Shown in pieces: positions 1-64,000 of a DNA stretch of 64,000 bases. The stretch is taken from the NCBI GenBank assembly GCA_013239625.1, contig MU056905.1:1943967-2007966 (forward strand), given 5' to 3'. Source of the DNA: Lama guanicoe. Lineage: Eukaryota. The translations under genes were made by a program, and so were the position numbers. Below the pieces are notes generated by a model that was not told where the DNA came from, searched no databases, and saw nothing but the letters and a program-made list of their open reading frames with translations. The stretch's first letter is position 1. Each line of letters opens with the position of its first letter.

Positions 1-16
1 GGTCTCTTGTTCTCAG

Positions 17-231
17 GTGCGATTTCTGGAGCAGCAGAATCAGGTGCTACAAACAAAGTGGGAGCTGCTGCAGCAGGTAAACACGTCCACTAGGACCAAC
101 AACCTGGAGCCCATCTTGGAGAGCTATATCAGCAACCTGCGGAGGCAGGTGGATTTTCTCAATACGGAGAAGAAGCGCCAGAATATGGAGATCAGGAACA
201 TGCAGGACGCCGTGGAGGACTTCAAGAACAA
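17..231 (+). CDS. KRT77: KRT77 exon 2
   Basis: tctcag|GTGCGA..AACAA|gtgag; 215 bp; [20 protein letters not shown]. Confidence 0.93.
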
Positions 232-3200
232 GTGAGGCTCCCGGAGGAGCAAATGTGTCAGGAGCAGCGAGGCAGGGGACTGATTCACGGAGCAAGGGGT
301 TCTGCTTACTATTAACGTGTTGGGGTGGTGGGGCCAGAGCCACCAGGTGCAGCCAGGCAGGGTCTGCACTACACAACCATAGGGACACCATTTTGCTTAT
401 GGTAGCCCTGGCGATGGTATGGCCAGTCGGCTCCCAACTGTATCGGGTGGGGAGGGGACGCTTCATGGATGTTGGAGCCAGGTAAGCCCAAGTTCCAGTG
501 TGGGCTTTTCACTTCCTGGCTGCCTGCAAGGTCATCTTTCTAAGCTTTTAGTTTTCACATTAGTAAAGGGGGGATAGTAAGTGCCATCCTTGTTGGATTG
601 TTGTGAGGTGTAGACGGGTAGTATGCATCAGCTTGTTAAAATCAGATTGATCGAGTAGGTCTGGGATGGGGTCAGAGTGTTTGCCTTTCTAATATGCTTC
701 CAAGTGATGCTGATGCTGATGCTGATGCTGGTGGACTGGGGACCATATGTGGAAAACCACTGGTTTAGACGAAATTATTCTTAATACGTTCTTAGGCTGT
801 GTGTGCAGGTACGAAGCATTCAGTAAGCACTAGCTATTATTAATAATAATCGTAGGGGTGACAGGACTTGCCTGAATCTAGGTCAGCTGCTCCTGCACCG
901 TGCAGGCAATTGAGCGGCCTCTCCCCTCCATGCTGGGGGTGCAAGATGCTTCTCTTTACATCACCTGGGCCAGTAGAGAGTCAGGTTCATGTGAGTCAAC
1001 AGGCAGAGATGAAATGCACCCTGAAGGTGATGGGGGTGTAGAATGGCAGGTGAAAAAATTTTCTTGTTAAAAACATTTACTGAAAGTGATTATTACTTTA
1101 GTTCTTAGTTAAAAAAATGATCGAGCTTGACATATTTACAAAGGTCACACATCAAAATAAAAAGGACATTTGTGGGGCATTCTATGTGGCTTTGGGTTTT
1201 CCATATTGTGATGTTGCCCCTCTGTTGAGCTGGAGAGCCAGGAGGTGGTTCTAGCTGCTTGTCAGGGAGAGCGGCGGGCCCTGGCAGGGAATGTCGAGTC
1301 CAGGGCAGTAAAAGTTTGGGGAACTCCGAGCCTCCTGCTATGGCAGAATCTCAAGGTGCTCAGCTCAGCCCCTGCAGCCTGTCCGAGGTTCTGACACCCC
1401 CCTCCCCCCAGGTACGAGGAAGAAGTCAACCGGAGGAACAACAGCGAGAATGACTTTGTCGTCCTGAAGAAGGTGAGGATTAGGGGAGTCTCAGGGGGGA
1501 CTGTGGGCTCAGGAGGCTGAGCAGAGGGAGGGCTTCCCGTGGGATGCTGTGTGACCGAGGGGTGGACAGGTGGGCTTGGGGCCAGCCTATTGAACATGTT
1601 TCCCAAATGCTGGGGCCCTGGCATTGAAGCAGTAAGCCTGAAAGCGATGCTAATATGAAGCTTTAGGAATCCTTGAGTTTTTCATCTCTCCAGGGTCCTG
1701 AATGTGGGATTCAATTAACAGGCAGCCTTTGAGTGTCAGTTCTGTGGAGACTTAGGACATGGGAAGGGACCTGGGGAGGGACCTGGGGTATTTTGTGTGA
1801 CTGATGGGGCTGAAGAGCTGGTGAATGCTTCCTTATGACCAGGAAAGCCGGGGTTTACTGGTCTCTTATTTGAGTGAAGTGAGGAAATTTGCAGGCAGGG
1901 AAATAAACCCAGAGAGGCTTTGCCTCTTGCATGAGGTCACCCAGACAGCTGGTGGCAGGCAACACTTGGGCAATAAAGTCAGACTGTCTTGGCTTGCTGT
2001 TCAGGATGTGGATGCAGCTTATTTGAACAAAGAGGATCTGCAGTCCAAGTTGAATGTTCTGCTTCAGGAGGTCGATTTCCAGAATTGTGTAATTCAATCG
2101 GTGAGTGAATATCTCCACTACGTAGATGAGATGATGAGTTCAGTCCTCCTAAGAAACCCTTCTTTTTTCTACATCTGACAAGGGGTATAGGCTGTAAGAG
2201 GGGGAGGGCTGGAACCAAACATTTCCCACTAGGGGTGTCTCTCCTCAGTCACCTCAACTCAGTGGGCCTGACATCAGCCATCCTCCCAACCCCCAAAGCT
2301 CAAGATTCCAGGGTTGGGGTGCTGGAGATGGGAGGCAGGAGAAGGTGAAGCAGTCCCCACTTTGGTCTGGGAAATGAGGTTAACACCCGGGACATAGAGG
2401 GGCAACCAGAAATCTTCGTGGGTGCTGGGAAGTCAGTGGGGCTATCAGGGAACTCTGTGGGAGAGGACAGTGTGGATCTTAAAGGGAACAGAGATGAAGA
2501 CTGTGGAGGTGGGCGATGACACGCTCCTACTCCCCTGGTCCCATTATTGAGGGTCTAACTTGGGGTTACCTGCTGTGGGCCAGATGCTGTGCTGGGAGCT
2601 TTCCTGGGTCTTGGGTATCCCCAGTCTACAGATGAGAGAACTGAGGCAAGAGACACCCAGCTGGTTAATGGTGGAGCCCAGACTCAAAAGCGAGTCTGAA
2701 CGCCTACACAAATGGAATCTTATCTATTGCCTCTGAGAGTTTGTGTGGTTTCAAGGAGCAAGCCTGCCTGTCAAGATGGCAGCCAAGTCAGATAAGGCAA
2801 GGATGGAGGGTCCAGGAGAGGTGTGATGGGCTCTGAGTTCCGGCTCCTTTCTTCTCCCTGGAGGCTAGGTCTGGGTGCCTGTATCTTTAGTGAAGGTGCC
2901 TCTTGGTGCACAACAACAATCCAAGGAACTTTCCCCTGAGGCTCCTGTCTGACCCAGGCTTCTGGCTTCCCCAGAGAGCTTTGGGGACAGTGGAGGGAAA
3001 CTGAAGTCCCAGGAGGTGAGCAGAAGAAGTCAGCCTGTGCTTCGTGCCTTGCAGGAGCCGTCTCACATGTATACTAATGTAACGAACACCAATGTCATCC
3101 TGTCCATGGACAATAACCGCTTCCTGGATCTGGACAGCATCATTGATGCGGTGCGGACGGAGTACGAGCTGATCACACAGAAGAGCAAGGCTGAGGCTGA

Positions 3201-6200
3201 GGCGCTATACCAGACCAAGGTGAGCACTGCCATCCCCAGCCCAGACTTGGCACCCCTGAACAAAACGTGCCTCCCAGAACACGTATGGACTTTCTAAAAT
3301 AAAATATGTTTGTTATAGGAGATGTCAAGATTGCAGATAAAGATCACTCATATCCCACTACCATTTTAAATATGTCAGCATATTTTCCATCAGTTCTTGG
3401 CAGCTAACATGTATTGAAAACTCCCATGTACCTGGCATCGCTAAGTGCTTTACATATATTATTTCATGAACTCCTTACAACTACCCGACAAGGTAAAGAT
3501 TTGATTATCCCTATTTTACAGATAATAGAGTCTGAAATCATCTAATTTCCCTCACATCTTGTGGCTGGGAAGCAGCAGAGGCAGAATTTAATTAAACTCA
3601 AGTGTGCCACCTACCAATCCCTGCACTCAACCACCACAATGTTTTTTATTCTGATTTTTTCATAATGACATCTTTAAAAATACAGTTTTGTACTTGTCTC
3701 TTTCACTTATTGCTTATGAATGCCTTTCCGGACATCAAATATTCTATATCATTTTTAACAGCAGCATGGTATTCCATGGTAAGAACATGCCCCCAATTAT
3801 CAGATAAACATCTTTGTAGCTAAGTCGTTGGGCACATCCTTGGTAACTTGTTTAACATAAATAGACCTGGACCTTTCTATAAGGTGAAGACTGAAGTTCA
3901 GAGTCAAAGGCTAGTCACTTAAATTCTGAACACCTAGCACTCGGACAGCTTTGTAGATTACCTGTGGCCAACTCCAATGCCCGCTGACCTCTGTCCCGCT
4001 GCCCTGTAGGCAGACGTTCTTAGTGGCATGGATTTTGGCATCATACTGGGGAGGCAGGTGGTCAACATGAAAGTTAAATGCAGAGATACCCGTGCGCCAG
4101 CCCTCCCCCTTGCTTCCTTCATTACAGTGGTTGAAAGCATGGGTTTGTAGAGGGGCTGTGGGTAGAGTTTCCATTGATGGGGCCACATAGATGCAGAAAT
4201 GGAGACAGGAAGATGCGAATAATTGTGGAGCATGCTGAGGACCTGTGAGGAAATGAGGTCCTGATGTTAGGGAAATCATTCTGGAAAAGGGTAGGAAGGA
4301 ATATGGTGGGGTAGAAAAAGTGAGAGGGCCCCCAAAGGGTAAGGCTTAGATGTGAGCAAAGGAGATAAAAGAGCATCAAGAAGCAGGTCTGTCTGTTGGG
4401 GATGTGGGTCTGGCCCAGGGACTGATGGGAATGAAGGAGGCTCATACCTTGGTGTTGATGGAGAGGGTGGACTTCCTGATTTTGAATCTCTGTCTCAAAA
4501 CACAGGTGTGTGTGTATGTGTGTGTGTGTATGTTGTCACAGCTCAGATGAGGGAGGTTCTGTATAGGTGTGAGTGTGTATGTGGTCACAGCTCTAGGGAG
4601 ACTTACTCTAGGACCTTGCCTGGGGAAGAGAGACTTGGGCGGGGTCTGGGAAGGCAGACCCACTCCTTCCTGGGGGAGCTGGTGTTGAGCAGCAGGCTGA
4701 CCATGATGCTGCTCTTGACCCTCAGTACCAGGAGCTCCAGATCTCAGCGGGAAGACACGGAGATGAGCTGAAGACCAGCAAGATGGAGATCTCGGAGCTC
4801 AACCTCACCATCCAGAGGCTGCAGTCAGAGATCAGTAACATCAAGAAGCAGGTGAGATGGGTGTTCAGGGTGGCCGACCAGATGTGCCACTTCCCATAAT
4901 GCTCTGCTTCTGGAGGCTCTTGAAACTCACCACCCTGCATGGTTCTTCTCCATGACCATCTCCCGAGCAGATCGACCAGATGCACATGGCCATTTCGGAT
5001 GCAGAGGAGAGAGGAGATCGGGCCCTCCAGGATGCGCAGCAGAAGCTGCAGGACATAGAGGCCGCCCTGCAGCAGTCCAAGGAGGAGATGACTCGGCTGC
5101 TGCGTGACTACCAGGCGCTGCTGGGAGTCAAGCTGGCCCTGGATGTGGAGATCGCCACCTACCGCAAGCTGCTGGAGGGCGAGGAGTGCAGGTGGGCTTG
5201 TTTCTGGGGCCGAGGCGCAGGTTGCAGCTGGAGCAGTGGGACTATTTGGAGAGAAGACAATCCCAGCTTTTCTGGGAAGGTTGGTAGCCCAGGGTGAGCA
5301 GAAATGTTCAAGTCAGAAGCAGAGGGTGTGTGAGTTGGCCGGGTCATTGTCATCATTGCCCCGCCTCCAAGCAGAAAGTCCCCGTACCCCAACCGAAGCT
5401 GCAGCCAGGTGGTGACCCCCCAGTGCTAAAAGACTTCACGAAAATGTTTAAAATCCCCTCTGGTCCCACCGGCTCCCCGACCTTCCTGCCCTGCACACGC
5501 CTTCCCTGCTCCCAATGTCTCCAGGCTGCTGCCTGTGTTCTGACCTTCAGGCCTTGTGAGTTTGGCTGATGTGTGGGCTTTGGTTTTACAGGATGTCAGG
5601 GGAGCTGCAGAGCCACGTCAGTGTCTGTAAGTAGCAGAACCCAGGAGTGGGCTTGGCTGGTGCCGGGAGAGGGAGGGTCCAGGAGGGCTGGCCAGCAGGG
5701 ACCTGGCAGTGGGCATTTTCGTGTTCAGTCCTACACAATGAAAACCAAAGTAAATGAACACCACTGCAAAGCCGGGAGAAATTGGATGCAATAAATTGTT
5801 ATGATGTTAGTTCTTCTTTGTCTTGATTTCTATGATACCTAATAATCAGCAGTGGCTTAGAACTCTTTAGGGTATAGCAATAATGAAAATGTGCCCTGAC
5901 ATCCCTTTGTAGCATGAGGAATACTTTTGAAATGGGGATACCTTCACCAATGTATCTTTTGTCAAGTCAGACGCTGCCAGTGATGAAGGATGTAGGGGGC
6001 TGCCCCAAGGGTGGGTGCAGGCGGGGCCCTCTGCCCAGTCCTGCTCACCCCAGTCCTACCCTCCCCCCACAGCTGTGCACAGCAGCCAAGTGAGCGTCAG
6101 CGGAGGGGGCCGAGGCTCTGGAGGTTACAGCGGTATTTACAGCGGCGGCAGCAGCGGAGGCTACAGCGGCGGCGGCTCCCGCGGGGGCGCGGGCGGCTCC

Positions 6201-6398
6201 GGAGGGGGCTCCCGAGGGGGCAGTGGAGGTGGTTATGGAAGTGGCAGCGGCGGGAGCTACGGAGGGAGCAGCAGAGGCAGCAGCAGAGGCAGCAGCAAAG
6301 GCAGCAGCAAGTACCAGGGCAGAAGCGGCGGCGGCTCCTCCCCTGTGCAGATCATCCAAACGTCTACCAACACGACCCACAGGCGAATCCTGGAGTAG
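17..6398 (+). CDS. KRT77: Keratin 77 (K1b), type II; 5'-partial (exon 1 outside window). join(17..231,1412..1472,2005..2100,3055..3219,4726..4851,4971..5191,5592..5626,6073..6398)
   Basis: All exons are bounded by AG/GT with canonical type II sizes. Peptides [54 protein letters not shown] and the C-terminus [16 protein letters not shown] match K77 as I recall it. Position directly upstream of KRT1 fits synteny. Confidence 0.93.
490..850 (+). mobile_element. MIR remnant interrupted by a MER5-type hAT element (~616-762)
   Basis: MIR core (tagttttcacattagtaaaggggggatagtaagt..ttgttgtgagg) is split by a MER5-like body ending ggaaaaccactg. Flanks gtgtagac (608-615) and gtttagac (763-770). Confidence 0.65.
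1412..1472 (+). CDS. KRT77: KRT77 exon 3
   Basis: cccag|GTACGAG..AAGAAG|gtgag; 61 bp; [20 protein letters not shown]. Confidence 0.93.
2005..2100 (+). CDS. KRT77: KRT77 exon 4
   Basis: ttcag|GATGTG..CAATCG|gtgagt; 96 bp; [32 protein letters not shown]. Confidence 0.9.
3055..3219 (+). CDS. KRT77: KRT77 exon 5
   Basis: tgcag|GAGCCG..ACCAAG|gtgag; 165 bp; [10 protein letters not shown]. Confidence 0.92.
3405..3640 (-). mobile_element. MIR SINE remnant
   Basis: aagtgctttacatatattatttcat..attatccctattttacagataatagag (MIR core, reverse). Confidence 0.7.
4726..4851 (+). CDS. KRT77: KRT77 exon 6
   Basis: ctcag|TACCAG..AAGCAG|gtgag; 126 bp; [13 protein letters not shown]. Confidence 0.93.
4971..5191 (+). 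CDS. KRT77: KRT77 exon 7
   Basis: agcag|ATCGAC..TGCAG|gtggg; 221 bp; helix termination motif [10 protein letters not shown]. Confidence 0.93.
5592..5626 (+). CDS. KRT77: KRT77 exon 8
   Basis: tacag|GATGTCA..GTCT|gtaagt; 35 bp; [11 protein letters not shown]. Confidence 0.92.
6073..6398 (+). CDS. KRT77: KRT77 exon 9 (Gly/Ser tail, stop TAG)
   Basis: cacag|CTGTG..; Gly/Ser loops ending THRRILE*. Confidence 0.92.
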
Positions 6399-7929
6399 AG
6401 GCCACGGCTTCTGCGACAGAGGGGCCTCTTGGCTCACAGGCCCTCACAAGGCAGAGCTCTCTCCTGTGCCCTCCCGCATGTCCCTCTTGACCCCTCTCAC
6501 TTACCTTTTCACGATGGGTCTCAGCAATTTTGCCACTCTCCATAGGGAAGCAGGTGCATAACCCCAAACAGCAGATCTCTCTTTGGAGGGCACTGGCTGG
6601 CAGTCAAAACACCGCCTGTACATTCTCAACTCAGACTCCACTCAGCTGGCCCTTCTTCTGTCCCTGGAGATACCCAGGGGTCCAGTTTAGCCATGGAAAA
6701 GAAGAGCCTGTAGAGCGTCTGCAAGGTGGATAATGGAGAGTTGGTGCCAGGAACACCAGGTTTCTCACTCCCAGGCTCCGTCCTTTTCCTGGATCTGGGC
6801 TACTCTGTGAACAATAACCTAGCCCTTAGGGAACCTGCAAAATGAGACCTTTGGGCAAGTGGTTGATGACAAGGCAAGCTAGCTTGGCAAGGAGAACCTC
6901 TGTATCAGGGACCGATTCTTGCCTCTTGGTCTGTAGCCTCACACTTTATTATTAATGGAGAGTATGGATATACTGCCCACATCAGACACCTGTAAGTCCT
7001 GTCTGGTCTTGATTCTGGGTCTCTGTCTTAAGACATTAATAAGCATTATCCTCTGGGTTTATAGCCCAAGGTGGAGGTATTCAGAGACCAAGAGTCCTTG
7101 TTCATGGGGAGGATCGTAATTAACGGCGAGTGGAAGAGGTGATGGACAGCAATCCAGTTCTGTTCTGTCCTACCCCTCCTGCCAGCGCCATTCTTTGCAA
7201 GTGTGGCCCCTCCTGAACTCTGCTCCATACAAGCCCTTGAGAATTGTCCAACAGGCTGGGTGTGTGCAGCCCAGCACTGCTCTATCCAGGTGCCCAGGTC
7301 CTGAGGAATCTGAGAATTAGACTTGGATCTGAACCAGTCTGCAAGCTGCCTGTTGTTTGCAAGGTAGCTTAATGCTCTTTCCCAGATGATGAAGTCCCTT
7401 CTGCCTCTTGATCTCTGTTATGCTGAGCACTTTCTGAGAATGTGACTCTTTATTTGGGGTCTCACATAAGATGCTTGAGATGTGCTCAAGGGGGACAGGA
7501 AGGACAGCCAATGAACGGGGGGACCTTGTGGGCCCTAAGAGAGGAAAGGTGGCTTTGCTTCTAAGACCTGAAGTTGCCTCCACTTGCTTGCTGAGTCCCA
7601 ACACAGTGTGCATGGCGTGATTCTCTTGGGGCAGCTCCTGGGCTGAGCCTGGGTCCTCTGGAGAGTGCTGTGACTCATCATTTCCTGGTTGAAGTTTGTA
7701 CCTTGAAGGGATCGCCATTTCTGTTGTTTCTACAGTAAATTTCCTGTGATCTCAAACTGTTGTTTGGTCAGATGAGTTACTCTTCTTAACTTTTTGCAGG
7801 CCTCTGAAATCATTCACTTTGGGAAAGTAGAGTTTACTATTTTTATTATGATTTTTGAGTGCATAAGTAACACTCGATCTTCAAAAACCTGGCATGCATA
7901 ATCATACTCATGTGATCCTTAAAGTGGCT

Positions 7930-8500
7930 GGTCATTCAAAAGTCAGGTACACATTTGTTTCCTAGGCATTTCTTCTGCTCCTACTGTGTGACAGGCAGTG
8001 GTCAGGCACTGGGAGTGCGATGGTGAATGAACACACTTCTGAATCTGAAGGCACTCACAACCCAAAAGATACGTCATGGAGGGTAGGGGGAGGAAATCCG
8101 AGTGTGGGCCCCCGTGGACCTCCTGGCCTGACGGTGGAAGCAAGGCTATATTGAGGACACAGGCAGACCCACCACACAGGAGCAGCGGGACCTGCAGGAG
8201 GTGTTAATGCTAGGGATGGGAAGTCTGGTCCCTGTGGGCTCCTGAGGGGGTGGGAAGTGGAACAATGTGAACAGAAGCAGGACAGGTATGAGCAGGGAGT
8301 CAGGGAAGGGCCCTCCAGACAGGGGAACAATTGGCTCAGATAGTCAAAGATAAGAGAGGGTGGGTGTATGTGAGTGACGGAGGGGCGCACACAGGAGAAA
8401 CTGAGCTGAGGAGATAAGAGGCTGAGGCCATTGACTCAGCAAGGCTCATGGACAGGGCTGTCTTTGATTGATGCCCCTGAGGGAGGCATAGATGCAGAAA
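7930..8500. mobile_element. L2 LINE remnant
   Basis: cattcaaaa..tactgtgtgacaggca..aggcactggga and purine-rich L2-like body; boundaries approximate. Confidence 0.5.
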
Positions 8501-11284
8501 TTCAAGAACGGAGGAAGTGGTCGGGGTTTCGTGAGTACCAGAGCAACAACCTCGCTGAGATCTACTGAAAGTCAGCCCTTGACACAAGAGTTAGTATTAA
8601 AAAAAAAAAACCAACCAAACAAACAAACAAAAAGAATGGAGCAACTTAAGCTGTCCCCTTACCCTGTGTGATATTCCTAAGCCTGTGTAAAGGAGTCACA
8701 GAAATGATGTGACCTACTTTCTCATTCCCTGAAGGAATATAGTTGGAATTTGGATATGGGATGAATTCCAACATGACTGCAACTCACTGATAAGACGCTG
8801 TGTTCCCACGCACAATCCTACATTCTCTCTGAGAAGTTTCTCCCCCTCTTGCTTGTCTTGGCAGCAGGCCTGGGGGTGGGGGAACGAGGTGGGAAGGGGA
8901 AAGGTGGGCAGAGGAGCTGCCCGAAGGGAAGGAGAGAGGGAGCAAATAGATTTCTATACTTGAAGTCAAAGACCAAGAGCACGAAGACAAGAATGGGAAG
9001 ATAAGGATAAACAGCAGTGGATACAAAAGTGATTTAGAATATTCAGCTGATGGTGACAGCACGTGAGCGAATAGGATGCAGTGGCCGCTGGGACTGGCAC
9101 GGGGACAGGAGGAGCAAGTGTGTACAGCCTGCTTTGGCTCTTCTGTAGTCAGGCTGCGCTGAGGCCATGACTCTGTAGGAACCAGGACTATTTAGGGGCT
9201 GGGACTTGATGAATCAGAAACCTGATCACCTGAGGAGCTGTGGGAGGCTCTGGAGAAGGAAGTCTTGCGGGGGAGGGGAGGGAGATGTGTTAACTAACTG
9301 CAGAGATTTGAAGAGCTTCGCTAGCAAAGAGGAGTTTGCTGATGATCCCGATGGACAGGTGGGAACGCAGCAGATTTGGCCCAGAATAAGAAGCATGTTT
9401 TCATTGATGCTGATATGGGAGAGGCCACGTAGGGACTTAGCACATTTTAAGCAGAGATTTGCTAACCGTTTGGCAGGAGGTTGAGGGAGGGAGTGAAAGA
9501 TGGGTGGGGTTGTGTGTACGGCAGCATTTCACGTCTTTGCTGCCCTACGAGTTTATGTGATGGAGCCGGAGAAAAAAAGGAATTTTACTCTCTATTTTAT
9601 GTTTGGGGAAATTAAAGTCAGATACTAAGGAAGGATCAAGCCACGGAGAGGCCAAGAGCCCTAGCCAGGATTATAATGTGAACTCAGGTTTTCTGGCACT
9701 ACCAGATCTATTCCAGGGCGGGGACTTGATTATCCTGGGGCCATGCAGGTGTGTCTGACATTCTTAGGATATCCAGATTGGCTTTGGAAAAAAGATACAA
9801 AGGCCAGGCCAACCAGAGGCCGTTGGGATTGACCCAGAAAACATGGCCCTTCCTATTCTCTTTAGAAGCCTTGACCATCTTAATCATGGAAGACTGGGGG
9901 ACAGATGGAGGACAACATGTGCCTGAATCTTTGGCAAGTAGGGGCATGAGAAATGAAGGCCAAGGAGAGAAGAGTTAATCAAGGAGGATCTTGGGCTCCA
10001 ATGAGACGTCTCAATGTGATATTCTGGGGCTGAGCACTAAAAGACACCGGAGGAGGTTTTCTGGTGTAAACAGTGTTCCTGTTAGAGACAATGAGTGCTC
10101 CCATCTGGAGCAAATGCCTCTTAGCTGAACTCACCCCAGTGGGGAAGAGACCTGAGCAATTTCATAGCCTTTGACCAAGTACAAAATGCTTGCCCCTGTG
10201 TTATCTCAGATGACCCTCACTGGCTCTGGGAGAGGGCTGGGGAGACACACGTGGTCCCTTCCAGGGACCAGGGGGCACTCCATCTCTGCTTCTGGTCAAT
10301 GCTGTTCCCACAAGACAGATACTCGGAGAGCCTACAGCCCCAACCACTAATCAGCAGGGGGGCAGGTAGGAGGGAGCACAGCACTCAGGGAGGCAAGACT
10401 CCCAGGGAAAGTTTGCCAAGGGTTCCTCCCTCTGAGAGGCTGTGGTAAGGGCGGGGGCTCTGGGAATCTAAATTTAATCCCACTGTCTTCTCATTTACAT
10501 AGATTTTGATCTCGAGATGTGGTGAACAGGAGGAGCAACCATAGCTCAAAAAAATTAACTCTGTCTGACCTTGGACAAGGCATACGTTTCTGGGCTGGGA
10601 AAGTCTTTGGTCTAAGGACATCTCTCAAGAATGCTGCCTTACCCTCAATTACTGGCCCTTCGGCCCAGGATGTATCGTCAGATTATGAGCCGGGTACGCT
10701 GATGTTTCCTCTTCAAACTGAGCGTTAATGCCCATTCTTTGGTTGGATCTGCTGCCCTGATCAGTCCAGGAAACTGCGTGTCTTCAGGTTGATCAATGCT
10801 GTGTTGCAAAGCTTGCAATGTTGGGAGGTTCTCGGGCGTGGAGGATCTGTTCTGAACATCCCAGTGCTGAGCCTGAAGGGCTTCTGGGAGCCTCCGATTG
10901 CATGCCTAGCCCAGTGTGCTCAGCCCTGGGGATCATCCCCACCCTGCAGAGCAGGCATCCCACTGCCAGAGTAATTCCCAGTCTAGTCTTGCTCCCATCA
11001 GCTCAGGTGCACTCAACACTTCTTCCTGTATGTGATGGCCCCCTCGCTTCCTATTACGGATTAATGGTCCACTGTTCCCCCTACTCCAGATTCCCTAAGA
11101 CTTCCTCCCACAAGGTGTCCTCATTTCAAGAACTTGAAATTCCTTTCCAGGTCTTTTCACTGTTTCCAGTGAAACAGGGGCTTGTTCCAAAGCTTTTCCT
11201 GATTGTTGTATCATTTTCTGAGTCCTTCCAAATGCAAAGATGAGAAAGAATCCCTTCTTCTTCTCTCTGTCATCTATTCTACCT

Positions 11285-11425
11285 CAATCTCCCTGTAAAA
11301 TAGATATAATCTCTATTTTACAGATGAGAAAACCAGGCTCAGAGAGGGTAAGTGACCTGCTTAGGGTCACACAGCTAGAAATTTGCAGTCTGGAGTGGGA
11401 CCCAGTCTGGCTGATTCCATGCCTT
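11285..11425 (-). mobile_element. MIR SINE remnant
   Basis: ctattttacagatgagaaaaccaggctcagagagggtaagtgacctgcttagggtcacacagctag. Confidence 0.8.
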
Positions 11426-13214
11426 AAAGTAAGACAACCTCCACCTCTTCTACATGCTCATCTTTGGCTTCCCCCTTTCTGACCTCTGCTCTCCTCCAGC
11501 ACTGCCGGTGAGGGACTCCGGGGGGCCTCCTTTGCTGTCTGTCTTGGAACAGGCTGCCCCTAGTTCTGCATCTCTTCCTCCTGTATAAGAAGCCTCGGCC
11601 CCTCCTCGGCTGGCTGCCAGCTTTCGACATCTCACCCTGCCTCCCCATTGTGTGTGATTCTTCTTTACGCCTTCCAGCCTTCAGCTTTCCCCACTGCTGT
11701 GACATTTTCTCCTCCTACGTCCCTGGTGGAGTCCCGCAGGGCTGGGCGGCTTGTCATTGCATGTTGCTCTTCGACACTTTTCTCAGTCCCATCCCTCCAA
11801 AAGCTCTCCAAATGTCACCACACCTGCCCTGACCTGTCCCCACAGCCTGCTAGTGGCAGCCCCATCTCAGTGACCGGTTCTGGAGTATGAGTGAGGGTCT
11901 TTGGGATTGGAGGTGTTCTGGTACTCTGTTATCCGGCTCTGGTGGGGGTACCCCTCAGAGGTAGGAAACCATGTGGATGGCTGGGCAAAGAGGGAGCCTG
12001 GGAGGGTACCCAAAGACAGAGGACTTAGTCTTGACTTCAGAAGGCTTACAGAGCAATTAGGAGACCAGCAAATACACAAACACACACATACATGAAAATG
12101 AGCCAATCAATACATACTTGAATCTGACAGCAACTGAGCTTAGGAAAAGAAACCATTGGTGCAGCTGAGTGGTGTTAATCAAGGAACACTCCCTGGAGGA
12201 GAGGGCCTGTCTACTGCCTGATGGAGCAAAGGAGATGTAGGCATTTGCCTTCAAGGCCCAGTGGACCAAAAGCAGATATTCAGGCCCAAATGCTCAAGAA
12301 TTGCGATCATAGGTGCCCCAGAGCTTGACTGTGGATGGGAGTTTGAAGATAGTTGCCAAGGCAACTGCAAGGCCTGTTAGACAAGCGTAGAAATGGGCTT
12401 GGAAGAGAGAGAGGGACAGAGAAAAAGGGAGGAAGAGGATTTCATGGTGTGGGCAAAGCATGTGAGTGGAAAGGTCAAATGTGAGGCCTGGTGAGAGGGT
12501 GACGGGGAAAGCTGCAGGTGATGCAGCTGGCGGAGGCGGGCCAATGACCAGTGGAGGCTCACAGGATGCAGGCAGGCGTCCACTCAGAGTTTGATGAGCT
12601 GGGCTTGTCAGTTACCACCTAGGGGAACTTGGGCACATATTTATGAGCCTCAGTTGCCTTTTCTTTAAAATGGGGCTAATAACTACCACCAGGTGCATTT
12701 TTGTGATACTTAAATGAATTGTAGCTCCTAGCACATGGTTGGTGCCTGTTGATGGTAGTGTTTCTTTCTGCTTTCATTTTGTCTTTATTTTATAAATGCG
12801 GAGAACACAAACAAGCCAGGAATAAGGGAGTGTGGTTAACAACCTTCTCCTATATTTGCTTTTTAACATCAGCGCACACTCACCACAATCCTGGGGCCAT
12901 CGTAGGATGTGATGAACGTGGTAGTGGGCAGCCTTACAGTTTCCCATCCTAGTAGGTAGCCTCAAAAGTGAGTGCTGGAAAGAGGATGGACATTTGATTC
13001 AGAAATTGGACGATTCCCAGGAATTGATTGCATAACTTGGAGAAATGTTTTGACTTCTGTGGATCTGCCTTCTCACTTCTTTCATAGGTGGGTTAGATGA
13101 TGAGGTCTTGGAGTCTCTGCACATGGGAATATCTTGTGATTCTTTGCCCACTCATTTACAGGAACCAGTTCCCCCTTGTACAACCATGAGCCTCTTCTCC
13201 AGTTTTGGAGGAAG

Positions 13215-13400
13215 AGCGCTTGAATTGAAACCAGAAAACTCAGCTTCTAGTCCCAGGTGTGTCTTTTCTGAGCTGGAGTGTCTAAGCAAGTCACAATCTC
13301 TCTGAGCCTCGGTTCTCTATTTTGTCAAATGGGTTGAAAGCAGTTTAACGGCTTAGTTCTCAGGGCTCTTGTGGGGATAGTGTTTGTGTATACTCTTGGT
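13215..13400 (+). mobile_element. MIR SINE remnant
   Basis: gcaagtcacaatctctctgagcctcggttctctattttgtcaaatggg. Confidence 0.65.
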
Positions 13401-14689
13401 GACCTGAAAGGGCAAATGTAAACTGATGGTAGTTTTGTGCCTTTTGGTCCCTTGCGGCTCCTGTGTCTCTCCCTCCCTCTGGTAGCAGCTAGAGTGAGGT
13501 TTGCAGCTCTGTAAATTGTCTATTGATTGCCTGACCATCCACTTCTTTGGTTTTCTCTGTGTCAGTTTCTTAGTTTGAGACTGGACCCACGGATCCCTGC
13601 AAAGACTGGCTGTGGGCTGCCGGAAGTAGGAGACGGACACACACCGAGAGACAAGCACACATGCAGGCATATCCATATGCACACCCCTCCAAACTGCTAG
13701 AAGGAATCAATTGTGCAGAGTGGTTTGTCTCAGGAGGGAGTTTGCTGAACTGAAAGAATTTTGATTGCCTCTCTCAGAAGATGATTAGGCAACAGTCATT
13801 ACCACGCCAAGACCATCCCAGGTCCCATTGTTCCAAGTGAGGAACCAGATCTGGATTACTCATTCCGTAAGAGATGGTTGGTTTAGCAGCCCAAGGATGT
13901 TAGGGTTGGAACAGAGTCCTGGACAACAGTGCCATGGAGATGGGGAGCAGGCAGGGGCAGTGGAGAGGTGAGGTGAGGGGTGCTCTCTGGAGGACAGCGT
14001 GGGGCAAAAACTGCAGGAGAAGAGGAGGGACAGGGCGCAGTGGTGAGGAGCAAGATGGCGAGGGCTGATGCTCGGCCGTCCTGGTTCAGAATCACAGGGC
14101 GATGGGACCAGATGGTCTTCACAACCCCCCCTTCTCTTGCATAGTTTGTATTCCACAGTGCAGACCTCCCATGTGGGTCTGTGATTTACCACTCAGAGGT
14201 GCTTAGAGCCAGCTGAAGTTAGAGCTGGCCTCTCCTCACTGAGTCTTTAATTCTGTGTCTAGATGCAAGTGTGGGGAGCATGCCAAGCTTCTGAGAAGTC
14301 TCAGAATGAAAGTCTGTGTAGGGTTCAGGTCTTTCCAGATCCCAATGCCACTTCTACCCAGTTACGCTGATCAAGGACTGCTCTCCAGGAAGGCCCCTGG
14401 AGGTTTCTGGCCCGTCGCAATGCATGCTAGGTCCTCTTGCACCTGGATGGAAGCAAAATCTCCCCACTGAATTCTGTGCCTTGAATCTCCCCTTCTCAAG
14501 GTGAACTGAAGAAATGTTTTCCAAGCAGTTGCATGTGCTGGGAGCCATAGTTTCAAAGGGATCAAATGAGCTTTCTGCCCTTGGAGCTCTCTCCAGGGGA
14601 ACCGATTCCCATGCTGTCTGTTTTACACACAGCGGGCAGCACGCCCTGAGTTCAGCTTTGTGCTGTCCTAAAACACATTAGGATCTTGT

Positions 14690-14900
14690 ACACTATAGCT
14701 CAGCATCCTTTGTTCAAACCCCAGCCACGCCACTTACTGCCTATGTAAACTGGGGCTGGCTGTCCAACCTCCGTGCCTCAGTTTCCTCATTTAAAAAATG
14801 GGTGGCATAATCCCAACTATCTCAAGATTTTTTTGTGAAAGTTCAGCAAGTTAATACATATAAAATATGCAGACCAGCCCCTGGTACATGGCCAGTTTTT
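14690..14900 (+). mobile_element. MIR SINE remnant
   Basis: ttcaaaccccagccacgccacttact..gtgcctcagtttcctcatttaaaaaatggg. Confidence 0.75.
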
Positions 14901-15855
14901 GATACATTATGATTAATTAGCTACTCTTATTCTAGTTAACTACTACTATTATTATTTCTATTGCCCAGAAACAATTTTACTTCTCAGGCCGGCTCTCCAG
15001 ACTCCCATCATTGTCATCTCTTTCAAACCTACATTCATCTCACCATATAGTCTCGTGTGAGGCTGGAACCACCTATCAAATTTCACCCCCACCCCCTTGT
15101 TTTACAAAATGTATGAAATAATGTCCATCTGTTCATTTCGCTGACCACATGGTTTTCCAGCTGGCATTTGCATGCCATCCGTTTGTATTGTTTTCTGTTG
15201 CTGGTGTCACTTTCTCCTACCTGGGTCAATCTTTGAGGAGAAAGAAAAACTGGAAAACTAGAAAGGAACATGTGTCTCCCTTCTGGGCTTTCCAGAACAT
15301 CTACCCATCCAACCTGTTTGCTGACAGTTTCTCCTCCTTCAACATTAATGCAACCAGTTTATAAATCTTACATTTAATAAAAATAACTCCTTTAATTTTT
15401 TCACTTATTAAAGATATAACTTGGTGAGCACTGAGGTTTGGAAGGCAGAGCTCAGAAATGGGCCAGAGAACTCCTTCCAAGATTCAAGTGTAGGGAATTG
15501 CACCTGCCAGGTCTGAGGAGTGTGTGCTTAGTAGCTTACAAGGGCAAGACACGAATGGTAACTTACATATCTTTGTGACAGGTGGTTATGAAATCTTACC
15601 AAGAAGTATCAGGTGGCAGATGTAGGGTCCTGTTTTCCCAAGTCACAGTCACTCGAAGGGAGATTTTGTCTGATAACATGATTACCACTTGAACAATCTC
15701 GCATACACAGCAATTTCGAGAGCCATTCTGGGAGCTAGGTGTGTAGTGTTTATCGTGTTGTTGAGGCTCGTAAAAATCTTGTATGGCTGCAGGCAAGCCG
15801 TTTGGAGAGGCGCTGTATCCCGCTGACTCGAGGACCAAGCCCTACTTACTCCCTG

Positions 15856-15862
15856 TATATAA
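15856..15862 (+). promoter_or_regulatory. KRT1 TATA box
   Basis: TATATAA 91 nt upstream of ATG 15947. Confidence 0.85.
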
Positions 15863-15946
15863 GGGGAAGTCTCTGTGCTTGGGGTAGAGGAGTGTCAGCT
15901 CCTTTCCTTTCTCGACCTTGCTCCTTCCTACTCTCTCCAAGTCAAC

Positions 15947-16522
15947 ATGAGTCGACACTTTAGCTCCAGGTCTGGGTACCGCTGCGGAAAGGGCTTCAGC
16001 TCTGGCTCCGCCGGGGTGGTCAGCTACCAGCGCAGATCCACCAGCAGCTCCACGCGCCGCAGTGGGGGAGGTGGTGGGAGATTTACGAGTGGAGTATGTG
16101 GTGTTGGGGGTGCTGGTGGTGGTTTTGGGAGTCGGAGTCTTGTTAACCTTGGTGGCGGTAAAGCCATCTCTATAAGTGTGGCTGGAGGAGGTGGACGTGC
16201 TGGTTTTGGTGGTGGTTATGGTGGCAGTTTTGGTGGTGGTGGCTTTGGGGGTGGTGGTTTTGGTGGTGGTGGCTTTGGGGGTGGTGGTTTTGGTGGTGGT
16301 GGCTTTGGTGGTGGCGGCTTTGGTGGTGGCTTTGGCAGTGGAGGTTTTGGTGGAGGTGGTTTTGGGCCTGGCTATCCTGGTGGCATACACGAAGTCACCG
16401 TCAACCAGAGCCTTCTGCAACCCCTCAATGTGGAGATTGATCCCGAGATCCAAAAAGTAAAGTCACAAGAAAGAGAGCAAATCAAGTCCCTCAACAACCG
16501 GTTTGCTTCCTTCATCGACAAG
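15947..16522 (+). CDS. KRT1: KRT1 exon 1 (coding part)
   Basis: aacATGA..FASFIDK|gtgagt. Confidence 0.95.
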
Positions 16523-19500
16523 GTGAGTCTCTCTGCTCAGGCACTGGGGGAGTTTCTCCTGGTCCATGTGGGATTGGCGCAGCCAAGGCGCGTTTGGCTT
16601 TGAGCCTCAAGGTGCTGAGTTTGGATGATTTAAAGGACAGTTTGTGGAACTGCCTTCTAGAAGATATATTAGAAGTATGTTTGTGAATGATGCTAGGGAC
16701 TAAACTCTCTCTTGGACAAGGAGGTCTGTGGTCTACTGAAGTGTGGGTCAACTTGACATCACCTTAAACTGTTTTATATTCAGCTCCTCAGCTGAATTGG
16801 GCTTCATATATGTTGAATGAAGATCATAGAAACGGGGCTAACTCAATCTTTTGGTGTGTAAATGAGAACCCTGGAAAGGTCTTTCTAATCATAAAAAGGA
16901 AGTTTGAATGTGAAGAGAGGGCGCTGTGATATTATAGCAGAAAGTATGTAGCAAGTCAGTGCCAAACAGAGGGGAAGCACGGCACCCTGCAGATTTTACA
17001 TTGGCACTGGATCAGGGTGGAGATTTTTTTATGCTTATCTCTCCAAGTCTCTGCTCTGGAAAAACCTGTAAATCACTTTTTAATTTTTGCTAGATCATCA
17101 ATAATGTCAATACAATAGATTTGGAATTCAATTTTGGATTTTCCCAACACTTTTGAACTGTATGTATGCTCAGGGGATGCAAACCAAATTTTTTTTTATG
17201 GTAATCTACCTAAAAATAATTACAAGGCAACCTTGTAAGTATCGCGTGCCTATTTCCAAGTACAACTGCAGTAATTTTATATGTGCTTTGCTATTTGGTA
17301 TTTGTGTAGCTGCTCCCTTCTAAAGTTCCAACTGAAACAGTACTATAGTTGCCATTCTCAGGGAAATTAAGTCTTCTCTGAATTAACAGTGAGGTGGAGT
17401 TTGTTATGAAGGTGATGCTAACTTGACCATCTTCTTCCTATTTCTCTGTCTGCCATGGCTGGCAAACAGTCATTGAAATTCTTTTCCAAATAAGGCAGGG
17501 CCTTGCTGTGTGGTAGCCCTCGGTAGTTAATGGTCCTAGGACTCCACTTCTGCACCAGTAGGTAATGGGGTCTTGTGCTCTTAGGTGAGATTCTTGGAGC
17601 AGCAGAACCAGGTACTGCAAACAAAATGGGAGCTGCTGCAGCAGGTAGACACCACCACTAGGACCCAAAACTTAGAACCCCTCTTTGAGGCATACATCAG
17701 CAATCTTAGAAACAAAGTGGACCTACTGAAAAGCGACCGATCTCGGATGGATTCAGAATTGAAGAACATGCAAGACATGGTGGAGGATTTCCGGAACAAG
17801 TAAGGATAACTGGCTGGGTAGCTCTTGACTTTCGTCCTAAAATATTTTGTGAAAATGGCAAGCTAAGACTATGAACAGGATGTAACAGTAACTTTTCTTA
17901 GGTTAGAGGCAAGTCAATTTGGCATTTTTAGAAATTTTAATTTTCTCAGAAGCTGGTAATAGTTCAGTGGTTTTATTGCTTAGAAGCAAGGGATGGCCAA
18001 GATGTCCTAGGTTAGTAATAGAAGGGCAATGACAGGCAAAGCCGATTTTAGTTCAGAAAGCTAGATTTCAGGCCTCACCTCCTCTGAATCTCCTAATCAC
18101 TTCTGATTTCCTTGCAGGTATGAGGATGAGATCAATAAGCGGACAAATGCGGAGAATGAATTTGTGAACATCAAGAAGGTGAGAAAATTCTGTAGGGTGG
18201 ATATCACCCCTGAAATAAGTAATAAATGAGAGTCACCAAAAACTAAGCGGAGAGAAGTCATGATGTGGAGAACCAGGTAGTGGGCTGAAGAATAGCTGAA
18301 GTGGAGTTTTTCTCCCACGTTACGTGGACTTGGACTCATCCAGGCACTCTGCTGTTCCAGATTGCCCAGCATTTCATGAAGTAAGCGAGGAGGCGGTTCT
18401 TAGCAAGTCAGGCAAGATATTTATGATTGTGATACCAATGGGTGGGGGTAGTCTAAGGATTGTGATCTGCCTGGCGTATAAAGGTGTGGAGAAGACCCCA
18501 AACACCTCTTCTACTTGGAAAATCCCCTCCACAGATGGTGAGAGGGGCTTGCCCTGGAATGAATATGACTTCACGATGTCCATTGTTCTTCTAGGATGTG
18601 GATGCTGCTTACATCACTAAGGTGGACCTTCAAGCCAAAGTTGACACCTTGCAGCAGGAAATTGACTTCTTAACAACATTGTACCAAGCGGTATGCTCTC
18701 TAATTTCAACCAAGTTTACCCAAAAGGAGAGCCTTTAAGCCTGAGCCCACCACTATCTAGAAGAATAGAGATAGATGTTCCACCTCCTGACCCTTCCCCT
18801 CTCTAAGTTGTCTTTTGTTTTATGCTATAAGGGTCACTGAAATATTCTGTCTTGCAGGAGCTGTCTCAGATGCAGACTCATATCAGCGAAACCAATGTCA
18901 TCCTCTCCATGGACAACAACCGCAGCCTGGACCTGGACAGCATCATTGCCGAGGTCAAAGCCCAGTATGAGGAGATCGCTCAGAAGAGCAAGGCTGAGGC
19001 TGAGACCCTGTACCAGACCAAGGTGAGTGAGCTGAATGCCTGGCCAGTTTTCCTGAAATGCCTTGTCTTGCTATCTTGTGTTTTCTCTTCTATTGTGTGC
19101 GTGAGCCTCACCTAATTGACTTGATCCACCTCCTTTAGTATGAAGAGCTCCAGCTCACTGCCGGCAGACAGGGAGACAGCTTGAAGAGTTCAAAGATGGA
19201 GATTTCGGAGCTGAATCGGGTGATCCAGAGACTGAGATCTGAAATTGATAATGTCAAGAAGCAGGTACGTGCTTCCTTCTTCTACCGCTCAGCTCTATGG
19301 AAGCAGGGTGGGGTGCCCGGGTAACTGGAGGACAGATTCCTAACTTTGAATCTTGCAATCCATACCAATGTTGTGTTATTACCCTAGTTCCTTTGGTGAC
19401 TAAGTTGGTTTCTAGAATTTGGCCATCATGCCGAGTTCTCCTTAGGGAAATTTGTGAAAGATGTGATGATCTTGAGTCATCTAGCCCACAGCCCGAAGAA

Positions 19501-20987
19501 AGACTTACACAGTGGTGAGTGAGAGGAAAGGCAGCCAGAGTAGACATTTAGAAAAATGTCAAGTCTGTAAGGGGTGAGGGAGCCTCAACTCACGGCCAAG
19601 AGAGGCTGCTGCATTACCTGTATTTAAGGAAATCGACACAGTGATGTGTTATCCACAGGCAGGTGAATTCATGAGATGATGTAAGCTCCTGTGGTTCTGT
19701 TGGACCCAGAGTACTGGCCTCGCTGGGTGGAAAGATCCATCTGAGATAAAAAGGCCAAGGTGGGATAAGGTAACTGGAGAGTGTATAACATGCTGGATTC
19801 TCCTTTCTCAGATCTCTTCGCTGCAGCAGTCCATCAGTGATGCTGAGCAGCGTGGTGAGAACGCCCTCAAAGATGCCCAGAAGAAGCTGGCTGAGCTGGA
19901 GGACGCCCTGCAGAAGAACAAGGAGGACCTGGCCCGCCTGCTGCGCGACTACCAGGAGCTGATGAACACCAAGCTGGCCCTGGATGTGGAGATTGCCACC
20001 TACAGGACCCTCCTGGAAGGAGAGGAAATCAGGTAAGGAAGGGACGCTGGGCAGTTTGGTCACTTCCTAGATGCTTCCTCCTTTGGAAACTGATCGAAGA
20101 CGCAGCCATGTGACTGCAGCTTGTCCTGGGTATGGGGAAGGAGAGGTACACAGCCCAGGAGGAAAGAATTGGTTTCACTTTGGGAGCCAGATTCCCCAGC
20201 TTCCCTTTTTTGAGGGCTGTAGCATCCCCATGAAGTTCTTTGAAATTGAGCAGCTTACTCTCCATCTGGGCTGGCTCAGATGTCATCTGGCCTAAAGCCA
20301 ACGCCTTTGGAGGTGACAAGCATGCGCTACAAGACTCTTGTCTAATTTACATGGAGATTTCGCTCTGTTTGTACTCATGCTGAGATAAATGATGGCGCTT
20401 GGGGAGGACAGAGGGGACTGGATTCGGTTTCAGATCCAGTGGATTAGAGGAGCCCCAGATGGGAAGGCTCCTGGAGGTGGCGGAGTGGGGGCTGGGGAAG
20501 CGGTTTGTGAAGCAGAAGTCCCGAGGGATTCGCTTTTCTTTCTCCTGCAGGATGTCTGGCGAGTGTGTCCCGAACGTGAGTGTGTGTAAGTACAAGCCGA
20601 TGTCTCGGGGGTGGGGCATGCACAGGTTTTGCTGGGTTGGAAGGGAAGCGGGGATTGATGATAACTGAGTGCTCCCTTGCAGCTGTGAGCACCAGCCACA
20701 CCAGCGTCAGTGGAAGCAGTAGCCGTGGAGGCGGTGGTTATAGCTCTGGCGGCGGCGGCGGCTACAGCTACAGCTCCGGGGGCGGCGGCAGCTACAGCTC
20801 TGGAGGCGGCGGCGGCGGCGGCGGCAGCTACAGCTCCGGGGGCAGCAGTGTGAGCCGTAGAGGGGGCTCTGGAGGTAGCTTCAGCTCCTCCGGAGGCCGA
20901 GGGTCCAGCTCTGGGGGCACCAAGACCTCTGGTGGCAGTTCCAGCGTGAAGTTTGTTTCCACCAGCTATTCCCGAGGAACCAGATAA
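15947..20987 (+). CDS. KRT1: Keratin 1, type II cytoskeletal 1 (599 aa). join(15947..16522,17585..17799,18118..18178,18595..18690,18858..19022,19139..19264,19812..20032,20551..20585,20683..20987)
   Basis: N-terminus [38 protein letters not shown] motif, [21 protein letters not shown] and C-terminus [16 protein letters not shown]. Nine GT-AG exons sum to 1800 nt in frame. Confidence 0.96.
17585..17799 (+). CDS. KRT1: KRT1 exon 2
   Basis: ttag|GTGAGA..AACAA|gtaag; 215 bp. Confidence 0.95.
18118..18178 (+). CDS. KRT1: KRT1 exon 3
   Basis: tgcag|GTATGAG..AAGAAG|gtgag; [20 protein letters not shown]. Confidence 0.95.
18595..18690 (+). CDS. KRT1: KRT1 exon 4
   Basis: ctag|GATGTG..CAAGCG|gtatg; [15 protein letters not shown]. 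Confidence 0.95.
18858..19022 (+). CDS. KRT1: KRT1 exon 5
   Basis: tgcag|GAGCTG..ACCAAG|gtgagt; [22 protein letters not shown]. Confidence 0.95.
19139..19264 (+). CDS. KRT1: KRT1 exon 6
   Basis: tttag|TATGAA..AAGCAG|gtacg; 126 bp. Confidence 0.95.
19812..20032 (+). CDS. KRT1: KRT1 exon 7
   Basis: ctcag|ATCTCT..ATCAG|gtaag; 221 bp; [13 protein letters not shown]. Confidence 0.95.
20551..20585 (+). CDS. KRT1: KRT1 exon 8
   Basis: tgcag|GATGTCT..GTGT|gtaagt; 35 bp. Confidence 0.94.
20683..20987 (+). CDS. KRT1: KRT1 exon 9 (tail, stop TAA)
   Basis: tgcag|CTGTG..; glycine loops; [14 protein letters not shown]. Confidence 0.94.
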
Positions 20988-21445
20988 AGAGAGGCACTCT
21001 CCATCCCCGTTAGCTCTCCCTCTCCATCGCTACCAAATCTGGCAAGACCAAGGCCAACTGCTCCGGTCTTACTGGAGAAAAGGGCTATGGTTAGTTACAC
21101 TGGTTCATCCTAGTCCCCCAGCTCTTTCCTTTCTGCTCTGCTTCCCAAAGAAGTTTTTAGATCAGTGGCAATCTCAGCCCCCCAGCTGTGACCCTGCTTT
21201 GTGCTTTGCCAGTTCAGCAATCACCACTCCACACATTACATTTCAAAGCACCTCATTAAGTCAGCCAGGGGAGGGCTGGTCAGATCCACAACTTCTTTGT
21301 CATGCATGGAGCGCATGCTCTGGGCAGCATCTTAGTATCTGAACTCTTGCAGCAAACTCTGTGCTGCTTTGGTTTTGTACATAAGGTGTAAGCAAGTTGT
21401 CTTTTGTGGAGAAGTCTTTAATTCCCCGTTTCCTTGCATTGCTGC

Positions 21446-21451
21446 AATAAA
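21446..21451 (+). terminator. KRT1 polyadenylation signal
   Basis: AATAAA about 460 nt after the stop, followed by a pyrimidine/GT-rich tract. Confidence 0.85.
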
Positions 21452-22039
21452 CTGCATTTGAAATTCTCTCTGAGTCTCAATCTCCTTTGTTCACGGCACT
21501 GTCTATCCTGCATGGGTGCTGTATTTGGGGCAGAAGACTGGAGCCCCATGGCGCGTGGGGGAGTGGGGACGCATGAACATGAGCAGGATGGGGAGGCTGG
21601 GCAGGCAACATTTAACTTGAAACATTTAACATTTAACTAGAACAAGCTCTTTCCCAGAGGATGGAGGTGTCGTGGAGAAGTGGAGAGACTGGGGTAGCAG
21701 GTTTTACTCATCTGAGAAGGCTTTCTTGAAAAGGGCAGTGAACAAGTCAGTTGGGAAGGAGAAGAGGGGACAGTATTACATGGAAGAGTAATTGTTCATG
21801 TGGAACAGCCAGTGACGAGAGGGTTGTGGGTAACATGGGGTCGGCAGCTACTACAGCCGGAATGCAGACTTTGGGGATTTCAAGAACCAAGAATGGTAAT
21901 GGAGAGCTGGATAATCATTTCCCCTCTCTTTCAGGCCACCATCCAAAGCCCTGCTTAGTGGTAGAAGAAGTGCATCCGTGGACATGTAGCCCATGCTAGT
22001 GAAGCAGTGAGGTGGGATAGCAGCTTGGCCAGAAGCATG

Positions 22040-22250
22040 GACACTTGGAATCAGATGTTCTTGGCTTTGGACCACCACCATTTACTAGCTCAGTGTTGAT
22101 GAGAAGTTATAGACCTCTCTACACCTCAGCTTTATTACCTCTAAAATGGGGACAATAATGCCTTCCTGGTAGAAATTATTGTGAGGACTGAATGAGATAA
22201 TGAACGAACATGACTTAGCACATAGTAAGCACTTGGAGAGTGCCAATTTT
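22040..22250 (+). mobile_element. MIR SINE remnant
   Basis: cctcagctttattacctctaaaatggggacaataatg..attgtgaggactgaatgagataat..cacatagtaagcac. Confidence 0.75.
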
Positions 22251-22254
22251 AATG

Positions 22255-22289
22255 ATAATGGTGATGATGATGATGATGATGATAATGAT
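22255..22289. repeat. (GAT)n microsatellite
   Basis: gatgatgatgatgatgatgataatgat. Confidence 0.8.
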
Positions 22290-23599
22290 CTGCCTGTTGT
22301 AACATTGTTAGTGGTCTCCAGGCAGCTCAGTAGATGTTTATTCTAAAGAAAAAACGAACATCAGCTTCCCAGCGATTCCATGATCACGAAAAAGTTCAGC
22401 CAACTTCTCTGAGGAGCAATTTTCTTAGCCTCCAATTAGGAAAAGCATTTCTAGCTCCAGCGTCAGCTAGGGCTGAGGGGAACAGGGAGGGTATAGATTG
22501 ATACGAGTATCATGTAAGTACCATCAGTGAGTGCTCTCCCTGCTCCCCAGTCACACTTTCATCAGAGCTGCTTCCTGTCTGACTGGTGTGAGAGCCTGGA
22601 AGGTATTTTGGTGGATGGAAAGAACAAGGAACTTTGATTCTGAGACCCTGGGTTTAATCCACTGTGATGCTTATGAGGCAGAAAAAGGAAGACAATTCAC
22701 AGCTTGTGTGGGTCATTGGACAAGTCACTTGCCCCTTCTGAGCTTCAGCTGCTTGTAGGTGAAATGAGAATGAGGACATTTGCCTCCAGACATTAAGAGG
22801 ATAAAATACACAAGTTGAAAATGCTTTGTGAGCTGTGAAGGTGTTATACAGTAGCTAAATGAAATTAAAAGGGAATGACAAATGAGTAGACAGTGGTGGC
22901 TCGCTGTCAGGGTCACCAAGGAGGGAAGTACCTTGACATGATCACTGTGGCCCTTCATAGCTCTGCAGGGACATAAAATTGATATTGTTAGTGAACCCAA
23001 GTTGAATCTGCTCTTCAGGCCTGATCCTTGTAGGCCAAACATAGTAGAGATGGATGTATGGACCAGACCGTGTATTAGCTTGTGAGGAATTCACATTTTC
23101 GGTGACCAAAACACCAGAGCATCACCATCCTGTTATCAATATACCTGGGGAACTGAATTAGTCACAGTGGGTGGCTTGGTGCTTGTGGATTTAGAACAAG
23201 GGTTGGATGGTCTTGAGGGAAGTGGTTTCCTCTCCTGCATGGGAGGACAGACCTCTGAGGTCACCAGATACAGCATGGGGGACTCTGTTGGATGAACAGT
23301 GATGTATTCTAGTGCTCTGGCACACACATTTTCTAATCTCTCTTTAGGTTACAAGTTTCTTTAGTCACATTTCAGTATTGGGAATACCCTTGTTTGTCTT
23401 GTTTGGACTTGGGTTTTCTTGATAACATCAGATAGGAAATAGAAATCACTATAGTTTATAGTGAAACTTATCAAAAGTTGTAAGGTCACAGGACTATATG
23501 AAGACCCTGTGTTAGTCACTATATAATGAAGAACTAAAATGAGTATGATCAAGTGCCCAAATGCGTTAGTACTAGAAAGGCAGCGAAGGAAAAATCTGG

Positions 23600-24860
23600 A
23601 TACTGATTAGTTCAAAAAACAGTTCTTGCAAACATACTATGTGTCTGGGAAACATTGGCGAAACATTGAAGGTATTCTGATGAGTGAGACATGGTTCTTG
23701 CTCTCAAAGACTTGGGTGATGAGGAGTATGAAAACGTGTCATAATGCATATGACTCATGCAATGGTAAAAACACGTACACGGAATAGAAATGGTACAATA
23801 CAGAAGTGAGAGTGATGAAAAGTTATGCCTGGCTGGGTTTTAGAGGATAAACGGGAGTTTTTCAGGCAGACAAGGAAAGTCAAGACAGACAAGGACGTTT
23901 AGAGAAGGACACTCCAGGTAGAAGGAAAAATATGGATAAAGACACAGAAGAGTAAAATTGCATGAAGTAATTGATCATCTGAAGGATCATGAAGTTAGTG
24001 ACAAGAAATGAGGGTGAAGCATTAGAGCCAATCAAGAAGGGCCTTATATATGTTCAACAGAGTCCAGATGCTCGCTTGTGAGTCAGAAGTTCTTAGAAGG
24101 GATTTTGGGACCTACTGGCTTATTGTAACCTGCTAGGTACTGGGTCAGTGGGAGGGAAAGGAGTTGCCTTACTGCTAGTGGAATAAGAATTGAGCATGAA
24201 CCACAGTTTGTCTTGTACCTGAGTATCCTCTAAGAAATCTGGACTCCTTCTGGGAGATCTGTTCATGAGAGTATCATTTAAAAAATATTGTATGACTGAA
24301 ACAGCTATGAAAGATGAGGAAGAGACAGCAAAGGGATTTAATGGGGAAGTGACATGGTTAGATTGGTGTTTAGAGGGATCATTCAGATCAAATTGGAGGG
24401 GCCCATATTAGAGGTAGGAAGAATCATTAGAAGATTATTGCAAAGGTGCAGACAAAAGACAATCAAGGCTTGCACATCAGTTCAAGCCCTTAGAAGTGGT
24501 AGAGTGGCCAGAAATGAGGATCTGCATTCCACGTAGTTAGGAGTCAGATCATCAGGACTTGGTGATGGATTGGATGTGGGCTGGGGAGGCGGGTGAGGTG
24601 AAGGGAGGAGTGGAGGGTGGCTGCACATTCCTGGCTTGAGTAATAACAGGGAACATAGCAAGAGGGCTAGTGGGGAGAAATGCTAAGTTAAGCTTTTGAG
24701 GTGCTGCCACTATCCCATGTAATTTTGGGCCTAGGGGTATAAACTGAAGAGTCATCAAAGTTCAAAAGTTAGAGTAAACCATCAGATAACTCAGGAGGAA
24801 GGGGTAGAGGGAGAACTGCAGAGAACCCCCAGTAGGAAAGCCAGAAATATGCCGGAGAAA
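23600..24860. mobile_element. L2 LINE remnant
   Basis: tactatgtgtctggg..gacatggttcttgctctcaaaga and aggacttggtgatggattggatgtggg..ggagtggagg are L2-like; boundaries approximate. Confidence 0.6.
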
Positions 24861-26057
24861 CTTGCTCAAATGGAGAAAACTTAAAAGACTGTGAGACCAA
24901 ACATAATCTTTCAGGGATGATGTAGCCAAGATACTGAGGTCCCCCAGATCGAGTGATGACCTCCCAAAATCTTAGACTCCATTATTTCACCCTTGGGTAG
25001 GTTCAGTGTGGATTTGTTGTTTGGTGCTTATCCCAGTAATAATATTCAGGGGTAAAATCCACAAGTACAACTGGGTGATAAAAATTCTCCTATCCTGAGC
25101 CACCAAGGTCCCTTTTTCTACAGCAACTATAGTTTCTTGGGAATCCTTCCAAAAATATCTATGTACCTGCAAGTAAAAATGGACAGATAGATTTATTCTC
25201 TGTTCTCAGATGTCCTGTGTTCTTTAGCAGATAAGCCTTTTAGGATCTGGCTGTGAGGGTTCTGTCCATATGCTACATCCTATGACCCAGTTTAGCATCT
25301 GCCCTTACCTTAAGATATCTGCACACGTCTCCTCTCCCTGGGTCTGGATCCATGTGTCTTGCTGCTAGAGTCCCAGCTGGAAGGACAGAATCCTTCCCTC
25401 TGCCCACTGGCTGATGTTGACTTGGGGCTCCTCATGGGCCATTCTTCTTCCTTGAATGGTCACAATGTTGCAACCGTTAGTTCAGTGGCCAGTCTTCCTT
25501 CCATAAGTAGCCAGCTTCTTTTCATAACTGTGTGACCCTCACACAGTCACCTCTCTAACAGAGTCCTGAGATTCATCTAACTCGAGAGAATGGACTTCCC
25601 ACCTTCTCCCTTCCTCACACATCAACTCCCTCCTGTCCCGCATCCCAGGACTAAGACAACCATCTAGGGCCCCTGGGGAAACAGCAGAAGCCAGCAAGTC
25701 TTCCTGCAACCCTTGCTTCCCAGATTCTAGTTCAACTTAGCTCAGTTCTGCCATCCCTACTCCTTCCCTTGGGGGAAGGTCTTCACGAGCCTCAAGGGCT
25801 GTTCTCTAGCCCCTGGGATAGAGAATTCCAAAAGGTGATCTTAAACCAGAGCCCATGGTTTTGCATGAAATTTTAGGAACCATAACTTCCAGAACAGTCT
25901 TCACTGGCATGAGGATCTTCTGTTGGTCCCTTGGAGGAACTATGAGGAAGTCTTTTAGTTCCATGGCCCTGTTCAAGCAAAACACGTGTGGAAATATTAA
26001 CAAGAAATTTAGGGACATTGCTAAAAATTTATTTTGAAAAAAGACTTTTTTTTTCCT

Positions 26058-26248
26058 GTAGAATAGATAAACAAGATTGCACTGTGTAGCACAGGGAAAT
26101 ATACACGGGATCTTGTGGTGGCTCACAGCAAAAGAGAATGTGACCATGAATATATGTATGTTCATGTATAACTGAAAAACTGTGCTCTACACTGGAATTT
26201 GACACAACATTGTAAAATGACTATAACTCAATAAAAAATGTTTAAAAT
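26058..26248 (+). mobile_element. 5'-truncated L1 3' end with target-site duplication
   Basis: tagcacagggaaatat..gacacaacattgtaaaatgactataactcaataaaaaa; flanked by AAAAGACTTTTTT at 26039-26051 and 26249-26261. Confidence 0.85.
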
Positions 26249-26799
26249 AAAAGACTTTTTTCATTTTAGGTCAGTTTCTCTAGAGGTTGCAGTCTCATTG
26301 CCTGATGTTTTACAACAAAAGTTAAAGTACCACCCTATTACTGTCAGGAAAAGAAAAACACTGATGGTATTATATGTTACAATCATATGCAATAAAAACA
26401 AATCAACACAATGCCTCAACTGCAATATGAAGGAGACATAAACTGAAAAAAAAAACCTGGTAATAACATCCTGTGTATTTCACTTGGCGTATTCTCAAGT
26501 AGGGCCCTATTAGAAAACATAGGAAGCATCAGCTGTTTGAACCAACAGGTAGAATGTGTTCAACCAGCTGCAAATGTGGACTGGTGCAGGTAAGCTGTAT
26601 TGACAAACCTAAATACCATGAGCAACTTTGCAACTGATGACATAATTTTCCCAAAAGGTGAACACTCCCCAAGATTCGTAATGAAAGGAAACTACAGCCT
26701 TCTCTTGATTACCATAGCAGTAGCACCCCTCAAACACTCAGTGTATCTGCAAACTGAGGGAAGCCACTTTGCATGTGTATGTGATACGGTTTGGGTTCT

Positions 26800-26950
26800 G
26801 GGCTGAGCTATTATACATGGCGGGGCATGCAAAAGCCCAGGAGGTCCAGTAGCATCTGGATCATGCTTACTAAATGTCAGTAATAGCCCCCCATATCACG
26901 GTGACAAGCAAAACATGTCTCCACAGATTTCCAAAAGATCCCTAGAGAAG
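26800..26950. mobile_element. MER3/MER20-like hAT remnant
   Basis: gtgacaagcaaaacatgtctccacagatttccaaa resembles the MER3 consensus. Confidence 0.45.
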
Positions 26951-29449
26951 TATTGCTGCTTCAGGACATTTTTGTGGCTGGGCTATCAAGCTGCTTCCTA
27001 GAGCTAAAGTTGGCTGAAGGTTTGTGCCAGGTGAAAGGGAGAGTAAAGATGCCCATGAGACATTTGGGTGGTGCCTGCAATTTTTGGTTGTTCCTTGGAA
27101 GGATGGATACCCAAGCTACCCTGGGATGCTCTGTGTCACTGTGTTTGCCCCTCCCATATCTGCTGCAGGGAACATGACACTCCCTCCCAACCCATTATCA
27201 GAAAAATGGCACAGTCTTAGTCAACTTGTGACCTTCCCAGGTTCACCCAGGGTTACCCCAGTCTTCCTTGGTGCCCACGCCCAGTTTCCAACCTGTCAAT
27301 TGGCCCTGTTAATCCTTTCAAGACAGTATGGAGTGTCCTCTGCTGGCACAAAAGTTCGTTTACACAGTGATGGGACCTGTGCTGGTTATCGTAAAGCAGC
27401 AGCTCCCAAGGGCAGTGAGAGCGAAGAGTATGTAATTTGAGTGTTTCAGAAAGCTTCTTGGGAATGATAAAAAGAAAAAGGCCTTTTCTTGGTTCTGTTC
27501 TGTTGGTTGTAAAGACATAAGGAAGCAGCTGAATCCTTTTTGGCATAGAGATCTCTGGTAGTGGAAGAAATGTCTTCCCGCTGGGTGTTGCGTTAGGTCC
27601 TGGGCATTTGGAAAGTTCAGATGATCCCCTGAAAAGCTAGTGTGAGCTCAGGGGCAAGAACTGGGATAGAGGAGACTTGAAAGGAGATCAAAGGTGACTG
27701 AGGGTGTCCGTGGTGGTCACTTTCACCGAGGATGGACCACACCATTGTTGTGTAGAAGAAGATGAGGTCTGTTCTTGCTTGGAAGTGATGGGGTCACTCG
27801 GAAGAACGCTCACCCAGGTCCAGCTGTCTGGCGGTGGCAGGGGCTCCCTGTGAACTGATGAGTGAATCTTCATTGAGTAGACCGGCTTTTCCTGAGGCAG
27901 GGGTGCTTCAGAAGATTCAAACCCTGAATGGAACCACTTCCAACCCTGAGAACTCATTCCATCTTTCCCCATCATTTTCCCCAATCCTCCAAGTTCCTCT
28001 TCCTCTCTTTTCCTTCTCCAAGTTTCTTATTCCACTTCCAAAATATTTTGACTAGTTAAAAAAAGTGTGTAAGTGGGGTGTCAGCCTGAGCTGATCTGAT
28101 AGGTGATTTGGAGAACAATTTTGTTGGTTCAGTTAAGAAGACACTGGAATGCAGTCCTTGACCATGGGTTGTTCATGGCAGGGTGTGGGTGAGGTGAGGA
28201 CTGAGGTGAGGCCATTCCTGTCCCTCCTCTAAGTTACAAGTACTTAATTAACCCCAGTTATTTGGAAGATGAGGAGTGGGTGTGGCAGGGGTAGAGCAGG
28301 TCCCCAGCTAAGCTTTCTGGATCCAACAAGCTATATATCCTGGCTGTCCTCACTCATACTGTGTAAGCAATGGGGTAGTTCTTTGATTAGTCCCTTTGGT
28401 TGTCAGTCTTAAGTCCCTTGTGTTGCCAGCACAGCTGACTTCCTTTTGTCCTACACCTGGTGGAGCTGGAAGAACATCCTGGGCAAGTGGAGAACATAGT
28501 GTACTACTTCTATGCTCCCAAAGGAAGCAGGAGATGGTCCTGGAGTTGAAACCACCCCTTATCAACAGGTTAACATTTGAGTGCCTCCTCTCACACTGTG
28601 CTAACTGCTAAGATGTTTTGGGGATTAGAGAAACCCCTCTTGGCTTCAGGAAAGTGCCTTGTTTTTGGCTGCCTTCTCCTCCATAATCCTGTCTCTTGGC
28701 TTTATAATGCACAAACAAGGTTTCCGTGGTGAGGACATCTGGCTTTGAGGCAAGGTGGTGTGGCAGGAGCCTTATGCCACCTCACTGGCACTAGTGACCT
28801 GCCACATGCCACCACGGGGAGGTGTATACCTGGAAGACTGGGTGGAGAAATGTAGTCCATCCCTTGGCAGGACAATCACCAGCCTGTAAGTTGAGGGCCT
28901 GAGGGAGTGAGGGTTGGATTATCTTGCTCCTAGATTCAGCCTATTAGCCCCTTTCCTGGCCACCCCGAGGGGCGTGAATAGGAGGGGCAGTCAGTTCGAT
29001 GCCTTAACAGCCTAGGGGAAGCATTGCAATGACAGATTTAGCAGCCTGGAAAGGACGCTGTTTACCTATTTCCCATCATTGTGGGTAACTGCGCATTGGT
29101 GGTGCTGTGTGCTAAGCCCCTGCTGTTGGTTTACCTGAAGACTTTCTGGCTCTGAAATCCTGTGCTCTTAGGAGTAATGTGGCTTGGTGGCAGAGCTGCG
29201 GGGCTAGGTTCTTGACATTTCCCTTTAGTTATATGACCTTGACATGTTGCTGAACTGTTTTTTCATCTTAAAAAGGAAGGTATCAGTTAGTTGGGCTCTA
29301 ACATGTTCCTGAGCTGTTAGTAATACAGATGCTAGAACGGGCTGGAGAGCCTTTCAAGGGACAGAGCACTCTCATTAGAGCTCTGTGTTGGGAACAGGGA
29401 TCAGGCAGATGAGGGTGGGTGGGCAGAAGTGGGGCTCACAGAAGGAGGT

Positions 29450-29620
29450 AGAACCTGAAAACTCGGGTACAAGCCCTAGGTCAGCCACATTACTCACCTG
29501 GTGACCTTAGGCAGGTCTCTGCACTGTCTTAGGGGCTCAGTTTGCTCATGTGTGAAATGGCTGTATTAATACCTGCCCTATTTTTTTCAGAAGGAGATGG
29601 GCAAGATGAAATGACATCTT
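29450..29620 (+). mobile_element. MIR SINE remnant
   Basis: gtgaccttaggcagg..ggctcagtttgctcatgtgtgaaatgg..taatacctgccct. Confidence 0.7.
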
Positions 29621-32084
29621 CGAGGGTGCTCTAGAGCGTCACATGAAGGGAGCTTTTAGTCCCACTGTGGTTCTTCCTTGAGAAGGTGCTGGGGTGGGGG
29701 TGGGGGTGGGTGGGGCATGAGCAGAGGTGCAGCTGGGGACCTGGGAAAGGCTGCTTCCTTGGGGACAAGGTGGAGTCCCGACTCTCATTCTTCGCTGTGG
29801 CTTCATTCTTTGGGTCTTGAAGCATTCAAGAGTCCCTCTTTTAAAAGAAATATTCATGGAGTGGTGGGTAAGGCTTACAACCTAGAGCCATGATCACTAG
29901 TTCTGCAATGAGTGGCTGGTTAACACCCAAGCAGGGCTGAGCCGACTGCCAGCTGGGACCTGGGCTTGGTAAGGGACAGGAGCTCCAGGGAGAAGGGGGG
30001 CCTGGGAGGTGGGCTCGTGAGCATTCAGGTCAGGCTGTGTGGACAGGTGGCAAGATGCCACTGGAAAGGTGATGTTGTTTTAATTTTATTACCGGAAGGT
30101 TGGAATTTTTAGACATTTTCTGCCACTCCTATAGCCCATGGAAAAGTGGAAACATGTGTTTCCTGCTGGAAATTATGCTGAGTGTTACCTGTATTATTTC
30201 AATTATTTTATTTCAAAATTTCATTTCAATTATTTTATTTATATCAACTCTCTTAAGGAATTAGTGCTATTATGCCCACTTTATAGGTGAGGAAATGGTG
30301 GCCATCAAAGTGTAGGTAACTAGAAGGTCAAGAAGCTACCAGGTTGTGGGGCTGGGATTCAATCCAGGTGTGTGACACAAATCTGAGTCCTTAACCAGCA
30401 CACAGAGCCACCTTTGTTTATTACAGCCCCCTGCAAGGGTACTTTATCATTAGAGCTGTTCTTTCTCTAAACAGAGAATCCCTCAGAATCTTTTCCCTTG
30501 GGACACTGTGATCTCTTTTTATGCTGGGACAGAGGACAAGGAAACCTATGAGATGGGAAGAGGCCCCACCAGCCCAGTGTCTGGAAGCCTGTGTCTCTAC
30601 CACCCAGTTAGAGCAGGGCAGCTCAGCCTTGGTCCAGCCTCAGAGCTCCCTCCTCATGCCTTTTCCTGCCAGGAATCTCACAGAGGTGGATGAACAGCCC
30701 TGCCCTCACAGTCCTTTGAGAACCCCTGGTCTGCCTGGCACTGGGAGGCTGCTCCCCACAACGCCAGGCAGGGAGTCGCATGCTGCTGTATGATGCCAGC
30801 GAGGGAACCTCACAGAGGCACAGAGGGAGCACAGGGTTGGGGCAGTGGGCTAGGTCAGCAAATGCTTTTGAGTAAAGGGGATTCTGACATGAGAAGGAGG
30901 AAGGTGGCTGTTCTCAACCATCGGCCCCCAGTATCTGGAGAGATGCTGGGGAGCCTTGTGACAAACAAAACAACATGTGTGCTGGGCACAAGCCCTGTGC
31001 CATTACAGCAAACCCTCCCAGGTCTCTGTTTCTCCATCTGTAATAATTCTTGTCTCACTGAATTGTTGGCAGATTGAAATGAGACCAGGAATGGAAAAAC
31101 AAACATGCCACTGAGGACAGGGTGCTGTGCAAATGGAAATATTTAAGGTCCTATCAAGGAGGTCAAACCAGGTGACAAACGACTCCTGTCCCCTCCAGGG
31201 GTCCATAACTTCAGAAGCCACGTCTACTGCCCAAGTGGAAGGGGATCCCCAGGGACACTTGCTTGGGTAAACTGGACACCCCTTTCTGCTGCCCATGGGT
31301 GAGAGGACCTGTGCTTGGTTAGTGTCTACACAGAACAGGGTGACAGACAGTGTCAGTAGCGAGCCACTCTGATCCCCTTGCCTAGAAACCCTTCCACAAC
31401 ATCACGAAATTCTGACACTAGCATCTCGCTTATCAGAGAAGCATTATTTCTGCTCACTAGTGAATGGCATGGAGTCAAATCTAGAGAGAGAAGTACAGAC
31501 ACCATCCTGGCCCTCTGGGGACATCCAATGCATGGACAGTGAGCCAACTCCATGGATACAGAAATGGGTCCCCAGAGGACAGGCCCTGACCAGAGGGTGT
31601 GGCTGTGTGGGGCCCTCCCTGGAAGATGGGGGCGTGGGAAGCCCTCAGCATATGACACTCTAGTGTGTAGGGGCCCGTTGAGAGCCTGATACAGAGGGTT
31701 GGTGAGGAAGGTGGGGTTCATACAGACTGCCTCCCCCCCACTCATCCTCTGCCCCAAGGATGCAAGCCCAAACCAATTAGGGTGTTTAGACAAATACCAG
31801 AAACACCCAAGGTATTCCCACCCAAGGAAAGGGAGCCTGGAGATGTTACACCCCAGGGACTCCAATTCTCAGATGGACAGATTTTTACTAAAATTTTTAA
31901 GAAAAAGTTTTATGGCTAATGTGGAGCCTCAGAAGAAGAGGTGAAGTTCTCTGCCTGCTTCCAGATATGCTGCTGAGCTCTGACACCAAGAATAGAAGAA
32001 TGAAAAATAGAGGAAGAGTTAAAGGAGAAGCAACAGACCCGGGTTTTAGCTGCTACAGTCAGTGTTTGGAGGTGGTGAAATGCT

Positions 32085-32302
32085 TTCTTTCTTTCTTTCT
32101 TTTTAACCTATCAATAGTGTTTCTATTTTTGATGAAAGTATAGTTGCTGTACAATGTAACAAAAGTTACAGGTGTACAATAAAGTGCTTCACAATTTTTA
32201 AAAGTTATATTCCATTTAAAGTTAGTATAAAATACTGGCGCTATTCCCTGTGTTGCACAGTCTATCCCTGCAGCTTATCTTCTGCCTAATAGTTTGTACC
32301 CA
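32085..32302 (-). mobile_element. 5'-truncated L1 3' end with target-site duplication
   Basis: T-rich tail then aagtatagttg..tacaatg..ggtgtacaa..tattccctgtgttgcacagt; flanked by GGTGAAATGCT at 32074-32084 and 32303-32313. Confidence 0.8.
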
Positions 32303-34960
32303 GGTGAAATGCTATTTCAAAGAGACAACTATTCATCAATCAACTCTGTTTCTTTGAAACAGAGACATATCAACATCTTTGAAAAATGGACATATCAACT
32401 CCTGAGGAACTTACGGTTGGGGAATCAAGACATAATGAAATCGTGCCTTTCAGATCCCAGTTGCCCAGCCCTGCAGGCTTGTCTCAGTTCCCACCTGATG
32501 CCCAAATGCTCCTTGGTTCGCTGAAGCCATACGTGTCTGCCCTTCTCCCTTCTCTCTGCCTTCCCTCTGCCTGCCTTGCTGCCGCCATTCCTTCCCTTGT
32601 CCCTCAGCGAGGAAAGAAATGAAAGCAGGGTGTGGGCTCTGCTTTCTAAGTTCTCCCAGTTTGTTTCAGCAGAGTTGGGCTTTGCTTGTTCACGTCCGTT
32701 TGAAGCGCAAACTGTCTTCTGAACTGGAGAGGCCCTTAGGGATCTGGGGTCCAGCACCTTGATTGTACAGATGAGAAAACCAAGGCTTAGAAAAGCTGAG
32801 AGCTGCGGGCTCTGGAGTCAGCTGGTTGTGGCTTCTCTGACCCCCTCATCTGACGTTCCTCCCTCTCCTGTTGGTTTCATGACCCCTCAGTCTGTAAGTG
32901 AGGAGGGTGGGGCCTGGCAAGAGAGATAAGCCAAGGTCATGCAGTTTAGTTTCTGGCAGAAGGACTCGACCTTTACAACTAAATATGCTCTTCCCAGTTT
33001 ATCACACAGCTTCCCTTAAAAAAAGTACTGCTAAATAGAGACAAATCTACTGCTTTGAGTACCTGATGGGCTGGGAAGTGTGCCTAAGGCTCGTAAAAAT
33101 ATAATTCGTGTCATGGTGTCATGAATTTAATACATCTCAAGTGAGTGACTGTACTAGCTCTATGAAACATGTGCCGCTCAATTAGCAATGATTTCACTTG
33201 CATCTTTAGAAATTAAAAGGCTTTTAAAGAAGAGTTTGGAAGATCCATGGCTTTTGATGTGAAAAAAAAAAAAGCTGTCCAGAGAGTTTTGAACAGTTGT
33301 CTTCCTCTTCCTCCTCCTCTTCCTCTGTCTTCTTCTCCTTTTTTTCTTCTGGATAAAAACCCTGTAGAAAGGAGGCCATTTAGAATCAAGCCCTTTGGCT
33401 GTTCCTTCCAAAACGAGGCACCCCAGTGCCCACAGTTCTGAAGGCATCTTGCAGAACTTTGTTGCTAGACTGAGGAGCAGGAGTCTCCTGAATTTGGTCT
33501 TTTACAATTCCATTTTTTCTATGCTTTTCTCTCTTTCTTATTTTTTGGGGGGGGGTGGGGGAGAGTGCCTCCTCCCACCAATATTCCCATCCAAGCCAAC
33601 TCAGGAAGCCTTGAAAGAAATAAAAGTGGGGTTGGGGGCAGCCTTAAGTCATGGGAAAGAGTGAGGCGGAGGCTGAGGGTGGGGGGGAAGGTGCGGGCTG
33701 GAAGCATCTGATGGAACTCCCAGGGGGCGCTCGGCATAGGGCGCTGCTGAGGAAATGGCAGGTGCCCAGGGAGGGGCACTGCAGGTGAATCACAGCTGTC
33801 ACTGGTGGCAGAACAGTCTGGGATCAGTAGGAAGGCCCCCCAAGAATGAGGGGTGGGTAAGAAGGAGGCAGCATTAAATCTCGGGAAACCTGGGGAAACC
33901 TCTGAACTGCAGGGAGGAAGTGAGTGGTGTAATTACGATGACTCCATTTTTCTGAAATCTCAGCCAGGATGAGATGGAATCTCTGATGGCTGTCTTGTCC
34001 TTCCGTGTTATGGTGGCTACATAGGTAACGAGCAAGAGTAAGAATATTAGTGCTGGAGCTGGCGAGGGAGAACTTGATCTGGGAAGTAGCTTGGCTGGAA
34101 GGAGGGCTGGGCTGCAAACAGCAAGAACTATTCGTGAAAACCCCCTTTTGACTCTTCCTGTGTGAATGAAGGTGAGAATACATGGCACCACGTCCGAGTG
34201 ATGTCATTAATTGGATGGCACTTGAGCCCACAAGGTACACACCACAATGAGTTGTAGGGGGGATTGATCCCATGGAAAACACTGTTTGGGTCAGATCTGC
34301 TGGGATTAGAAAATTAGAACTACATGGGACATCCATGGCCACAGCAGTGGGAAAGGAAGTGACATTTTTCCCTGCAGAAGCCCAGGATGCAGCTCTGTGT
34401 AACACAGGAGGATGGAGAGGAGGCTCTCAGAGAGGTACACAGGAGGCGAAGGGAGTGTGGGCAGGGGGAAATTAATTCCCCCTGGGAGAATCTGGAGTTG
34501 CAGCCACACCAGCTTCCTGTCAGCTAAGCAGTTCACCCTCTCTACTTAATGCTGGGAGCTCGCTTTTCTGTTCCGGGGGCCAAGATCGGATGTGCCAAGG
34601 TTTTCAAAAGAACATCTCAGGGGACAAGCATTTAGGAGCCTGGGCTTGCTGGCAGCTTGTTGAAAGGAGAATTAGGGAGCAGGAGGAAGGATTTTATCCT
34701 ATCTGTTCCCCGTCTGTTCTCAGAAACAGTAAAGCTTAAAATCCTTCATAACAACAGGTCAGTGTCCTCGTGAGACATTAGGCATCTAGGATAAACGTAC
34801 CCATCTTATAGACGAAGAAATTGAGGAAGTTAGCCACAAAATCATAGCCAGAACCAGGAGTCTTTACTCCCATTTCATTTCCTTAAAGAATGTGAAACAT
34901 GAAATCTAGAAAAGCACATTGAGATTATGTAAAAGGTAAAATTAAAAAAAATACGGAAAT

Positions 34961-35071
34961 GGGGGAAGGGTATATTTCAGTGGTAGAGCATGTGTTTAGC
35001 ATGCATGAGGTCTTGGGTTCAGTCCCCAGTACCTCCATTGAAATAAATAAATAAAAACCTAATTACTCTCC
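34961..35071 (+). mobile_element. tRNA-Ala-derived SINE (camelid vic-1-like)
   Basis: ggggaagggtatatttcagtggtagagcatgtgtttagcatgcatgaggtcttgggttcagtccccagtacctcca plus (AAAT)n tail; TSD AAATACGGAAAT / AAATATGGAAAT. Confidence 0.85.
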
Positions 35072-36332
35072 AAATATGGAAATTAAATGTTATATAATAT
35101 CTGAGTTGCATTAATTCTACCCTCACATTTCAAGAGAAGAGGAGGATGCTTCCTCTTCAAATCTGACTTTTAAAATCTGGCCAGTGGGTCTAGAAAGGGA
35201 AGGTGCCCAGCGGTGAGGATGGGAGGGAGACCCGGTGTGAAAGCAGAATCATAGAGCAGTAAAACTTGCAGATCGTGTGCCCGGCACGAGCCTGGGGCAG
35301 GGTAGATGCTCAACAAATGTTTGTTCCTTTCCTCCAAGGAGGGACTAAAAGCTCCCCTGCCTCCCCAACAACTATCACTCAGCAAGCTGGCGTGGCCTCG
35401 GCACAGTCACGGTGGATTAATGGACAATTAGGACATTGTTCAGATACCTGCAGATAACATTTGACATTGGACGGAGGCTCACTCTAAAGCTTTTTGCTTT
35501 ATGAATTGTTTGCATGATTATGATCATATAAGCCGGATTGGGAAAAAAAAATCACATGCATTTGCTTCCTTCAGCATTCTCTTCTTGCAAATCAGATATC
35601 CTGAATAGCATCTCCGTGTTTTTCACCCGTATCCTCACCTCGACCATGTAGTTAAGACATGGGATTGAAGTCTTGGGGGAGGGGGTATAAGAACACAAAT
35701 AACACGTATTAAGTTTCTGCTATTAACTGGGAACTGTGCTTGGGACATATGTTTGTCTTGGTCTGGTTTTACAACAGCCATCTTCTTCTCATTCACAATT
35801 ATAGATGAGGAAACCAGGGCTCAAAGAGGATTATGAATTATCCAAGGTCATTTAACTAAAATATGATGAAACTGGGGCTTAACTGCAAAGCGTAGGTTTT
35901 TTATATTCTTTTATGCTAACTCTGTCCTAGGAGTTGAGAAGTCCTGGTTCTGTAACTCGTGGTGCCTGTGTGGAGGGTGTTGTCGTAGCTGTCAGAAGGG
36001 GGAATACCAGGCCCAGGGCGAAAGGAAGAGAAGGTATCTTTGCTTCACCCAAAACAATATTGAGACCTAACATTAGTATCGTGTGTCACGGTTTTCAAAA
36101 TACTTCCATGAACTTCCCATTTTATAGCTAAGGATACAGAGCCTCAGCATTTAACTCAAAGTCACAGAGCCAGTAAACGGCAAAACTGGGACTCAAACCC
36201 TGAACGTCCGACGTTAAGTTCAATTCTAGCATGCCACAGGGCCTCTCCCGTGTAGTTGGCCGCCTGGACCAAGGAAGGACCGTGGGTGAGTTTAGGTGTG
36301 GATGCTCTGTATCCTCGGTGACTTGATGGGTC

Positions 36333-36420
36333 TTATTATTATTTTTTAAATTGAGGTATAGTCAGTTACGATGTGTCGATTTCTGGTGTACAGCATAATG
36401 TCCCAGTCATGCATATATAG
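36333..36420 (-). mobile_element. Short L1 3' tail fragment
   Basis: ttttttaaattgaggtatagtcagttac..atttctggtgtacagcataatg. Confidence 0.7.
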
Positions 36421-36951
36421 TGTTCATCCACCTCTGGGTGTCACTGAGGAGCCCGACTTCCTAATCATTTAATGTGACCATCGGGCAATACATGATTACT
36501 GGCTGGCCAGAGCAATATGCCCTTGGATCTTGGAGTGGCAGAGCTGATGGTTTTAAAGACTTCTGGTTACAGGAAAGAAAATTCTCTGCTCTTTGACTGG
36601 CTACAGTGTATTCAGGTGTGGCGTGGGAAGGAAAGAGTCAAGATCGTTTGCAAACTGACAACTCTTTTGAAACGTCCTAGTTCAGCTTCTTTCTGGAAGA
36701 GGATGTGAATTTCCCCATATCACATTTGTGCTCTCCAAAATCACTTGTTGAAACTCTTCCTGGCTCAGATGGAAAAGCAAGGGGAACTTGAAGGCTGGTA
36801 TTGAGGGCCTCTGGCAGTCTCTAAACCCGTCATCTCTTTCATCAGCTGAACTGGGTGGCGAGACTCCCCAGGCCTGAGTGGTAGCTAGCCTCCCTTGGGT
36901 TGGTCCAGAGCAGGGAGCAGCATTCTGTAGAAGTTCCTTTTTCAGATTGAG

Positions 36952-37099
36952 NNNNNNNNNNNNNNNNNNNNNNNNNNNNNNNNNNNNNNNNNNNNNNNNN
37001 NNNNNNNNNNNNNNNNNNNNNNNNNNNNNNNNNNNNNNNNNNNNNNNNNNNNNNNNNNNNNNNNNNNNNNNNNNNNNNNNNNNNNNNNNNNNNNNNNNN
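36952..37099. other. Assembly gap in KRT2 proximal promoter
   Basis: run of Ns. Confidence 0.99.
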
Positions 37100-37175
37100 C
37101 AGCAGTAGCTTCCAGGCAGACCAAACCCATTAATAAGCGAGCTCACACCCATGCACACAACACCTAGTTGGCGGA

Positions 37176-37182
37176 TATAAAA
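37176..37182 (+). promoter_or_regulatory. KRT2 TATA box
   Basis: TATAAAA 99 nt upstream of ATG 37275. Confidence 0.85.
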
Positions 37183-37274
37183 GAGGACCATGTCAGTCTC
37201 CTGACAGCAGAATCGAGTCTCCAGCCTTAACGCTTCTCAGGAAACTTCACTTTTCCTCTCTGGGCAAAGGCATC

Positions 37275-37883
37275 ATGAGTTGTCAGATCTCGTGCAAATC
37301 TCGAGGAATAGGAGGAGGAGGTGGAGGAGGATTCCGGGGCTTCAGCAGTGGTTCAGCTGTGGTCTCCGGTGGGAGCCGGCGATCAGCCACCAGCTTCTCC
37401 TGCTTGAGCCGGCACGGTGGTGGCGGCTTTGGCAGTCAGAGCCTTGCTGGTCTTGGAGGGACCAAGTACATCTCCGCTAGTGTGGCTGGAGGAGGTAGAA
37501 GCTTTAGCTCCATTGGAGGATTTGGTGGCAGAAGAGGTGGCTTTGGAGGTGGCATCGGCTTTGGAAGTGGCATCGGCTTTGGAGGAGGCAGTGGCTTTGG
37601 AGGAGGCAGTGGCTTTGGAGGAGGCAGCGGCTTTGGAGGCAGCCGTTTTGGTGGAGGTGGTAGAGGCCGGTTTGGAGGTGGTGGTGGCTTTGGAGGTTTT
37701 GGAGGTCCTGGTGGCTTTGGGCCTGGAGGATTCCCTGGTGGAGGCATCCACGAAGTGTCTATCAACCAGAGCCTCCTGCAGCCTCTCAACGTGAAAGTTG
37801 ACCCAGAAATACATAATGTGAAGTCCCAGGAGCGGGAGCAGATCAAAACTCTCAACAACAAATTTGCTTCCTTCATCGACAAG
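37275..37883 (+). CDS. KRT2: KRT2 exon 1 (coding part)
   Basis: atcATGA..FASFIDK|gtgagt. Confidence 0.94.
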
Positions 37884-40800
37884 GTGAGTCACGAGAAGCT
37901 GACTCCATCTGATGCTCAGGATTGCCCTACTTTCAGTGCTAATCGGACAGCAAATGACAGAGATTTTTTATTTTAGGAGCCATGGGTGTGGTCATACTGA
38001 CCTGAGTAGTTGCCAATACCCACGTGGGAAAGATGCTGACTTCGTGGGCTACATCTTTCATAACAGTCTGCAGTCAGGGATTATTTGTGCCTTTGGCTTT
38101 ATTGTTTCAGCCTAAACAAACAATACTTATGGAAAATTCTGAAAATCACAGAACAGATATAGACAAGTAATAGACGGACTAGTTTAGGCCAAGTGATAGC
38201 AGGTTTTGGAAGGGATTAGTAAGACATCTTCTGAGATCGTCCTTCCTTCCCTAGAACTGACTGCTGTATTACATTCGGGGAAGTTGAACCTGAGGTGTCT
38301 ACTTGGGGATGAACGCAACTCCTGACTTCAAGAGAAGTGTTCTCAGTTTTGTGACTCATAAGGCCTTTATTGGTGCCACTTTGGAGTGTGACAGGCTTTC
38401 TCCCATTTCAAGGCTGAGGAACCTGTCTAAGGGATTTACAAGGCTCTTCAAAACCAGGTCAAGGAACCCTGCCCTCCAGGGCTCTCACACTCATAACCCT
38501 TAGGAGCGGTGCCAGTGGATGCCTGGCTTTTGGTTTTCCCCAGAATTTATGGGACCTTTGCCAGGAATTCAACTAGAATCGGGAGGGAGATGGCCTGGAG
38601 TGCTGGGAGCAGCTGGAACCAAAATAGTGGGCAGTGAAGTAGGGGAGAGTTCTCTGTGTGGAGAGCACCAGGCATCACACTAGGAGCCTACTGAACTTTC
38701 CAAGTGTGGAGGCAGAGAGCTCAGAACCTCTGTCTGGCAGGATCTGGCCTCCCGCTGGTGAGGATGAAGCCACATAGTTGTCTCCATCACCCGAGGCAGG
38801 ACCAGAGCTGACTCTGGCGTGTGTGGCCTGTTGAAGGGAGGGGCAACCCAGAGCTCACGCGCTTTCCCTCTGGTCACCGCAGGTGAGGTTCCTGGAGCAG
38901 CAGAACCAGGTGCTGCAGACCAAATGGGAGCTGCTGCAACAAATTGACGTCAGCACCCGTACCACCCGCCTGGACCCCCTCTTTCAGGAGTACATTGGCA
39001 AACTGCAGACTTACGTGAACACGCTTTCTGCAGAAAGAACATCACAAGATTCAGAGCTGAACAACATGCAGGATCTTGTCGAGGATTTTAAGAAGAAGTA
39101 GGTGGCAGAGTAAAAACTCTACGTGGAGACAAATGTTGATCTGAGCTGTCCAGTCGTTGCCCCAGAAAACCACTCATCTTCCAGTTGCATTTATGGTGAT
39201 GAAGGGGAGGAGCATCTGTATCTTTGCTGGTTATTTGTGAGGAAGACAGTTAGGGCTTTAGAGATAATGTTTTTTACATGTTTTCAATGATAGAAAAGCA
39301 TCCTCATTTGGGGATATCATACTTTCAGTTTAAACCAAAGTGTTTTACATTCCCAGAGAATGGAGTCTTTTGGGTGAATCCAGTAGGAAAAAGAAAAGAA
39401 AAAAGTAAACAAACCAGAGCTAATCTAACAGCTGCGTCCCTGTGTCCCAACAGGTATGAGGATGAAATCAACAAGCGCACAGATGCTGAGAATGATTTTG
39501 TGAAACTTAAAAAGGTGAGTGAGAGAATGTCATGGCCGAGGTGGGAGTGAGGGCGCTTCAGCAGCCCGCTGGGCTCAGACAGACAGGCCGGAGCACACCT
39601 CTGCGTGACAACAGCAGTAACCAGGGAGAGGGGTGAGGTGCATCCATGGCTGGTTCTCCTGGAATAAGGGTATCTCTGTAGGTCAAGCTTCTGGACACGT
39701 TCTGCACATTTGCTAGAGCATTTCCTATCAACAGCCGACTCGAAGCCTATATTGAATCATGCAAGATGCAAACAGAGAAAGCACTTCATTCGTCTTCTAA
39801 AGGGCTGAGGAGGGAATGGGACTTCCTTAGAATGCCTGTTTAAAGATGCTATCAGTTGGGCCGACCAAGGTTTGAGCCAGAAGGCAAAAGTGTGGATTTT
39901 CAGCCTGGTTCCTGCAGAGGCTTTGGTGTAAAATTCAGAGAATTCAGGAGAGGTGGGATGGACAGGCAGGGTGGGAGAATTGAGGACTGTTAAAAGCCAC
40001 AGAGGCCATTGCACTCCTTAGTAGAAAAACACGTCTCAAGCCAGAGGGAGAGAATGCTTGACAAAGCTTGGTCCCATCAGAGCTCTGATGGTCTTGGGGG
40101 AGTGTGAGCAGTGACGGGGGAGTGTGAGCAGTGACGTGGGCGTGGAGCCCCCAGCAGACGTGCACTGCAGACTCCATGCCAAATGAGGTCCTGTGGGGAT
40201 GTGGCTTATCTGGGATTTTGGAGAGCAGCTAACAGGGACTGGCTGGAGGAGCGGCAGGGAGGGGGCAGGGCCCGTACACAGAGTGCTGCAAGATGAGGGG
40301 TGGGGGGCATGAAATTCATCAAGGGCCCCTGACCTTCCCTGTAGGACGTGGACAATGCCTACAAGAACAAGGTGGACCTGCAGGTCAAGGTGGACATGAT
40401 AAACCAGGAGATTGACTTCTTGAAAATCCTCTTTGATGCGGTAAGGAGGCTGCTCCTAGAGAGATCCTTATTTCCACCCTTCTCACCAAAGGAAGTCCCT
40501 CCCTGTTGGTGGGTGGAATTCATTGACGGCTGACTTCAGCTTGCCCTGGTTCCAGGCCACAGGGAGCATCTGTGGAGTAGATCTTGGAGGAGAGAAACTT
40601 TTTCCTCTGATGTCACAACTTCTCTCTCCAGCTCCTCTTAGGAAGAGACCTGTCCTGTTTCTATCCCTATGTCCAAAATTCTTCAAAGGTCAAAATGTAA
40701 TATATTTACCATTTACCTGCCCAAGTGCACACACGTGACTTCTGAAACAGGAAGTACAATTTAAGGCATTTGCCATCGACTGACTTCTTCCTGGGGGCAC

Positions 40801-43800
40801 TTTATCAAAACTGCATAAATGGTGAAGGCTGTTAACTAGGAGGCTCAGAAATGCAGAGTCCTCCCCATAATTCTCAGTGCGACCTGGCAGAGACCTAAAA
40901 AATGGCAGCTGTATTGTTTTAAATCCCCCTCAGTGCACGACTAGTCCGAGAGTCTGTATTTTCCAAACAGCGAGAAGGGGAATCTCCCTTAATTGCCTTT
41001 GACTGTGGGCAGGGATGCCATGGCCAGACCTCTTGTGTGTTGCAGGAGCTGTCTCAGCTGCAACAGAATGTCACGGACACCAATGTCATCCTGTCCATGG
41101 ACAACAACCGCAGCCTGAACCTGGACAGCATCATCTCCGAGGTCAAGAGCCAGTATGAAGAGATCGCCCAGAAGAGTAAGGCTGAGGCTGAGGCGCTGTA
41201 CCACAGCAAGGCAAGTTCTGGGAGGGCAGGGAGAGCCCCGGCTTCGTCTAGCAAGCTGGGCTCCACCCCGGCTAGAAGGGTACCATCAGCTTAGCGGTGT
41301 TTTTATCTAGTGGAAATCGGGCATCATTCCCAAGAAGGAGTGTCCACAGTGCCCCAAATGCCCTCAGTCGAAAATGGCAGAGTCCTTTTCGGGGTGTGAG
41401 ATGGTTCCCCATCACCTAAGGAAGCAGACATGACTTTCGGCTTGGCTGACCCTCCCTGGACAGTATCAGACTTTCTTGGCTCCTGCCAAGCTACCCCCAA
41501 GCTGCCACTGTCCTCTCCCTGCACAGTACGAGGAGCTGCAGATCACTGCTGGGAAGCACGGAGACAGCCTGAAGGAGGTCAAGATGGAGATCAGCGAGCT
41601 GAACCGTGTGATCCAGAGGCTGCAAGGGGAGATCTCCCAAGTGAAGAAGCAGGTGGGGCGCGGCCCGGGAACTCCGGTGGCTCCCCTGGCTGAGTGGGGC
41701 TCGGGGTAGGGTGGGAGGCTGGGTATAGATGTGTGTGTGAAAGAGAGAGAGAGAGAACTGAGAAATCGAATCTAGCAGGTGCTAATCCCAAACGCCTCAA
41801 GTGTAATATAATTTAAGATTTATAACAATTTTTAGAGTGGTCTAAGAGGCATCCTTAAGTGGGGATTAGTGCAGGGAGAGAACTGTGTTTGACTTCTGGA
41901 TTGCTTTCACAGGTGAAATGGAACAATAACACATAATATATGAAGCTAGAGGTCATGGCTTGCTGTGTATCGCAGGCATCGCTTCCTGTTCATACCCGTT
42001 TGTCCTTGGAAAAAGCCCTAAGCACCAGCCAGCTGTGTGACGCAGGGGCAGTGAGGGTTGCAGGCACTTGGCCTGGGGTTGGACATTAGCTTTTTAAAAA
42101 ATGAAAAAAGATTTGTTTTGTTTTGTTGGTTTTCTTGTTTATTTATTGTTTGTTTATTTATTTGTTTATTTATTTGATGGAGGTACTGGGGATTGAACCC
42201 AGGACCTCGTGCGTGCTAAGCATGCGCCTTACCACTGAGCTATACCCTCCCACATTGGACAGTAGCTTTGGAAGAGATAATGGGGCAGAGAGTGGGGCAG
42301 AGAGTCAACTCCGCAAGGAACAGAAGTTCTGGGAAGTGCCACACATTGCATGTTTTCGTCTGCAGCTGTAAAGTGGGATAATGACTCTGGTCCTGGGTTA
42401 TGAGGATCAGAGGTCATTATGGAGAAGGTGTATGGGTCCAGTCAAAGATGACTTGGGAAGACAGGGGATCAGAGACAGCAACAAGTCTCAGCAGGCTGTT
42501 TGCGGCTTGCATTAACTCCAAGGGGACCCAACACTTTTACGGCCAGTGGTTGTGGCTTCTCACACCCTGTACACCTCTGCTCCCTCTTCCCCTCTGCCAG
42601 ATAGACTCTACTTTCTGCACCAACAGAAACCTTTTCTCCTTCTCTCCTAGTGTAAGAATGTGCAAGACTCCATAGCAGATGCTGAGCAGAGGGGAGAGGA
42701 TGCCCTCAAAGATGCCCAGAACAAGCTGTCTGAGCTGGAGGACACCCTGCAGANNNNNNNNNNNNNNNNNNNNNNNNNNNNNNNNNNNNNNNNNNNNNNN
42801 NNNNNNNNNNNNNNNNNNNNNNNNNNNNNNNNNNNNNNNNNNNNNNNNNNNNNNNNNNNNNNNNNNNNNNNNNNNNNNNNNNNGGGTCCACCCTTTCCTC
42901 TCCCGGAGCCAGGGCTGGAGGCAAAGGCAGGGAAAGCGGGGCTGGGGCAGAGCCGTCTGATGGCTGAGAGCCGACGTCACTGTGTTCCTCGAGCAGAGAT
43001 TCAGAACACAAAGTAACACTAAGAGCTGTAGACTTCTCAGTTTGGAACAACTAACAAGGCAGATGAAATTTTAAATTAAATTAAGCAGTAAGTTAATCTT
43101 GGTCTTTTCTGAGAGAGAAAACAACTTCTATCTGCACAGATCAGTCCTAGACAGTCTCTGGGTCTGCAGGGTGTGTGGCCTTTTCCTCCCTCTGCTTTGT
43201 GACCCAGAATAGGGAGGTTGTGGGTGGGAAGGAGCTGACTGGCTGGGGCATGTGCACCCAGAGCAGGTGCTCAATCTAGTTCTTTGCAGGTATCTGGAGT
43301 GACAAATGGAACCATTCACTAACTTCCAAAGGGAGCCTTTCACTCCTCTGTGGTCTGAGACCTTTGTCAGTGCCCTCAGCATCCCTGGTGACTAAATCCC
43401 GCAGAAGGGACTAGAAGGGAAAAGCTACCAGGGCCACCAGCAAGCCAGTATGACAGAGACGGAGGGCTTTGCTCTGGCTGTGGCTCGGTACCCGTTGGCG
43501 AGGCCAGGCCTCCTCTCTCCAGCTTGCAAGAGGAAGTGGGAAAGATTTCAGATGAAGCGAGGAGGGTCGGGCAGGAGGGCGGGATAGGGAGGCTGCACAG
43601 AGTCACAGTTCTCTCTGAATTGCATGTTCACAGTGTAGCCTTGCTTCAGAGTTTCTGCTGTGGCTTGGATTCTGAGTATCAGACTCCCTAAAATGGATTT
43701 AAATAAAACTGTGGCTTGTCAGGTCAGAAGTGAATTTGCTTTTGACCATTTTTATCAGAGCGAAAAATTGAGAGCTGGATTGGGATGCCAGGTCTTGTGG

Positions 43801-44581
43801 AAACGTGAAGCCCGTCCCCCTCTCTGTGACCTGGCAACGCAGAGGAAAAAGGAGCTGTGTAAGGCCCTGGTGGCTGAGTTTCGAGGCTGATAGGCACGTG
43901 CGTAGGGAGGCTGTAAAATAACATGTAGGCTATACCTAAGCGCTCTGCCAGGAGTTAACATTCTCTCCCTCTCTCTGACAGGATGTCTGGAGACCTCAGC
44001 AGCAGTGTGACTGTGTGTAAGTGATGGGGTGTGGTCCTGCCCGAGGGGGCGGTGCGTCCAGCGGGCGGAGGCGGGGCCGAGGCAGTCAGAACTGCCGCGT
44101 AACAGCATCTCTCTCTGCAGCTGTCACGAGCAGCACTGTCTCTTCGAACGTGGGGTCCAGGGCTGGTTTTGGAGGCCATGGTGCTGGAGGTAGAGGGTCC
44201 GGTTCTGGAGGAGGAGGATACAGCTCTGGAAGCAGCAGTTATGGCTCCGGAGGCCGAAGGTCCAGCTCCAGAGGCAGTGGTGGAGGAGGCTCTGGCTCTG
44301 GTGGCGGGTATGGCTCTGGAGGAGGATATGGTTCTGGAGGAAAACACAGCTCTGGAGGCGGCTCCAGAGGAGTCTCTGGCTCTGGGGGAGGGTCTGGTTC
44401 TGGAGGAGGATACAGTTCTGGAGGTGGCTCCATAGGGGGCTCTGGCTCTGGGGGAGGGTACGGCTCTGGGGGCGGCTCCAAAGCGGACTTTAGCTCCGGA
44501 AGGGGAGGTTCTAGCTCAGTAAAGGGTGGTTCTGGCTCAGGTGAAGGTCACGGTTCCAGCGTGACCTTCTCTTTTAGATAA
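37275..44581 (+). CDS. KRT2: Keratin 2 (K2e), type II. join(37275..37883,38883..39097,39454..39514,40345..40440,41046..41210,41527..41652,42651..~42871[gap],43982..44016,44121..44581)
   Basis: N-terminus [59 protein letters not shown] and C-terminus GSSVTFSFR* are characteristic of K2e. The exon 7 end is inferred from the canonical 221-bp size because it falls in Ns. Confidence 0.94.
38883..39097 (+). CDS. KRT2: KRT2 exon 2
   Basis: cgcag|GTGAGG..AAGAA|gtagg; 215 bp. Confidence 0.94.
39454..39514 (+). CDS. KRT2: KRT2 exon 3
   Basis: aacag|GTATGAG..AAAAAG|gtgagt; 61 bp. Confidence 0.94.
40345..40440 (+). CDS. KRT2: KRT2 exon 4
   Basis: gtag|GACGTG..GATGCG|gtaag; 96 bp. Confidence 0.94.
41046..41210 (+). 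CDS. KRT2: KRT2 exon 5 (GC donor)
   Basis: tgcag|GAGCTG..AGCAAG|gcaagt; 165 bp. Confidence 0.9.
41527..41652 (+). CDS. KRT2: KRT2 exon 6
   Basis: cacag|TACGAG..AAGCAG|gtggg; 126 bp. Confidence 0.94.
42094..42251 (-). mobile_element. tRNA-Ala-derived SINE (vic-1-like) in KRT2 intron 6
   Basis: Reverse strand reads GGGAGGGTATAGCTCAGTGGTAAGGCGCATGCTTAGCACGCACGAGGTCCTGGGTTCAATCCCCAGTACCTCCA plus an A-rich tail; TSD TTGGACATTAGCTTT / TTGGACAGTAGCTTT. Confidence 0.9.
42651..42753 (+). CDS. KRT2: KRT2 exon 7, visible 5' part (rest in N gap; expected end ~42871)
   Basis: cctag|TGTAAG; [34 protein letters not shown] then Ns. Confidence 0.9.
42754..42883. other. Assembly gap covering the end of KRT2 exon 7
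   Basis: run of Ns. Confidence 0.99.
43982..44016 (+). CDS. KRT2: KRT2 exon 8
   Basis: gacag|GATGTCT..GTGT|gtaagt; 35 bp. Confidence 0.93.
44121..44581 (+). CDS. KRT2: KRT2 exon 9 (tail, stop TAA)
   Basis: tgcag|CTGTC..; Gly/Ser loops; GSSVTFSFR*. Confidence 0.93.
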
Positions 44582-45003
44582 AGATGGAGTCCTGCCCTTG
44601 ACTCTCCCACTCCAGAATGTAGATTACTGTCTCTGTCCATCTGATTGACAGGAAGTCAAATCTGGTCATTCACCTCTGATGGTATCTTTTAGGGGAGAGG
44701 GATGCCCACATACAGTTTCTGAAATATTTTCTCTCCAAACCAGTTAGCTGGAGCCAGTGACACCCTCAGTCCCCGAGGGAAGAGTCACACATTGTTAGGT
44801 GTGTGCTTCCAGCTGTGCCCCCATTCCTGGCCCCTTCTTGCATTGCCCATTGGGCGGTCCTTTTTCCAACCAATATTCCATTGAGGACCCCATCTCGAAG
44901 CCTGCACCTTTCCCCTGGCAGTGCCCCCAGGGAAATGTGTTTCTGTGTACATAGCCCTCTTGTTGGCTCAGTGTCTAAAGTGCTGTGGTCTTGGTGTCTG
45001 TGC

Positions 45004-45009
45004 AATAAA
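45004..45009 (+). terminator. KRT2 polyadenylation signal
   Basis: AATAAA followed by GT-rich tgtggtgtgtgttt. Confidence 0.85.
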
Positions 45010-46139
45010 CTTCATTTGCAATTCACAGCATGTGGTGTGTGTTTAATGTCAAACCTTGGCAGAGGTGGGTAACCAGGAGCTGCAACTCATTGCTATCTAA
45101 CTTAAGACACCAGAAAATGGAGAGCTTTGGAAAGGATGGGGAGGGGAGGCTTCCTGGAGGAGGAACATGCCACCCAGGGGCAATGTGGCCCAGAGAAGCC
45201 AAGGGTGTTTTCTTCTGGAAGTCTTTAAGAACAGAGGCGAGCAGGGGCTAGCTCTGGAGTCAAGAGATGGGTGTGGTGTTCTTGAAAAGTATTCGCCAGA
45301 CCTGGGGACTGTGATATTGATAAGAAATTGACAGGGGAACTTGTAGAAAATTCTCTTTTCCAGAAAAAGCCACTCTTCTTAAGCATTTTCCCACAGACTG
45401 CCCCCCTCCCCTTCTCACAGGAGCTCTGATCTGAGGCTCCTTCTCCTCAGGGTGAACCAGTGGAAGCCCCTGAGCTCCCATCCAGGCTGTCTGCAGCTCT
45501 GAGCTGCCTTGGAAGCCTCTTTCCTTCTCTGCACCATACTCTTTCTTCCCTGTCAACTCAAATGAGTCTTTAGCTTGCCTGCTCCAGGAAGCCCTCTTGA
45601 ATGGAATGTTCATGTTTCTTCTACTTGCTGTGATGTGGGGAAGGCCTTGCATAGGAGTTGAGAGACTTGAATGCTGATCTTCATCTTGGAGGAATTGTTG
45701 GGCACTGGATGAGTCATTCTTCCTCCCAAGGCTCAAGTTTTGCACCAGTTAAAGGAGATGAAAAGAGAGAATCTCTACAGATCCCTCCAGCTCTGATAAA
45801 AAGAGTGCTGTCTGTGCTGCTAGGTCAGCCAGGCTCCTTTATTAAGCCTCCCCACCTAATGGGGGGTCTGGGACACAGAGTCAGGAGAGAGGCTTAGAAG
45901 CACTGGGTGTGGATGGGTGTGAGCACCTGAAGCTCCATGATATTTTCATCCTATTTCATTTGAGTTCAGCAAATGTCTGTTGGACAGTACTGCATTTGGC
46001 TGTTTTGGGGGTACCAACACTTACAAGAGACTGCATCCTGCCAGGAGCTTACAGTCCAGTTAGGGAACAGGTAAGATATTTACAAATAGCTATCAAGACA
46101 AGGCAGTATATAATTAAGAGCTACTCGGAGTAAAGGCGG

Positions 46140-46310
46140 TACCTTAAAATCACCAGGGGAGCTCATTTAAAATGCACATTCCTGGTTCCAATGACCCCCT
46201 CTGCCCTGAGTTTTCACTACAGAAGATTGGAGTGGAGCCCAGAAATATGCATTTTAAACAAGCTTCTAGATGAGTCTGATGTTGGTGATGCGGGGAATCA
46301 TGCTTTGAGC
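46140..46310. mobile_element. MER5-type hAT remnant
   Basis: aatcaccaggggagctcatttaaaatgcacattcctgg..atgcattttaaacaagc..gatgagtctgatg. Confidence 0.65.
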
Positions 46311-46801
46311 AAGGAGGGTACAGGATGATGGCGCAGGGGAGATAGCTCAGATTCCTGGCTGGGGTCCAGAGGAGGAGACCAACCAGGCGAGGTGGCTGAG
46401 TCCTGCCAGTGTGCACAGGTGTGTGGAATGACTTCTGCCAGGCCTGCAGCTTTAGGGGGAAGGGGAGAATTAAAGGTCCGAGATGGGACCACTGGCCAGT
46501 GTAGTAACCTGCTTTTTCCTGGCCTGAGTGAAAAGTCATGGGTGGAGCCTGGGTCCAGAATGTTCCCTCAGACAGCTGCTGTCATAGTTATGGTGTGACC
46601 AAAGGAAGAGATCAGGGTCCCTGGCCTGCCGGAGTGTTTTCTAAAGGAAAGGCTGCTTCGCTTCCCTGCGGTGGGGTTTGGAGTCTCACAGGGCTTGACT
46701 GCTTCTATTATAAAAATAATACTTGCTCATTATCTCAAACTTGGAAAAATAGTTGAAAAATTGAAAAACTAGCCATTACAGGAAATAACTAGCATTAACA
46801 T

Positions 46802-46826
<25 letters not shown>
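46802..46826. repeat. (CA)n microsatellite
   Basis: about 12 CA units. Confidence 0.9.
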
Positions 46827-46832
<6 letters not shown>

Positions 46833-46904
46833 ATAGATATTTTGAATGCATTTTTCTAAATTATTTAGCTTTAGTCATTTTATTTACTTCTTTATTTAAT
46901 GTTG

Positions 46905-47800
46905 AATATTTTTTTACTGAGTTATAGTCAGTTTACAATGTTGTGTCAATTTCCAGTGTAGAGCACAATTTTTCAGTTATACATGAGCATACCTGTATTC
47001 ATTGTTGCATTCTTTTTCTCTGTGAGCTACCACAAGATCTTGTAAATATTTCCCTGTGCTATACAGTATAATCTTGTTTATCTATTCTGCATATGCCTGT
47101 CAGTATCTACAAATTTCGAACTCCCAGTCTGTCCCTTCCCATCCCCCTCCCCCTTGGCAACCACAAGTTTGTTTTCTATGTCTATGAGTCTGTTTCTGTT
47201 TTGTATTTATGTTCTTTTTTTTTTTTTTAGATTCCAACACATATGAGTGATCTCATATGGCATTTTTCTTTCTCTTTCTGACTCACTTCACTTAGAATGA
47301 CATTCTCCAGGGACATCCATGTTGCTGCAAATGGCGTTATGTTGTTTTTTATGGCTGAATAGTATTCCATTGTATAAATATACCACATCTTCTCTATTCA
47401 ATCATCTGTCAATGGACATTTAGGCTGTTTCCATGTCTTGGGTATTGTAAATAGTGCTGCTATGAACATTGGGGTGCAGGTGTCATTTTGAAGTAGGGTT
47501 CCTTCTGGATATGTGCCCAGGAGCGGGATTCCTGGGTCATATGGTAAGNNNNNNNNNNNNNNNNNNNNNNNNNNNNNNNNNNNNNNNNNNNNNNNNNNNN
47601 NNNNNNNNNNNNNNNNNNNNNNNNNNNNNNNNNNNNNNNNNNNNNNNNNNNNNNNNNNNNNNNNNNNNNNNNNNNNNNNNNNNTAGCCATTGTGGCAGGT
47701 GTAAAGTGATACCTCATTGTAGCTTTGATTTGCATTTCTCTGATAATTAGTGATGTTGAGCATTTTTTCATGTGCCTGTTGATAATTTGTATTTCTTCCT
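46905..47800 (-). mobile_element. 5'-truncated L1 (ORF2 C-terminus + 3' UTR), with an internal gap
   Basis: Minus-strand peptides [25 protein letters not shown] and LPYDPGIPLLG..TCTPMFIAALFTI.KTWKQPKCP are L1 ORF2; 3' UTR is similar to 26058-26248. Confidence 0.92.
47549..47683. other. Assembly gap inside L1
   Basis: run of Ns. Confidence 0.99.
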
Positions 47801-48689
47801 AGTCCCACTACACACCCTCTGGCAATTGACCTGATAATAATCTTCATAACAATAATGATAACAACACAATTACCCCTTAATTAGGTGATAATGACACCAA
47901 CTTGACTGCCAAGCAAGGCTTGAGGACCTGACATTAATTATTTTACAAACAAAAGCTAAGCTTTCCCATAAAGAGGGAAAATAAGGGTCACTTTTGCTCA
48001 CCTTCTAAAGCCAAATAGAAATAACATGCCATCTCATTGGCACAGGTGACAGAGCAGGGAGAGAACAGAGGGTGAGCATGTGCGTATGTGGATATGAGTG
48101 TGTTGCAGAGCAGTGATTAGGGATGAAAATCTGGTTAGTGTATAAAGTTCCCAAACAGAATGAATTTCCCATAAGTGTATTAGAAAGTATGGCAGAGATG
48201 GGGAAGATCAAGGTGGGTGACGGAAAAGTAGGCAAGTCTTTAAAAGGAAACCTAGGATACAAGATCTTCTCCATAGACAGTGGGGACCCAGGGCTCTATT
48301 CACACCCCTTCTAGCCTGGCAGTTCTCACTGGACCTTTATTTCAAACTGAACTCCACCTGGACTGTGGTTCTAAGATGTATTTGCTTCTCTTATATTTTT
48401 ATCCTCATCTCTGGAGAAGGGGAGACCCATGAACTCAGATCTCATGTTATCTCCAGGTGGACGATCCACACTGGCTTTCCCAGGGGATGAGGTGGGGCCA
48501 GGCAGGCATGCCTGCCTCCTCCAGGTCCCTGCAGATCTTCCTCTCCCCTCCCACCTTGGTTGAGCACCCAGGGTCTGTGAATCTTCCGGAGGACTGGATG
48601 CCCCAGAATGAGTCAAATGGGGCTTTAGAAAAGCAAATCAAAACAAGTTTTTGATAAACCATGTTTGCAGGTTCCCGGGGTGATGACCA

Positions 48690-49054
48690 TCAACGTGGAT
48701 GACTGAGAATTGATAGTGCTAATGGAAAAGTGTGCGCCTGTCCATACTTCAGGACTAAAGTAGAAGTGGAGCTTTGCTTTTGCACTTGGCAGTGGTTGCT
48801 GCTCTTGCAGATCAACAGCAAGCTTCCTGCCCCTCCCGGCAATACAGCTGAGCCATTGCTGAAGCCGCTGAAGCTGCTGAAGCTTTTGCTCTGGTACCTC
48901 CAGGCATAGCTCTGTCTGCTCATGGTGACTCAGGGGACTGAGTGACACTGAGAAGGTGGGAAGAAGGTGTCTCAATGTTTCCCTGCTGGGGTGCAGAGGG
49001 CTCCCCTTACATATCTCCTGGAGTCGGCAGCTGGCTCCAAGTTCATGGGTTTGA
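48690..49054 (-). pseudogene. Inverted type II keratin exon-1/promoter relic (77-aa ORF 48923..48690)
   Basis: ORF starts MSRQ..SFSGFSNGSAVLPGG. 21/23 nt match (48844-48866, -) to the KRT2 head (37338-37360). Degenerate TATA (TATGTAAGGGGAG) 90 nt upstream and AAACCC box 34 nt further. No rod exons found. Confidence 0.7.
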
Positions 49055-49229
49055 CTCCCTTGAAGCTGAAAATGGCAAGAAAATAAATCATGCTGTCTAC
49101 TTTGGAACAGTACTTCAGATGATTACTGCTGAGTTAGCAGGGTTTTTTAATTATTATTTATCAACTATCTGCTGACCAAGGTAATATGAAGCATGTGCGA
49201 TTATACCCCCAAATCTCTCAGATAAGGTG

Positions 49230-50000
49230 TTTTCTGGCATCTATTGGTTATCTCTTTTCATTGACTTTGAGATCTTCTTTGTTCTTGTTATGACAAGTGA
49301 TTTCTGGTCAGAACTTGGGTCTTTGGGTCTTATTTTTGTTGCCTTCTCTGACATTACCCTAGCAGGGGAAAAGGGAATAGTGCCACCCCATTACTGCCAG
49401 GTGGAATGTGAAGCCTAGGTTCCCTACCTGGTGTCTGCCATCACTGCCATCACTGCCATCACTGATGGATCTGGGACTTGTTCCTGTCTGGTGGGGGTGA
49501 AAGTCCCGGCTCCCACCTTGGCCTTCCCTGACATCCCCAGATGCCAGGGGAAAGGGGCAGTTGGGGTACCTTATAGCCTGATGGGTACAGAGTCCAGGAT
49601 TCTTGCTCTGCTTTAGCTGGAGGGCGACGGGGAGGGGCTGCAGTGTTTTTTGTGGTGTTTGGTTGGAGTAGAGTGGTTACTCTCTGTAAGTTTTCTGTCT
49701 TGCTAGGCTGCCCCATCCCTGGCGCTTTGGCTAGAGAGATTAGGCTTCTGTTAGGGCTTTAAAAAAACATCTGTGCCCTCTTCTTCTAGGTTGTCACTTT
49801 CTTCTGCTCCAAGTCTGAAATACAAGAAACAAATAGAAAACCCAGAGAACCCACTACCACGTCTTCCTTTGGCTCCTGAGGTCCCTAGCTGGCATACCTT
49901 CTTCTCTTGTCCTTTAAGAGTTTTCCTACATTTGTTTTATATATAATATCCAGGTTTTTATTTGTTGTAAGTGGAAGAATGATGTTTACACCATTTCTTC
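49230..50000 (-). mobile_element. Ancient L1M 5' region remnant
   Basis: tttggctagagaga, ggtccctagctgg..ttcttctc and tttgttttatatataatatccagg resemble L1MC-type 5' ends (from memory). Confidence 0.55.
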
Positions 50001-52383
50001 TGCTAGAGCTGTGTCAGAAAAAAATATGTCTATTCTATTTTCTTGGATGAGAAATACTAAATATTCTTTTAAAACATGATTTTATTGCTCCTGAGGCTGA
50101 TGGGGGTTGATTTTCTGCCTCCTTTGTGCTGACTCATCAGAGATACCTGCCCTAGAGACCTAGGCAGAAGCTAATGGCAGAACTGCCCCTCTGTGGGAAA
50201 CGGGGCTGACTGAGTCATTGTGTGAAGATTAGATGAGGGTTCAGCAGGCATTGAACTTCCCCTGGTAAGGGCAGTGACAGGGTATGAGATGTAAGGGGCC
50301 CACTGTTTGAAAACCCGCTAAGGAGAGTTTAAGGTAGGTGCTAAGGAGCCTGTCCTTAGAGGGAATGACTTTCTGAGGATCCTTCACCACTGATTCTGGG
50401 TGGAAGGTAAAGAGGACTTGGGGAGGACAGGATTAGGGTCTTGTCCTCAGGAAACTTTCTGGCAGTTTGGGAGGGTTGGCACACACCTGGGATACAGGCA
50501 GAGACATGGAATTAGAGCAGACAATTGGTACAATTTGGGGAGGCTGGCCAGAGAGGAGTGGCTGGATTGAGATGAGACAGAGAAGAGTCCCTGGGGGGGG
50601 GGCCTCTGTGGCAGGTTCCCAATGAGGGAAGGCCAGGGTGGGAGAGGGGAAGCAAGGCCCATGTGGGGCGAGGGGCTGGCTGCACTCACGCACTGCACTG
50701 CAGAGCTGGCATTCAGAGTGCGAACACTTGCTTTCAGCCCTTAGGGAGTGAGCTCAGGGCATGTAACAGCAGTTTGCAGTTTTGCTGAGACACGGGTCTG
50801 GATCACGTTCATCCTGATGCTGACGTGTGGAAAGGGGCCAATTAGGGAGGGATCCTGGCTGGGACACTCAGCATCCTCATCACAGCACTGCCTTGCCTCA
50901 CTCACTGTGCTGTATGAAGAAATTGCAAAAGGATAAAGCCTTGTGTCTAGTGAGAAAAGACCAAAAGGATTGCCAAGTACCATGCTGCTATAGTGAAATT
51001 GAGACCATCTAAGAAAATAGTTCTTCTTACCTAGAAAATAGCTGTTTTGTATAAAAAAGAAAGGGAGGTTGAATTTGGCAATTGCTTGTTATAATAGCAG
51101 TAGAAACATCATAATACAGAATAAGGTCAAAATCTCTGCACAGAAATGGAAACAAGAGATTGGTAAATTGAACATTATATGGAGGAAATTACATTCTGCA
51201 TATGTTTGGGATTTGGGAATTGTGAAACTCTTGGTCACATACTTTGGTAACATCAAGGGTCTCATAGAATTCAAATGTTTGTCCTCCTCTCTAGAATTGT
51301 GACCTAGGCTTCTGTCTTATTAATTCATGACCCCAGAGCCTATTACAGTACCTTGGACAGAGTCAGCCCTCAACATAAGTGTGTTAAATGAATGGATGGA
51401 TGAATGAACAAGTATGTGGATGGCTGGCTGGCTGGCTGGCTGGACAATATATAAGAGCTGCAGAGCTCTGAATGTGGGATCAGAAGATCAGTCAAATAGG
51501 TCTGCAAGGCTGGGGACTGCGTTTTGTTTGTTGGACGTTTGCATCCCGTGGGATTCATACAAAGAAAGGCTTATGAAATGTTTGTTGTCCTCAACCATCT
51601 GAGCCTTCGTTTTCCCATTTGTGAAAGGTGGATCCTCACATCTCCTTTCCAGGTCAAGTAGGTTAAATGAGCTTCTGTGTCTGAGGAGCTCTTTTAATGC
51701 TGGAAAGCCCTGCACCAGTGTCAGCCACCATGAATGGTGACAATTCCAATATTTCAAGGTCAAGGGTGGAGGCAAGGGGAGGGTACAGGGACAAAGTCAG
51801 TGCATGAAGGTGAAGGCATGCAGGGCAGCCTGGCTGGCCCAGAGGGGCAGGAGACGAGCCTGGGAGGGCACAGCAGGGGCCTGCAGCCAGAGGGCTGGGC
51901 GTGGATTCCTAGTGGGCTCGTTGCCCAGGGCCTTGGCCGGCCTTGAGAACTGTCTCCAGGAACCCTGGGAAGCCAGATTGCGGAGTCTCTTCCTAGCCAC
52001 ATAAAAGCAGTTCAGCCAGGGTCCCTGGAGCAGCCCATCTGATGCTGGTACAGTTGTGAGATCTCTCACAGATGATGCTGTCAATTAAAGGTCTCCCCTC
52101 TGCACCCCCGCAGTCCAGTACCGCCTGCCAAAGCCCTGGCGAGAGGCAGTTGAGGCTGTGAGAAGCCTCACAGCCAAGATCTTTCTAGGGATAATTTGGT
52201 CAGCCTAATTACCCCATGTTAATTAGATAAGACTCAAATTACAGGAGCAAGGCTTGCAAACCCTGCACTTTGGGGGATTTCAAGTTATTTACCCGATGTC
52301 TCTGATTTTGTTGGGAGAAAATGATTTCTTGCTTGCAGGCAAACTAAACCCACAAATTAGGGCAGTGTCTCCCTCCTGAGCCC

Positions 52384-52389
52384 TATAAA
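52384..52389 (+). promoter_or_regulatory. KRT73 TATA box
   Basis: TATAAA 95 nt upstream of ATG 52479. Confidence 0.85.
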
Positions 52390-52478
52390 GCTCAGGTCTC
52401 CCGCCTGAGACCACAGGCTGGTGAACTGCATCTCATCTAAGGGTTAGCTGCTCTTTCCAGCTCTCTGGCCTCCCCAGC

Positions 52479-52925
52479 ATGAGCCGCCAATTCACCTGCA
52501 AGTCGGGAGCTGCTGCCAAGGGGGGCTTCAGTGGCTGCTCAGCTGTGCTCTCAGGGGGCAGCTCGTCCTCCTATCGAGCGATGCACAAAGGGCTCGGCGG
52601 GGGCTTTGGAAGCCGGAGCCTGTACAGCCTGGGGGGTGCCCGGATCACCTCCTTCAACATGGCCAGCGGCAGTGGGCGGGAAGGGGTTTATGGTTTTAGC
52701 CGAGGCCGGGCCAGCGGCTTTGCTGGCAGCATGTTTGGCAGTGCGGCCCTGGGGCCTGTGTGCCCGACTGTGTGCCCTCCAGGGGGCATCCACCAGGTCA
52801 CCATCAACAAGAGCCTCCTGGCCCCACTCAACGTGGAACTGGACCCCAAGATCCAGAAAGTTCGTGCGCAGGAGCGGGAGCAGATCAAGGCACTGAACAA
52901 CAAGTTCGCCTCCTTCATCGACAAG
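52479..52925 (+). CDS. KRT73: KRT73 exon 1 (coding part)
   Basis: agcATGA..FASFIDK|gtggg. Confidence 0.93.
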
Positions 52926-55900
52926 GTGGGACTTTCTGGAGAAAGCTAAGCCCTAGGATATCTACAAAGCCGTAAAGCCTGGCCACTCCTCTCATGGGAG
53001 CCAGACCAGCTCAGACTCTGGTCGAAAAACAGACTTGTAGCCCATATGATACACCCCAAACTATATAGCGAGGCAGATGGGGATGAGTGGTGCCCTAGAG
53101 CAGTGGTTCTCCAAAGTGGTACCCAAACTGGCTGCGCCAGCATCACCTGAGCACTCGTTAGAAATGCACATTCTCAGACCCCACCTGGTATCTACTGAAT
53201 CACAAACTCTGGGAGTTGGGCCCAGGACTTGTGTGTTAACAAGCCCCCAGGTGAAGCTGATGCACACTTGAGAACCACTGAGGAACAAAGGGGTAGGAGG
53301 GTTTTGGGAAGCGGAGACTTCCAGAGCTTAGACGAGCAGGGGACACTTATCAGGGGTGACGGTGAGGTAGGGTGGTGAGGCATGAGTAGGAGTTTGCAGG
53401 ATGGAGGTGGAGAAAGGCAACCTGGGGAGAGAGAGCAGTCACATGAAGAACAATAGGCCTTGTCTGGAGACTGGGGAGACCTTGGGTTTGGGTGTTGGGT
53501 GAACGGTGGCATATTGTGAAGAGCACAAGAAGAAGTTTGAACTTGACCCTGTAGGTCAGGTGGAACCATCAGGGGGTTTTAAGCAAGGGAATAGTATGAT
53601 GCTTGTAGACGTAACTTGAGAAGGCTGCTTCTCCCCTTGGGGAAATGCTCTGAGTTCACAGAGAACTGGACATAAAAGCCACACAGGAGGGCCCAAGACT
53701 CCAGATCAGCTGAGCACCTGCCTCTGGCTGGGCTGGGAGAGGCCATGACTGGGGAGATGGAGAGCAGGCAGAGCACAGGCCGGGCCACCAGGCCGGGAGT
53801 CAAGGTGCACAAGAACCAGTACGGGCCAGCTTACGTGTCTAAGGACTCACCCCACAGAGGGGGTCCAGGCTGACCATCAGCACTGGTCCAGGCAGGTGAG
53901 GACAGGTGCACAGGGAACAGATCTTGACTAGAGGGAAAGGAAGATGGTGAGGCCCCCTCCTGAGGCCACTCCTGCCCCCCAAAAGAGAACCTCGGTTGGA
54001 CGAAGGGCCCAGGTGGGGAGGGGTACAAGTGCCATTTTCTGAAGGATGAAGCTTATGGAGCATCAGAGAACACAGCCACCGTCCAGGAAAGGAAACCCTA
54101 CGGCCTCTCACCATTAACTGTCTGTTGATTGGGGTTCCAGGTGCGGTTCCTGGAGCAGCAGAACCAGGTACTGGAGACCAAGTGGGAGCTGCTGCAGCAG
54201 CTGGACCTGAACAACTGCAAGAACCACCTGGAGCCCATCCTCGAGGGCTACATCGGCAACCTGCGGAAGCAGCTGGAGGCGCTGTCCGGGGACAGGGTGA
54301 GGCTGGACTCGGAGCTGAGGAGCATGCGGGACGTGGTGGAGGACTACAAGAAGAGGTGAACGGAGACCCTGGGCCCAGGCCGACAGCTTCCCGGGACTGG
54401 GCTTTCCCCGCAGACACTGCAATGTCTGCCTCTGACGTCGGGGCACTGAGCTCAGGTGGGAGTGATCTGTCCTGAGCTCCTCTGCCCGGGCAAGATGAGG
54501 CCCTTCTCTCGGTGGCCAGGAGGGCTGGGCAGTGGGCAGCCAGCCTCTTGGGCAGTGGTGGGGCTGTCCTGGTGGGCGGCCGCCTCCTTGGCCCACTCCC
54601 TCCTGCTTCCCAATAGCGAGATTCCAAGGGTGAGTACCCCACAGCCGCTTGGGTCTTAAGCTCATCAGGTTGCCCCCAAGGTCCAAGGAACCCCCCTAGG
54701 CAGGGCAGGGAGATGGAATTTCTGCTGGGCTTCCTCGTCTCCCTCAGGCCCTGGACATTTGGGCCATGCTCCTCTGCCTGTCCCAGGGGACAGTCCGCCC
54801 AGCTTCCTCGGGACTAATGCTTGGGGAGGTGGGTGGGGTTACTGGTAGCGGTGTCAGGCAGCCAGGTGACACAAGAATGGTGGCTGAGAGGGGCAGTGGC
54901 GTGTGCCTGGGATTTGGACACTGAGTGGGAGGAGGAAGAACCTATTCACTCTTTAGGCTCCAGAGGAAAGCTAGAGCCAAACCATCGGTCACTTGGCCCG
55001 GAAGGGCGTTACTTCCTACCCCACCCACAATGCTGGCCATATATTCCTAGTGAGTTGGGCAGAGCTGCAAAGATGTAGAATAATATCTGTCAAAAGGTGT
55101 ATAACTTGGACATCTCGGTAGTCCTTTCACATGAGGACACACACACACGCACACTCTTCCCTCTGATGTTTCCTGCAGGTATGAGGAGGAAATAAACAAG
55201 CGCACGGCTGCTGAGAATGAATTTGTGGTGCTTAAGAAGGTGAGGAGAGGGTGCATGCCCCTCGGTCTCCCAGGGAGTGGAGTGTGGGGGGCGCGGGGAG
55301 ACTGGGGCCTGTGCTCCCTACAGAAGGGCCTGGAGCCGAAGTTCCAGAAGAAGGTGGGGGGGATTTGCAGCTTGGGGACATCTTGGGACACCTTGGTGTT
55401 TATCTAGCACACATCGCTTTGTCTGTCCCGTGTTTTGTGTAAATGGGCAGAAGTGCAGGTGTGGATGGTCCCTCCCCGGGCCATGCCCAGGGTGGATTGG
55501 AGAACAGGACATGCTTTGAGACGGGCTGCCGGGTTCCCCCTCCAACTCAGCCTGTCTTTGGCAAATTGCCCTTGGCTCTGACTGATCAACCATGTCGGGG
55601 ATAGGGCTTTTTTCTGTATCTTTGAAAATAGAGACAGTAAAAGGATTCCATCCTTGGATGGGGCAGAAGGCGTTCCAGGGGCATGAGGGTCTTGCTCAAA
55701 GTCTCGCAGTGAGTCCTGGGTGGAAGTTAGGTTCCTGCCTGTCGGGCCTTGACTCCACTCCCTGGGGCAGCCAGCCACAGAGCTGAGTGCCGGGGTGCCA
55801 AGTTCTTGGAAAGCCCTGTCTGGGCTTGAAGAAGGGTGACGTCAGGGGGTCTCTGGGGTCCCTTAGGACGTGGATGCAGCTTACATGAGCAAGGTGGAGC

Positions 55901-58516
55901 TGCAGGCCAAGGTGGACGCTCTGGACAGAGAAATCAAGTTCTTTAAGTGCCTGTATGAGGGGGTAAGTGTCCCCCAACCCCGCTCCCAGCTCTGCCTTGT
56001 GAAAGGACAGACATGGCAATGAGCGGTTACTTATCAGGAAATTTAAGAGTGCAGAGAATCCCCAACATTTGGAGGCTGGGAGCTCTGTAGATCAAAGCAA
56101 GAATGACATTTAACCTGATACCTCCAACTGACGTGTGCCATCAGTCCCAGCCTGGCCTCCAGATCTCCCAGTCTCACATATTTCTGGAAGCCATGGGACC
56201 CTAAGGGGCTCCCACTGATCTTCAGCCAAGCGCATTCTCATTTCTTCCTATCTTCCCTCTGCTGCCTGGGGTACTTCCTCAGGTCTTAAGTATGCATCCC
56301 CAGGGATGGATGTGGGAAGTCCTCACACCCTTTCCACCATGTCTATGACCATTTGTCTGTTGGCCAAGCTTCCATGAGCTCCCAGGTCCTTAGCGTCTCC
56401 TGTGTGGTGGCCGAGCTGTTTCCCCTCTGCCTTTTCCTCTTCTAACCTGTCTCAGGTGACAGACACAGGGGTTTTTACCATCTTGGGCTTTTTCAAACCC
56501 ATCCAGCAGTTTTCAGATGTGCTGTTGGAACCTCTGGACTGGTGGGCTCCATCTTTGTAAGTTTTGGGGGGTACAGCTTGCATCTGTTTGGGAGGGTCTA
56601 GGAGCACCCCTGCCGGGGCAGGTCCATCACCTTGGTACCTTCCTCTGCTCACAAAAGGCATTTCAGGCTTCCTTGTTTCCCCTGCAGGAGATCGCTCAGA
56701 TCCAGTCCCACATCAGCGACACATCTGTAATCCTGTCCATGGACAACAACCGGGACCTGGACCTGGACAGCATCATCTCCGAGGTCCGTGCCCAGTACGA
56801 GGAGATCGCCCTGAGGAGCAAAGCTGAGGCTGAGGCGCTGTACCAGACCAAGGTGGGGCAGCACGCCTCCCCAGAGTCACGTGTTCTGGGGTCTCTGGTC
56901 CGATCCCATGATCCACCATGGCCCCCTTGCTCTCTGAGAGCACAGCGTGGTCCCAGGCACTGGAGGAGGAGACAGCTCTGACCTTATGATCCACTGAGAC
57001 CACGCAATCATGAGAGGACACACACAGCTGAGTCTAAATGAACGTGTCATAGCATCATGAATGCTAGTGAGACAGAGGTTAGGGAACCAGGACCAGGTGG
57101 GGCAAGTCAGGAACAACGTCCTTGGAGGCAGAGAGTTTTGAACTGAGTCTGGGAAGGAGGAAAACATGGATAGTCAGCATCTCAACCCCCTCATTAATTA
57201 CAATAAATTATGGGGTCTCTTCAGTGTGATCTGAGACCAGGGAACTCCTACCTTTCCATTCAAGTCCAACTCCAAGGAGAATGGGGGAGTTTGAGTCTCT
57301 TAGATGTTAACTCCTCTAATGGGTCGTGGGTGGGAAAATGAGTCTTTAGATAACTTGGTTTCTCAGATCAAGAAGGCGGCTTCCTAATTGTCCTTTCTGT
57401 TTATCAGGATCCTTCTCAAGGGAAATCCACATTCTTGAGACCTTATCTTGTCCCTCCTTGCTACCCTAGGAGCAGAAGGATTTGACCTGCAGAGGCGGGA
57501 GGGAGGGAGGGTGGGAGACTTTCAAGGCCTAGGAGACAACTCAGGCCAGGGCTTCTTGAGAAAAGTTCAAACTCAAGTCCCCAGTTTCCAAATCCCTCTA
57601 CATTCCTGCTGCCAGCAGAATCGGAGGTGGCCATGTGGCCTTACCCCTCTGGATTGTTAATGACTAACGTTTAACTCCAGGGTCCTTCTGGAAGCGTTAG
57701 GCAGGTCTGCACAGACATGACTTGGGATCAGTTGCTGCTTGAAGTTAGTCACACGTGTGCTTCTCCCGTCAGGGGCAAGCGCTCACCGAGCAGAAGGTCA
57801 TCAGTGTCGTCCTAGCGACGGAGTTCTGAGGGCTTGTTGTTGTTGTTATTCCCCTTTTGATGGGAACACAGATGGAGGAGCTGGGGCTCAAGGAGTCTAA
57901 GTAACCTGCTAAGGCCATTGAGCTGCTAAGTGATGGAGCTGGATCTGAATCTCCATGGCTGACTGCCAATTCCATGGCTCTGGTTAAGACGCATTTAGGA
58001 TAAGGGCTTGGGGTGGGCTGGGAGCTGAATGGCAGGAGTTTACTCTCAATTTGCCTCAGGAGGAGATGGCCTGGTATCAGAACTGGGGAATCAGTGCCTC
58101 TGTTCTGGCCCGTAAAAGATGGGGACAGTGTGACCAGAAGCGGGAAAAGGCCGCCTATCCTGGCACAGTGTTAACCGCCCAAGACTAGCAGCAAAGATAA
58201 GACACAGGAGCACAGTGAGAAGCCCCCCTACCTTCCAGGGGACTTGGTATCTTTAAGAAGGACCCTGAATCTAGGGCCACCCTGGGGCCAGATAAGAGAC
58301 AACTGATAAGGCCAAGCACCCAAAGACAGGCAGGCAGTTACAGCTGCCAAAGTTCTGAATGTTATGTCTTTTTCTGTTTCCCAGTTCTGGGGTGCAAGTG
58401 TTGTGCTCTCTGTTGACTATTTAATGGATGACATCAAAGGCAGGACTAATCCCAAACTAGTAGATGATCCAAAATTCATGACTGGTGGTGGTGGGGTAAA
58501 GTGGAGTCTCCCCCTG

Positions 58517-58549
<33 letters not shown>

Positions 58550-61500
58550 GTGTTTCCATGCTCAGCAAGACTGCCAGTAACCTAGGGCTCAGCGGAGCTA
58601 TGAAGGGAGGAAGTCACAGAAAATACAGGTGGGCAGCCCATCAGCTCCCTCTTTGTTTCATGCACGCATGCATGCATGCATTCATTCATTCATCAGACCT
58701 ACTCTGAGTACCAGCCAGACCCTGTACTAGGTCCTGGGAATTCAGAAATAAAATAAGAGATCCCTGCTATTTAGTCATTCTGGGTTTGATGGGAAAGACA
58801 CAGAAACTGTGCTCACAGTACAGTATGGTAGGACCTATGGACTGGTATGCTGGGGGCTATGGGCACAGAAGTACACCCAACTTGGGGATTGAGGAAGGCC
58901 TTCTGGAGGAAATGAGTCTGCACTGGCCGAGTTGGAGCTGGCTAGGGCAAAAGGGAGGGTGAAGGGGAAGGGTTGTCCAGCTGGAAGGAGAGGCTCATGC
59001 AAAGACTCAGAGACTTGAGAGCACACGGGAAATTTCTGGAACTTGGGACTATTTGGCATGGGTGGAGAGCCAAGGAGGTGACAGGTAGGGTAAGTGAGAA
59101 GTACGTCTGGAGAGGCTGGTGGATGCCAGATCTCCAAGTATGTCGATGCCAGGCTAGGAGTTTGAATTTGACCTTGACTTTGAAGGGCTATAGGCAGAGG
59201 AGTATCATAATTGGAGTTGTACATTATTAAGTTGCAGCGTGGAGAGTATGGGACTTTTCGATAGTCCTAATGGCCAAATCTAACCATCAGTGTGGTCAAC
59301 TGTGTTTGAGGCAAATAAATACATCCAACGAACAGATGGTTGGGTGGCAGGCTGTTGAGAGGACTGGTGAAGCTGGGACCCCTGCCCACCTCTGCCACAC
59401 TCCCTGGGTAAAGACACAGTCTGCTGGTGAGCTCAGCTCCCTGTTTTGCTCTCTTCCCCTAGTTCCAGGAGCTGCAGCTGGCAGCTGGCCGGCATGGGGA
59501 TGACCTCAAATACACCAAGAACGAGATCTCAGAGCTGACTCGGCTCATCCAAAGGCTGCGCTCGGAGATCGAGAGTGTGAAGAAGCAGGTGAGGGGTTCT
59601 GGGAGTTCCCAGCTCACTCCCGAGGGAGGGGTTGTCAGCACTGTCAGTCACACACGTTCCTCCAGGCCCTTCTCCTTCTCTGGATCCTCTGCCTCAGAAC
59701 CCCTTCCTCAAATGGAAGCCTTGCTCTCATCCCTCACACTTAGCTCCTACCTGAATTCTGGAACAATTGGAAGGCTCTTTCTGGAAAGCCAAGTGGCTGA
59801 GAATGACAAGCCTCCCAGTCCCGGGCTGACAAGTCCCCATTGCCATGGATGTGGCTTTGCCCTAGGAGGTGGGGCAGGATGGGGGAGGGTCCAACCACAG
59901 TGAGAACTTGGTAGGGTGAAGGGAGGCTCAGGGTGCCTCAGAACTCAGGGAGAGAAAGTACCTCCCTGCCCTCAGTGCTCCAACCTGGAGACGGCCATTG
60001 CCGATGCTGAGCAGCAGGGCGACTGTGCCCTGAAAGACGCCCGGGCCAAGCTGGACGAGCTAGAGGCTGCCCTGCACCAGGGCAAGGAGGAGCTGGCCCG
60101 GATGCTGCGCGAGTACCAGGAGCTGATGAGCACCAAGCTGGCCCTGGACATCGAGATTGCCACCTACCGCAAGCTGCTGGAGGGCGAGGAGTGCCGGTGG
60201 GTGATGGAAGGGATCTTAGAATTTTGGAGCTGGAAGGACTTTAGGAATCCTCTGACTTAATTTCCCAGATGGGAGGTTGAGATCAGGCTGCTGGAGGGGC
60301 TGGAAATGCTTTTCAGGTCACCCACAAACATAGTCTTAACCGGCATCCAATAATGAGAGAGCGATCTCCTTTATAATTCTCCTTCCCGTCTTCAGACTAT
60401 GATAGGGAGAAAGCTTCAGTGTGGTGCTGTTGTGTCTTTAACACTACCCTGACACTTGCAAATATCCCTATTTAGTAAAGAGAGAGCAGATCCTAGGTTT
60501 AGAGTCTCTGGGCAGACAGCAATATCTAGTCAAAAATTTTTTTTAATTGTTTTATTTTTATTATATTTATTTTTACTGCTACTGTTTTGGTCTTTTTTGT
60601 TCAGGTAGTACTGGTTTCTATTTACCCCGCTGATCTAAAACTTCCTTTTAAGCCAAATCATTTTTGTTTCAAAAGGCAGAATCAAAGAAAAATACTAAAT
60701 TTATGACAGGATGAGTTGTCCATGGTCATAGCAATACCAGGAAGGGTGGTAGATGAAGCACTAACATTTGAAAACCCCTGTTTTAACCCAGCACTATTTT
60801 ATAAATAAAACCCAGTTTTATATAAGTGACTGCTCCTAAAATCGTACAGTGAGTTCCTTAGTGGCAACTCCTGAGGCTCATATTTCCACACGCGCACTTA
60901 TTCGGGCAGTAGACCCACAGGGGTGAAGCAGCGAGCTGAAGAGGAATTCAGTGGGAGGGCACCCGGGAGGCGGTGCTGCTGCTGGGGGCTCCGGGGTTGC
61001 AAGTTTGTACATCTCTGAAGTGGGAGGAGCGGGCTGAGGAAGGAGAGAGAGGATCTCAGAGACACGCAGGCGCGGTGCATGCCACCTGGCCAGCTGAGGG
61101 CTTGTGGAGGCCAAGCTAGGCTGGCTGATGACTTCAGGCTGGGCTGAGGGTAACCTGGATGCCACGTGATAGAGAAGCAGCTGTGTTTTTCTCCCCATGC
61201 AGGATGTCTGGAGAATACACCAATTCTGTGAGCATCTGTGAGTAGTTCACACCCCTGAAGGAATATTTTTAGCCCATTAATGAGCACAAAGTAAGTGGTC
61301 CTCTACCACCAAGACCCCCATGGAACAGCCTGGGTTGTGCCTGGCAGAGCACCATTGCCGTAATCGCCTCCTTTGATGAGACCTGCTGCCTCTTCCTCTG
61401 TGGAGTCAGCTCCGCATCGCATTCTGACACTCCACATTGACCCCTTCCCGGAAATCTCACCCATGCTAGGATGAGATTCTCCCCATTCTCTTCTGCCCCA

Positions 61501-62261
61501 CCCCGGCCTTCCTGCATGACAGAAGCTGGGAGCAGGAAGAGCGGTACCTTCTGACTCTGATAGAGACCCATCCACAGATTCACTGCATAATCAGTTTTGA
61601 GCTTCCCCACTGGTCTCCTAAGATAAGCTGGCAAAACCTCCTCTGAGTCAAGCAATCAGGAAATTCTTTGAAAAAAGTTAAGAAAGTATTCTTAAGTTAA
61701 ATGACAGACTTGTCGGCTTACATGATGGTTGGGCATCACCTGTCCTTTGAGAGAAGCTGTTGCTACTCCTGTTTGTTCAAACAAAGAGAAGGCTCTGGGT
61801 TTCGGGGTCCTATGGGATCTGGGCTGTTTCTCCTGATGATGCTTGAGCAGCTCAGGAGTTGAGCACATGCCACTAAGACCACAGTTGATGGTGAGTGTTA
61901 AGAGGGAGGCATTTAAGCTAGTTGAGGCTGGGAGGCTGGAGAGGACTTCGGGTCACCCCTGACCTGGGACACGCACTAATCCTTCCTACCCCCATCCTCC
62001 ACAGCAGTCATCAGCAGCTCCACGGCTGGGACCGCGGGCGCAGGAGCCGGCTTTGGGAACAGCGGCGCCGGCGCCTATGGCTACTGGCCCAGCTCTGTCG
62101 GCGGGGGCTGTGGCATCCCACCTGCAGGCTGTGTCACTGGCAGTGGGAACTGCAGCCCCCGTGGGGAGGCCAGAAGCAGGCTGCTGAGTGCAAATGAATT
62201 TAAGGACCCACCAGGAAAGACCCCAGCTCTGAGCTCACCCACCAAGAAAACCACGAGATAG
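52479..62261 (+). CDS. KRT73: Keratin 73 (K6irs3), inner root sheath type II keratin (540 aa). join(52479..52925,54141..54355,55179..55239,55867..55962,56688..56852,59463..59588,59976..60196,61203..61237,62005..62261)
   Basis: [27 protein letters not shown] is the K71/K73 type. [28 protein letters not shown] and the tail [33 protein letters not shown] identify K73. Position after KRT2 fits synteny; 1623 nt in frame. Confidence 0.93.
53101..53280. mobile_element. Full-length MER5A-type hAT MITE in KRT73 intron 1
   Basis: Perfect terminal inverted repeats CAGTGGTTCTC..GAGAACCACTG; 180 bp; internal ttagaaatgcacattctcag..tactgaatca. Confidence 0.85.
54141..54355 (+). CDS. KRT73: KRT73 exon 2
   Basis: tccag|GTGCGG..AAGAG|gtgaa; 215 bp. 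Confidence 0.93.
55179..55239 (+). CDS. KRT73: KRT73 exon 3
   Basis: tgcag|GTATGAG..AAGAAG|gtgag; 61 bp. Confidence 0.93.
55867..55962 (+). CDS. KRT73: KRT73 exon 4
   Basis: cttag|GACGTG..GAGGGG|gtaagt; 96 bp. Confidence 0.93.
56688..56852 (+). CDS. KRT73: KRT73 exon 5
   Basis: tgcag|GAGATC..ACCAAG|gtggg; 165 bp. Confidence 0.93.
58518..58547. repeat. (CA)n microsatellite
   Basis: about 15 CA units. Confidence 0.9.
58670..59250. mobile_element. L2 LINE remnant in KRT73 intron 5
   Basis: attcattcattcatca..ctgagtaccagcc..ggaaggccttctggagga. Confidence 0.65.
59463..59588 (+). CDS. KRT73: KRT73 exon 6
   Basis: cctag|TTCCAG..AAGCAG|gtgag; 126 bp; [16 protein letters not shown]. Confidence 0.93.
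59976..60196 (+). CDS. KRT73: KRT73 exon 7
   Basis: ctcag|TGCTCC..TGCCG|gtggg; 221 bp; [11 protein letters not shown]. Confidence 0.93.
61203..61237 (+). CDS. KRT73: KRT73 exon 8
   Basis: tgcag|GATGTCT..ATCT|gtgagt; 35 bp. Confidence 0.92.
62005..62261 (+). CDS. KRT73: KRT73 exon 9 (tail, stop TAG)
   Basis: cacag|CAGTC..ACGAGATAG. Confidence 0.92.
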
Positions 62262-63589
62262 AGTGAAGCAGTCGTCTGGGCACCTTGCTCTGGTTTCTCC
62301 TGAACCCTCTTGTCCAGGAAATTCCTGTCATGCATGTTACCGTCATCTTGCTTTCCTTTGCCACTGACATTTCCTCTCTTTGCAACTCCCTGTCTTAATC
62401 TTTCTTCATCTAGAATCAGGATGCTGGCCCCTTCTTCTGCCTCCATCCCAAGGGACCTCTCTTAACCCAGCCTCCCCTTCCTGAAGCGTTGCCAAGGACA
62501 GAGAGCCGACTCTTTCTCTGGACGGCATGCCCCCTTGCCGAGGAAGGTTTTCTTTGAAGGGCAATCCCAGTTGCTCCGCTGCTCCTTCCATGCCCTGGCT
62601 TAGGTAGTTGTTGGGCCATGTGCCCCACAAGACTGCAGGTCCATGGATAGACCTGCAAGGACCGTCTCCTGTTAGAGCCACATCAGCTCTGGTTGTCACT
62701 GTACCTGGCCTGGTCCCCGCGGACTGTCCGGCTGGGAGTACCCCTGCCCGCTGGTCCCATCAACGAAGGGATTTGTGCTCAGTATGTGAGTTCTGGTCCA
62801 CGTTCAAGCTTCTCTTCCCTGCTTCCCCATCTCACCAAAAAATCCGTACAACTCATGCAGGCCCGGGCTGCTTCTCTCTTCAAAGGAATCCTTGTCTCAG
62901 ACCACACCTCTTCTGTATGTAGAGGTCAGCAGCTTGGAACACGGGGCTTTGAAGGTCCAGCGTCTTCCAGAGTCCCAAAGCATCTTTTGATCTGACTACA
63001 AGAGATCCTTGCATGGACAGCAGGCCCCACCATCACCAATACTGGATTTGGTGACACGCAGGATTCATCTCTGTCCCCCATTCCCAGCAGAAGCACCTTC
63101 TAGGTCGTGCTTTTCTCAGGTCAGTGCTCCAGTGAGTGGGCACCCTTAAGAACATTCAGATGACCAGCAGAGGGAGGGAGCCAACACCTGTCTTGTGGCA
63201 AGATTTAAAACTGCTCAAGAGGCAGCAGAAGGCCACTTCCAGAAAGCCTGGGACTCTGGTCATGGCTCTCCCTTGTTTCCTGGGGAAAGGCCAAGGGTAG
63301 ATTCTCTTTAAAGTAATGACCCATGTTCTCTTGGTCCTTGGTGACGTGTCACCGTGTTGAGAATGGATGGGATTGTCTGTGTACGTGTGTATGAGTCGTG
63401 TTTAAGCAGGGGGCCATCTCTGTTTCACACCACTCGGTTTCCAAAACACTCTGTGCTCAGAGATTTGCCATAGGTCCCCAGGCCATGAGGATGTTGTCAG
63501 GATGGGACAGGAGACAGACAAAGTGAGAGGCCAGCGCACATTCAGGCTGGGGTTCCCAGGTGCATCAGAGCAGGGTCACTGTGGGTCCA

Positions 63590-63790
63590 GAGAGAATCTG
63601 AGAGTTCAAGTCAATAGACTTGAATTCAGATTCAGTCCCTGTGACTAAGTGATGATCATGAGCGAAGCTCTCAATCTTTTTGACCCTCATTTGTTTTTCC
63701 AGCTATAAAATAAGCAGAATTACACCCCCGGGTTGTTTTGTGCAATTCCTGGTAAAAAGTTCATGCCTAATAAATGTTAGTGGAAATGGA
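63590..63790 (+). mobile_element. MIR SINE remnant
   Basis: agacttgaattcagattcag..ctataaaataag..gttgttttg..taataaatgttag. Confidence 0.55.
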
Positions 63791-64000
63791 ATCTTGTCTT
63801 CAGTCTTTTTGGTTCAAAAATGTAATTAGCTCACTGAAAGAGGTGTTTGGTTGCTGTTAAAGCAGTTCACAAAATCTAAACTTTAAAGAAACCATCTTAT
63901 AAATGATATGCAGTTTATTTATTGCCTAAAGGAGAACTGGCTGGCAGAATAACTAATCTCAAGGAGGACACTCTTGGGACCACTAAAAAAATTGTGATCC

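Follow-up and report, generated by a model that had tools for sequence, protein, structure and literature searches.

The decayed type II keratin sequence that lies between KRT2 and KRT73 in the window (the whole stretch of DNA analysed here, 64 kb long) is very probably the 5′ stump of KRT128. It comprises the promoter, the leader and codons 1–46 of that gene, is likely dead, and would have been reversed in this lineage by a local inversion together with a deletion. We regard this relic as one more ordinary pseudogene fragment of the keratin cluster, in which the local inversion is apparently unreported.

A keratin start on the minus strand

The neighbourhood was analysed over 264 kb, that is, the 64-kb window and 100 kb on each side of it. 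This region contains 13 type II keratin genes, all on the + strand. Those in the window are the end of KRT77, KRT1, KRT2 and KRT73, and their names, like the others in the cluster, are the ones we presume from gene order and prior knowledge of the family. The first residues of KRT73 are equal to those of horse KRT73 at 36 of 40 positions, as counted by hand. The number and order of the 13 genes fit the alpaca list running from KRT78 to KRT6A in PMC6598621. An initial annotation of the window had described a keratin-head relic pointing opposite to every intact gene, and this orientation was confirmed, as all keratin genes of the window are on the + strand. Every element that it had placed on the − strand is present, namely the AAACCC box, the TATA, the AP-1 site abutting the ATG, a second AP-1 site, the AATAAA and the 77-codon frame, which runs from the ATG at 48923 to a stop at 48690. 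The features of the interval and of its two flanking genes are as follows.

37275..45009, + strand: KRT2, ATG through poly(A) signal, its tail facing that of the relic
48336..48341, − strand: AATAAA in non-keratin DNA, a possible, unproven poly(A) signal
48609..48615, no strand: second AP-1 heptamer, one of 15 in the window, within non-keratin DNA and probably incidental
48690..48785, − strand: 31 read-through codons and a stop, in non-keratin single-copy DNA behind the exon 1 break
48786..48923, − strand: very probable start of KRT128 exon 1, codons 1–46 (keratin head start), from a hand alignment with horse KRT128 and a profile match
48932–48926, − strand: AP-1 heptamer TGAGTCA, which is also the Kozak-like context of the relic ATG
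48924..49013, − strand: keratin core promoter and pyrimidine-rich 5′ leader
49013–49007, − strand: decayed TATA, TATGTAA, inside the relic core promoter
49047..49052, − strand: AAACCC box, possibly homologous to other type II keratin upstream boxes, a weak assignment
49240..49995, − strand: old dispersed repeat upstream of the relic promoter, from genome matches
52479..61244, + strand: KRT73, ATG through exon 8, facing the relic head-to-head, the two ATGs being 3.5 kb apart

A DNA profile was built from positions −150 to +140 around the start codon of the 13 paralogues, with the relic left out. It matched 48964–48826 (−) with an E-value of 2.5e-7 in the 264 kb, the best of the 11 matches with E up to 5 that did not belong to the training set, and a whole-exon-1 profile agreed with it on the relic. 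The first 138 coding nucleotides scored above 100 of 100 shuffles against 3 of the 13 paralogues. The best of these was KRT2 (z 7.3, with 0 of 100 shuffles as high), to which the relic is 66% identical over 106 columns, and the previously noted match of 21 out of 23 nt to the KRT2 head codons was reproduced. The next 146 nt scored above all shuffles against 0 of the 13 paralogues, and therefore the keratin part ends at around codon 46. Likewise, the read-through segment (48690..48785) reached a best z of only 2.2 against the 13 paralogue first exons and bore no likeness, by eye, to horse KRT128. On the other side of the ATG, the 150 nt upstream of the relic were compared with the upstream regions of the 13 paralogues and gave z values of 3.1–5.5 for 5 of them, scores that none of 100 shuffles reached. 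The Pfam profile PF16208 (keratin type II head) matched the whole first exons of KRT2 and KRT73, and matched neither the 77 aa of the relic, nor its first 46 aa, nor the first 46 aa of KRT2. Neither Pfam PF00038 nor the rod exons, which extend from the end of exon 1 through exon 7, had a match at the relic.

The relic is, thus, a piece of a decayed type II keratin gene, as had been proposed, and this origin is beyond chance. It is an unprocessed (duplicated or unitary) pseudogene, which retains a genomic promoter and lies inside its parent cluster, with its coding part disabled. The earlier description of a keratin mini-gene with a 77-aa ORF holds for codons 1–46, which are keratin-derived. 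It does not hold for the other 31 of the 77 codons or for the AATAAA, which come from non-keratin DNA behind the exon 1 break. Both flanks of this break are single-copy in the genome, according to a genome match search.

The distance from TATA to ATG in the relic, 90 nt as first reported, compares with 91 nt in KRT1 and 99 nt in KRT2 (both by script) and 95 nt in KRT73 (hand count). The accessory motifs, in turn, carry little weight as evidence for the relic. AATAAA occurs in 376 out of 1,734 bins of 600 nt, a chance of approximately 0.22 per 600 nt, and the window contains 39 copies of AAACCC. Of the 13 paralogues, 6 carry an AAACC box no more than 200 nt from the ATG, at distances varying from −133 to −187, whereas none of the 13 has the AP-1 heptamer in that range. 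Two AP-1 sites inside 720 nt are seen in 8 of 722 bins, a post-hoc figure. The old repeat upstream of the promoter, which we take to be L1M-type, has 41 other genomic matches at 67–83% identity (40 scored of 290 candidates). A younger LINE-like repeat, with many copies at 63–86% in the 264 kb, occupies 46840–47800, between KRT2 and the relic.

Probable identity with KRT128 and the reversed layout

The relic occupies the place of KRT128 or KRT128P, between KRT2 and KRT73, the human order being KRT73-KRT128P-KRT2-KRT1 (PMC5573215, S3 Fig legend). In the horse, KRT128 is LOC100063179, a 10-exon, 514-aa model with low confidence and low RNA coverage (Balmer et al. 2017, PMC5573215; sequence in File S2), and KRT128P is reported as missing in the dog (PMC5573215). 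The names have been swapped, so that the KRT128P of NCBI is the KRT125P of Schweizer et al. 2006 (PMC5573215, S3 Table; PMC2064177).

We aligned the relic with horse KRT128 by hand, codon by codon, the horse model being one to which its own authors assign low confidence. In this alignment, 92 out of 120 nt and 27 out of 40 amino acids are equal. By block, the equal positions are 29 of 39 nt in codons 1–13, 9 of 9 in one copy of a 9-base unit, 18 of 27 in codons 23–31 and 36 of 45 in codons 32–46. The indels amount to 18 extra nt in the window and 12 extra in the horse, and the 9-nt unit is present in three copies within relic codons 1–46 versus one in horse KRT128. The likeness ends after codon 46. 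Since the relic exon 1 is nearer to horse KRT128 than to any of its 13 own paralogues (66% at best), we identify it as the start of KRT128. The initial guess that it might be an orthologue of KRT128P is, therefore, borne out by position and by sequence against the hand-aligned horse KRT128.

Horse KRT128 and the relic share the KRT2–KRT73 interval and 46 colinear first codons. However, the horse gene is a full model in tandem with its neighbours, whereas here only codons 1–46 are present, reversed. Human KRT128P, likened to the relic by place only, also lies between KRT73 and KRT2 and is an unprocessed type II keratin pseudogene of the epithelial kind, but it is a 1590-bp piece on the strand of its neighbours, located 10–12 kb past the KRT2 end. 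The five other decayed exons of the present cluster are rod or rod-start pieces on the + strand, in contrast to the relic, which is reversed and has kept its promoter and start codon.

That the relic is instead a partial copy of KRT2 exon 1 in inverted orientation, or that its reversed direction reflects an assembly error, is very improbable. KRT2 is indeed its best own paralogue (z 7.3), and KRT2 duplications are described at this place in the horse (PMC5573215), but horse KRT128 matches better and does so across all 46 codons, including codons 32 to 45. As for the assembly, there are no N bases between 47683 and KRT73, and the sequencing runs speak for the layout. Out of 24 listed runs, 18 hold 0.81–1.00 of the sampled words; all 18 are guessed to be DNA and 5 are possibly the source. 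None of the runs with this sequence is recorded as RNA, which counts neither for nor against transcription. Four runs were aligned to this stretch. Run X18 covers 47900–49400 in three contigs with one listed difference, and its contig at 47988–48875 spans the exon 1 break, as does a contig of run X19. An X18 contig of 3,537 nt, aligned over its first 437 bases, starts at 48964, and colinearity would place its end at 52500. In KRT73, the earliest 31-base word in common with a paralogue starts at 52476, which gives an expected contig end of 52505. The two predicted ends are 5 nt apart, and the length of the contig therefore supports the layout. An independent DNA run thus supports the flipped arrangement, with the contig end deduced from its length. 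The single piece from run X17 was another copy of the old repeat, and stretches left uncovered by X17, X19 and X20 carry no weight.

The direction of the relic is opposite to that of KRT2 and KRT73 here, while the gene is in tandem with them in horse and human. The horse KRT128 exons descend on chr6 from 69,724,743 to 69,718,133, on the strand given as 'minus', like KRT2A and KRT73, and the strand of human KRT128P is also given as 'minus', as for its neighbours (PMC5573215). The KRT2 end and the KRT73 start are separated by approximately 7.4 kb in the window, compared to 24.2 kb in the horse, 26.0 kb in the human and 23.0 kb in the dog. No rod exons accompany the relic, in agreement with the initial annotation: seven exon profiles retrieved nothing under E 0.1 in 44700–52400, and the same profiles detected five decayed exons in other parts of the 264 kb (E 3e-7 to 3e-13). 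A whole-genome search with exon 2 returned 32 matches out of 37 scored, of which 4 were off the contig and none fell inside the KRT2–KRT73 interval. Given the lack of rod exons, the reversed direction and the short interval, we conclude that the gene has lost its body and that the remaining stump is reversed. Based on the tandem strands in horse and human, the reversed orientation is read as a derived inversion and not as another gene. One candidate was rejected: an exon-8-like stretch with an acceptor-like site at 50411–50381 (−), with E 0.017 among nine profiles and unlike horse KRT128 exon 8 by eye, is probably due to chance.

In the proposed scenario, the ancestor would have carried a full KRT128 between KRT2 and KRT73, in tandem with both. 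Two events, in either order, would have followed: a flip of the promoter-bearing piece and a loss of about 16 kb that took exons 2–9 and the remainder of exon 1. They would have left a frame that now reads on into unrelated DNA up to the first stop. Flip and deletion would leave a stump without an effect visible to selection, and low-level minus-strand RNA may cross it. The exon 1 break predates the split from a relative diverged by approximately 3%, since the X19 contig, which belongs to this relative, spans it. The reversed, head-only state of the KRT128 locus is apparently unreported, although the locus itself is known in human and horse. No report of an inverted, head-only KRT128 was found in the literature searched, most subscription papers lying outside it.

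Selection on the frame and signs of transcription

Runs X19 and X20 both derive from the approximately 3% diverged relative. The X19 contig covers relic codons 10–78, where the frame is open and contains one 9-base unit fewer. Compared with the window, it carries 7 substitutions in frame, all 7 of them non-synonymous, and no stop. With synonymous sites at 23%, the chance of finding 0 of 7 synonymous is 0.16 if the frame is neutral and 0.008 at a dN/dS of 0.3, and these 7 substitutions gave no sign of purifying selection. Divergence is 3.5% in frame versus 2.9% in an X20 contig located nearly all outside it. After at least 3% divergence, the frame is still open, with 3 out of 3 indels in frame, two of which involve the 9-nt unit. 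As 9.7 of 204 sites are stop-making, 7 random substitutions would leave such a frame open in about 7 cases out of 10.

By hand counts, the relic and horse KRT128 differ by 8 synonymous and 20 non-synonymous changes, and the first 40 codons of KRT73, used as a control against the horse, by 9 and 6, respectively. The counts are small, and the Fisher p of 0.057 does not fall below 0.05. The horse KRT128 model reads, by eye, FIDEV and IATYHK, as opposed to FIDKV and IATYR in the keratin genes here. Because it departs from these conserved rod motifs, the horse lineage may account for part of the non-synonymous excess. Selection on horse KRT128 may also be relaxed.

These data bear on the functional head-only microprotein suggested in the initial annotation. 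A selected 77-aa chimeric product, made up of 46 keratin-head residues and 31 new ones, is exceedingly improbable. Its ATG lies in a good context and its frame is open in both the window and codons 10–78 of the relative; against it, the 7 out of 7 non-synonymous substitutions, albeit a small number, argue against a peptide under selection, and the open frame is readily obtained by chance. Furthermore, a keratin without a rod does not assemble into filaments. The protein collections searched contained no such protein, all being weak negatives for a short, low-complexity query. An exact look-up of the relic product found none, two word-index searches at E 10 confirmed none of their 22 and 223 candidates, respectively, and a metagenome scan confirmed 0 of 600 pattern matches. 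A phmmer search of 1.84 billion representatives retrieved only two matches, both to repeat-rich microbial-type proteins; we discarded them as noise, as they aligned mostly outside the keratin part.

Runs X19 and X20, which come from one study and are guessed to be RNA, were chosen because they hold this stretch. Their contigs cover 48615–48897, 48287–48670, and 49266 to beyond 49400. The first two fit a unit that begins close to the ATG and stops shortly after the AATAAA, with nothing further 3′; the X20 contig ends at 48287, 3′ of the AATAAA. The X20 contig at 49266 carries an 18-base A tail, read on the − strand, inside the old repeat. This tail may mark where a minus-strand RNA from upstream is polyadenylated, or may reflect a run of A in the genome of the relative. 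The tailed piece starts upstream of the relic promoter, and the RNA, therefore, need not come from that promoter; read-through that starts in the old repeat or at the KRT73 promoter would also account for it. Antisense RNA exists at KRT73 in human. Taken as they are, with no start, strand or level and with DNA as a possible source, the contigs are a weak hint that the relic is transcribed at a low level.

It is unlikely that the flipped promoter has been kept as a working regulatory element, either producing a short polyadenylated minus-strand skin RNA or acting as a KRT2–KRT73 enhancer, with effects on its neighbours. The promoter spacing is kept, and the contigs of the two guessed-RNA runs together cover 48287–48897. 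Additionally, 6 of the 15 AP-1 heptamers of the window fall inside the 7.4-kb interval, at 45710–50217 (post-hoc p 0.005), and this AP-1-rich stretch is a possible enhancer region. However, the runs come from a single study, their kind is guessed and they were picked for holding this stretch. The contigs give no start, strand or level, and the A-tailed piece begins upstream of the promoter. Moreover, the TATA is degenerate and the divergence looks neutral. A bolder version, in which the inversion killed KRT128 and turned its skin promoter, such that camelids would now make a short polyadenylated antisense RNA tuning KRT73/KRT2 or giving a chimeric keratin-head peptide, is also quite unlikely. 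If true, a fibre-producing lineage would have gained a new gene out of the ruins of an old one, placed head-to-head with KRT73, a hair-follicle gene, and tail-to-tail with KRT2.

Other keratin remains and the wider cluster

With the relic read as a reversed KRT128 stump, the known states of the locus comprise a full model in the horse, a pseudogene in the human, a reported absence in the dog and a reversed stump here, which is a modest addition. In a lineage bred for fibre, it points to a local inversion within the keratin cluster and to a loss of approximately 16 kb. The relic could be of use as a marker in phylogenetic work, and its small ORF is a spurious one that annotators should avoid; it would be more important only if the reversed promoter were active and needed.

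Further keratin remains were observed in the 264 kb. The end of a decayed type II keratin exon 1 is located at L010:3397–3507 (+), with E 3e-13, between the presumed KRT3 and KRT77, where there is no intact gene. At this place, human and dog have KRT76, KRT126 and KRT127, according to the tables of PMC5573215 and, in part, to general knowledge, and KRT76 does not figure in the alpaca list given in PMC6598621. Gene loss in this lineage is, therefore, possible at the presumed KRT3–KRT77 place. Two pairs of decayed exons 5 and 7 lie between the presumed KRT71 and KRT5.

L017:4588–4692, + strand: decayed exon piece, E 8e-10
L017:7516–7606, + strand: decayed exon piece, E 4e-8
L018:5673–5762, + strand: decayed exon piece, E 3e-7
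L018:8001–8209, + strand: decayed exon piece, E 7e-9

These pairs appear to be the remains of two further type II keratin genes, which are not among the human pseudogenes whose places were given. Finally, two non-coding blocks upstream of KRT73 in the window, at 52219–52359 and 52000–52044, are 72–78% like DNA upstream of the presumed KRT71 (E 8e-19 and 0.006, respectively) and would represent shared regulatory blocks.
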